Shown here piece after piece: positions 1-64,000 of a stretch of 64,000 nt of DNA. How positions within the stretch are numbered: position 1 is the stretch's first letter; each line of letters opens with the position of its first letter. Position numbers and translations under genes: made by a program. Source of the DNA: Marsupella aquatica (Eukaryota > Plantae > Marchantiophyta); contig OZ316894.1 in NCBI GenBank assembly GCA_973895155.1, forward strand, positions 20,652,451 to 20,716,450, in the 5' to 3' direction. The notes below the pieces were generated by a model. The model made no database searches, was not told where the DNA came from, and saw only the letters and a list, made by a program, of their open reading frames with translations.

Positions 1-137
1 CGAAGAAAAAGGAGACCAAGAAGCACGAGCATCAGAAGGTCGCGAAAGCTCCCAAGGATGAAGGGCGCAAGCCATGTAAGGAAGGCCTCGACAAAGAAGA
101 CGACCCTGCTTATGACCGATATGACCCAAAATACTTC

Positions 138-2351
138 TTGCCCGACATCTCTTTGGAAGTGAAAGACCATCTGGAAGAGCTAGTTAAGGAGCAAGTGCAA
201 TCTCCTAACCCACCAGTAGTAGTCAAAGCTAAAGAGCCACTGAAAAATCCAGGTTATGATATTGTTGAAGATGTCAAGAATCATCCTGCACATATCACCA
301 TTGGGGAATTATTACAGGACAATCCGGTTTATAGGCGACAGCTGAGGAGCCTCCTTGCAGGAAAACGGAGGAAGAAGAAGTTACCTTCGGTGGATGTGCT
401 ACGAACAGAGTGGGAGGACAAAGGACCGATGGAAATTGAGGTTCAAATCCAGGGGTGTGTCATTCGGAGAGTTCCTGTGGATGGAGGAGCCAGCGTTAAT
501 CTGATTACACAGTCAGCAGCATTTAATTTGGGTTTCACTAAGTTTGAGCCCACTCCCAAGATTTTGCGCATGGCGGATCAGTCTCGTGTGGTACCCATAG
601 GGAAGCTGACCAGAGTAGAAACTTTGATTGCTGGTGTCCCTTTTCTGTTGGATTATGTGGTTATTAATCCGGAAATACCATCCAGCTTTCCTGTTTTGTT
701 AGGCCGACCATGGTTGTATAAGGCTCAAGTTCAGGTTAATTGGCAATCTCAAGAGCTTTCATTTGGGAAGCCTAAGGTGACTGTTAGTTGGGTTCCGGAA
801 CCACATTTTGGAGAAACACAAACAGATGATGGGTACACCTCGGATTTTTCGACCTCTTCGCTAGTCCTGCAGCCATTGGAATTTGAACTGGAGGAAGTTC
901 GTTACTTGGAAGTTTATCTGTCTGATGCTCCCATAAAACCAACTAGGCCCTCCTGACAATTAACTTCATCATCGGAAGTGGGCCCAGCAGCAGACGAACC
1001 TCCTAATACTGAGGCTAATAGGGATTTACACCATGATATGGGAATGTCAGCTACCCTTGAGCCATTTGCACCAGAAGTATCCAAACTTGGACTTCAGCCG
1101 GCAAACCTCACGGATGGAATTGTGGATCCAAAAGCTTGTCAGAAAATCGAAATTGAGCCAGGCAAGTTTTTGAATATTGGTAAGCATATCGAAGGAGAGC
1201 TACGGGAACAGTATATCAGTTTATTAACCCAGTATAAAGATGTCTTTGCCTGGAGTCATTCTGATTTAAAAGGTATCCATCCACATTTGGGCGAACATCG
1301 TATTGACCTTATGGAAGGAGCAGTACCTGTCCGACAGAGACAGTACCGTTTGAATCCCAAATATTCCATCCTGGTTAAAGACGAGTTGGACAAGCTCACG
1401 ACTGCTGGATTTATCTACCCGGTCTTGAGTAGTGAATGGGTCTCACCAATTGTCATTGTCCCCAAAAAGCCGGGACCCGATGGTAAAACGAAAATTCGCG
1501 TTTGTCAAGACTTCCGGAAGTTGAATGCTGCCACTCGGAAAGATCATTATCCTTTGCCATTTATTGATCTGGTACTTGATTCAGTGGCCTTGCATGAGTT
1601 ATACAGTTTTTTAGATGGGTACTCTGGTTATAACCAGGTGTCCATTCGGAAGGAGGATCGCGACAAGACTACGTTCACCACCGACTGGGGTACATATGCA
1701 TTTACCATGATGCCTTTTGGGCTGTGTAATGCCCCGGGTACTTTTCAGCGCATTATGATGATTATTTTTCAAGAATATTTGCGGCATTTCATGGAGATTT
1801 TTATTGACGACTTTTGTGTTTACGGGTCAGCGGCTGAACACCTCGTCCATTTGGAGAAGACATTTCAGAAGTGTAGAGAGGCTCAGTTGTGTCTTCATCC
1901 AGAAAAGTGCTTTATTGGTATGAAGGAGGGAATTTTGTTAGGCCATGTTATTTCACAACGCGGCATTGAGGTTGATACAGAGAAGGTTAGAGTAATTATG
2001 GAGTTGCAACCACCGACCGATTTAAAGCAGCTTCGTGCTTTTCTGGGACATGTGGGGTATTATCGTCGGTTCATTTATAAACATGCTAATATTGCCTTAC
2101 CCTTAACCCAACTGTTAAAAAGTGATGTGGAATATACATGGAATGAGGAGCGGCAGCAAGCATTCCAGTTGCTCAAGGATCGGTTAATCTCTGCACCTAT
2201 TTTGTCACCCCCAGATTGGACTAAGAAGTTTCATGTCTTCATTGACTCTTCTGCGTTCTGCATTGGAGCTAATCTCAGTCAGAAGGATGTGGAAAACCGT
2301 GACCATCCAATTTACTGTGCCAGCAATTTGTTCATCAAGAAGTACAACTGA
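138..2351 (+). pseudogene. Ty3/Gypsy gag-pol remnant: aspartic protease, reverse transcriptase and start of RNase H; truncated
   Basis: ORFs 138..956 (PVDGGASVN and LLGRPWL protease motifs) and 978..2351 (WVSPIVIVPKK, DFRKLN, MPFGLCNAP, FIDDF, FLGHVGYYRRFI) are in frame, separated by one TGA at 954-956. Homology stops after the RNase H motif HPIYCAS (~2324); no integrase. Confidence 0.93.
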
Positions 2352-2610
2352 TATCTGCTCAGATATCAATCGATGGACGAATCATTAATCTTTGGGGAAG
2401 AGTTAAAGGAGTCCCAATACAGATCGGAGAAGAATTCCATGACCTCGATTTTTATATTCTGGATTCGGATATCTCCCAACTCCCGTCAATGATTTTGAGC
2501 ACTACTTGGATTATTAAGCCAGAATATTATTAATGAAGAACATGTCACTCGCTTCTGATTCAATTCGGTCATGTCTTGTGGGGACACGGCGAAATTTAAG
2601 TGGAGGGCTA

Positions 2611-4010
2611 TGTGGTATGGGTGTCCCTGCAATTTTTTCTGGAAACTTGTTTATTTTTAGCATATCACAAGATTTACTTACACTTTAGACACCTTCCGGC
2701 CAACATTTACTTGTTCTGGACACTTATAGAAATATTTGACATCTCCGGCTTTCCTGACGATTCCTAGTGTACTTTGCCCGACGCTGTGACCAGCGCCCGT
2801 TTCTTTTACTCAAGACGCTGCGGAAGCGTCCAACCTCCTCATGACGCTTTTGGCAGTGCCCGACCGCCACCAAGACTCTATGAGGATTTCGACCGACGCT
2901 GTGGAAAGCGTCAGCTTCAACACACGACGCTGTGAGCAGCGTCCACCCTAGTATTGACGCTGTGAGCAGTGTGAGCAGCGTCCGTTGGTTTTACTTAAGA
3001 CGCTTCTAGCAGCGTCCGCTCAACACTTAGTTTTTGAAGTAGATTACTAGTAAAGTAGTATTCTACCACCCTTGTTGAAGTACTTATGCTGTGCTTCTCC
3101 CTTGTTTAGTTTTAAGCTTGGAAAGGCACGACTGTTCTTACCTCCTCCATTTTAGGATTCCAGCACTTATAAGACAGAGTAGAATGCTCATTTGAAGTAG
3201 AGAGAAATAGAGTTAATACTGTATTCAGAATTGAGTCTTCTGAATAGTTTTCTCCTCCTTCCATTGTAACAAGGCATGCTGTGAGTGTTTTGTATGGAAG
3301 TAAAGCTATATTGATTGAAGTTAAGATTGAATTCAAGAGATTCCTGTGGTGATTGAATTCAGTTGCAGATTTCTGAAACTCGTATTGAATTCACTGCTAG
3401 GCTTGCTTGCAGAGTCGGGATTCGCTAGCCAATTCAAGAATAGTTAATGATAAATGAGAAGTAAATTCTGATTCTCAGAGTAGTTAGTACTGTTGCTTTG
3501 ATTCTGGAATATGGTTTAGAGTTTGACTGAATTGCGTATCGCTGATGTCAAACCATGTTGACGGCATTTTAAATCATATCATTCATTTGCAATCAGAAAG
3601 CTTCTGCTTCATCAGATTGAGAATTCCATTATCATTAACCTTTGTGTTTTGAAGAGTGAGATGGATGAATTATGAGATAGATTTCATGTCTATACTGAGC
3701 CCAAATCCTTTCTGAAGGAGTGGCAGTAGCAGCTTGTAGTCTCTAAATCCTTACTCATTTCTTCTCTAATTCATAAATCAGAAGTTCAGTTACTTTGTTG
3801 TTTGTTTATTCGATTTTTTTTATTGAGAAGTGAAGTCAACATAGAGCTCAAGACTCTAAATCACTCGGAGTGATAAAAGTTATACAATTCATTCTGAAAT
3901 CTGTTCTTAAAGGGATCGAAACCCTGGTTTTAGGTGAGGAGAGTCACTTTTGATACTTAGCACTATACGACAGATGAAGTTCAAGTTAAAAGTGTACCGA
4001 TCCACCAACA
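2611..4010 (+). mobile_element. Probable 3' LTR of the Gypsy element
   Basis: Purine-rich AAGTGGAGGG (PPT-like) just before TGTGGT at 2611; ends ...CACCAACA at 4010; ~1.4 kb non-coding. The other LTR is outside the window, so the TSD cannot be checked. Confidence 0.55.
2780..3017. repeat. Cluster of GACGCT-N6/8-AGCGTC palindromes inside the putative LTR
   Basis: About 7 copies, e.g. gacgctgcggaagcgtc, gacgctgtgagcagcgtc, gacgcttctagcagcgtc. Confidence 0.75.
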
Positions 4011-4242
4011 ATTTGGTGACATGTCTACTCATGGGCCGCAGGGAGTTCCTATCGATGGATCCGATGGAAGCAACGATGAACAAGAAGGTATGCAACTCTT
4101 TTGCAGGTTCAATTTGAGCTGACGGTCACCTTTGCCTGGTTGTTTTTTGCAAACTATTTAGTTGTGCATTATTAAGTAATGTACTGAGGATGCGTGCTAG
4201 CGTTTGTGGGGAAACCTTTACTTCGATCTCCTTTGACTTGAT

Positions 4243-6263
4243 ATGTCATACGTTGTTGTGCTGCGCGCAGCGACCACCATTGGAGTGTTAAGAGAAAGGC
4301 CAAGGCAAGAGTTCCAAGCTGTCGCACTACCTACCCAAGGGGTCTTACAAATGGCCTCGGACATTTCCAACTTTGATGAAGCAAGTGATCCTCCATTTGA
4401 AGGAGGAAATGAACAAGAACCTGTTCCACTCCCTATGGAAGGGGTATCAGGAAGGGTCTTGGGCATTATTTCCAGCAATGATGAAGCGACAGAGCCTGCA
4501 TTTGAAGGAGGTTCCGGAGAAGCTGTACCACTCCCTATAGAAGAAGAACCAGGAAAAGTCTTTGAAAATTCCACCAATGATGAAGGACGTTCAGGAGAAG
4601 CTATCTCACTTCCTGTCCAAGGGGTATTGGGAAAGGTGTTGGACAATTCCACTGATGATGAAGCAAGGGAGCCTGCAATTGAAGGGCTTGATGATGAAGC
4701 TGCGCGTGAAGCTGTCCCACTCCGTATGGAAGGGGTATTAGGAAAAGTCTTGGACAATTCCATTGATGATGAGGCAAGGGAGCCTGCGATTGATGAAACT
4801 GTCCCACTCCGTGTGGAAGGGTTATTAGGAAAGGTGTTGGACAATTCCACCAATGGGGAAGAAAGGGAGCCTCCAATTGAAGGAACTGATACTGAACAAG
4901 CAGTGACCAGTGAAACTCAAAAAGCACCTACAACAAGCGGGCAAAGTGAAGGTCCTAGCGGAGGTATGTTTAATAGGACATATGATGAGTCTTTGTTGCC
5001 CTTTAGTAATGTGATAATGTCTGCTATAGCGTGGTGTCGATCAACTCCTTCAGACAACCCAAAGGAAGGTGTGGCATCCGATCATGAGTGTCGACTACTC
5101 CAACCAGACCATGCCATGACCGAGGAGGTACAGGAGAATCCGGGATCCGAGGTCAGTACACAACTGAATACAAACAAGGTTGATCTTGTGGAGAATGATA
5201 GATTGGCATTGACAGGTGAAGCTGTCAAGGCAGTGAAGAACTTTGCTTTGGTGCCATATTCACCGCATAGTGCGCCCTTGATAGACTGTATGGGCAGTTT
5301 GCCAGAGTGCGCCACAACAGGTGATGCTAGGCATGCACAAAAGATGCCTACACGTACAAGGGACAAGGGTGAAGCGAGAAGTCCATCCACAGACTCTAGG
5401 CATGGAGTAACGACGTCTACATTGACAAGGGATGAGGCTGAAGCAATAGGTCCTTCCACAATATTGGAGGAGTCTCCAGAACATCCTTTAGTGTTTGAAG
5501 AATTGCCGGAATTCACATCATCAAGGTGGATGCAGTATGCTACACAGCGAGCACAAATGAGCTCCGATGGGAAAACTCATGTTGCTGACTATGTTGACAA
5601 ATTTGTGCAAGGAGCGATGCATGTACAAGCAATTGCATCTTATGAGAATTACAGGCGAGTATACTCAGATTGCAGGTTAGATGCTCGTATGAGAATGCAC
5701 GGTGCATATGAGGCTATGCGAAGTCTTATAATGGACCTACAACATCATAAGGACGTCTTGCACAGTGAGATAGCTACGCTTGAAGAAACCATGTTGCAAA
5801 AGAAATTAGAATTGAGGCGAATGCCTCCCACAGAGTCAGATGCTAGGCTTTATAGAGACCAGGCTTTCTTGTGGCAGCAAGAAACAAGTAAAGAGAAGTC
5901 GCGTTTTGTTGCGGATAAGCGACGATTGCAAGATGAATTGCACAATTTCTGAGTTAAGTTGTGGCAGATAAAAAGGCTGCAGAGTTGCAAATGACACTTG
6001 AAAGCAATGACAGGAAGATACTTAGTTCAAACGCCACAGTAGAATGGTGCAAACAGCAAGAGAAGGAGTTCTTGCAATTGCACAACAGTGAACTAGACAA
6101 ACTTTGTGAAGTCCGACGAGCGATTGAGGAAGCAGAAGGCATGCAATCACGTCCGCCTCGGCCGCGGATGGCACTCATGATGCACTATCGACATTGACTC
6201 GTAATCCTCAACCTTAATGGGTTATTGTGTGCAATTGCTGAAGATAGGGAGTTCAGGAAATAT
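4243..6263 (+). pseudogene. 5' part of an acidic-repeat / coiled-coil / FCP1-NIF-domain gene, interrupted by element A
   Basis: ORF 4243..5952 has imperfect repeats (LPxxGVLGKVLDNSxDDEAREPAIEG) and a C-terminal coiled-coil. A frameshift leads to 5961..6197; past its TGA the frame reads LVILNLNGLLCAIAEDREFRKY (NIF motif I-like) up to the TIR at 6264. Confidence 0.7.
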
Positions 6264-6287
6264 CAGCCTATTCATTAAAAGTGTATT
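6264..6287 (+). repeat. Left TIR of element A
   Basis: 24-bp perfect inverted match to 19218-19241. Confidence 0.92.
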
Positions 6288-6299
6288 ATTATTTGATTT

Positions 6300-6622
6300 A
6301 TGTACATTTGGGCAATGAAAAGTGTACTTTTGGGCTTGAAAAAGTGTACATTTGGCCAATGAAAAGTGTACATTTGGGGATAGAAAAGTGTACAATTGGC
6401 CTAAAGAGTGTACATTTGGGCAATGAAAAGTGTATATTTGAACATCAAAATAGGTACATTTGGCTTTAAAAAGTGTACATTTGAGTACATTTGGCCTAGA
6501 AAGTGTACATTTGAGTGAAACAAACATACATTTGGCTTAAAAAGTGTACATTTAAGTGCATTTGGTCTAGAAAGTGTAGCTTTGAGTGCAACAAAGTGTA
6601 CATTTGGCCTAAAAAGTGTACC
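6300..6622 (+). repeat. Left subterminal array of element A (AAAGTGTACATTTGG, ~22-bp period)
   Basis: Roughly 15 imperfect copies directly inside the TIR. Confidence 0.9.
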
Positions 6623-6868
6623 AACTCTTATTATAATCATTTAAAAGAAAGGAATGAATAGAAAAATATTTTTAATTATGCAAAAAAAGCAAACATTCAT
6701 ATTCATAACGATCAAAAGTTTAGAAAATGAGGAGATAGTATAACTAACACTCAATGGCATGGTCTCACATTAAAACTATTAAAATAGTAAATAACTAGTA
6801 GGTACTTGTTACTATCTAAGTAACTATCTATTTAATAATTATTATAGCTTCACAAGTAACAACTAAGT

Positions 6869-9800
6869 CTACTTGTCCATCCTTTGGAGATAACTTTGGA
6901 TAGTTTGTAGAACATTTCGAGGAATCTTCAAACCTCTGCCCACCATGTTTTCTTCTTTCATGCCAGATTTAAAACCATACATTGCAGAATTTGCATACTG
7001 CCAATGTTGAGCGTTCTCACCAAACCCTGGATCTCGCTCCCATGTCTTAGTGGACATGAAGCAGTTTAGATACCGTGCACTCTCAGTCACATCAAGTTTA
7101 GAGTGTTTAGGCCTCCACCATTCGACTGGAAACATTGGAGCATATTGTTGAGACAGAGGAGGGTTTGTTGGAGATGTAGTTGGGACTTCATGCTTAGGGT
7201 CAACCGAACCCAAAGCTCTCACCAACCAGAAATGACCTCCACCATTTTTATTCTCCCAGTCATCCTCGGGTCGAAGAAATACAAAGTTCCCTTGACAAAT
7301 ATCCTGTAGGGGAATCCACCGTCCTTGTTCTCTCTCAGCTCGAGATCCAACAAATGGTGCCGCTTGATCTTCCATCTCTTCCAAGACCTCATTTTGAAGA
7401 GCCGTCATCTTCGCATTCTCCTCATCTTCACTTGGAGGACCACTTTGATCCGGTTGGTTGACCTTGTAACCAGTGCCATGGTTAGTCTTAGGCCAAAATC
7501 CATTTTTCAAGGGAAATTGAGTACTTCCCTCCCCTTCTAGTGCAAGCCCATTTGTCAACAACTCCACAATTCTCTCCCAATATTTCACAAGAGGAAATCT
7601 TTCCTTATATGCTATAGATGTCTCATCAGTGCAACTCCTTCTCAAAAAATCAAGGTACTTGGTAAGAAATGGGATAATCTCTTCAGATTTTTTGTGTATC
7701 TCTCCAATGGATTTAGCTAAGGGCTCTCCACTAGGTAAAAGAAGGGAATTTGTTGTCAGATCTGTTGCCCAAATGCACCTTCCACCAACTGGAGCCCAAG
7801 CTTGCTTTACATGGGACTTATACTGAAATATTGGTACATAATCTCTCATAGAGAAAAGAAATGATACAGGTTTTGAGTGACCTTGAATATCTTTAACGTT
7901 GAAAGTTTAAAGATATTCTTTGTAAGATGCAACTTCTTGTATCAATCTGGGAACTGGATGAATGCTCTCACATTCCCAAACCTCTGCCATAAGAGCAAGG
8001 AGAGTTGCAACTTCCTTGTGCTGAACTTGATATGATACCTTCAAAAAGAGTGCATCAACATCTTCGTGCGTATGACCAACCATAAGAAAAGACATTTGAA
8101 TAGTTTCAAATACTCCTCTACTCACAAGCTCACTACAAAATGCCATGACAGTCTGGTTTTCGTTATCCTTTGCTGAGTTATCCATTTGCAATGTTAGGTG
8201 CCTTGGCAAGGGCTTGAAAGATGGACTGCCTTGTTCCCCATGCATGTCCCCTCCTTGATCCTCACCAAGTTGGGTGGAGACCGTCTCCGTCTGACTCTCG
8301 GCTGCATCTTCAGAACCAATATAGCTATTCATTGGAATACTCTTTGGTTCCAAATATCCCTTAAAAAATGCATCAAAGTCAAGAAGAGCTTGAAAGAAAG
8401 GTCTATGAGGTTCCAAATAAAGGCCATCCAACATGTCACCTGTCTTGTCTCCATTGTACTCTTCAAGGTCTCGAAGACACTTAGCCAAGGATGTCACCGT
8501 GAAATTGGCATCTCCTGGCCAAAGGCCAGTGACACTAAAGTGTGCATAGACTCCTGGATCTCTTCCGTGGATCAACATCCTTGTGAGAGCAATAGGTAGC
8601 GGCATCCCATGACCCGAAAGCGATTTAGGAGTACTGACCATTTTTGGAATCCACGTCTTTGCTTGATCCATCTTGTCGTGAATGATGCAAAGATATTCCC
8701 CTGGATGTTGCTTAGCCATCACTCGATGAGCATAGTAAACATATCTACGTGACATTTGCTCACGAAGATGTTGCGCTCGTTTTTCTTCAATTTCAGCAAC
8801 GTTCTTTTTTCCTTCTTTCTCGCATCAAACTATCTTTGTATTCACAACAAAGAGTACACTTGGCAAATGCACCATCTTCATGGAAACTAAAGTTTGCGAA
8901 TGATTTGCTCCAAATCTTGTACAGAGTATTCTCTGTAACTGGAGGAAGCCCCTCTTCCTTCATCTTTGTTCTCACATCTTCCAAAATCTCCAGCTTCTTG
9001 TAACATGCTGGAAGACGATATTCAGTGGAGTCTGTCCCATGAGCCCCAGCATAAGGTATATGAGGCATGGGCTCTGCATTTCGAGTCAAAAAATCCTCCA
9101 ACAGAGCTCGTGCATGCAAGGTATTTGACCTTGTTTTCATGGAGCCCGTGTTTCCATGGAACCCAATTTTGCAGCCCTCCACATATCTCCTTTTGTAGTC
9201 ATAATATTTTGTGTGGCTAAAACCATGGATGATTGCAAATGCATGTCTACATACGACCATACCCTTGAGAACATGGTGCCCCTTATCACGAACATCATCT
9301 TCTCTGTAGTGGAAGAGGTTGAAAATGTGTGATGTTTTTGACTCACTTGACATCCCGTGAAATTCTATCTGAATATCTTCTATGTCTTCTCTTGGCATAG
9401 TCAGACAACATTTCTGCTTGCAACAATTCTCTCTTTTAATTTCATCAATCGAAGCTTCCGTTGTTTTTGAAACTGCCTTGGTTTCCAACAGCCTTCTCTT
9501 CTTTTCAATCGGATCTACATGAGTCCTCTTGTTGAAATTGTATGGCCTTGTGCGCAGCATTCCCCTATCATTTACATTTGGATAGAGATCATCCCTATCC
9601 ACCGACTCCATCCTCTCTGAACCTTCAACCAAAATGTCTGACAAAAATTTCCCATTTGCAAGTAGTTTTGTTGAATCAATTCACCACCGAACCAAAGTAA
9701 TTACTCCCCTATGGAAGTTGGGAAAGTATTGTGATTCCACCACATCTTTCACAGCAATCCCTACATGGTCCTCACCAAGCATTTCATCGTCAACTGCCGC

Positions 9801-10625
9801 CATTTCTTGAGGCACAGTGATGGTCCCCGTGGCAACCCTATTGGTTCGATCTGAACCGATGTATAGTTCGACCAACTCTGACATCCAATTTGACCGTTGG
9901 AAATAGTCACAATTAGTTTTAGAAATTTCAGCTGAGGGAGACTCCACAACAAAACTCCGCTCTATGTTGATATCATCACCCGCATCCTTCTTTGAGAAAC
10001 TCTTTCTACTTTGGACATCTGCCACGTCCCAGAGAACCCATGAGTCTTTTGCCTCATCAATTGTTTCAGCCCCACTGTGTTTGTAAGGTAAAACCCTACT
10101 CCCATGAATGCCCACATGAATGATATCAGTGACCCTCACACTGATCCGTGATTCACCAAGTAAAATGTTGTGACATCTTTCCATTGGATTTGTATTGAAA
10201 ACAACTCCAAGGGCTACACAACACCAAAAGATGAACATTTCAACCTCATCCCCTTGCCTCAGAGTGGTCGATGAGTCCTCCTCTACAATTGGATTTTTCT
10301 CCAAATTACTCTCGGGTCTATTTGAACAACTACCTACACTAATGCGTTTTTGAGAATTTGTTGTCGTTGATAGATATGCGCAAGACAAATCCCAAATAAC
10401 GCAAGAATCAATGGCATCAAAAAGGTTTTCTGCCCGAGGCATCGGAAATGGTAGTTTTGTGGTTCGGTCAAAAACTTTCTCAATGAGAACTCCCATTCGA
10501 TTCTCTCTCAACAATATCTTTTGAACACTATCTTGCGGGTTGACTTTTTGAACTGTCCCACTCGCAACATTGTAACCATCATTTGTCAATATCACATTGT
10601 CTCCTCTCAAAAATATTCCGGTCAT
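6869..10625 (-). pseudogene. Transposase of element A: 3x Tnp1/En-Spm-like domain + CxxC + RNase H-fold DDD/E core (DUF7869/Sola-like motifs) + C-terminal domain
   Basis: ORFs 9681..10625, 8793..9644, 7907..8755 and 6869..7849 join through two in-frame stops (9681-83, 7907-09) and one frameshift (~8800). Motifs: FAKCTLC, IIHDKMDQAK, LQMDNSAKDN, FLMVGHTHEDVD; N-terminal repeats VAxGxV...LP(F/Y)...A.DS.V.WD. Confidence 0.8.
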
Positions 10626-10816
10626 TCCTATAACGTATTCACCTGCACAATTTTAAATGTAAAGTATTAGTTAAGAATGGTCCGAACTAGGAAGCACATA
10701 GGTGTCAACCCTCTCCAAGGACAGTGCGCATATTGGGATTATCCCCATCAAGCAAAATAATAGGTCCCCAAAAAGTCCCTATCTAGCCCTAAGATCCCTG
10801 ATCCCAATTTAGACGT

Positions 10817-11475
10817 TGGATAGGGATGATCCCTGTCCAAACGGTGGACAGGGATGATCCCTGTCCAAACGACGAATAGGGTCTGTCAGTGTCCAAATGG
10901 CAAACAAGGATCATCCCTGCCTAAACGGCGGATAGTGTCTGTCACTGTCCAAAGGGCGGACACGCCTGATCCATGTCCAAATGGTGGATTGAGTCTATTC
11001 CCTGTCCAAACAACTGACAGGGATGATTCAAGGAAACTTTTCATATTGGGGTCCAATCAAGCAAATACCTCAAACGGCGAATAGGGATCATCCGGAGAAC
11101 GACCACGGACACGGATCCCTATTGAAAGGGTAGACAGGGATCATCCCTATCAAAACGGCGGACAGGGACCATCCCTATCCAAACGGTGGACAGGGACCAT
11201 CCCTATCCAAACGGTGGACATGGATCATCCCTATCCAAATGGCGGACAGGGATCATCCTCATCCAAACAGCGAATACGGATCATTATCCAACTAGAGGAT
11301 CCAAACGGCGAATATGGATCATTATCCAACCAGAGGATCCAAACTGTAGAGGATCCAATAAAGTGCTATAGTTCATATGGTCCTCCACAGTACTCTACGG
11401 TGGACAGGGATCATCCCTATCCAAACAGTAGATAGAGATGATCCCTATCCAGATAGCAAACAGGGATTACCCCTC
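10817..11475. repeat. Array of element-A palindromes GGAYAG-N9-CTRTCC
   Basis: Many copies of ggacagggat(c/g)atccct(a/g)tcc in the region between the divergent genes. Confidence 0.88.
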
Positions 11476-12567
11476 TACGGACAATTGACTTTACACACTA
11501 ATTTAATGTTTGAGCAAAGAACGGTTGGATTGAGATTATCCCAATCGTGAGTTGGGCTGGGATTTTTTCACTTCAACCTTAACTTAGATATAGTAATTCC
11601 TAAATTTGCGGATATCAATGGAATATGCTACAATTCTATAATTAGGTTTAAAGTTACCTGTAATGGAAATGATTCTTGAACCCAAAACTCAATTTAGTTT
11701 ATGTTGTCAAACCAAGGATTAAAATACTGTGTTGAAGGGGTAGTTATCAGTAACCTGGTAAACTAAATGCTTCAGGGGTGTGGAAGAAATTAAAACTAGA
11801 TGTTCTGTCTAGAAAACAAGAGTGTCTCAATGGGGCTCCGTAATGAACGGACCTGGTTGAGGAACAGAACGAAAATCTAGAAATGAAAATACCAAATGAG
11901 GACCAGCCGGACAACCCCAAGTATCTTATACCAGTTGTTGAAGATCGCCCTTATGGATAAGGCGATGCATGATCAGCCTTAAGCAACGGCGAGTGGATTA
12001 GGTCGGGCGGTGCACTTTAGGGCAGCCATGCATTTAGGGTTTTCCACTCGCCTCGGCCTCCCACGTGTTCAGTGTGCCTTGCCTCGCCTCGGGGGGGGGG
12101 TAAAGGAGGTAGGAGGTCCCACTTGGACCTCATTCTTCATTCCCTCCTCGCTCCTCGCTCGCTCTCCTCCTCGCTCGCTCTTCTCCCTCCTCCGTCCGCT
12201 CCTCCTCTTCTCCACTCTTGCTCTTGCGCTCCTTTGCTCGCTCCTCCGCCTCATTCGCTTCCAATCTCCTTCGCTCCGACGCCTTTGCACTCCTTCGCTC
12301 TGCCTCCGCACTAAAGTTTATCCCCATAGCCGCCACGTTAATTTCCCTAGATCTAACGCTCTGCAATCCTCCACATGTCCATAAGGCCACGTGTCACACG
12401 ATGGAGCCATCCAGACCTATTCCAGTGTGTCTCGTCAGTGAGCCAACAGAGGAGACAGACCTCTCATCCATTGAGGACGTGGTGGAGACGGCCCTCGAGG
12501 ATTCCAGAGCCTTTCAATCGCTCAATCCAAGTGAGTATCCCAGTAACAAGTTAAATATTTGTGTGGT

Positions 12568-13150
12568 GGACAGAGATGATCCCTGTCCAAGTAGAGTCCA
12601 AATAGAAGATAGTCATCTTTATTAGGAATTGGACAGAGATGATCTCTATCCAAATGGATGGAGATCATCCCTGTCCAATTGCATAGATATCATTTATTTC
12701 CAAACTGACGATAGAGGATGTCCTATCAGACGATGTTGAGGACCTTTATTAGGAATTGGATAGAGATGATCCCTGTCCAAGTAGAGGATAGAGATGATAA
12801 TAACAATCGTCAGTATCCTCTCATCGAACAGAGATGATATTTATTACAAATTGGACAAAGATCATCCCTATCCAATTCGTAATAACGATCGTCAGTATCC
12901 TCTCATCGAACAGAGATGATCTTTATTACAAATTGGACAGAGATCATCCCTGTCCAATTTGTAATAATGATCGTCAGTATCCTCTCATCGAACATAGATG
13001 ATCTTTTTTACAAATTGGACAGAGATCATCCCTGTCCAATTCGTAATAACGATCGTCAATATCCTCTCATCGAACAAAGATGATCTTTATTACAAATTGG
13101 ACAGAGATCATCGCTGTCCAAATAGAGGATAGAGATGATCCCTGTCCAAT
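12568..13150. repeat. Intron 1 array of element-A palindromes, partly in ~80-bp tandem units
   Basis: Repeated ttggacagagatcatccctgtccaa / cgtcagtatcctctcatcgaacagagatgat blocks. Confidence 0.85.
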
Positions 13151-14846
13151 TTTTGTCAATTACAAAAGTAAGATTTCCAAACTAATATGCCTGGATGGGA
13201 CTATTGCAGGGAGCTATCTAAATGCATTGAAACCACAGATTTCAGACACAGATTGCTCCGAGGGAGTCTTGTTGGAGCAGAGCAGAGAAGATTTTCGTTG
13301 GGGCCTTGAGTTCTCCAGAGTTGATTTTGATTTCCTTAGCACATCAACGAGACGGGATCCCATTTTGTGCATAAAGGTCAGAACTGCAGATCAGGAGACT
13401 CTTGTACTCGGACCTGTAGTCTTCATTGGAATTGAAGGAAGAGGGTTTGTTTCCGTCATTCTTGAGCTCCATGAAAGGATACGATGGGTTAAACTACATC
13501 TACCATCAAAGGCGTATTCTTCAGAATTCAATGTTGAGTGGTCTGCAGCTGGAGAACTTGGCGTGTTGGCAATGGGATTTTTCCCTAAGTCGTATTCAAC
13601 TCAAAAGGTGACTGTTGGAGTGAAGGGGATTCTTCCACTTGACATCATGTATGGGTTTCAATATGTGAAGCTTAATATGCATAAACACCAAGGGAATTAT
13701 ACATTTCCGGTGACATGGATTTTAAATAATTTGCTTGACAAGGTAGGATTCCTATCATCGGAATCAGGTGTTTTCCTTGACAAGAAAATTGCATTTGCGG
13801 AGGAGTTTCCAATGGATAATGCAAAAAAGTGGGTAGAATCATTACCCAAGCCTACAAGTGTTGCACCAGTAGTGGTGAACAAGCCTACAAATGTTGCACC
13901 AGTAGTGGTGAACAAGCCTCCAGTAGTTGTTAACAAAGAAGTTCCGAAGCCTAGAAAAATATCTCAAGAGACAACAACCGGGACTGCAGGAACAACGGCC
14001 GGGACAGCCTCCAAACAAGTGGTAGGGAAGCAAAGACAAAGAGAGAAGAAGGAGCGCAAGAAAACTGAGACACTGCCGAAGGAACCCGAGAAGCCAGTAA
14101 AGAAGAAACATAAAACTGACAAGACTATTGCGCGGTCAACTCCGACGGACGTAAATATGCTCCCAGAGGATAAGGGAGACAAACTTGATGCCCCGGAGGA
14201 GAAGAAGTTCTTAGAAGGGAATGATGTTCTCCAAAGAATAGAGCAGTACTATACTTTTGGGATAAATGAAATATTTTCTATTCCAGTGGAGAAAATTTAT
14301 CCAGCTCCGGCAAGGTTATGTTACAGGATGCTCAACAGTGCCCATGTGAAGCACATAGCCGAATCCATGGTGAAAAAACCTGGACATGAACCTCACGTTG
14401 CGGACCTTCTTCCTTACAATCCGAAACTTAGAAAGCTGCTTCATTTTGACAGCATGGAGAATGACTGCAAAGACCTTCTTGCAGGAGTGAAGAAAGGCGA
14501 GATTGTTTTCCTTGCCGTCAGTGGGCAACATTCTGCTAGGGCGGCCAAATGGGTTCTTGAGTGGGCCGAAACTGATGCCAAGCTCACAGTTTTGGCAAAA
14601 AAGTTAAAATATAGGAAGGCTAGATTATTGTCAGACCTTATGCCATCGGCTATACTGGTTGAGCACTCAATGAGATCAAATGCCATCAATTCTTTGATGG
14701 TGTTTCAATCGTGCTTCAAAGATACAATTGTTCATGCAAGAAAACAATTCCTTGAAACTGGAAGACCAAGAAAGCCAAAGCATGGGGACAACAAATCAAA
14801 CGCCCAAGAGAGTCAAAAATTTCAGGTGAGAAACATTTTTCTTGTT

Positions 14847-15104
14847 TGGACAAAGATGGTCTCTGTCCAAGAGTGTGACCGTCCGTTACATTGATTTTAG
14901 TTCAATATGTTTTTGGTTATGACTTGGATGGAGATGGTCTCTGTCCAAGAGTGAGACCTTCCATTCTGTAGATTTTACTTCATTCTACTTTTGGTTATGG
15001 CTTGGACGGAGATGGTCTCTGTCCAAGAGTGAGACCTTCCATTCTGTAGATTTTACGTCATTCTACTTTTGGTTATGGCTTGGACGGAGATGGTCTCTGT
15101 CCAA
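14847..15104. repeat. Intron 2 tandem repeat (~78 bp) carrying GGACGG-AGATGGTCT-CTGTCC
   Basis: About 4 copies of ttggac(g/a)gagatggtctctgtccaag. Confidence 0.85.
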
Positions 15105-17802
15105 GCAAGCGATTGTGTGTTGTCAAATCTCATTGATTGTAGATAACTTACAACATTCTCCCTAATTTTTGACTGTAGGATTATCTGGCATTGGCAAGGA
15201 TGACCATGGGGAGAAAAGACTTGAAAAATGTATACTGGTTACTTTTTGCCGAGAATGATCTTTTCAAGTTATGGCGGTTAGTGTGCCAGATGTGGATTGA
15301 TGGAAAACTTCCTGATGGGGCTGGTACATAGGGAAACAAAAGGTCCGAAAAGGCGATAACCGTCGCCATGTTTCGTTGTTTTGATGGTGAAATCTCAAAT
15401 AGAGATTTGACCAGAATTTTGAACAAGGTGAAGTCGGGTCAGATTTTATTGAAGAAAGATCCGACTAATAAGTCAGATGTTCCAGCGATGGAGGAGTTTG
15501 CAAAGGAGGTGAAGATATTGATCAAATTGAAGTCTCTTATTGGAGATTACTACTTCAAGAAGGATCCAAAACACTTCCCAGCAGATACTGATTGGGCTAA
15601 AGTGATTGAAGTCCTCCCATTATTGGGTCCCGATTCGGAGTTGAACAGGTGCCGAAGAGCAGCTGGCGATGTATGGTTGACAAATTTGTTGAAGTCGAAT
15701 CATACAAAGGAGAGTGAGATATTGCCAATGACATTGGTGATGTGTCTAGATCATATTTATTGTCAAAAGTTTGGTGGTGGGACAAGTTCTCGAACCCAGC
15801 CGTGGGTCACATTTGTTAGTAACAACCTAATGAAGACTGTGGATCCGGAGTCGTTGGAAGAACAATCTCCAGCATGCCCTCTTGCAATTGTTGATTTCAG
15901 CCGACTTCAACAAAAAGAGTGGACTGAAGTAGAGATTTTGGTCCTCTTCCAATATATAGTAGAGCTACCACGGAATCCTATCATTGTTGTGATGATAACT
16001 GTCCATCCGGGTTATCTTGTACTGAATGTCCTAAGCGCTCTTCGTAAATTTGGACATTCAAAAACTCTGAGTATTCACATTGAGTACATGGGAGTTATTA
16101 CCGAGATGATCAACCTCATCCTCAGGACTCATGTTGGAAGGGAGGAATAGAAGAGGTTATCTTTGCCAGAATTTCTTGCGAGGAGAACGTCAGCTGGGAT
16201 GAAGTGTTCAAGCCCAACCAAATGAAGCCAAAATGGGTGTACGGTGAAAAGGATACTGATTTCGTGGTTGAGAAGGTCAAGGGAAAGGGAAAGGCCAAGG
16301 ACGCGGACGAGGAGTCATTGCATGAAGATCTAAAAAATATGATGACCCCAGAAGAGGCGGCAATCCTTCTGCACATGGCACCTCCATTTGAGACTGTCGG
16401 CGCTCGGGGTGGGTGGGTGAATCCTCACGCCAAACCCACACGGATGATCCAAAAGATCATCCAAACACTGTCCAAGCCGGGGGATTTGATTCTTGACTTT
16501 TTCTCTGGCAGTCAAGTGATGAAGGCATCCCTTTTTTCTCAACGTGAATGTTTTGTTTATTGTGACTCTCAACATGAGAGACATTTTGTGGAAGCATACG
16601 CTTCGTTCCTTTGTGAGAAGGTTCCCACCATCAAAGATCGTTATGATCGCAAATGTCGGTGGAAGTTCTAGACATTGGGAACCCTCTTCTGCCGCTGTTG
16701 CTATTGAGGATGAATTAGATGGTGATCAAGAAGATGGAGCTGACCAATCAGTCAAAGACGATGGGCCATCAGAGGCATACGTGAAGAATTTGGATGACCG
16801 AGTTGGCGAGGGTGAAAATATTGACCTTGTGGACGACGATATGATTGTTGGATCTGCACCTTGTAGTTCACCAATTACAGATGCTGCCCCCATGGGCCCC
16901 AACGAGGGCCAATATGATGATAACTTGGATAGAGATGGTCTCCATCCACAAGTGCCTGGACAAGAGATGGAAGTTGATACTTTTGAAAAACTTTCTTCAA
17001 ACAACCTTCTCAATCAAGGTGCGGAGAGGCATGGTGAGTCCAATGAACTCAACACATTGGGATTGAGACCACAGCCCATCCAAATAGCTGACATTCCCGT
17101 GAATGAAGCAAGTGCATCCACGACTGCTGACAACCAGGCAGGTGCTTCAATTTGTCCCAATACACTCTTTTCCGCTTCTGATGACAAATTGGTGTTTGTT
17201 CGATCACAATCAAGAAGTCCCGTTATCCTTCCACTCTCAAAAAAGAAAGGGAAGAGAGTAGGATCAACTGGATATAAGTCACTTGAATATGATTGTCAAT
17301 GTTACGTGTGGAAAAGTGGACCCGATGTAGGAACTGAAGTTGCGTTGGATGCTGCTCAATCAATTTTGAACAATGACTCGTACAAAAAGCACAAGAAAGA
17401 TCCAACTTATAGAAGTGGAGAATTGGGATTGATAACTCCGGTTTGGTCTGCACCTTATTGGGTAGAGGAGAGTACCTCCGATGTCAATTATGAGATCCAA
17501 CAAGAACTCGATGATGATATCTTGATTGATGAATATGGATCGCATTGTTAGCCAAGGTCTAGATTGAGCGATGTGACCTTATCAATTTGATATAATATAG
17601 TCTGTATAATTATACTTCAAGTTTAACAATTAGAGCATCAGTATCAATATCCATCTCCTCTTTACGGTTTCTCAATGAATCTGATGAGTATGCAGATATA
17701 TTTTCTTTGTGGTTGGCCACTTGTGTTGGATTGACAGAGATGATCTCTATCCAAACTTCAATGTGGTTTTATCTCTAAGATTGGTATTTGTTGCACTTGT
17801 AG

Positions 17803-18838
17803 AACCAAGACCTTGTTCCATCAAGCGCAAATTGCTGATTTTGGATCTTAACAAAATACTTTGGGATTCAGTTGAATTCCAAAGCAAGGGAAAATCCAGA
17901 AATGTTGTGATCCCAAGTGGAGTGCATTGGGATAGAAAAAATGGAATTAGTCGCATGTACACAGAAAGGCCAGGGCTCCATGAGTTTCTAAAGTTGGTTT
18001 TTGACCGATTTGACGTTGCAATTTGGACATGTGCTGGGGTACATCGAACAGTGAAAATGCTGAACATGATGTTCACTGCTGAGGAGCGGTTGAAACTTAA
18101 GTTTGTATTCACACAAGTGGAAGCCTTTGACACAGGCATTCAAAGGCGTGACATTACAAATGGAAAGGCAAATGTGCTACTGAAGGATTTTCGGGTGGTA
18201 TGGAGTGGATTTGGAAATCTATATGATGAAACCAACACCTCCTTGTGGATGACTCCCCCCTTAAGGCATTTGCCAACCCAAGCATGACCGGACTATTTCC
18301 AGTGCCCTACACGCATGCCAATGGTGGAGATAATTTTCTTCTAACAATTCTTTGGCCTTGTCTTGAGAAACTATCCCATGCAAGTGACATTAGATGTTAT
18401 CTTCTTCTTAACTCTCCACTGTGGTCTCTATTGCACATAAAGAGAGACAAGGTAAAAAATGAAATTACTTATGATCAACTTAGTAAGAGATGTGCAACAA
18501 AAATTTGGAAGTCACAGTTTACGCATAGTGTGTTAGACCTCAATAGCAATGAGATTCCTTGGAATGTGAAGCATCGTATATGTAGTTTACGTCCTGAGGC
18601 AGAACTTGACGATGCACTTGTCACGTCACTTGCTAAAGCATTTGTAGGAAGGGACTATTCAGGTCCGCATAGAGAAAATCCCATACACTTTTTGCGGGAG
18701 ATTATAGCCATTAGGAACAACACCACCAAGTTTCAGCTCCCTAAAGATAAAGGGACTTGCAACCGTGACACTAGGGTAGATAGTAAAGGAGACAGGGGCA
18801 CGTGCTCAAATACACATTGTAAGGAGCACTTTGTTTAG
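17803..18838 (+). pseudogene. Element A cargo gene 2: FCP1/NIF (HAD) phosphatase-like protein with C-terminal Cys/His motif
   Basis: KLLILDLNKIL, ERPGLHEFL, FDVAIWT, LLKDF, DDSPLKAFANP; tail TCNRD...CSNTHCKEH. Frameshift ~18240; 5' exon(s) not defined. Confidence 0.8.
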
Positions 18839-19101
18839 AGATATGACTCATGTTAAGCCCCTTAGATAGAAGAAATACATTGTAAATTTGGAGATAATTG
18901 TATATTATTTTATAATCTATTTGGAGTTATGTCATTTTGTTCACACATATTCAAGGGTTTATTTGTGCTGAAATGTTTTTATAAGTATGATCTCTATCCT
19001 ACTATTCTTTGTGAATTCATAAATAATGATCTCTATCCTATTATTCTTTGTGAATCAATAAATGATATAATATGTATTATTTATTAATATAATACTTATA
19101 T

Positions 19102-19195
19102 GATTTGGCCTATAAAGTGTACATTTAGAGACCAAAAAGTGTACATTTGGGTTTCTTAAAGTGTACATTTGGGGACATGAAAGTGTACATTTCAA
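19102..19195 (+). repeat. Right subterminal repeats of element A (same orientation as the left array)
   Basis: 4 copies of aaagtgtacattt. Confidence 0.85.
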
Positions 19196-19217
19196 GACTG
19201 ATTTGTGAACAAAAGAA

Positions 19218-19241
19218 AATACACTTTTAATGAATAGGCTG
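19218..19241 (-). repeat. Right TIR of element A
   Basis: AATACACTTTTAATGAATAGGCTG. Confidence 0.92.
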
Positions 19242-19243
19242 AT

Positions 19244-20116
19244 ACATATGGACAGTGGTGGGACTTTAAAATGCCAAAACCCTCTTGGAAAAGAGTTAAA
19301 TTGAGACCAGGTGCATGGTACATGGTGAGGGAATTGATTCAAAAAAATTGTGATGTTGCAATATGGACAAGCCAAAATCGAACGAACATGGAAGCAGTGC
19401 TACAAGGTTGCATTGAGATGAAACTTTTCTCAAATGCAAATGAGGTAATTGTGCTCCTACCTAAGTAATGAAATTATTAGCCTCAATGAAACATAGCTTT
19501 GATAAATGCTCCATATATGTGTGATATTAAGCTCCTTCTCAAAGGTTCCATCCACCAATGAAATGGATACTAACGATGATCCTTACTGGACTTCATTCAA
19601 TGTTTGCAGTTCACATTTTTGTTCTCACAGGAGAATTGTCTTGCGGTGCCATCTCGCGTTGAGCGCGGAGGATTTTTGTACTGCAAGCCAGTTTCTGAAA
19701 TTCTATGCAACACTAGGTGGGACTATGATGCTGGTGACATCTTATTTGTCAATGATTCTCCGCCCAAGATGTCTGTCAACCATCCGCACCAGTCCGTCTC
19801 TTTTTATCCGTGGGACGTCGACTTACAAATGGGGATGGATCAGGTTTTAAAAGAGGACTTGCTGCCTTTCTTGAAGGGATGGATAGAGTCGTCTGATACT
19901 GTCTATGATTATGTAGAACAGAACGTAAGCTCGCTGCACTGTGCTCGAGATACTTTAGAATGTTTGAATAGTTATTGGTGGGGAAAGAACCGAGTGCAAC
20001 CCTCGGAGAATCCATACCTTTTCCAGAATTTCCCTGCATCTGATAGAGCCAAGTTTGTGACAAGATTGAATGAGCTGAAGACCTGCGTTCGCGGGAAACA
20101 ATGTAGCCAGAAGTGA
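19244..20116 (+). pseudogene. 3' part of the interrupted FCP1/NIF-domain gene (two exons)
   Basis: TYGQWWDFKMPKPSWKRVKLRPG...DVAIWTS, an intron (~19445-19609), then LFSQENC...LFVNDSPPK...LLPFL. Confidence 0.75.
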
Positions 20117-20314
20117 AATTATTATATAAAAATTCCATCATGGATCCCTTTTACGATTCCACGCTCTGAGGTCGGACCACACAATGGCGATGATGTATTT
20201 TATCATGCCCGTGATTTAGCATGTACATGGTCCTTCTTAAATGCCACTCAATTTAATTGCTTCTGAGTGGGTTGTTCATTTTGTTATCTCCATCTCGAGA
20301 AACAGAGGGGTCAA

Positions 20315-20705
20315 TGTGAGTTACTAGCGGTTGGACCTGGGCGCACTACGTGTATCCTACCAAGTCCCCTGTTCCAGTGTTGAGGAAGAAGGGATTACCC
20401 AGACAAGACGGACGCAGACGCCTCAACCTAGAGAGAATCTAGAACTTTCCGATAGTATGCCAAGCATTGCAGGTTTGGATTAGGCAAAGTACTACTACAT
20501 GTTTCAACAAACCGGGGGAATTTGGAGTTCCATAGCTCCACTCCAGTCCTACCTAGGTAAACCGCGACATCGGAGGTCTGGGAACTTGAGTTTCCCCACT
20601 CCGTTGTAGGTTGGTGCTCGCACCCGGATCAACCTTGGTACTAACCCTAGTATATTTGGGATATATCGTAAAAACCACCTGGGAAGGCGTCAGATTTTCC
20701 CTGTG
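20315..20705 (+). mobile_element. Possible truncated LTR
   Basis: GAAACAGAGGGG purine tract followed by TGTGAG; ends abruptly at the start of the duplicated host unit. Confidence 0.25.
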
Positions 20706-23700
20706 TTAGGCACCTGAGTTTTGAGGGATTATTATGGTCCATAATGCTCTGGTAGCAGGACATTAATACAATTCATTTTTACTAATTTTAGTAAATGAAT
20801 ACTACAAATTTCACAATGACTTGATGCAAATCTAGCTTGAATGTGCACTCTTCTCCATAAATGGAGCTGAAAATTACAAAAGGCATTAAGTATGCTTTTA
20901 CATTAGGCAGCTAATGCATGTTTGATTTTATTTCATTGGGACGAGACTAAGAGTATCCAAAATTAACAGATGAGGTTCCTTTTTCACTTGGCTTTGTTGG
21001 GTCTGTATACAGAAACACATATCAAATAAAATCTTAGAAGTATTATTTTTATAACAATGATTGTGGTAATTCACATTAGAGTGGCATGGCCTGATAGTGT
21101 AGCTTTCAGATTCCTTGGTAGAGGAAGTGGTCCATTATGATTTCGTTGGAGGTTGTTTTGTTGGGTTCGGTTTGGCTTGGGCTCCCTTGCCCTCTCAACT
21201 GATCGATACGAATGGGTGCCAAAAACTAGGATTGGACTTGACAGCTGAAGGAACAAAATCACCTGCACTAGCTAGGGTGGCCCACTAGCTTGGGCTGGGG
21301 CTTGGGATTTGGGCTTGATCATAATATTGGCTCTATTTTCTGAACAGTTTAATTCCAAATGTGTCCAAGAAACTGCAATCCATGTGCTTAGGGATGGTTG
21401 GAAAGCAATCTGAAACTAAGCGACAGAGTGAGAGGTGTCCCCTTACTTGTCTCTCAATAGACAAATTTTGCCCACAAATCCAAATGAGATTGCTATGTCA
21501 TGCCTCCAGGCTCAGGTGGAATAGCCACCTCACTTGAGTACCTGAGTTTTTGCAAATCTCCACAAGTTGCTGGAGTGAAATCACAATTAGGCTGGTCTGT
21601 TGGTTAGGGCATTTTTTGGTTTTAGTGTCAATGTAAAGTGAGAAGTGGAGGGATCGTGAAGCAAGCAGAAGAGTTCCACCCTGGCTATGAGTTTCCACAT
21701 TTCTTTAATGCTTTCTTTACTTTTTGATTCGTTGTTGTCCAAATTTGAGGGTGTTTTCAAAATCACTCACAAATAATTCATAATGTCCTTTCTCAGCCAA
21801 AGTGATTCTTTCAATCTTTCTGAAATGTTTAAACTCAGTCCTTGTGTCATTGCTCCACAATTTTTAAGTACATCAGTTCCACTGTATAAAATCTTGTTTC
21901 CATGTTTGTAGATCTCCTTATTCCCGGAGCATTCAGTCCCATGAGCAGATTTGACAATTTTATGATTGTTGTTCTTGACTCAATTTTTTGCTTGGCCCCG
22001 CGTTCCGTAGCAGTAATATAAATTTTTAAAATTTTTTGTGGAAAGTGAGCTGTGATGGAAGTGGCTGTAGAGATGATACTGTATTTCACGGATATTGAGC
22101 AATATGCAAACAAGAGTCTGCAGGACCCAGGAAGTTGAATTCCTTTTTGAAAACACGTGAGGCAAGGCAGAAAGCACATGCAATAATGACAACGACAAGA
22201 GATAGAAAAAACCAGAGAAAAGACTACGATTTCCACTCGCATAATGTACAAATGGCCAATTTCACGTTTATCTGCAAATGGTGCTCTGTTTTCATCAAGG
22301 TTCCTTCTCCCGCTACCGTGTGTCTCTTACCACAGTTGTAATTTAGTTCCACAATCTCTCTTGTCCATTCCTTCTATTGTGGGGCGAGTTGACCTGGAGG
22401 GAACGCACAAGCTCCTCCTAGTATCTGGACAGAATCTTTGTGGTCCAAGTACTGCATATCCTCTTTTGTCAACCCTCTTTTGCTGTATCTTTAATGTCCA
22501 AGTTAGTATCTTCTCCTTCGTCGACCTCATCTTACTCTATCTCTGAGGTGCAAGTAGTTCCTCTTTAGTCAACCCTCCCTTACTCCATCTCATTACCACA
22601 ATACCTTGTTTGGTACTTCCAATGTGATGGTCTTTTTTATCATGTTCTGTTGGGGGCTCTTCTAAGAAGGTTGTTCTTTGACCAATTCAGGGTTCAATTC
22701 CCTGGCAGAGCTTTGAGGTGACTAAACAAAGTGCTTTGAGTATCATAGATTATTTTGAAAACATTAGACCTTGGCTGTTAGGTTCCTTTGGATAAAAGAA
22801 AACAATTTCTCTGTGTTGAAATATGTCTCTGCTGATGCTAATATGAAGGTTTTTATTCTCTTTTACTTAGCTGCTGCTTCCATTTTGTTGGAAAAACGTT
22901 TCCAGTGTTGATCACAATTTGGCAAAAATGCATGCTTTAGTCATCCTTAAGGACTGGTGAAGCAATCAAATAAATGTATAGATTCATGTCTCGTTGAAAG
23001 GGGTGTGGAAACTGTCACCGTGGTATTTGTTGTAGGAAAATACATTACTTTAGTACCACATCATTGATTTAATTTGTCCTTAGAAAAAAGTGAGAAGGAA
23101 AGACGTTAGTAACTAGGTTTCACCAGATAGCAATCTTGGATCTTTGTTAGGCAACGTGCCTTGTGGAATGGAATTTTATAATCGAAGGATAGGCCCATAA
23201 TTTCCAAATGAAACCGGACTACCCTAGTGCCATCCCGGTTTTGGAAATAATAAAATAGCTATAAAAAGCATTTGCCCAACAAACACAAATTTATGGGGTC
23301 ATTGTCAGAGCTCGATTTATTTTTATCATCGAACTCTTATGGGTATTCTAAGCATCGTGGCGTAAAACACTGAATTTCAGCAGTTGCATCATTTCAAAAA
23401 ATTAAAAAAAATTCAGGAGTAAACCTATCCTGTCCACTGACAGCTTCTTGCGTCGTGAGGAGCAGCTTCCTTGAGGCCAGACTCACATGGTGCCGTGAAT
23501 CTGAGTGTCACAATCTTTCGTGAATGTGATTCTTTCCTTTCGGATCGTGTCTCAACGTTCGGCGTTCATTTGTTCTTTGGCACTTATATGTGATTTGGAA
23601 GTGATGAGGAAGGTTGTTTAATGTTGGAGCAACTTGATGGAGGCTATTTTTGAACATCCAACGTCTTGTTTTTGAAAATCTAACGTCCTGTTTTGCTGAC

Positions 23701-25160
23701 TGTCGAGACGGCCGATCCAAAGAGGAGATGATATTCACTGGAATTTCCGATGCTATTGTGTAGATCACTTTATCTGCAAATTGTGCTACACTGAATTGGT
23801 AAATGGGCGAGATATCAGCAGGATGAGCGACTGATCAAACACAAGATCAGCTTGTATTCAGCTCCGAGATGAGGGAGTCTTGATGGTTGAATTTTGAAAG
23901 GTGATGTTCTTTGCGTCTGGAAGCGTTAGACGAGCTAAAGGATTCACGAAGGTCCAGCAATCTGTCATCACACAGCCATCAAGATTTATTGCAAAGGAAA
24001 GAGGATTCAGGATCGGGACGACGTAGCTTTGCGTGGTGGGAGCAATTAAATCACCGTACAGTCCTCTGGGGATTCAGGATGACAGTGGCCTCTGGTGGAG
24101 CTGTGAAGAGGTGAATCTCAGAAACCCAATAGGTAGCGTCACCTGTTATGCTTTGCACAGTGATGTAGCGATGAACTGAAGTGCTACTTCAACCTCTCGC
24201 TGTTACCAGCCCGGCACCTTGCCATGAGTTTGTGGGCATTTCGAACGGCATGCACCAGTAACTGTTGTCTTGCGAACTTTGATTCATTCTATGTTTCTTT
24301 AAATGGACCTTCCCAGGTTTAGAGGACGGATATTATAATGTTCTGAATTGAAGAAGCGACCTCTCTTAAACCCCAGAATGTTCAGAGTGTCTATTCAGCT
24401 GACTAGTTGTGCTTTTGCGCGCAATCAGTAGATGCCTTATCAGCTCTCGGATCCTTCTAGACAACTTCGTCCCATTTCTCCCGAAAATCGCATCCCGAAT
24501 TGTTCTACAGGTCCCAAAGAAGCTGCCACTGCTGTTGGAATCAATCTCGCGATTCATTTTTGGTGGCTTTTCTGTTGCTCTTCGATCCCTGGAAACGTCT
24601 GGCTAACGCAAGGGTATTTGTGTGCAGGACCGGTGTCGATCTATGGAAATATTTACATCAATCTCCAGCAACAGCGACTGGTCGTGGATTTCGACAACTG
24701 TCCAGCTTGGAAGTTGGAGACAACAAAAGGTACGATCGGTCATTCGATCTCTGCATGGATACAATTCTGGACTGTGCAAAAGCGCCTCTCTCCTCATATC
24801 AATTAAAGTTTATCATGAGAATGATATGGAGACTCTTTCCTTCATCCCTCCTATGGTACACCCGACGATAAGACACTAGGATTAGCGTGTTGGATTGTAA
24901 GCATGTCGAGAAGTGGTCCAATCATATAGTCTGCATTTATCCCGTGATCGATAGAATGTCATACGTCCGGTTCTGTAATACAGTTATTGCAGAGGTGCAA
25001 TTTCTGGCTGGTAACAAGGTCATGTGCTTTATATACACGGTGTGGCAAATCAGTCGCTCGATGAGTCAGGCTCAAATTTAATTAGACTGAGCTGAGGAGT
25101 TGAAGCGATTGAAACTCGTAAATCGGATCTGATGGAATTCCACCGATGGTGACACAATCA

Positions 25161-25966
25161 GGCTGGACGGCAAGGTGGCTATCATAACCGGAGCAGCTGG
25201 TGGGATAGGCACTGAGGTATCGAAGCAATTTGCAGCACACGGAGCTCAAGTCATACTGGCGGATGTATCAGACGAGATTGGATACACGAAAGCCTCAGAA
25301 ATCGGATCGAGCGCACACTACAAGCATTGTGATGTCACCAAGGAAGAAGAAGTGGCGTCCGTAGTCGACTTTGCTGTGCAGAAATTTGGGAAACTGGATA
25401 TCATGTTCAACAATGCCGGGGTAGTAACCCCTGTAGAGCGATGGGATACCTTCGACATTAACAGTTACGATCGATACAACGCAATCATGGTAAGAGGTGT
25501 CCTTGCGGGCATCAAACATGCTGCGCGAGTAATGATTCCTGTTTCACAAGGAGTCATTCTCAACACTGCAAGCGTCGCCGCAACTTTAACCAGTGGAAAC
25601 TTTCCCCTGGCTTACAATATTTGTAAGAGCAACCTCCCGGGGATAACAAACATTGCAGCCTACCATCTTGGGAAGCATGGCATCCGAGTAAACGCCATCT
25701 CACCACACGCGATCCCCACGACCTTAGTTGTAGACTGGCTTACCAAATTGGGTGTCAAGAACCTGACCTTGCCAGTACTGGAGCAAGCCTTCATCAACGT
25801 TTCAACTCTGCTCGGAAAGAGGACGACGGAGCAAGATATTGCGAAGGGCGCTTTGTTCCTGTGCAGTGACGACTCGCGCTATGTCAGTGGACAAAACCTC
25901 GTTGTTGATGGTGGGTGGTGTATCAGTAAGGAGTTCGACGTCCTGCCCCAGACCATTCGACAGTAA
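25161..25966 (+). CDS. Short-chain dehydrogenase/reductase (plant ABA2/secoisolariciresinol dehydrogenase-like family); first exon not located
   Basis: LDGKVAIITGAAGGIG, CDVT, MFNNAG, NTASV, YNICK (YxxxK), GIRVNAISP, YVSGQNLVVDGG. Probable acceptor AG at ~25160. Confidence 0.9.
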
Positions 25967-28900
25967 AGAGAATGATATTGACTGACCTCCGTCGTGCGAT
26001 TTGCCCGGAGACTTCCTTGATTCGAGATGATGTTACTTGCAATCCCTCTAAAGAATAGTTCTCTAATCTGAAGGAGCGGTTTGGTGCACCTTGAGTTCAG
26101 AGAATCTCCATCCAAAACTTTCAAAACTTACCTTATCCTAATTGTGCTGAACTGCAACTTTCGGAACACTTCGAACTATGGATCAAGTTTACTCTAGTCG
26201 AAATATTTGGTCAAAACAGTTCATAACTTGTGTAAGCACCATGTTAAGCACCATGTAACCTTTCAATGCTGCTTCAGAATTAGAGAGATTCAGAGAACAG
26301 AGCTTCATCAAATCCATGGCAAGTCTTATGTGGCAAGCCTCTGGAAATGAAATCTATGAATGTGTTCGCTCTGCATTAGTGGCTTCCGTAACGATAATTT
26401 GACCTCAGATTGCAAACAGCAAGAAACCAAAATTTCCGAAACGCACAAAAGATCTTGAGGAATTGCTGAATGTTGTCACCTAGCAGGTGAAAAATCGGTA
26501 TTCTTCCGTTCATCAAAAGGCGAAATTACTTGCCTGAACTTCATTCAAATTTTGATTGAATTCCTTTCGTAGGATATGGACCTGACAACAAGCGATCACA
26601 GAGAACACAGCAGAATCGCCTTATTTTTGTGATTGCCACGATTCTGAAATTCACGAATCAGCCTGAGATTTAACACACGATTGCCACGTACTGGCATCAT
26701 TTGAATTGTACTCTTTACAACTTGAATTCAAGACCTAACTGGTGACACTCCATGAAATACTAAAATTAAAGTCTGTGAAAGAGAACCGCAAGAAATGCCA
26801 GCTTTTCAGGCCAGAATCCATCATTCTACCTTGTTCATTTTCTAGCTAATCTGGGCAGAGCAGGCACATGCAGAGCAGGCACTAGCTAGCTTCGATGCAA
26901 ATTGATAAACTTCATCTGTTTTAGTTACTTTACATATCTGAGAATTACATTTGGATATACAATTACATTTGGATATACAGGACTTGTTCAAGCGAATCAA
27001 GCAGTGAACTTCACGGATCAGAATGAAAACGAGTCCACTTATAATCTCTGAATGTCTCATGACCATTGATGCGTTCTCTTGTAGTGGCAATGTGCTGGCA
27101 AGACAGCGAAACGGACTACGCCGGGTTTGCTTTTCAAACCATCTTAAACCACAACTACCTGTTATGGGGCCGTAATTGGTCAGTGGTAGCAGGGCACTAG
27201 TGACGGGCAACTGCTAGGGAGGCTTACTGGGTATGGGTCTCCTGACATATGAAGTGGATCCTCAGTACGTGTTCTCCAAGAAGCATCACATGCTACTGGC
27301 TATCACATGTGATGGTCATCTGGAGATGGTGTGATCAAATCCTGGCATGGTGGGATTCTATCTTGTTCACACACCTGACCACTCATAATTGGGCATGATG
27401 AGGTGGTGGCTGGGATGGCTGAGGAGGAATGTGTGCACAGTAGATGGAGTGACTGGATGGGCTTTCGTGCTCAAGTTCCGGGTAGTGGAACAATGGATCA
27501 TCCAGGCAGGAATGAAGAGTGCCCGGGCAGGGCAGTAAGCAAAACCACATTGAATTGGGTTGGAGATGCTCGAAGTAAGCATCCACGAAAATTGTGGGGC
27601 AACAAAAGCAGGGAACAGACGTGGACATCGAACCCAAGACAATCTTCTGAAATTAATATTGCCAGGCTTACGGAGGACCTTGGATGATCCAATGCGGAAA
27701 CCATCATCTCTACCTGAAGTCCACATATATCAAGAAAATGTGGACATATGAATCAGATTATTGCTGCGTCCAGACGAACAAACTCTTAAGCTGCAATCCT
27801 GAGCAAAATATCTGGTATCAAAAGAGTTATATCCCATATATTAATATATATGAGGACACCCGGCCCCTAAAAGAGATATCAAGTTTTGCCTTCTTGTGGA
27901 TGGAACTAGCGTTTACATCCAATCCTTCTTAGAAAAGGCTTCTCAATATCTGAACCAGCCCTCTAAATTCACGGGTATGCAACTCCCCTTTGTTATAAAT
28001 TTTAATTCTTTATAATGGCCTTATATCCTTAAACCATCTTAGACATTTTAGTCTACTAGAGTCTTGTACCTATCAACTCAAAGAATCCAAAAATGTAACT
28101 TAATTTATTTTTTAACATGTTTTGATGTATAAAAGGTTTATCAAAACCAAATTATATGGTTTTTTTTGTAATACAAGGGTCTAGCCAAACTAGCCAACTT
28201 TTTAGGATTTTTATTAAAATTTTAAAAATCTTTTAATAAAAACTACAACATGTACAGGAATATTTTTAATTTCATCTGGAAAAAGAAGAGAACCAAACCT
28301 TTTATATGACTTGAAATTTTTTAAAAGTGGAAAACCCAGGTTTTTCAAATTTTAATAACTTTGTATAGCCAACTTTTTAGTCCATATAAAACTGTAGACA
28401 CTTGCCATAATACAAGAGTTGCGTACACGGGTCTTAATTATTTGATTACATACCATAAATACTTAAATACCCGACAACATCCTGGCTTTTTTTAGTTGAA
28501 CACTATTATCTTTGATGACCAACTGAAAATTAACCTCAACCCTCTGATAATTGCCTGGACAATAGTTATGAGCCCAACCTTGACCCGGTCACTGAATACC
28601 AAGTATCAGCAAATTACAAGCTTGGATTTAAATCTTGAAAGCCCTGTAACAGACTATTTCCTATATACAGATCCAGTAACTAGAAAACCTTGTTCTTGAG
28701 AAACCAAAAACTCACTCTAGCTCTGACTAATGAATGGCCTGGGTTGGCCCCAACTTTTTGCATTTTCTTTACAGGTTTGGTCAATGCCCAATTACCCTCA
28801 CAAAACCGTGTAAGTTGGGAACGGCATCGGCATATTTTTTCCAGGCTACTATGCTTTGAGTTTTCCAGACTGGAATATGTTGTGTATTTCCAAGTCTGGA

Positions 28901-31900
28901 TTCCGCTTTTGCCAGTGCTGCCAAAGCACATCAACCGGCGTCCTCGCGCCACATGTTCACATCTCCTCCCTCGTGCTATTGTTTTTCCACTAACCTGCCA
29001 GCGCTCCCGCATGCTGAAGTTGGTTCGAACCTGGGATGCGGGGGTTTTGAACTCACAGGGTGCGGTTTTTCAGGCATGTTTTACCAAGGACCGGTGCAAC
29101 CGCAATATTCAGATCGTCTTTGCTAAGTAGGTTGTAGAAGGAGGTCAAGGGAAGCTCTGGACGGTGTAATATTATTTACCTGGGAAGTATGCTACTATGC
29201 TACTCCGCTTTCCGCATCTCGTTTGAATCGCACCACTCAGTAAACAACGCATGGGACTCCTCTTTGGTCATTACCGGCTCTCCTCCCAGGGCCCGAGTAT
29301 TCAAAACATTATCAGAGGGACTTCCTGGTTACCGATATATGGCTGGGTCACATAGTTTGTTAATGTGTTCTGCAAACAGCCTTTTAATAGTATTAACCTC
29401 TCCCCCAAACTAACTTCAGTAACTGAATTTTCAAAGGCGTCCCACAAACAATTCTATGACTGACCTGATTGCCCCCAATTTTTTCACGCGTTAGAATTGC
29501 CTGAGTACGCACTAGACATAACTCAACTCTGTGCTCGTTGGCAAGACGCATGATTGGCTGCTGATTTAATCTGTTGATCTCCCCCCTGCTAAGCTCTGCA
29601 GGGAAAAAATCATTTTCTTAGGGGAAATTATGTTAACTTTTGTGAATATTTTTTTGTTTTTCCAAGAAACAGTGATGTGTAGTTTGGGTCTTGTTGTTTT
29701 TTACGCTGCAACACAGTTTGGCTGCACTTGTTGATCTGAAACTTTTGGCTGCAACATGGGAAAGGGGTAGTAAGCGGGTTAGGCCCACAACCAATAGCGC
29801 CTTTGTTACCACATGGCCATGGGATCGATGAGAACAAAGGTTGAGTTACATCGATGTAGTATGTAATGCTAACTCATATACAAAATGGGGGTCAGTTAGT
29901 AAATATATTAGTTTGGGGACACATCAGTTATAATAATCCTAATAGTTTTGAGAATAGGGTAGTAACAAGCTGTTTCATCACCAGTCCTCTTTGACAAAAT
30001 AAACTTGTGAAAGTTCATCCATTTTAGTCCATCCATTTATCACTGCTTTTCCTCAAAGTTAGACTGTCTTCTCCGATGAGCTCTGAAATTGCCAAACTCT
30101 GTATACACTCAGCTTAAACTTGCCAAGGTCCATATCTCACACAGACCCGTGAAAATTTTAGCTTAGTCGATCTGTACAGGCTGTTTCCCCATGTTGTCAT
30201 TGCCTGTCTTCTACACTGTCTGACAACGACCCTTGAAACTTTCATTCACATAGTCCATCTATCGATGCAACTCACCGAAGTTTTCACGGTCGTCTACAGT
30301 CAGCTCGAATTTCCCAACGTCGTCTTTTAGAAACCTGTACAGTATTCCGGCGACGAAAGGCATCATGCTCGACGCAACGGGACTGCATGGCTCTCCTACG
30401 ACTGCATGGAAACATATATGGGTCTTTCGAGATATTAAGTTATCTCCATCTAATAGTACTGTAGTCCATTTACTCGCTCGGTCGCTCAGAAGATAAATCA
30501 GGAACTTGCACTAGTTGTGCTACACCGTGTTTTTATTATTAGACACTGCATCGAGGGGAGCAAACACTGAAGCACGACACCGAAAATGTAGTGTAACAGA
30601 CAATGTCGACCAGCTCTATTCCGTCTCCAAAATCCAACCCACCACAAGACCACCAACCGTCTCGTTCTTCTGAGTGCCCTACCCACCCCAACAGCGCTCC
30701 ACAGACTGATATTGGCTTCACCATTAATTTGGCTCTGCGTGACCCACTCTTCCTCCTAATCCTCAGTACAGTAGTCTCTCTCTGACTTTTGAAAACCAAT
30801 CCAGAATTGTTGGACGGAATTGTTTTGGGCGGACGCAAACTATGCATTCCTTGACGATGGTTTCCCTGATTTAGGAGATTTCACAGAAAGCAAGGCTACG
30901 AATAAGGAGGACATGCTTACAAGTGATCAAGCTTAAGCCACGCACAGTATTCAGAGCCGTTCTGAGAAAACTCAGCATCACAGCTGAGTTGGTCCTTCAA
31001 TTTTCCCGGAACCACACATGAGGCGAATCGGAAGCCTAGAGGAGCGATGGGCACCTTCTCCTCACACCAGCACGATTTCTCACACACCTTGGACGCCGGG
31101 TGTGCTCCCCATAGACAGTTCCCAAGGCATTGCACTACATATTAAGAATCACGAGGAACTGAAACTCCAAGCACACTCTACGAAGCACCAGCATAGAGGA
31201 GAAGCTCTTCTACTGACTGCCACCCGCCGAAGTTCTCTGTGCTAACGATCGCTGCGGATGGACGGACGGACACCAATTTTCTTCGGAACTGCTCACTTTG
31301 CTCGAGAATTTTGCATGAATTTCAATCACTGAACTGTTCGTGCAACGCAGCAGCTTAATTAAGGTACGTGTAGCTCAGTAATATATTTATGGATGATCCG
31401 ACCGTTTCTTGGATGGAATTTCTGCATGCCTGTAACGATCTCAGATCTCTTTCTTTGTATTGAAGTCCAAGATCGGAGAATTGTGTATCTTCTCTAATAT
31501 TCTAGAATTTGTTTGAAAGTTCATGCGTCGAGATTCACTTCTTCCCACTTAGATTCTCAGAGGAGACAGAGTTGTCATTCTCTGCATAATGTATCGCTTG
31601 AACGTGAAGTACTTAATTATCCGCATCAGGGAGAGAAGTCTAAATATCTAGCGTCCTAGAAGATCTTTGAGATCTCAGTCGTTCCAGCAAAAATTCCCTT
31701 TGTCTTTCTAATTAGAGTGGCTCTTTACACATAGAAAGCACCATTCCAGCTTAGGTCTTTGAGATCTCATCATCTTTGAGGCAAACCGTTTCCAAGATCT
31801 TGGAAATCTCATAGTCGTTCCAGCAAAGAAATGTAGGATCTCCAGGATCTCCAGAATTCAGATTTCAGGGTCGTTCCGGAAAGATCGAATTTTACGATCT

Positions 31901-32058
31901 GCACAGTGCAATCGAGTCTGTCACTAAGCAAAAGTCGACGTCTTGCTGGGCTGCTGCAGGACACAGTAAACTACTGGCTTTCGCCTCCGTTGGATTGGTC
32001 TAGTTCGCTTCAGTGAACACAACCAGATAGCTCGATACATACACTAAGGATTGCGAAA

Positions 32059-32598
32059 ATGGGCCGACCAGCAGCAGCAGGGTTAGCGGTTATACTCTTA
32101 GGCATTTGCTGTTTCACTTGTAGTGAAGCTGCTCGACCTGGACCTGGAACTGGAATTTTCACTGCGATCGGCGATGGCAGTAGCATATCAGAAATGATTA
32201 TGCTCCATCCCAGCTTGTTTCTGCAGCGGAAGATTTTAGAAGAAGATCAACCCGACGACAAAGAGGAGAAGAAAGAGTGGAAACACGAGGAGAAAGAGGA
32301 GAAGGATGAGCCGGAAGAGGACGGCGAGGAAAGTGGGGACGGCGAGGAAAATGGGGACGGCAAGGAACATGGGGATGGCGAGGAAAATGGGGACGGCGAG
32401 GAAAATGGGGATGGCGAGGAGAAAGACGAGGAGAAAGACGACAAGAAAGAGTGGAAGCACGAGGAGAAAGAGGAGAAGAAAGAGTGGAAGCACGAGGACA
32501 AAGAGGAGAAGAAAGAGTGGAAGCACGAGGAGAAAGAGGAGAAGAAAGAGTGGAAGTCCGAAGAGGACGGGAAGGAAAATGGGTACTCACAGCCATAG
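32059..32598 (+). CDS. Secreted E/K/D/G-rich repeat protein, copy 1
   Basis: Hydrophobic signal peptide ending SEA-AR, an RKIL motif, then KEEKKEWKHE and GDGEEN repeats. The frame and stop are conserved in the paralog. Confidence 0.8.
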   Translation: MGRPAAAGLAVILLGICCFTCSEAARPGPGTGIFTAIGDGSSISEMIMLHPSLFLQRKILEEDQPDDKEEKKEWKHEEKEEKDEPEEDGEESGDGEENGDGKEHGDGEENGDGEENGDGEEKDEEKDDKKEWKHEEKEEKKEWKHEDKEEKKEWKHEEKEEKKEWKSEEDGKENGYSQP

Positions 32599-33030
32599 AC
32601 AGTAGAGAAGCAAGAGTGGAAGCCCGAGGAGGTCGTCCAGAAAAATTGGGATTCTCAGCCCAAAACAGAGGACTCGAACAAAGGATGCAAGCCCCAGGAG
32701 AGCATCCATTTGACAAGAGGTGGGAGTCACAGCCGAATTCAGTCCAAGTTCTAGAACATGAAATAACATCACAATCTTTTAGAGTTGTGAAATCTTTTTG
32801 AGTTGAAAGGGATACACTACGATACAATTTACTTTACTTCCTTTCAGGGGTCCTCATATCTTGAACAATTTTTTTTGCTTAGTTGTCCAGCAAGAAGTTA
32901 GGGAACCTACTTCTAATGACTATAATAAAGTTTGTTTAAAGGGCATTGTGAGCCATAATGTCCTGGAATACAAGGGATACTAACTTTAGGTTTGAGGTGT
33001 TATTGTGGAAGGGCACTCTAGATCATAAGC

Positions 33031-35427
33031 AGTGATATGGTGGACCTAGCCACCCAATGCCTTCACCAATCCCGACACCTGGGCACGCCTAAGTGCCCCT
33101 GGTGCCCGAACGCATCCACGGAATATCTCGAGCAAGCAACCTAGTGCCCCTTGCACCACCAGCGGCCCCTCCCATACAAAGTCGCACTTGCTCTCCAACA
33201 CGACCACTACTCTTGAATGGTTATCACTGTCTGCACATTCAAGCAACCAAGCGTCTCGGTAAATAACCCTTCAGGATCTATATCTCCTCAAGTCTAGCAT
33301 CCTAGTACTTAAGCTCCACAAACATTGGTAAATAGGTTAGCGATAGGTCCTCCTGATGCCATAAGTCGGAACCAGAACCGACGTTCACTGTTCATCCTAA
33401 ACAACTCCTTCCTTGGGCACAGCCCGGGTTTTCCCTTGTACCTATCCATCACTTACTGAACGCCCCGCCCCCAGGACATGCTCATGGCCCAAATAGCGTA
33501 GCTTGTCCCAACGCGCTGGGACCATAATGGTCTGACTCTCGCAACCAACTCCCGTTTCTCGCCCCACTGATGGTCTAGGGGCCAAGTGCTCTTGGAACTC
33601 AACCTCCACACCTACTTGGCTTTCCCTCCCCAATGCAAGCTCCCTCAAGCGATTGAATGCGGCTTGGCTGCTATTTCGGCAGGATTTGTCAAGCGGGCAA
33701 GATAGCACCCGCAAACCTTGAGAACCTAAAGCGCCCCCAGACCTCCTCAAGAGTTTTCCAATGCACCCAAGAAATCCCCCAATGGACTTCTCGTTGGGAA
33801 ATTATTGTCTATTTTGTTTGGGGTTTAGTTATCCCTTAGTGTCGCAACCGCCGCGGCTCACGACTTCGGCTCGCCCTTAGCCCCTAGGGAGACACGACTC
33901 CCCTCATATATGCTTCTGGAGACCTTTCACCCCCGGACCAACTTTGGTCCCCACGCGCATGTCTGGGCGCGCCACCAACTAGCAATGTCCATAACTTCCT
34001 AGTTAGGCCCCTGGGCCCTCACTCTTACTATATTAAGTGAACCCCCCTGAGAACAGACACCCCCCGTGTACCCCTTCTTAATATTTGTGTTCACAAAAAA
34101 AAATCCCTTGTTAATGTAAAAACATTATTTTTTCCTATAAAAATTTATCCTTTTGTAAAACCCAATGATCAAGGGAGTACACCACCCCACACACAAACAC
34201 ACCTGGCCTCATACTTGGCCATTTGATTCAAGGGAATTCAAAAGTAATCTTGTTTGTCTATGTGGGATTGATTCATGGGTCCCCATCAATCCCAGAACCC
34301 CAAACGAGTTGGGCCCCAAAATCCTGGCCCAACATTTACTTAACTCCCAACTTAACACATGCGGGTAAACAAGTCTACCATGCAAGCCCATGAAACCAAA
34401 CTTGCCTTAAGAGGATAAATAATTAAATGTCTGATTTACTATATGGACATGTGTGCCAATGAAGTGATGACATGTGTGTCAACCATATAGTGACACGTGT
34501 CCTTGGCATTTTAGGTACCCTTGCATAAGATTAATGTGACATGTATTTGATAAGAGCCTTATTACTAATATTGTGATGAATGTATATACATGGATGTTGT
34601 CTACTTTAAAAGATATTATAAAAATTAGTTTGCATTACATTAAAAATACCCTTGCGTTGTTCACACGTCCTCCCTGCATTAGTAACGCTGAGGGCCCAGG
34701 GAGTTAGGCATTTGTAAGTGGAGTGCCTTAGCCCCCCTGGGCCCTCACTCCGTGTAAAAGAAGTGGACCCCCCTACGATCAGGCCCTTTTCTTGTTTACC
34801 CCTTGTTATTTACATTTTACTATTAAAAGCTCCCTTATTACCGGTAATAATTATAATTATTAGTTCAAAATGAATAAAAATAACCCTTCGAGCGTTCGCA
34901 CGTCCTCCACGTATTAGTTAAGACTGAGGGCCCAGGGCTTAGCCCGTTGTGATCAGGCCGACCCAGTGCTCATGCCTAGGCCCTCAGATCTCATCGCCCC
35001 TTGGGACCCCCAATTGGCCAAACTCTTGCGCCTCAAATGTCCGTTGCCCAGGCATGGAGTCAACTTCATTGCCCTCGGGCCCAAGAGGAGCTCTCACTCA
35101 AGCCCTCCAAACTCAAAGTCTGTCCGAGGGTCCGGACGGTCGACCTTGAGCCTGACCCTTTTCCCCTTGACCTGACCAGCTCTCAGCTAGTCTAAGTCCA
35201 TAGTGCGTGACACCAGCTTGGCCCCTTGCCTTCGCCAGTGGCGCCAGAGCCACGTCCCATTGCCCACAAGTCTCCCCATGCTAAGTCCTCCGCGCATGGC
35301 CTATCCGTGCTTGGACCATAAGGAAGCTCGACGTCGGAGTCAACGATGCCGGAGCTAAGTGTTAAGGTAGTCAAGTTTCGTGACTTGCACTACCCCTTTA
35401 AAATGGTCATGTCTACATGACCTAAAT
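33031..35427. mobile_element. Degenerate LTR-retrotransposon-derived sequence (target of element B)
   Basis: Begins exactly where similarity to the host unit ends (GATCATAAGC|). Contains weak minus-strand pol-like peptides (HQGHLGV) and an LTR-like TGTC...GACA block (33840-35210) with GGGCCCAG repeats. Confidence 0.4.
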
Positions 35428-36017
35428 CACTATATTCATTAAAACTGAAATTATAAAGGATATAGGGAAATTTGGCGATTTAAAAACATAGTTTTAGGCA
35501 TGAATATTGTAAATTTGGAAGATGAAAAATGAAAATTCAAGCATCATTAAATGTAAATTTGGGGACACAAAAATGAAATTTTGGGAAAGTAAAATATTAA
35601 ATTGGATGATATTAAAAAACATTTGGGTGATAAAAGTGTTCATTTGGTTGGAAAATAGATAGAATCTAGTAATAACATATAAGCTTGGATAGCATCTATA
35701 TTCAAAACATTTAGCTTGAGTAAGATATCTAACTAAGCACCAATACAATGGAATGACTATAGTGTCTAGACAAAGTTAACTAGGATGATATCCAACCTAC
35801 TAGAAGGAATGAAATGGCATCATTTTCTAGAATTAAAATATACTAAGACAAATAAAATAATAATTATAAGAAAGTCCATTCAATAGCTTTGAGAGATCAT
35901 AGAGTATTAATTTGATTGTCTTGTTCTCTCACTTTAGACCAACGCATGGAAATCAACTCAACCCTCTTAATCACAAGTCATTTGAGTGGAGACTTGTAAC
36001 CTACGAGTTCTATCAAT

Positions 36018-39000
36018 CTACTCATCAATTATACCTTCCATGTAAATTTTGAGAGTTTTCAAAACATTCTTAGGAATTGTCAAACCTCTATCCATAATAT
36101 TTTGTTCTTTAGCACCTGACTTAAACCCATACATTGCAGAATTTGCAAACTGCCAACTTTGAGTAACATTGTCAAACCCAAGATCCAGCTCCCAAGTCTT
36201 AGTGGTTTGAAAGCAACGTTCATATCGAACATCATCCTTTGCATCATGCTTACCATGTTTAGGCCTCCACCATTGTACTTGGAACATAGGAGCATTCCTA
36301 AGAGGAATGCTCTCAACAGACGTTGAAGAAGACCCTTCAATATGTTGCAAATCTGTTGAGGGAACCTCATGGTTTGGATCCACACCACCCAAAGCTCGAA
36401 CCAACCAGAAACGCCCTTTGCCATTTTCCTGTTCCCATTCATCCTCTGGACGTAAAAATACAAAGTGACCTTCTTGAATATCTTGTAGAGGAATCCAACG
36501 TGCAGGTTCTCGCTCTTGTCGTGCACCAACAAAGGGTGCAGCTTGATCTTCCATCTCTTCCATGTACTCATTTTGAAGGTCCATCATCTCTGGATTTTGA
36601 GAAGGTTCACTTGACGGCTGAGATGTCCCCAAAATCATCTTGTAACCTGTGCCATGGTTAGTCTTTGGCCAAAAATCAGTTGTCAATGGCAAATGTCTTT
36701 CCCCCTCCCCTTCTATTGTAAGTTCCTCGGACAGTGCTTGCACAAGATTCTCCCAATATTTGACCAGAGGAAATCTCTCTTTATATGCTGCAGAGGTCTC
36801 ATCCTTACAACTTTTCTTCAAGAAATCAATATAGCGATTAAGGAATGGGATGATTTCTCCAGCCTTCTTTTGTACATCCCTAGATATAGGTTTTGCAAAT
36901 GGTTGGCCTTCCGGTAAAATGAGCGCATTTGTGATGGGATCAGTTCTCCAAATGGACCTCCCCATTGCCGGAAGCCAAGGTTGCTTGACATGTGCTTTAT
37001 ATTGATACACTGGCACATTATCCCTCATGGAGAAAAGAAATGCCACTGGTTTTGAGTGACCTTCTATCACTTTCACCTGGAAAGTTTTCAAATACTCCTT
37101 GTAAGATGCAACCTCTTGAATCAATCATGGTACAGGATGAATGCTTTCACACTCCCAAACCTCAGCCATCAACCCCAAGAGGGTAGCAACCTCTTTATAT
37201 CTGACCTGTTTGGATACTTGAGAAAATAATGCATCCACGTCTTCATGGGTGTGGCCAACCATGAGGAATGACATTTGCACAGTTTCAAACACCCCCTGCT
37301 AACAAGCTCAGTGCAAAATGCCATCACATATTGATTTTTGTTATCTTTCCCTGAATTGTCCATCTGCAACGTTAGGTGCCTTGGTAAGGGCTTGAAAGAG
37401 CCCCTAGTAGTCTCAGGATCATCCTTAGAACCAACATCCACTGTGCTTGACTTTTTAGTCTCTTGACCATCTTCAATGCCTTGAAATCGAACAATTGAAA
37501 CATTTTTGGGTTCCAAGTAACCGGCCAGAAATGCTTCAAAGTCTAGAAGGGACTGAAATATTGGCCTAGTTGCATTCCAATTCAATCCCTCAAGAAGGTC
37601 TCCAGTTTTGTCTCCTGTGTAATCTTCCAAATCTCGGAGGCATTTGGCCAAAGATGTCACGGTGAAGTCTGCATCTCCAGGCCAAAGTCCAGTCAAACTG
37701 AAATGTGCATACACTCCAGGATCTCTTCCATGGGTTAACATCCCAGTAAGAGCAATAGGCAAAGGCTGACCACTACCAGAGAGGGATTTTGGAGTGGGGA
37801 CCAACCTGGGGATCCAAGTCTTGGCTTGATCCATCTTATCGTGAATAATGCAAAGATAGTTTTGAGGATCCTTCTTTGCAAGAACCCTATGAGCATAGTA
37901 AACATATCTTCTTGACATTTGTTCACGAAGATGTCGCGCTCTTTTCTCTTCAATCTCTGCACGCTCTTTTTTTCTCTTCTCCCGCATCAATTGATCTTTG
38001 AACTCAGTGCAAAATGTGCACTTGGCAAATGCACTTCCCTTGTGAAAGTCAAAATTATCAAATGAGTTTTTCCAGATGTTGTACATAGTAACTTCAGTAA
38101 CCTTAGCAAACCCATCTAATTCCATCTTGGTAAACACCTCTTGGAAAATCTCCTTCTTAGTAAAACAAGATGGGAGCCGATATTCAATAGTGTCAGTGCC
38201 GTTGGACCCACCATAGGGAAGATGTGGCATTGGTTCCCCATTTTGGATTAAAATGGACGCCAACAAGGCGCGAGCGTGCAAAGTGCTTGATCGTGTCTTC
38301 CGTTGTCCCTGATTTCCATGGAAACCAATTGTGCAACCAGCTTCGTATTGATTTTTGTAGTCATAGTACTTTGTTGTACTGAACCCATGCATCTTTACAA
38401 ACCACACGTCCCTTTAGAACAAAAAATCCTTTTCTCTTGACTTGCTCCTCTCTACACCCAAAGAGACTAAAGATGTGACTTGTTTTGTTGTCACTTGGCA
38501 TTCCATGGTATTCCCTCCTCATTGCCTCTAAGTCCTCCCTGGGCATGTTCAAGCAACACTTCAGCTTGCAACAACCTTCTCTTTGGATGGAATCAATGGA
38601 CTCCTCTTTAATTTTCAAAAGTGCCCTCGACTCCAAATGCCTTTTCTTCCTCTCCTCAAGATCAACTTTTGTCCTCCTAATGAAATTGTATGGTCTTTTT
38701 GTAGGTTTACCATCACCATCCGAATCCGGATCGCCCTTAGTTCGACCCGACTCCATCCACTTCTCTGAAACTTCCTCAAGGCTCGGGGGGTCACTTCCAC
38801 AAATGTTGACATCATGTGCGAACGAAGTAAGGGGCATTTTATTCATTTTAGGGAAGTACTTAGAAGTAGCGAGGAAGTAAGGGGGTAACAATTCAAAAAG
38901 TGCCACTTGTCATCACATGATTCATTGCTTGCCACGTGTCAATAAATGATTGATGGGTTTTTTGAGCTTCCTATTCCTTTTTGAAAGAGTGATTAAATAG

Positions 39001-39994
39001 GGGCGTTCGCACATGGTATACAACAATTTCATAAGGTGAACCCCCGAGCCTCAAGGATATCCCCAAGAAACCTTTGAGACGAAATCAATAGAAGGGATTT
39101 GATTTCCCACCTCACCAAGCCAGGGGTACCAACACGGATATTTGGAAATAATCCGGGTTCATTGATATTCACAACAGCAACACCAACATGATCTGCACGA
39201 AGAAGTTCATCGTCAACGGCACCTGTTTCAAATGGGACCGTGATAACACCTGTTGCAACCTTTCGACAACGAGAAGCGTCATACAAATCAACCTCCTCCG
39301 CCATCCAGTTGGAACGTAGTGTAAAATCTTTTAATGGAAGATCATTGAAAATATTTGAACTACCAAACACGCCAAAATCTCGAAGAGTGCCCTTTCTAGA
39401 AACATGCGCAACATCCCAGATAACCTAGGTATGCAAGGCCTCTGCTATTGTATTAGCTCCAGGGTGCGAGTATGGCAATTTTTGATTTCCCTTAACAATA
39501 TCAGATATTCTTATACTGATGCGACCAACCCCGAGTGTTTCAGTATAACAAATATCCATCGGATTTGTCTTGAAAACAACTCCATTTGCAACCAACTGAT
39601 CAAAAATGAACATCTGAACTTCATCTCCTTCCTTGAACACGTCCTCTTCAACCCTTGCATCACTTTTGGATTTATCATTTCCAGCATCTCCAGCCAAAGA
39701 GAAATCATCGACATTGATTCTTCGGCGCTGAGTTGATGACCTCAAGTATGCCAATGCACAATCCCAAATCACGCAGGAGTCAATTGCCTCAGCCAATGTA
39801 GAAAATTTGGGCAAAGGAAATGGAAGTTGACGCGATCCATCAAAACTCTTTTCGATCAATACCCCAATTCGATTGTCCCCTAGACAAATGTTCTGTATAG
39901 TATCCTGGGGGTCAACCTTTTGAACTATCCCAATTGCCGTTTCAAATCCATCGATCACCAATGACACTTCATCCCCTCGTGTAAAATTGATCAT
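36018..39994 (-). pseudogene. Transposase of element B (same architecture as in A)
   Basis: ORFs 39425..39994, 39029..39370, 38361..38906, 37169..38407 and 36018..37124. Motifs FAKCTFC, IIHDKMDQAK, LQMDNSGKDNKN, and GHTHEDVD (frameshifted). Interrupted by a MITE, a stop and frameshifts. Confidence 0.8.
38780..39050. mobile_element. 271-bp MITE inserted in the element B transposase
   Basis: Imperfect ~45-bp TIRs GGCTCGGGGG(G/T)TCAC...CATGTGCGAACG. TSD TCAA (38776-79, 39051-54; longer readings up to CCTCAAGG are possible). Removal restores GDILEEVSEKWME. Confidence 0.85.
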
Positions 39995-40117
39995 GATAGC
40001 GGACTATCTGTATTCAAATAAAGTTAGAAATTGTTAAGTTATGTTACAATCATGTTTCAAAATCTGGACTCTCCTCCAAAAAATATTGTAAAATCACTCA
40101 AAACCCTAAATACATTC

Positions 40118-40552
40118 AAGTCGGGTCAGAATTATTTTGACCCTCCTCCAACATTATGTCTTGAAATGATTGAATTGACTAAACATTTACAAGTCGGGTC
40201 GGAATTATTTCGACCCTCCTCCAACAATATGTCTTGAAATGATTAAATTGACTAAACATTTACAAGTTGGGTCGGAATTATTTCGACCCTCCTCCAACAA
40301 TATGTCTTAAAATGATTGAATTGACTAAACATTTACAAGTCGGGTCGGAATTATTTCGACCCTCCTCCAACAATATGTCTTAAAATGATTTAATTGACTA
40401 AACATTGATAAGTTGGGTCGGAATTATTTCGACCCTACTCTAACTATTATGTCAAAACTATTTGTGAAACTATCTTGCTTATGCTTTTATATACCAGTTT
40501 AAAATGCTAGTTAAGATGACATAGTCAGGTCGGCACGAAATAATTCCGACCC
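40118..40552. repeat. 73-bp tandem repeat (~4.5 copies) containing GGGTCG-N9-CGACCC, plus one inverted copy
   Basis: Units start near 40118, 40191, 40264, 40337 and 40410. Confidence 0.9.
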
Positions 40553-41853
40553 ACTTCTAGAAACTATGTTAGTAATCACATAAAGGGGTACAGTAAGTTC
40601 TACACATGCTAGACTGTGGATAAAGGTCTAGAATGAGTAAAATATATGATCTAGAACCTAATGTGTAAATCTTAATCTAGGTTTGGCTTAAAGGTATTGA
40701 ATTAGATGTAGTTGAGCTAGTACTTCTAAGATAAATAAATAAAAACACTAACCTGCTCCGCAATATATCACTGTCCACCCTTGTACAAGCTAAATGGGTA
40801 CCTTGGATGCCAACATTGTAACTCTTAGCACCACAGTGCTCACCAGTGCCCTTACTAAACCTTGCATTCAACCATGCGAACCTAAACAAGGCACTCGGAC
40901 AGAGGAGAGTCACTGATCGTACCAATCACTGTCTAAATGACAATGAACCAAAAAATGGATTGTGGGAGGTCTATACTCAGTTTGAGAGGCAAAAAGCCCA
41001 CATATTACCCAGCACACGAGTGGACACCAACAGATCGGGCACGGGTGGATGAGGCACGCACCCAGCACACAAGTAGACATCGGATAGGGTGTCAGCCAAT
41101 CACTCACGAGTGATAGGTGAGTTGCGAGCACACACCGCTGACAGCTCGGAAGTTTAAAATTGGTAGGTGAGTCGCGAGTGGTCGTGAGTGGTCACACCAT
41201 CGGTGACTCACGATCACATGCACCGAGGAGGGTCTCCATCATTGGCGCGCATTGATGCCTCTGTACCCTCTCGGATCCTTGCCTCCTCGGACTCCTTGCT
41301 CGCAGGGGGTATAGGAAGGCAGGCCTTGCGCTTGAGGCCTCATTTCCTTGCCTCCCTCTTGCCTCCTCTCTCGTCTCCTCACTCCTTGCCTCCCTCTTGC
41401 CTCGCTCTAGGGCTTTTGTTTTTGCCTCGCTCTTGGGATTTGTTTTCCGCCTCGCTCTAAGGCTTTTATTTCCGCCTTGCTCCCTTCCCTTTTGGGTCGC
41501 TCCCTCGATCATTGTTTGCCTGTTAGTGCCCTCTTGCAGCCTGTGGTATTCTCCATTATTGCCACGTGTCATCTTAAATCTCACTCGCCCCTTACAATGT
41601 CTACTTCCTCCAGTTCTGAAGCTTCCACCACCTCCGCCAGTTCTCAAGAGTCATTGAACTTCAATTATAACTCTCTGTATGAATATGACCCTGAAGACCC
41701 GGATGTCCAAAAATTGGTTAACAATGCGTTGGAGGCGTCAAAGAAAGCCCAGTTAACTTTTCCACGTAAGGCACCACCTGCTTCAACTTCTTGCACTTTA
41801 CTTTAATTTGGATTTCAAACTTCTTATTAGGAAAATTTCTATATTCCTTTGCA

Positions 41854-42440
41854 GTCGCCTCGCCCCAAGGTCGAGGCGACGTCTACTTCATTCTAGATTT
41901 CTTGTTGCTCCGAAGGCGTATTGGACCTTGTATCTTACATTAATAAAGGATCTTTAGCTATATTCTATTTTTTGCCTCGCTCTTGGGGCGAGGCGATGTC
42001 GTCTGCATTCCTCAAATGTAGTCTGCATTCCCAGAAGTTGCCTCGCCCTTGGGGCGAGGTGATGTTATCTGCATTCCTAAATGTTGTCTGCATTCCCAGA
42101 AGTTGCCTCGCCCTTGGGGCGAGGCGATGTCCTCTACATTCCTAAATGTTGTCTGCTTTCCCAGAAGTTGCCTCGCCCTTGGGGCGAGGCGATGTCCTTT
42201 GCATTCCTAAATGTTGTCTGCTTTCCAGAAGTTGCCTCGCCCTTGGGGCGAGGCGACGTTGTCTGCATTCCTAAATGTTGTTTGCTTTCCTAGAAGTTGC
42301 CTCGCCCTTGGGGCGAGGCGATGTCGTCTGCATTCCTAAATAATGTTTGATTGCTTGGATGAGGTGGCAGGGCTAATTGCACTAGGAGCAAAGAAGATTT
42401 TGCAATCTTCTATTTGTCGCCTCGCCCCAAGGGCGAGGCA
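41854..42440. repeat. Intron 1 array (~60-bp units) of GCCTCG-CCCTTGGGG-CGAGGC palindromes
   Basis: About 8 copies of ttgcctcgcccttggggcgaggcga. Confidence 0.9.
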
Positions 42441-43945
42441 CCTTGAAAGTTTTCCACATGTCAATGTTAAAAATATGATGCTGACCATTTTGTTTTCAAT
42501 GTTTCTTACCAGGAAAAAATCTTGAGAAGCCGGAGTTAAATATTATGGACGAGGATATCAAGGACTTTGTTTTCCCTGACCAAGATACTCCAGGATTTAG
42601 ATGGGCACTAGAAGTTGGGGTGTCGACGGAAGGCAGTCTCTTGATTTGTTTCAAGGGCCTCACAAGTCAATTGAATGACCGCAAGACAATTGTTACTCTA
42701 GGTCCAGTCGTCCTTGTGAACACGGACAACAACCGCAATGCAACGATTATTGTTGAGTCCAATGAGAAATCTCAGTGGATGAGACTTCTAGTGCCAATAA
42801 AACTCTACACGACTTTACTGAATGTTGAGTGGATGGCTCGATTGGAGATAAGCGTAGCTGATATGGGATTCTTCCCAGATGGAGTAACAATTGATCAGAT
42901 GTTTGAGAAGACGCGTTCTCAAATAAGTGGAGTTGACCTAGTGTTTGGATTTCTCTACGTAAAGAAGCACATGCATGACAATGCGGACAGTGTGGACCCT
43001 CCGTCTACTTGGATAGTTCAAAGGATGATTGATAAGGCACATTTTTCATACGAGCAAGCAATCGACAAGAGTTTCATTTTTTGTCCAGAGTTTCAAGAGG
43101 CCGCGTGCCGGACGTGGATTTCAGAGATGAAGAAAAAAGAAGCAAAGCATAAGGAGACAAAGAAGGCAAAGGTTGCGAAATCAAAACCAATGTCAGGGTT
43201 GACTTCAAACTTTGTCTTGCATCCAGAGGATGATATGTGTCCGACAGAAGGACCCAAAGAAGATGATGTGCTCAAAGGCCAAGAGGTTTTGCGTAATATT
43301 GAGCAGTATTATACTTTTGGCATCCGCGAAGTTTTTGATATTCCTGTAAAAAGTATTAATCCGCCATCGGCCGTTTTTGTATATCGAATGTTCAATCTTT
43401 CGCATGCAATGGAGATATCAAAGTCTATGATGAAAAACCCTGGACAGGAACCACAAGTTGCTGATTTGATTCCGTATCGCGAGAGCACTAAACAGTTGCT
43501 TCATTATGACAACACACCTCAGGATAGGAAAGAGTTTTTGATTGGTGTGAAGAAGCATGAGATCCAATTCCTTGCCATCAGTGGCTAGCATTCTGCAAGA
43601 GCTGCCCAATGGATCCAAGGGTGGGCCGAGACTGACGCCAAGCTGACAGATCTTGCCAACAAACTAAAGTATAGGAAAGCAAGGATCCTATCTGACCTCA
43701 CTCCGAAGACAATTTTGGTTGAGCATTCAAGTTTATCGAATGCTGTCAATGATACTATGCAATTTAAGCCTTGTTTTTTAGAGACTATTGTTCATGCACG
43801 AAGGCAGTTTGAGGAGTGCGGGAAACCGCCACGTCCAGGGATTGGGACCAATCAAAATACAGACAGGAAAAACTATCAGGTACATGTTGGAGCAATGCAA
43901 ACTATTCTTGATCCGCTTTGTTTAAAGATTATCAATGGTAGAGGT

Positions 43946-44130
43946 TTGCCTCGCCCTAAGGGCGAGGCTGCCTTTTCTTGTTTTCCTTGGTTAGAAGATT
44001 AAAGCAAATGTTTGCCTCGCCCTCAGGGCGAGGCAACCTAGACTAGTCTCTCTAAGAATAATTCCCTAGTTCCGTTTCAGTCAATTGCGGTTAGATGTAG
44101 AGGTTCGCCACACCCTTGGGGCGAGGCGGC
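43946..44130. repeat. Intron 2 copies of GCCTCG-N9-CGAGGC
   Basis: 3 copies (near 43947, 44013 and 44106). Confidence 0.85.
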
Positions 44131-45954
44131 TTAGCCTGTTTCAAACATAGGTATAAATTTTCTAACATATGCATTGTACCCTGAAACTAATGTCAAGTCC
44201 ATTGGATATGCAGGATTGGTTTGCCCTGGCAAAGGTTACAATGGGGAAGTCAAGCCTAAAGAGCATTTATTGGTTACTTTTTGCCGAAGATGAGCTCTTT
44301 GAATTATGGCGGAACGTGTGTGCAAAATGGTTGAGTGGGAAGCTCCAAGATGGGGTTGGTGGGTATGGAGGGCCAAGACCCCCAAAATTGATCACTCCCG
44401 GTACCTTTTGATGCTTTGAAGGAGAGATTAGTAGCAAACAGATAATTGAGATCTTGAAGGACGTTGAAGAGGAGCGTGTCTTGCTGAAGAAGGATATCAC
44501 CAACAAATCAGAGCTTGTCGCAATGGGAGACTTGGCCCTTACAATCAAGATAATGTCCAAATTGAGAACAGTCATTATTGGCTATTTCGTGGAAAAGTAT
44601 CGTGAGAAGTTTCCTGTTGGCACATCTTGGGAGTCTCTGGTGATATTGTTGCCTTCCTTGAAATCTGAGCTTGAGATGACAAAATTGAGGAGAGCAGCGG
44701 GTGAGGTTTACCTCAACAATTCATTGAAGAAGAATGTGGTCAAGGAGAGTTTCCCACAAAGTCTGATGGTCAGACTAGATGGGTTGTATTGTAAAGAATT
44801 TGGTGGGATTGGTCGTTCTCGCACGGAGCCTTTCTTGACATTTTTTAGTGAGAATTTGATGAAGACGACCGTGCCGGAAATGCTACAAGAGCCTTCGCCT
44901 TTGTGTCCTCTTGCCATATATTGTTGACTTCAGTAGGCTCCGACAACATGTTTGGACCGATGCTGAAATTATTGCATTACTGCAATACATTGTGGATCTT
45001 CCAAGAAATCCAACAATTGTTGTTGTCATGACTGTGCATCCGGGGCCACTTGCTGCAAACATTTTGAGTGCCCTTAGGAAATTGCAACATGAAAAGGGAA
45101 TGGACATCCACGTCGACTACGGGAGCTATCGACGGAGTGATACACCAGTTCCAGAGGGCTTACTTTTCAGTTGTGGTATGGAGGAGATCATCTTTGCAGG
45201 AATCACCATTGAGGAGAAATTTGATTGGAAGCAAGTGTTCAGGCCTGGATTTAATTGCCAATTTTCTTACAATTCGGCGATCGACCCTGATTTCCAAGTG
45301 GAAGACAAGACGGAGAAGCGAGATAAGAATAAGAGTAAGACAAGTAAGGAGACAGAGACTGAGTCAACTTTGGCATTTCACATTGGAGATTTCTTACGAA
45401 AGGCTCCCATGTTTGAGATGGTGGGAAGTAGAGGTGGCTTTGTGAATATTCACGCTAAGCCAAAATGTATGCTGCAGAGTATTATTGAATTTTTTTCGGC
45501 TGAAGGGGAGACTATACTTGACTTTTTCTCGGGAGGACAGGTTATGAAGGTGTCATTGTTGTGTTTCAGAGAATGCTTTGCGTATTCAGACACTGAGGAT
45601 GAATATGATTTCACTCAGGCATATGGAAGGGTTCTCTGCGAGAAAGTTCCTTCCATAATGAGTGACCGGATGGGCGGTTCCAAATTTGGTAGAGCCCGCG
45701 ATGGGGTTTCCGCGCATGTTGGTGCCAAAGAAGGCGTAGACCAGGGCGAAGATGATATTGAGGAAGGAGAATTGGGTCACAACACAGACGACAGGGTCAC
45801 CCGAAATTTGGATGAACGTGGAACACAAGTGGTACGTATTCCCTACTTTGGTGTGGGGTTGGCTGATGTTGTGGGTCGACCTGAGGGCGACCCACCAAGA
45901 AATCCCTTTGCCGGTGTAGAGAATTGGATGCACCAATCGGACCCAGATCTTACA

Positions 45955-47952
45955 CACTAGTACATTTTACCTCCTTTTTCCGATTCTCTCCACATCGGAC
46001 GTCTTTGTAAAACAAAATATGAAAAAACCATACATCCAATTCTGCCGGCATCGTAACATGCCATGATAAAAGTATCGGATGTCGACAATCGGACTTATAT
46101 CGGAAAGTCCGATGCTGAAAGAATGGGAAAGTCCGATGCTAAGAGAATGGGAAAGTCCGATGTTGGGAGAATGGGAAAGTCCGATGTTGGGAGAATGGGA
46201 AAGTCCGATGCTGAGAGAATGGGAAAGTTTAAAACAATGAAAATGGGATACACATTGGAGCGGACACGGGGTGCTCAGGTCACCCATCTCTTCCTTTGTA
46301 TATTTACTTTCATTTTGCAACCACAAGCGAGGTGCCCACCTCCTTTGACATTTTAACTCTTCATTCCTCAACTAAGTGGTCACCCATCCCAATTGCTATT
46401 CCTCCAACATGAGCTTAACTTTCTAGTTCTTATCCCTCACAATGTACATGCAAGCTTAACACTTTTATTGTTTGACTTGGAGTGTTTAGGGATTTTATAC
46501 ACTTCTAAATTTATTAAGACCCATAATTTGGACCTAAGCTGGGTAGAGTCGGGAGAGGCCGACAGGCAACATGCAACAATGCAGCCCTGGCCAAGCTAGA
46601 GGCAGCCAGGGTCAACGACAACACAGCCCGGGCCGGGGAAATGAAGACGCAACGATAGTGGCAAGGGTGGAGCAAAGACGCAGCCAGTGCGCCTCAACTA
46701 TGGTGATAGAGAAATGGAGGGGAGGAGAAATGGATTAGCCAACCCACCCCTCCGCAAACTATACTGAGGGTTCAAAATGTAACCGTGGGGGAAGCGACGA
46801 CTGTCCAATGGGAAGACCAAAAGAAATCTCAAACGTCGGATCTTAGGTAGTTAACCTGAGTTACTTTTCTTAACCGATGACTCAAACGAGTGGTAGACTG
46901 ATAAATACAAGAAAAAGAGTGGCAATGTAGTGATTATGCCACAAAAGTGTGGCATTAGACTAATAAATCCCAGTTTTGCTCTATCATGATATTGCATGTT
47001 TGCATCGAGTGATCTATAATTACGATTACCCTCTTACATTCCCTTGGAGCAATCAATAGAAATTTGGGGTCATTCGTGAATAGTAAAGCCCTCCTCCATC
47101 CGACTTGACATGAGATCATTATAGTTTATTAGTTATGGAAGATTAATATTTTGGTCCTTCCAAAGCCTTGGCGTCAAGGGCAGCTCCCGATTGTCTCATC
47201 TTTCATCAACTATGTTGTTGTTGGACTTGCAGCAAAGACTAGATGGGACAAGCATTCTCCTTTAAGATGATGCATTTTTGATTTTGCATGTTGAGCAAAT
47301 ATTGCCAAAAGGGAACAATATTTTGGGGTCTTGGAAGGAGGCAAGAACAACATTCAATTAAGTCCATTTGCCTCAAGTATGAAGTCATTCAAACATGCAA
47401 GAATGATTGTATCTCTTTTCTAGGAAGAGTATGTCGGTGCAACTACATGCCCCAACTAACACAATAGGAATTTGTTGTTTTGCCAAAAGAAAATTTCCCA
47501 TTCTCCCAGCATCGGACTTTCCCATTCTACTAGCATCGGACTTTCCCATTCTCCCAGCATCGGACATTCCCATTCTCTCAGCATCGGACTTTCCCATTCT
47601 CTCAACATCGAACTTTGCCATTTTACCACAATCGGATATAATATCCGTTCTTATCAACTACGGAACTTTTCCGATCAATATTGAAACGCACATCATTTCC
47701 GTTACAAAAAACATCGGACATATCAATCAAATTTTTTGTTAGGGGATCCGATGTAGTTTGTAACGGATATGATCCATTTTTTACCGCATCGGAAAGGTTC
47801 TGTTGTTAATTACATCGAAAATGAAGATATCCGAAGCCGAGAGTATGGCATATTGCCATTTTGTGATAATGGGAATTTCCGATTCTAAAAGAATTGGACG
47901 CCGATTGTTTGCAAAAATTGAGCATCGGAAATCAGCTAAATATGTACTAGTG
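45955..47952. mobile_element. Non-autonomous CACTA element nested in element B
   Basis: Termini CACTAGTACA...TGTACTAGTG, 3-bp TSD ACA (45952-54, 47953-55), and inverted subterminal arrays GGGAAAGTCCGATG / CATCGGACTTTCCC. Removal restores the frame (DPDLT|SSTSDAH). Confidence 0.93.
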
Positions 47953-48852
47953 ACATCGTCCACATCGGACGCACATTGGAAGGCAACCGCAGATGGTCTA
48001 GGCAATATTGACGCAGTAGAATTGGGAGAAATGTCAGACATTGCGCTTGCAAAGGAGGATGATCGTCAAGTACCTGAGACCGCTGCAAATGAAGAAGAGA
48101 AGGTAGGTGCTTCAAATCCTCCCCTGTCTCCTCTATATTGCTCATTAGAGACTAAATTGGTTTTTACAAGTGCTTCTACAGGAAGCCCCGTAGTATTATC
48201 ATTTTCACAAAATTCTGGATCCGAGATCGGCAGGACTGGATATATGAAAACAGTCCGTCCTGCAACTCATTTTATATGGAGAAATGGACCAAAGGTTGGA
48301 ATGATAGAATCACTAGACGATGCTCCAAAGATAATGGCAAAATCAGATTACAAAAAACTGAACTTGAGACTGAGCCCAGTTTTTGCACCCCCATCCTTTG
48401 AAGAGCAACTTCCCAGTGGTATCAATTCCGAGATACAGAGTGTTCTAGGTGATCAAACAATAGATGAATTTGGGCATTTTAGCATTGGAAATTATTAGCC
48501 CATTCTTTGGTTCTTGGTATTTTAATGACAATCTAAGCTTTATCTTTGTAATAATATATTTTTTTACAGACCAAAGTTCCGTCGTAGAATCTCCTTCCTC
48601 AAAGGATTTTGTTGGCATTCCCTCGGAAAGCGTTGCTGTGGAGGAAGGGTTTGACCCAGGTATACTTTGGATCTAAAAAATGGCAATTGAATGTAATTAA
48701 TGTTTTTCTAGGAGGGTCACCCCAGGGTCGTTCCTCTCTACTTCAAATGCTATAACAAAGTTTGTTTGATTTCAAATTTTGAGAGTTTTCCTCCGTAGTA
48801 ATTGTTTAAACTTTGAGTCGCATTGACTAAGGGCTTATGTTAATGTTTCCAG

Positions 48853-49892
48853 AATTCACTCCAATACTACACTCTCCAATCCGACGAAAGCTCTTGGTTC
48901 TTGACCTTAACAAGATTTGTTGGGATTGCATTAAGACCAGAAGCTCAGGACCATGGCGAAATCAAACAAGTTTACGTGGTGTGCACTGGGGGAGACGTGG
49001 AGGGTTTAATTTCATGTATGTGGAGCGCCCATACCTCCACGAATTTCTATATGCAGCTTTCATGGTTTTTGACGTCGCAATTTAGACCTGTGCAAGGAGG
49101 CCAAAAAAAATGGACTTAATGGAGTTGATTTTCACTAAGGAGGAGCGACAGAAGTTCAAGTTTGTCTTTACTCAAGAAGATACCTTTGATAGTTGCATCC
49201 AAAGGCCAGATATAACAGATGGGAAGGCCAATTTACTTCTGAAGAATTTGCAAACCATTTGGGACCGTTTTCCAGAAAAATATGATGCTTCTAATACAGT
49301 TCTTATTGATGATTCTCCATTGAAGGCATTTTTGAATTATGACGTGAATGGATTGTTTCCAAATCCATTTACTCACACAGCTTCAAATGACACTTTTTTG
49401 CCCGAGATATTATGGCCGTATCTTTGCAAATTGAGAAAGGCTTACTGCGTTCAACATTATATCACTGTCAACAATCCAAAGTGGTCTGTTTTCAATTTAT
49501 TAACAAGCAAGGAGGATCATGCTGCCATCTATGCTCTTTTGGAACAGAAGTGGGGAGATTGTCGTTGTATCCATAGGGAGTTTGGAACCATCTTGGATGT
49601 GACTCCTGAAGAGATTCCTTGCGACGGAAAGAACGAGGTGCAGCATTACCCACCACTGGAGACGTGGACCACGGATGAGATCGAAGAAACTGCAAACATA
49701 ATACTTGGAGACAACTATTCTGGTCCTCATACACAAAATAGAAGGCATTTTATTTGGAAAGTTCTCAGAACTAGGGATCTCACCAATAAGTTTAAGAACC
49801 ACCATGCGAGAGATACTTGCAACCGTGACATCCGCTATGATAAATCAGGAAGCAGACTTTCTTGTTCAAATGAGTTTTGTCTTGATCATTAG
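48853..49892 (+). pseudogene. Element B cargo gene 2: FCP1/NIF phosphatase-like protein with Cys/His tail
   Basis: RKLLVLDLNKIC, ERPYLHEFL, FDVAI*T (TGG>TAG), NTVLIDDSPLKAFLN, TCNRD...CSNEFCLDH. Confidence 0.8.
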
Positions 49893-50759
49893 GAGATAGG
49901 GTTGCTCTAGTGCCTACCCTGAATTGTACATTCATATTATGTCTTGAAAGGATATGTTTTGAACATGTAGGATAAAGTAAATAATTAGGATATATGCTTA
50001 GTGTGAGGCTCTCTCACTGGACTGGACAATTTAATAATTATATAGTGGGTCAATCTCATTTTGACCCTTGATTTATGACCATCTATATTTTTTAATTTAT
50101 AGATGGTCTGAGTGGTATTGGCCTCTGATTTTTGGACTAAATTAAATTACTCTAATTTTTAAATTAATTAGAATATATGATTTAAGTTATTATTAAACAT
50201 TTGGGTGAAAAAAAACAAAATTTTGGGCATTCAAAAGTGTATATTTGGGCTGAAAAAAATTAGCTTTTGGGAATGCTTTAATAGAAATTTGGCCTGAACA
50301 AAAATAACTTTAGGGTTCATCTTATGGACTTTTAAAAGTACAGTTTTAATGAATATAGTGATCTAAGTAAACATTCTAGCACGCCTAGACCACTTTAGGT
50401 CTTAAAACTATTATGAGGTAACAAATGATTTGCCCATAAGGTTGTGCAAACCAGGTCAATGGTATGCGCATTCTAGACTTAGGAAATTCCAATCTATCCC
50501 ACTTATCCAAGTAGGATTTCAATCCGGGCGGGTAAACTAACTCCAAACTTGTCTGACCCTTTGTTCTCCCCTGTAGTTTGAACTAGCCCGCCCATAGATG
50601 TGAGGCGGGCACCATCAACTTCCACTCGCAAAATGAAAACAATGGCAGCCCAACAACCTCTAGCACCCACGCAATCCAACTTTATCCTCAAGAGGCCGAG
50701 AGGAGTGAAACTAGAATACAACTCACAAAGGTAGCTACAATGCTTGTACCAGTTCACAA

Positions 50760-51690
50760 CTTATGGTGGTAGGCCGCTTCGCTTACAACAGCTTCCACGG
50801 GAGCTTCCAAGGATCTTTGGGGCATTACACATTCAAATTTTCTTCCGGTTCCCATGTACTTCCGGCTCGATCATAGCCAGCCCACTTCACCAAATACTCT
50901 GCTTAAGATTTGTCTTCCTAACTTGCGTTTGTAACTGTACGTGGTCCAGAATTGCCTCCACCTCAAACTCCTCAGCGTCCTCCACCAACCTGGCTGGCGT
51001 CTGGATGCAAGACCTGATCCCACTTGGGATCATTGTCTTTGACAAATTTCTTGAGCCGGCTTACATGGTAGCTTTTGCCTACGTCCATTTTCTTGGGTGT
51101 CTCCAACACCACCGAAACCGGATTATCCTTGTGGGCCCATCGTATGATGCGATAGGGCCTCGCATATCTGGGAGCCAGCTTCCTACTTATGTTCCCGTGG
51201 TATTGCTCAGGCCTCAACTGCAACCAGACGCTCTCCTCAATTTCATACCTTACCTGGCGTCGATGTTTATCCCCTTGCTCCTTGTATTGACTTTGGGCAA
51301 GGGTCATACCCTTGGTAGCCACTTCCACAACTAGGCGCCGATCTTGAATAAAATCGTCCGCAGAAGGAACCTTGCTTTCCGTCCACCAAGCTTCCGGATT
51401 TATGAACGCAAGTAGTCCTCACCGATACCATTCACCCGTTCCATTTGGCTCTTTGTCTCATGATGATACGTAGATCCTCAGATAGTAAGGTCTGTTCCAA
51501 ATAACCAAAACAACTTCTACCAGAAGTGGCCCGTGATCGAACTTGGTTTCACAGTCGGACAGGATATGCAACTTACGACAATCCCCATCCATTGTTGGAA
51601 GACATTGTCAAATACTAGACCGCAAACCTCTCGGACCGAAACCATTTTCGTAGTCGGCAAAAAGTACGACATCTTGGAAAAACTATCCTA
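50760..51690 (-). pseudogene. Degenerate Gypsy (chromovirus-like) integrase, GPY/F region and chromodomain
   Basis: ORF 50972..51328 QYKEQGDKHRR...VWL...KLAPRYARPYRI...HVSRLKK; downstream FEVEAILDH; upstream integrase-core-like FW.KLF..GT.L. Confidence 0.75.
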
Positions 51691-51709
51691 TGCCAAAGTC
51701 CATATCTCA

Positions 51710-54700
51710 CACTATGCCAAAGTCCATATATCTCACAAAAACCCGTGAAAGTTTTAGCTTAGTCTATCGGTCAAGGCTGTTTTCCCATGTTGTCATTGCC
51801 TGTCTTCTACACTGTCTGACAAAGACCGACCCTTGAATCTTTCATTCAGTAGTCCATCTATCATTGCAGCTCCCCGAACATTTCACGGTCTTCTACAATC
51901 ATCTCGAATTTCCCAACGTCGTCTTTCAGAAACCTGTACAGTATTCCGGCGACGAAAGGCATCATGCTCGACGCAACGGGACTGCATGGCTCTCCTACGA
52001 CTGCATGGAAACATATGTGGGTCTTTCGAGATATTAAGTTATCTCCATCTAATAGTACTGTAGTCCATTTACTCGCCCGGTCGCTCAAAAGATAAATCAG
52101 GAACTTGCGCTAGTTGTGCTACACCGTGTTTTTATTAGTGAGACCGCATCGAGGGGAGCAAACACTGAAGCACGACACCGAAAATGTAGTGTAACAGACA
52201 ATGTCGACCAGCTCTATTCCGTCTCCAAAATCCAACCCACCACAAGACCACCAACCGTCTCGTTCTTCTGAGTGTCCTACCCACCCCAACAGCGCTCCAC
52301 AGACTGATATTGGCTTCACCATTAATTTGGCTCTGCGTGACCCACTCTTCCTCCTCCTAATCCTCAGTACAGTAGTCTCTCTCTGACTTTTGAAACCCAA
52401 TCCAGAATTGTAGGACGGAATTGTTTTGGGCGGACGCAAACTATGCATTCCTTGACGATGGTTTCCCTGATTTAGGAGATTTCACAGAAAGCAAGGCTAC
52501 GAATAAGGAGGACATGCTTACAAGTGATCAAGCTTAAGCCACACACAGCATTCAGAGCCGGTCTGAGAAAACTCAGCATCACAGCTGAGTTGGTCCTTCA
52601 ATTTTCCTGGAACCACGCATGAGGCGAATCGGAAGCCTAGAGGAGCGATGGGCACCTTCTCCTCACACCAGCACGATTTCTCACACACCTTGGACGGCGG
52701 GTGTGCTCCCATCGACAGTTCCCAAGGCATTACACTATATATTAAGAATCACGAGGAACTGAAACTCCAAGCACTCTCTACGAAGCAGCAGCAGAGACAG
52801 AGCACCTTGTCGATCGCTGAAACCATAGAGGAGAAGCTCTTCTACTCCCTCCCACCCGCCGAAGTTCTCTGTGCTAACGATCCCTGCGGATGGACTGACG
52901 GACACCGATTTTCTTCGGAACTGCTCACTTTGCTCGAGAATTTTGCATGAATTTCAATCACTGAACTGTTCGTGCAACGCAGCAGCGTAAGTAAGGTACG
53001 TGTAGCCCAGTAATATATTTATGGATGCTCCGACCGTTTCTTGGATGCAATTTCTGCATGCCTGTAACGATCTCAGATCTCTTTCTTTGTATTGAAGTCC
53101 AAGATCGGAGAATTGTGTATCTTCTCTAATATTCTAGAATATGTTTGAAAGTTCAAGCGTCGAGATTCATTTCTTCTTACGTAGATTCTCAGAGGAGACA
53201 TAGTTGTCATACTCTGCATAATGTATCCCTTGATCGTGAAGCACTTAATTATCCGCATCAGGGAGAGAAGTCTCAATATCTAGCGTCCTCGAAGATCTTT
53301 GAGATCTCAGTCGTTCCAGCAAAGATCCTTAGTATTTTCTTTCTAATTAGAGTGGCTTTTTACACATAGAAAGCACCATTCCAGCATAGATCTTTGAGGC
53401 ATACCATGTCCAAGATCTTGGAAATCTCATAGTCGTTCCAGCGAAGAAATGTAGGATCTCCAGAATTCAGATTTCGCCGTCGTTTCAGCAAAGATCCAAT
53501 TGTACGATCTGCACAGTGAAATCGAGTCTGTCACTAAGCAAAAATCGACGTCTTGCTGGGCTGCTGCAGGACACAGTAAGCTACTGGCTTTCGCCTCCCG
53601 TTGGATTGGTCCAGTTTGCTTCAGTGAACACAACCAGAAAGCTTGATACATACACTAAGGATTGCGAAAATGGGCCGACCATCAGCAGCAGGGTTAGCGG
53701 TTATACTCTTAGGCATTTGCTGTTTCACTTGTAGTGAAGCTGCTCGACCTGGACCTGGAACTGGAATTTTCACTGCGATCGGCGATGGCAGTAGCATATC
53801 AGAAATGATTATGCTCCATCCCAGCTTGTTTCTGCAGCGGAAGATTTTAGAAGAAGATCAACCCGACGACAAAGAGGAGAAGAAAGAGTGGAAACACGAG
53901 GAGAAAGAGAAGGATGAGCCCGAAGAGGACGGCGAGGAAAGTGGGGACCGCGACGAAAATGGGGATGGCGAGGAAAATGGGGACGGCAAGGAAAATGGGG
54001 ATGGCGAGGAAAATGGGGACGGCAAGGAAAATGGGGATGGCGAGGTAAATGGGGACGGCAAGGACAATGGGGATGGCGAGGAAAATGGGGATGGCGAGGA
54101 AAATGGGGATAGCGGAGATGGCGAGGAAAATGGGGATGGCGGGGATGGCGAGGACAATGGGGATGGCGGGGATGGCGAGGAGAAAGACGAGGAGAAAGAG
54201 GACAAGGAAGAGTGGAAGCACGAGGAGAAAGAGGAGAAGAAAGAGTGGAAGCACGAGGACAAAGAGGAGAAGAAAGAGTGGAAGCACGAGGACAAAGAGG
54301 AGAAAGAGGAGAAGAAAGAGTGGAAGCACGAAGAGGACGGGAAGGAAAGTGGGTACTCACAGCCATAGACAGACGAGGAGCAAGAGTGGAAGCCCAAGGG
54401 GACCGTCCAAAAAAATTGGGATTCCCAGCCCAAGACAGAGTACTCGGAGAAAGGCTGCAAGCCCCAGGAGAGCATCCATTTGACAAGAAGTGGGAGTCAC
54501 AGCCGAGTTCCGTCCAAATTCTAGAACATAAAGTAACATCACAATGGTTTAGAGCTGTGAAATCTTTTTGAGTTGAAAGGGAAACACTACAATACAATTT
54601 ACTTACTTTCTTTCACGGATCCTCATGTCTTGAGATGTCTTGAACAAATGTTTTTTGCTTAGTTCTCGAGCAAGAAGTTAGGGAACCTCCTTCTAATGAC

Positions 54701-54830
54701 TACAATAAAGTTTGCTCAAAGGGCATTGTGAGCCATAATGCCCACGAAAACAACGGATACTAGCTTTAGGGTTTGAGGGGTTATTGTTGAAGGGCAATCT
54801 AGATCATAAGCCCTCTAACAAGAGGGCATT
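51710..54830 (+). repeat. Tandem duplication unit, copy 2 (3' part)
   Basis: Near-identical to 30120-33030. Confidence 0.9.
53670..54368 (+). CDS. Secreted E/K/D/G-rich repeat protein, copy 2 (expanded GDGEEN repeats)
   Basis: ATG at 53670 matches the paralog start; near-identical N-terminus, longer repeat tract, same GYSQP* end. Confidence 0.8.
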   Translation: MGRPSAAGLAVILLGICCFTCSEAARPGPGTGIFTAIGDGSSISEMIMLHPSLFLQRKILEEDQPDDKEEKKEWKHEEKEKDEPEEDGEESGDRDENGDGEENGDGKENGDGEENGDGKENGDGEVNGDGKDNGDGEENGDGEENGDSGDGEENGDGGDGEDNGDGGDGEEKDEEKEDKEEWKHEEKEEKKEWKHEDKEEKKEWKHEDKEEKEEKKEWKHEEDGKESGYSQP

Positions 54831-57800
54831 AGGCACCTGAGTTTTGAGTGACTATTATGGTCCATAATGCTCTGGTAGCAGGACATTAATACATTTCATT
54901 TTTACTAATTTTAGTAAATGAATACTACAAATTTCACAATGAGTGAATGCAAAATAATCTTGAATGTGTACTCTTCTCCATAAATGTAGCTGAAAATTAC
55001 AAAAGGCATTAAGTATGCTTTCACATTAGGCAGCTAACGCATGTTTGATTTTATTTAACATTGCGACAAGACTAAGAGTATCCAAAATTAACAGATGATG
55101 TTCCTTTTTTACTTGGCTTTGTTGGGCCAATATACAGAAACACATATCAAATAAAATCTTAAAAGTATTATTTTTATAACAATGTGGTAATTCACATTAG
55201 AGTGGCATGGCCTGATAGTGTAGCTTTCAGATTCCTTGGTAGAGCAAGTGGTCCATAATGACTCCTTTGGAGGTTGTTTTGATGGGTTTGGTTTGGCTTG
55301 GGCTCCCTTGCCCTCTCAGCTGATTCGAATGGGTGCCAAAAACTACGATTGGACTTGACAACTGAAGGAACAAAATCACCTCCACTAGCTAGGGTAGCCC
55401 ACTATCTTCGGCTTGGGCTTGATCATAAAGTTGGCTCTATTTTTTGAACAGTTTCCAAATGTGTGCAAGAAACTGCAATCCATGTGTGTAGGGATGGTTG
55501 GAAAGCAATCTAAAACTAAGCTAGAGAGTGAGAGGTGTCTTCTTACTTGTCTCTCAATAGACAAAGTTTGCCCACAAATCTAAATGAGATTGCTACATGC
55601 CTCCAGGCTCTGTTGAGCATAGACGACAATCGCAACGACAAGCCCATGAACCATCCAATGCACGAGAGTCGACACAAAGAGATATGTGGTTCACCTCCAC
55701 ATGAGGCTACATACACGAGAACACACGAGAGCTTTACTGTACTCTAGGCCGACCGGCCATACCAAGCATCCACAGCGCCAGCTCTCCCTATCTCTCAACT
55801 AGCTCCATAACAATATATGAGCCTTAAGTTCCCACTCTCCAAGCGGGTCTCCAAGCAAACACCACTTGGTTATAGAGTGTGCATAGCATGACTAATTAAC
55901 CTAACCAAGTCTGTGACTAAGGTTAGCCTTAACTACAGCACAGTCGTAACTCTAGACCTAAGAGTAAATCCTAACAGGCTCAGGTGGAATAGCCACCTCA
56001 CTTGAGTACCTGATTTTTTGCAAATCTCCACAAGTTGCTGGAGTGAAAATCACAATTAGGCTGGTCTGTTGGTTAGGGCATTTTTTGGTTTTAATGTCAA
56101 ATGAATGTAAACTGAGAAGTGGAGGGATTCTGAAGCAAGCAAAGAGTTCCACCCTGGCTATGAGTTTCCACATTTCTTTAATGCTTTCTTTACTTTTTGA
56201 TTCGTTGTTGTCCAAATTTGAGGGTGTTTTAAAAATCACTCACAAATAATTCATAATGTCCCTTTCTCAGCCAAAGTGATTCTTTCAATCTTTCTGAAAT
56301 GTTTAAACTCAGTCCTTGTGTCATTGCTCCACAATTTTAAGTACATCAGTTCCACTGTATAAAATCTTGTTTCCATGTTTGTAGATCTCCTTATTCCCAG
56401 AGCATTCAGTCCCATGAGCAGATTTGACAATAATATGATTGTTGTTCTTGACTCAATTTTTTGCTTGGCCCTGTTCCCGTAGCAGTCATATAAAATTTTA
56501 ATTTTTTGTGGAAAGTGAGCTGTGGATGGAAGTGGCTGTAGAGATGATACTGTATTTCAGGGATATTGAGCAATATGCAAACAAGAGTCTGCAGGGACCC
56601 AGGAAGTTGAATTCCTTTAATTTTGAAAACACGTGATTCAACACAAAAAGCACATGCAATGTCGACAACTAAAAGAGATAGAAACAACCAGAGAAAAAGA
56701 CTACGGTTTCCACTTGCATAACAAATGGCCAATTTCACGTTTATCTTCAAATGTGGCTCTGTTTTCATCAAGGTTCCTTCACCCGGTACGGTGTGTCTCT
56801 TACCACAACTGTAATTTAGTTTCTCAAGTTAGATACTAAAACAATCTCTGTTGTCCATTCCTTCTAGTTTGGGGCTAGTTGACCTGGAGGGAACGCACAA
56901 GCTCCTCCTTGTTTCTGGACAGAATCTTTGTGGTCCAAGTACTGTATCTCCTCTTTTGTCAACCCTCTTTTACTGTATCTTCAATATCCAAGTATCTCCT
57001 CCTTCGTCAACCTCATTTTACTCTATCTCTGAGGTGCAAGTAGACCCTCTTTAGTCAACCCTCCCTTACTCCATCTCATTACCAAAATACCTTGTTTGGT
57101 ACTTCCAATGAGATGGTTTTTTTCATCATGTTCTGTTGGGGGCTCTTCTAAGAAGGTTTGTTCTTTGACCAATTCAGGGTTCAATTCCCTGGCAGAGCTT
57201 TGAGGTGACTAAACAAAGTGCTTTGAGTATCAGAGATTATTTAAAAAACATTAGACCTTGCTTGTTAGGTTCCTTTGGATATTAAAAGAATTGAATTTCT
57301 CTGTGTTGAAATATGTCTCTGCTGAATCTAATATGAAGGTTTTTATTCTATTTTACTCATCTGCGTGCTGCTTCCATTTTGTGGGAAAAACGTTTCCAGT
57401 GTTGATCACAATTTGGCAAAATGCATGTTTTAGTCATCCTTAGGGACTGGTGGTGAAACAATCAAATAACTGTATAGCTCTATGTCTCGGTGAAATGGGT
57501 GTGGAAACTGTCACCGTGGCATTTGTTGTAGGAAAATCCATTACTTTAGTACCATATCATTGATTTGATTTGTCCTTAGAAAAAAAGTGAGAAGGAAAGA
57601 CGTAACTAGGTTTCACCAGATAGCAATCTTGGATCTTTGTTAGGCAACATGCCTTGTGGAATGGAATTTTATAATCGAAGGATAGGCCCATAATTTCCAA
57701 ATTAAACGGGACTACCCTAGTGCCATCCCGGTTTTGGAAATAATAAAATAACTATAAAAAAACATTTGCCCAACAAACACAAGATTATGTGGTCATTCTA

Positions 57801-60800
57801 AGAGCTCGATTTATTTTATCATGGAACTCTTATGAGTATTCTAAGCATCGTGGCGTAAGAAACTGGATTTCAGTATCTGCATCATTTCAAAAACTTAAAA
57901 AATAAACAGGAGTAAATCCAAGCAAATAAGGTTGTTATTTGTGCAGACCCAAAGTAGTATATGTCTGGCCTGGCTTTTGCCCTTGAACTATGCTTTCAAA
58001 AAGGTTTTTTACTGGGCTCCAGTGGACTCAATGCAAGCCTGGGGGATAACTTGGAAGAAATCCAAGCACATAGCTAACCGAGCATGCTAAGGCACTGGGG
58101 CAGAACTGGGCATGAGTGCGACATTGCCATAAAGGGATTTCGAGGGAGTATCTACTTGAATATCTGGAGTAAGATGAGTGTGTGCACATCAAGAATCAGG
58201 AATGTCCATTAGGAGCATGTGATGGAAGCATGTAGAATGTATAGTCGTCTACCTATCCTGTCCATTGACAGCCTCTTGCGTGGTGAGGAGCAGCCTCCTT
58301 GAGGTCAGACTCACATGGTGCCGTAAATTAGTTCTCGAGGATACTATCTGTCACAATTTTTCTCTCACAATTTTTCTCGAATGTGACTCTTGCCTTTCGG
58401 ATCGTGTCTCAACGTTCGGCGTTCATTTGTTCTTTGGCACTTAGGTGATTTGGAAGTGATGAGGAAGGTTGTTTAATGTTGGAGCAACTTTATGTAGGCT
58501 ATTTTTGAACATCCAACGTCTTGTTTTTGAACATCTAACTCGCGATCTAACTTCCTGTTTGCTGACTGTCGAGACGGCCGATCCAAAGAGGAGATGATAT
58601 TCACTGGAATTTCCGATGCTATTATTGTGTTGATCACTTTATCTGCAAATTGTGCTACACTGACTTGGTAGTGGGCCAGATATCAGCAGGATGAGCGACT
58701 GATCAAACACAAGATCAGCTTGTATTCAGCTCCGAGATGAGGGAGTCTTGATGGCGAGCTTGATTGTAGCTTGAATTTTGAAAGGTGATGTTCTTTGCGT
58801 CGGGAAACGGTGGACGAGCTAAAGGATTCACGAAGGTCCAGCAATCTGTCATGAGATAGCTATAAAAAATTATTGGAAAGGAAAAAGGATTCAGGATCGG
58901 GACGACGGGACCCTTGCTTGGTGGGAGCGATTAAATCACCGTACAGTCCTCTGGGGATTCAGGATGACAGTGGCCTGTGATGGACCTGTGAAGAGGTGAA
59001 TCTCACGAACCCAATAAGTAGCGTTACGTGTTATGTTGCACAGTGATGTAGCGATGAACTGAAGTGCTACTTCAACCTCTCGCTGTTACCAGACCGGCAC
59101 CTTGCCATGAGTTGTGGGCATTTCGAACGGCATGCACCAGTAACTGTTGTCTTGCGAACTACCCTGAATTTTCGCTCTGCATTAGTGGCTTCCTTAACGA
59201 TAATTTGACCTCCGATTGCAAACAGCAAGAAACCAAAATTTCCGAAACGTACAAAAGATCTTGAGGAAGTGCTGACAACAGTTACTGGTGCATGCCGTTC
59301 GAAATGCCCACCTAGACAACATTCAGGTGAAAAATCGGTATTCTCCCGTTCATCAAGAGGTGAAATTATTTGCCTGAACTTCATTCAAATTTTGATTGCA
59401 CTTGCTTTCGTAGAATATGGACCTGACAACAAGCGATCACAGAGAAAACAGCAGACTCGCCTTATTTTGTGATTGCCACGATTCTGAAATGCACTAATCA
59501 GGCTGAGATTTAACACACGATTGCCACGCACTGGCATCATCTGAATTGTACTCTTTACAAGTTGAATTTAACACCTAACTGCGTGACACTCCATGAAATA
59601 CTATTGAAGTCTGTGAAAGAGAACCGCAACAGATGCCAGAGTACATCTACCTTGTTCAATTTCTAGCTAAATCTGGGCAGAGCAGGCACATCTGAACTAG
59701 CTTCATTGCAAATTGATGAACATCATCTGTTTTTAGTTTACCTATCTGACAATTACATTTGGATATTTAATTGGATCTGGATATACAGGACTTGTTCAAG
59801 CGAATCGAGCAATGAACTTGATAGAGAATGAAAACGAGTCGACTTATCATCTCTGAATGTTTCATCAGGGATGCGTTCGCTTGTTGTGGCAATGTACTGG
59901 CAAGACAGCGAAACATACTACGCGGGGTCTGTTTTTCAAATCGTCTTAAACCACAACTACCTCTTACGGGGCTGTCATTGGTCAGTGGTAGCAGGGCACT
60001 AGTTACGGGCAACTGCTAGGGAGGCTTACTGGGTATGGGTCTCCTGACATATGAAGTGGGTCCTCAGTGTTCTCCAAGAAGCATCACATGCTACTGGCTA
60101 TCACATGTGATGGTAATCTGGAGATTGCGTGATCAAAAATCCTGGCATGGTGGGATTCTATCTTGTTCACACACCTGACCACTCATAGTTGGGCACCCGG
60201 TTGGGCATGATGAGGTGGTGGCTGGGCTGGCTGAGGAGGAATGTGTGCACAGTAGATGGAGTGACTGGATGGGCTTTCACGCTCAAGTTCCTGGTAGTGG
60301 AACAATGGATCATCGAGGCAGGAACGAAGAGTGCCCGGGCAGGGCAGTAAGCAAAACCCCGTTGAACTGGGTTGGAGATGCTCGAAGTAAGCATACACGA
60401 AAGCAGGGAACAGACGTACGCGTGGACCTCGAACCCCAGACGATCTTCTGAAATCAATATTGCCAGGCTTACCGAGGACCTCGGATGAAGATCCAATGCG
60501 TAAACCATCATCTGTACCTGAAGTCCACATCAAGAAAATGTGGACATATGAATCAGATTATTGCTGCCTCCAGACGAACAAACTCTTCAGGTCCAATCCT
60601 GAGCAAATATCTGGCTGTTATCGATAGAGTTATATCCCATATATATGAGGACACCCGGCCCCTAAAAGAGATATCAAGTTTTGCCTTCTTATGAATGGAA
60701 GTAGCGTTTACATCCAATTTTGTATTTTCTTTACAGGGTTTGGTCAACACCCAATCACCTAAATAAAACCGCGTAAGTTGGGTTGGAGATACTCTTAGGT

Positions 60801-62419
60801 GCCACGGGCAATCAATTTCTAGAGCACACCAGAATGGAAAGCATCACGGCCACATTTGGACAGAATTCCAAATGACTGGAGCAGGACTAGTTTCCCACTT
60901 GTTACAACACAGGCTTGCATGAAGATCTGGTTTTCTCTCCTGGCTTAGTCTGGTTGTGAGTAGAAGCACTTTGTTGGGGGGAGGGAGCTGATAGGTGTGC
61001 ATCACAATGCTCCAAAATTCTAGCCCCACTTGGAAATTTGCGAAGAGGGTCATGTTCTAGTCCCCTTCCTAGTCAAGGGCAACGCTCCTCTCTTAGGTGT
61101 ATTCTAAAGTCATGTTACCAGAGCATTATGGGCACCAATACCAGCAGCACTCAGTACTTGAGTGCAGCACGTACTTCTTTTCCACCTGGGCCGGGGCCTG
61201 GGCGTTATGGGATATAATGCCACCCAGGTATGTGTGTACATTATGGCCCACAATTCTTGTCCTGGTTTAGAGGGCATTGTGGGATATTGTGTTCCAAAAG
61301 CAAGGGCTTCAGCGTACCCAGCTTTTAGAGTACATTATGGCCCGCAATTCTCGTTTTGGCCAAATCTTCAGATCTCTCACCCAAACTAACTAACTGAATT
61401 TTCAAAGGTGTCCCACATATTACTGACCTGATCGTCTCCATTTTGTACATGCGTTAGAATTGCCTGAGTACGTACTAGACATAACTCAACTCTGCTCATT
61501 GGCAAGACGCATCATTGGGTGCTGATTAATCTGTTGATCTCCTGAGCTCTGCTGCAGGGGCAAAAATCATTTTTTGAGGGAAATAACATGTTAACTTTTG
61601 ATAAGGAAAACCACCATTTTTTGTTTTTCCAAGTAACAGTGATGTTTTGGGTCTCCTTGTTTTTGCGCTGCAACACAGTTTGGCTGCACTTGTTGGCCTG
61701 AAACTTTTGGCTGCAACATGGGAAAGAAGTAGTAAGCGGGTTAAGCCCACAGTCAACCAATGGCACCTTGCCACATGGCCATGGGAAGCCCTACATCAAT
61801 CAGAACAAAAGTTGAATGGGTTACATCTACTGAAGTATGTAATGCTAACTCATACACAAAATGGGGGTCACGTTAGTAAATATATTAGTTTGGGAGCACA
61901 TCAGTAAATCCTAATAGTTTTGAGAATAGGTTACTAAAAACCTGTTTCATCAAACGGCTTCTTTCACGAAATAAATGTGTGAAAATTCATCCATTTTAGT
62001 CCATCCATTTCTCACTACTTTTCTCAAAGTTCAACTGTCTTCTCCAATGAGCTTTGAAATCGCCGAAGTCTCTACACTCAGCTTGAAGTTGCCAAAGTCC
62101 ATATCTCACAAAGACCCATGAAAGTGTTAGCTTAGTCCATCTATCAAGGCTGTTTCCCCATGTTTGTTTCCCCATGCTGTCATTGCCTATCTTCTCCACT
62201 AACAAAAACCCTTGAACTTCATTCCAGTCGATCTATCACTGCAGCTCCCCGAAGTTTTCATGGTCTTCTACAGTCAGCTCGACTTTCCCAAAGTCATCGT
62301 TCAGAAAGCTGTACAGTATTCCGCCGACGAAAGGTATCATGGTTGACGCAACAGAACTGCATGGCTCTCGTACGACAGCATGAAAAGATGGGTCTTTCGA
62401 GATATTAAATTATCTCAAT
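54831..62419 (+). repeat. Tandem duplication unit, copy 3 (lacks the SDR segment; cut by a Copia element)
   Basis: Aligns with 20708-30450, except that ~24280-26365 is absent and there are copy-specific insertions. Confidence 0.9.
55611..55976. mobile_element. Solo LTR (366 bp) with 5-bp TSD GGCTC
   Basis: TGTT...AACA termini; GGCTC at 55606-10 and 55977-81; empty site in copy 1 near 21509. Confidence 0.92.
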
Positions 62420-64000
62420 TGTTATGAATACACAAGATGATAGTAGTCAATAATCCACACACACTTCCATTATGCCAAGGACTTATATAGTCCAGAAGGG
62501 TTAACATGGTTGGGTTAATGTTAACCTATCCTATACTAGGGTTAAGTCATATTATGGGTTATAACACTTCCCCTTGGTTACTTGGACGGGTGTCAAGGAA
62601 CCACACATTTAACCCTAGTTTAAAAGTGGGAGTCACTTATGATGTAGCCTCATCAAACCTTGCTGCTTTCCTCTCAAGGAAGAGTACTACCATCATTACA
62701 ATTTGTGGTCCCTAATTCAGAAAGTCTCTAATGTGTATGCTCTAAGTCTAAAAGTAGCCTATTACTGTCTAAGCCAGTGGGCTAATAGTAAGTAAGCGTT
62801 TATTTGTTACTCTAGTCGGGGTAGTATTGTATTCATGATGGGGGAACATGTGTCTCTCTGTAAACTGTTCGTTAGATACTACGATTTAGTAGTTTGTCGA
62901 GGTTCTACTTCGATTTTGCGTTGGCTGTGTGTTCGTGTCGGGAGTTGTCGTTAGTCGAGGAGGTTAGGGAGGAGAGACGATGCATTCCAATGGCGCTGAC
63001 GTGCTTTCGATGTGTAGTCGCTGGTAGCGGCTTGGTGAAGAGGTCGGCGCAATTGTCTTGTGAGCTTATCCACTTTACTTGTATTTGCTTTCCGCTGTGT
63101 TCGTGCGTAAAGAAAAATTTCGGGTCTATGTGCTTGGTTCGATCGGTCTTCATGTAGCCTGTAACTATCTGGTCGACGCATGCCCTATTGTCCTCGTAGA
63201 TGGTGGTTGGATTTGTGAGTAAGGTTTTTCCTGTCTGTTTGAGTATATGTGTGATTATACTACGGAGCCAAATCGCTTCGCGGCATGCCTCATAGAGGGC
63301 AATTACTTCGGCGTGATTCGATGACGTTGTGGTTAGGCTCTGCTTCGTGCTTCTCCAAGATATGGCGGTTTTACCCTGCAAGAAGACGTATCCTGTCTGC
63401 GACTTTGAATCTTGGGGGTCTGAGAGGTATCCAGCGTCCGCGTATCCTGTAAGTTCATCCTCGCTTTCGTTGGGGAAGAATAGTCCCATGTCAATTGTTC
63501 CTTGGAGGTATCGGAATACTCGTTTTATGCCGTTCCAGTGGCGTATTGTCGGGTGCGCGCTATGTCGTGCGAGGAGGCTCACTGCAAAGGATATATCCGG
63601 TCGGGTGTTGTTGGCCAGGTAAAGGAGGGCTCCGATAGCCGATAAGTATGGCTTATCTGAATCTAGTATTGGTTCGTTGTCCTGTCTTTGCCTGAACATG
63701 TCCTTCGCAGTGTCTAAGGATCTCAGCTCCATTGGTGTTGATACCGGGTATGCCTTTTGCATATTGAATTGTTGGAGGATTTTGTTTGTATAGGTAGACT
63801 GGCTAATGAATGTGCCTGTCTGTAGGTGATCGAACTGAAGGCCGAGGCAGTAAGTCGGTTCTCCCAGTTCTTTCATCTCGAAAATGCCCTTCATTGTGTT
63901 GATTGTTTGTCGTAATAGTCGTTGTGTACCGAAAAGATTAATGTCATCGACATATAGCGCTAACACGACGAACTCTGTGTCTACTCTTTTGATGAATATA
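62420..64000 (-). mobile_element. Ty1/Copia element (Bianca-like), 3' end; 147-bp LTR at 62420-62566
   Basis: TGTTAT...ATAACA LTR with an adjacent minus-strand PPT AAGGGGAAG; host similarity stops at 62419. Confidence 0.85.
62905..63966 (-). CDS. Copia reverse transcriptase / RNase H (partial; continues beyond the window)
   Basis: LYVDD, TRPDISFAV, GYADAGY, SQTGY, YEDN, KHIDPKFF, ADLFTK. Confidence 0.95.
   Translation of the reverse strand: MLALYVDDINLFGTQRLLRQTINTMKGIFEMKELGEPTYCLGLQFDHLQTGTFISQSTYTNKILQQFNMQKAYPVSTPMELRSLDTAKDMFRQRQDNEPILDSDKPYLSAIGALLYLANNTRPDISFAVSLLARHSAHPTIRHWNGIKRVFRYLQGTIDMGLFFPNESEDELTGYADAGYLSDPQDSKSQTGYVFLQGKTAISWRSTKQSLTTTSSNHAEVIALYEACREAIWLRSIITHILKQTGKTLLTNPTTIYEDNRACVDQIVTGYMKTDRTKHIDPKFFFTHEHSGKQIQVKWISSQDNCADLFTKPLPATTHRKHVSAIGMHRLSSLTSSTNDNSRHEHTANAKSK

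Follow-up and report, generated by a model that had tools for sequence, protein, structure and literature searches.

Two TIR Transposons of the Same Layout

In the window (the whole stretch of 64,000 nt analysed here), we identified two DNA transposons with terminal inverted repeats (TIRs), 13–15 kb in size (n = 2). Element A (6262..19243, unstranded) has the ends ATCAG..CTGAT with 22-bp subterminal repeats at each end and is flanked by a 4-bp target duplication, AAAT/ACAT, in which three of the four bases agree. Element B (35426..50362, unstranded), a member of a diverged sister family, is laid out as A is; its ends are ATCAC..GTGAT, and its 4-bp duplication, CTAA/CTAA, is exact. The gene order is the same in both: a DUF7869 (Sola-like DDE) transposase, a ParB-methyltransferase-like gene pointing away from it, then a NIF-phosphatase-like gene. 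The transposase regions are on the minus strand, at 6872..10652 in A (PF25273, E 8e-35; disrupted by stops and frameshifts) and at 36021..40003 in B (also disrupted). The second cargo gene, of the NIF/FCP1-like HAD phosphatase family, is on the plus strand, at 17800..18838 in A with a frameshift near 18237, and at 48834..49892 in B, where it is disrupted by a stop. The first-pass annotation had called the ParB-methyltransferase-like gene transposon-borne, and it does lie inside TIR elements that have a DUF7869 transposase and a 4-bp duplication.

Judged by their TIRs and 4-bp duplications, both elements resemble Sola1 transposons, the transposase contributing the DUF7869 match alone. The 22-bp subterminal repeats are alike in A and B and are the likely transposase sites. 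The target preference described for Sola1 is AWWT (PMC3845634); for the two elements at hand, the left site of A fits this preference and the site of B does not. The B target site ends in A, like the biased sites described for Sola1-1_Ec32 (PMC12477816). The ends can also be read as CA termini with a 2-bp AT duplication, which would make the 4-bp match a product of chance. CACTA ends (after an AT, element B starts with CACTA) were set aside, the 4-bp duplication being the better fit. Nesting of A in a third related element was considered and dropped, since the neighbourhood of the interrupted NIF-like frame shows no remnants of ParB or methyltransferase sequence. The family is many-copied: from 622 to 9394 contigs per run aligned in each of four runs, with two organism labels among them. 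CpG depletion is mild across all element parts and uninformative.

Structure and Lesions of the ParB-Methyltransferase-Like Gene

Copy A of the gene (plus strand) consists of three exons. Exon 1 (12401..12530) begins with the ATG at 12401 and ends at a GT donor, the phase of which fits the acceptor; a similar exon of equal phase is present in B. The phase-one intron 1 (12531..13209) and the phase-zero intron 2 (14826..15178) are both of the GT..AG type. The position and phase of intron 2 are shared by copy B and by the distant homologue L001, while homologue P0075 runs continuously across the site. Exon 2 (13210..14825) specifies an uncharacterised N-terminal domain, a Lys-rich linker and a domain with a predicted ParB/Srx fold (about 14241–14696). 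Exon 3 (15179..17551) specifies a helical domain (about 15179–15790), a domain with a predicted beta-class amino-methyltransferase fold (about 15794–16644), an acidic disordered linker and a conserved C-terminal domain ending EYGS. With the frameshifts read through, copy A counts 1371 codons plus a stop, in agreement with the intron-containing protein of ~1370 aa reconstructed in the first-pass annotation, and the two introns of copy B (41597..48498, plus strand), at 41766–42512 and 43880–44213, have the same phases.

Both copies are pseudogenes. Copy A has one internal stop (codon 633, at 15329) and frameshifts near 16086 and 16651, all three of which are absent from sibling contigs. In copy B the reading frame is interrupted by stops at 43586 and 44409, shifts near 44919, and takes in an insertion of ~1.8 kb with inverted repeats at about 45960–47770. 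The breakage of both copies had been missed by the earlier annotation, as had the replaced nucleotide-binding Arg of the ParB domain and the family-specific palindromes described below. The signature motifs in A are SGQHSARAA (14520), IVDFSR (15887), HAKP (16426) and ILDFFSGS (16489); B reads IVDFSR and ILDFFSGG. The gene product matches PF01555 (E 1e-7), and the ParB regions of A and B are 51% identical (E 1e-74); both matches are far beyond chance.

Predicted Folds of the Two Domains

The ParB-like region recognised in the first-pass annotation is borne out by a model of the window residues (mean pLDDT 74.6), which has a ParB/Sulfiredoxin N-terminal fold. Fold searches were topped by ParB, Noc, KorB, PadC and Srx (Foldseek E 9.5e-4; VIA Z 8.5, rmsd 3.2, 100 aligned), and VIA ranks 1–11 are all ParB/Srx-fold proteins or bearers of such a domain. 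The VIA matches include SerK, SbnI, SspE and Osa, which we take to have the ParB/Srx fold. The domain was not detected by Pfam, PHROGs or PDB sequence search; folding alone showed it. The helical domain that follows was modelled with confidence. The P-motif GxxR reads GQHS in copy A and in six of seven homologues, and RQHS in the seventh, so that its Arg is replaced. In ParB folds, an R-to-A exchange at GxxR is described to abolish nucleotide binding (10.1101/2025.10.10.680097); because the Arg needed for it is replaced here, the protein probably forms no CTP clamp.

The block described earlier as beta-class methyltransferase-like was modelled in homologue P0075 rather than in the window protein, the two being 32–37% identical in this domain (P0075 versus copy A). 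Residues 463–739 of the P0075 model match beta-class enzymes: against 11 of these, VIA Z ranges between 13.7 and 17.5 with 186–231 residues aligned (CcrM: Z 17.5, rmsd 3.8, 218 aligned), and the Foldseek E is 1e-7. The model comprises a complete beta-class N4C/N6A fold, that is, a permuted Rossmann fold with the motif order IV-VIII, X, I-II. Its N-terminal half, too, was seen by folding alone and missed by Pfam, PHROGs and PDB sequence search.

Altered Catalytic Motifs

At the place of the expected (D/S)PPY, the first-pass annotation had read IVDFSR in both copies, and the lack of PPY holds throughout the alignment: motif IV has an Asp in 26 of 29 rows and an Arg in 24, whereas Pro at positions two and three, and F/Y/W at position four, occur in none. 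The motif is thus of the type D-[FL]-x-R. Its register derives from the model topology, in which D496 closes strand 492–496, and not from sequence profiles; a profile-profile comparison with eight phage enzymes brought motifs X-I-II into alignment (probability 97%) and did not recover the register of motif IV. Nowhere in 66 plant-type proteins does (D/S/N)PP(Y/F/W) occur. The altered motif I, reported earlier as FFSG(S/G)Q, is real, but its Ser is private to copy A, position 16510 reading G in all four runs; the family motif is therefore DFFSGG. It is one residue shorter than DFFAGSG in M.RsrI and DFFSGSG in a phage enzyme, and strongly conserved, each position in 40–47 of 48 rows. In beta-class methyltransferases, the strand that follows motif I closes with an acidic residue, motif II. 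In none of 43 rows does that column hold D or E; the next column has an Asp in 20 and a Glu in one. Because DFFSGG is conserved and 20 of the 43 rows have an Asp one residue past motif II, SAM binding may survive. We infer that methyl transfer does not.

The retention of the whole beta-class fold, of the motif IV Asp and of a nearly invariant DFFSGG would suit an active, non-canonical amino-methyltransferase, with D-F-x-R standing in for DPPY, that marks the element carrying it with 4mC, 6mA or some other SAM-dependent modification. The first Pro is variable in natural phage enzymes (DLPY in four of eight), and for algal relatives a role in modifying the transposon they belong to has been proposed (PMC12477816). 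Such activity is difficult to reconcile with 29 rows that all lack the second Pro and the aromatic, with the shortened glycine loop and with a motif II column that has no acidic residues; in rotifer N4CMT, replacing SPPY by APPA is described to abolish activity (PMC8885841). Given alterations in all three of motifs IV, I and II, we regard a writer as unlikely and, of the two roles offered by the first-pass annotation, a writer or a dead DNA-binding factor, favour the latter.

Homologues and Selection

Both domains occur in one chain in homologues P0075, P0060 and P0066. Word-index searches yielded no longer homologues (weak negatives; one search covered only proteins > 1767 aa). Among 25 pattern matches in viral contigs there were no relatives, and among 61 in metagenome contigs there was one. 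With tblastn against phages, weak matches to DNA methylases alone were obtained (best E 6e-3). A phage protein labelled ParB/Sulfiredoxin aligns over 577 columns. None of the 30 homologue matches looked up carried an algal name.

The motif alignment across homologues finds D-[FL]-x-R, DFFSGG and GQHS family-wide, in proteins with only 17–50% identity; as far as these comparisons go, the odd motifs are family traits and not damage. Between A and B, the ParB and helical domains have a dN/dS of about 0.17, and in the methyltransferase domain, where dS is saturated, pN/pS is 0.42 (0.34–0.50), neither value being near 1. By this measure the altered motifs are under purifying selection, and the earlier proposal of repurposing instead of decay is sustained, even though the two copies in the window are pseudogenes. 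A relic gene, decaying and by now functionless, would explain the stops or frameshifts in both window copies and in L001, and the many database homologues that are fragments. It accords poorly with dN/dS well below 1 in every domain, with sibling contigs free of the lesions of A, with the long open homologues P0075 (1009 aa) and P0006 (901 aa), and with identical substitutions retained at such low identity; we therefore consider a relic very unlikely.

Family-Specific 25-bp Palindromes

Each element carries its own 25-bp palindrome with 11-bp arms, in equivalent places and with a sequence that differs between A and B. The A motif has 26 sites, all within element A, 22 of which are intergenic or intronic: nine copies with a 28-bp period between the divergent genes (10816..11452, unstranded), nine in intron 1 (82-bp period) and four in intron 2 (78-bp period). 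The flanks in these three arrays are unrelated (26–32% identity). Two further A-type sites fall in the transposase region. For the B motif, 11 of 12 sites lie in the B introns (eight in 41766–42512 and three in 43880–44213). A second family-B 25-bp palindrome forms an array of six copies with a 73-bp period in the intergenic gap (40121..40554, unstranded), and all nine sites of a third motif, the second of family B, are in B. The palindromes do not occur in the window beyond the two elements. Markov controls gave no hits for motifs A and B in five of five runs. As 16 of the 26 hits for A and 10 of the 12 for B had served to train the very weight matrices that scored them, the scores are circular and location alone is informative; the comparison is between two elements, a small sample. 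A scaffold shared by the three palindromes (T1, G3, G8, T12) was found post hoc and rejected, its 9 hits versus 0.8 expected being circular. Array length seems to vary between copies, to judge by the joints in sibling contigs.

From the genomic context, exon structure, motif loss, purifying selection and palindrome arrays observed here, and from the two predicted folds, we give an even chance to the following explanation. The locus is an accessory gene of a plant transposon resembling Sola1, in a broken copy; its product, with predicted ParB and DNA-methyltransferase folds that both lack the standard catalytic residues, is likely a non-enzymatic DNA-binding factor that recognises its own family's 25-bp palindromes and would help the family to stay expressed or mobile. 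Transferring no methyl groups and forming no CTP clamp, the protein, probably a dimer, would bind the palindromes via its helical and/or methyltransferase-fold region. Binding would counter host silencing, or regulate the divergent promoter shared with the transposase, in the manner of VANC in VANDAL elements. The transposase is an equally possible binder of the palindromes.

Somewhat improbable, in our view, is a dead accessory factor that acts through contacts with chromatin, the transposase or the NIF protein, the palindromes being either transposase sites or neutral fold-back minisatellites. Intron 2 of the distant homologue L001 is short and devoid of palindromes, slippage produces tandem arrays, the transposase region contains two A-type sites, and the tie between protein and motif is not a direct one here. 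Yet the separate 22-bp subterminal repeats, alike in A and B, already provide likely transposase sites, and the palindromes, equal in length and equivalent in position but different in sequence between the two families, cluster in and beside the ParB-methyltransferase-like gene. Were the palindromes unrelated to the protein, the locus would still show that the range of a cargo gene already known reaches liverwort-type genomes.

The palindrome-reading factor that we prefer can tentatively be taken further. Liverwort Sola1-like transposons could possibly run a parS-like self-recognition system, in which a phage-derived ParB-methyltransferase fusion, disarmed in both active sites, reads a family-private 25-bp palindrome and shields or activates its family, protein and operator drifting together; the conserved D-F-x-R pocket might serve to read a base that is flipped or methylated. 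Plants would then have, besides VANC, a second anti-silencing system of independent origin. The window supplies candidate operators for two sister families, making family-specific recognition directly testable by a swap.

Comparison with Known Systems

The ParB-methyltransferase architecture is already published, for Ectocarpus Sola1-1_Ec32 and for red and green algal elements (PMC12477816; 10.1101/2025.02.11.637652); new here are the element-specific 25-bp palindromes, which form arrays within the introns of the gene and upstream of it. As described (PMC12477816), Sola1-1_Ec32 is likewise a TIR element of Sola1 type and large size; its ends start with A, its target duplication is 4 bp long, and its accessory gene, facing the other way from the transposase, encodes ParB-like and PF01555-type domains in one protein (1104 aa in the alga). 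Compared with that published description, the elements reported here are from a land plant, measure 13–15 kb, have lost the catalytic motifs family-wide, and carry a NIF-like second cargo gene and family-specific palindromes. The algal protein is predicted to be a writer (PMC12477816), and no target site is known to have been named for the algal genes; our results suggest that the fusion switched from writer to reader in land plants. In red algal Plavaka elements, PAG2 (PF01555 + SET) and PAG3 (ParB + 2OG oxygenase) present the same two prokaryote-type domains as cargo of giant eukaryotic DNA transposons, but in two genes with other partners and with an EnSpm-type transposase (10.1101/2025.02.11.637652).

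With CcrM, M.RsrI, M.PvuII, rotifer N4CMT, Marchantia DN4MT1 and phage ParB-methyltransferase fusions, the fold and motif order are held in common, whereas the plant family lacks (D/S/N)PP(Y/F/W), has a shorter glycine loop, is only 8–15% identical, and is spliced and transposon-borne, not a gene of a host or phage. Of the link drawn earlier to the Marchantia and rotifer 4mC enzymes, nothing emerged beyond the shared fold: the host-domesticated writers MpDN4MT1 and N4CMT have SPPY in a host gene, while here there is no SPPY and the gene sits inside TIR elements. DIRS1 retrotransposons provide a precedent for an inactive methyltransferase kept by a mobile element, although their domains belong to another methyltransferase group (PMC4738411). 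VirB is a precedent for a ParB-type antisilencer, but needs CTP (PMC10770331), and the key Arg is replaced here.

Pfam searches of the window gene products brought up no VANC-like domain. VANC21 binds a 9-bp motif, versus the 25-bp palindromes here, and its function is shown where that of the liverwort protein is proposed; what VANC of VANDAL and the present gene have in common is that each is a transposon accessory gene accompanied by family-specific motifs, tandemly repeated in introns and intergenic regions (PMC5735166).

Two sister elements share one layout

Self-comparison of the window revealed a single layout in two diverged copies, the Sola1-like elements A (6262-19243) and B (35426-50362). 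The sequence ATCA(G/C)nnTATTCATTAAAA is found at all four element ends with zero mismatches, and no further match occurs in the window at up to three mismatches. As the flanks are CTAA/CTAA in B and AAAT/ACAT in A, a 4-bp target duplication is the best reading. In both elements, a DUF7869 transposase gene (minus strand) is followed by the ParB-methyltransferase-like gene (plus strand; a pseudogene in A, 12401-17551, and in B, 41597-48498) and then by a NIF/FCP1-like gene. The order methyltransferase-like, then NIF-like recurs in Riccia, since two annotated proteins (P0064 and P0067) run on from the former domain into a NIF-like stretch. Every one of element A's 30 bins was covered by contigs from four of four read sets (runs); the variant pieces numbered in the hundreds to thousands, which fits expectation for a many-copied family. 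Homologues of the gene with an organism name come from two liverworts only, Calypogeia fissa and Riccia sorocarpa: 10 of 30 methyltransferase-domain matches looked up are liverwort-named (2 Calypogeia, 8 Riccia), and three of five ParB-region matches are from Calypogeia, which points to a likely host of liverwort type.

Upstream of the DUF7869 core, a minus-strand ORF (9684-10652 in A; 39428-40003 in B) specifies beta-rich units in internal repeats; in B it matches Transposase_23 (TNP1/EnSpm) weakly (E 0.008). The NIF-like cargo genes (17800-18838 in A; 48834-49892 in B) have DLNK in place of the expected phosphatase motif, DxDxT, and terminate in a conserved Cys/His-rich tail (CNRD..CSN..C..H). 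Element A itself interrupts a separate NIF/HAD-phosphatase-like frame (6195-6261 and 19244-20113; NIF E 2e-4 for the right flank), which lies downstream of Gypsy pol sequence at 1-2348 and of coiled-coil ORFs at 4237-6194, so that NIF-like cargo occurs three times in the window. The latter is eukaryotic and rich in repeats, including Gypsy- and Copia-type pol fragments. An intact-looking, plant-type short-chain dehydrogenase gene (25133-25966; adh_short_C2, E 2e-51), likely a host gene, lies between the elements. Within a large segmental duplication (87-91% identity; 30121-33030 versus 51715-54811, and 20706-24278 versus 54829-59160) lies a gene whose Glu/Lys-rich repeat product looks secreted (32017-32598; 53628-54368).

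Gene structure and predicted folds

The fusion claimed in the first-pass annotation is real. The homologous proteins P0075, P0060 and P0066 join both domains in one chain. The gene of copy A has three exons and, with two frameshifts bridged, 1371 codons that include a single internal stop; intron phases are common to A and B (intron 1, phase one; intron 2, phase zero). Support for intron 1 comes from A and B, while that for the predicted intron 2 extends outside the window, to a GT..AG intron at the same position in L001, a distant genomic homologue, and to the three fused proteins, unbroken across the junction. The lesions are private to copy A. At its stop (15329), most depth of the three runs covering the site has C; its two extra bases at 16086 are absent from five and eight contigs of two runs, and its extra base near 16651 from almost the whole depth of run X3. 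Because the run contigs are short, none of them showed a single intact copy. Exon 3 of copy B harbours a ~1.8-kb insertion (45960-47770) with long inverted arms of 24-bp repeats and without a long ORF, probably a non-autonomous element. A C-terminal domain of ~130 amino acids ending in E(Y/F)GSF (17130-17551; 48090-48498) is conserved, common to many homologues and partly modelled with confidence.

The ParB-region fold was predicted from window residues (14208-14828) and nine related rows; the best of five models had a mean pLDDT of 74.6, and three fell below 50. Foldseek returned ParB, Noc and sulfiredoxin as the first ten matches, and VIA, a second structure-search program, placed PadC, KorB, SerK, pNOB8 ParB and Srx on top (Z 8.5-6.6, middling taken alone); their agreement suggests a ParB-type fold. 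In ESM Atlas, the matches were fungal DUF3723 and one ParB_N cluster. The methyltransferase domain was modelled on P0075 instead of the window protein, and its residues 463-739 matched CcrM, M.MboIIA, M.RsrI, rotifer N4CMT and M.PvuII (Z 15.5-17.5); that of copy B is PF01555 in six of the six ESM Atlas family sets shown. A helical domain sits between the two; neither it nor the N- and C-terminal domains could be assigned to a family. The two predicted folds agree with the ParB-like and beta-class methyltransferase-like assignments of the first-pass annotation.

Both active sites are altered

A profile searched against 1.84 billion representatives matched 67 proteins, two of which (P0061 and P0068, prokaryote-type fragments) were excluded from motif counts. 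In the 29 rows covering motif IV, including A, B and the near-identical P0013 and P0075, it reads D-[FL]-x-R, without Pro and without the terminal F/Y/W. Sequence profiles did not recover this register; in the model, the Asp ends strand 492-496, within the region aligned to solved enzymes, which points to motif IV. Motif I, DFFSGG, is one residue shorter than DFFAGSG of M.RsrI and DFFSGSG of a phage enzyme that retains DPPY. Among eight phage beta-class methyltransferases fetched, four (L003, L004, L005 and L006) have DLPY, not DPPY. The motif II column is acidic in 0 of 43 rows; the adjacent next column often is. The ParB P-motif is without Arg in copy A and in 7/7 homologues.

Simple counting estimates, near saturation, gave A versus B dN/dS values of ~0.17 for the ParB and helical parts, 0.20 for the transposase and 0.32-0.46 for the termini and NIF; dS is saturated for the methyltransferase domain, whose pN/pS was 0.42. 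These values indicate purifying selection in every part. With the motif losses, the protein looks like a double pseudo-enzyme retained under selection. The recurrence of the shared substitutions across homologue rows, together with this selection, favours repurposing over decay, as had been proposed.

Family-specific palindromes

An untrained window scan found 48 25-mers with 11-bp arms, 16 being motif A in element A and 10 motif B in element B; weight matrices were built from these. The motif A matrix identified 26 sites, all in element A: nine are intergenic, introns 1 and 2 hold nine and four, and four lie elsewhere. The motif B matrix identified 12, of which 11 lie in B's two introns and a weak one in A. 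A third 25-bp palindrome has nine sites, all in B, six being intergenic. Since motif A arrays differ in period and their flanking sequences are unrelated, the motif itself, not its flanks, appears to be the conserved unit. The palindromes are not the same as the 22-bp subterminal repeats, whose sequences resemble each other in A and B. The survey covered these two elements; no palindrome lies in the 110-bp intron of L001, which counts against generality.

ParB proteins recognise palindromic sites near their own gene. The simplest joint reading, by analogy, is that the protein would bind its own family's palindromes without catalysis and so protect or regulate the element. Recognition of parS by ParB is described in the accessible part of 10.1101/2025.10.10.680097, and, in that of PMC5735166, VANC binds motifs that are specific to its family and amplified within introns and between genes, and strips its own family's methylation. 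Alternatively, the protein may be dead and the palindromes unrelated to it, or it may be a non-canonical writer.

Comparison with known systems

Palindromes specific to each family, together with the loss of the two active sites, lift this gene above ordinary cargo, because the idea of self-recognition becomes directly testable. In partial literature coverage, we found no report of a land-plant version of the fusion or of such palindromes; motifs or repeats in the Ectocarpus and bioRxiv supplements, outside that coverage, may affect novelty. The feature is real, as first annotated, and is a variant of an already known type of transposon cargo gene, the algal precedent having been overlooked. 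That precedent, Ectocarpus Sola1-1_Ec32, carries a 1104-amino-acid ParB and N4C/N6A methyltransferase gene opposite a transposase whose best match is Physcomitrella Sola1-1_PPa, with a 4-bp duplication (PMC12477816, accessible part). From the portions available of these sources, elements A and B resemble it in the fusion opposite the transposase and the 4-bp duplication, and, unlike red algal Plavaka elements, where ParB and methyltransferase domains occupy separate genes (10.1101/2025.02.11.637652), they hold both in one gene.
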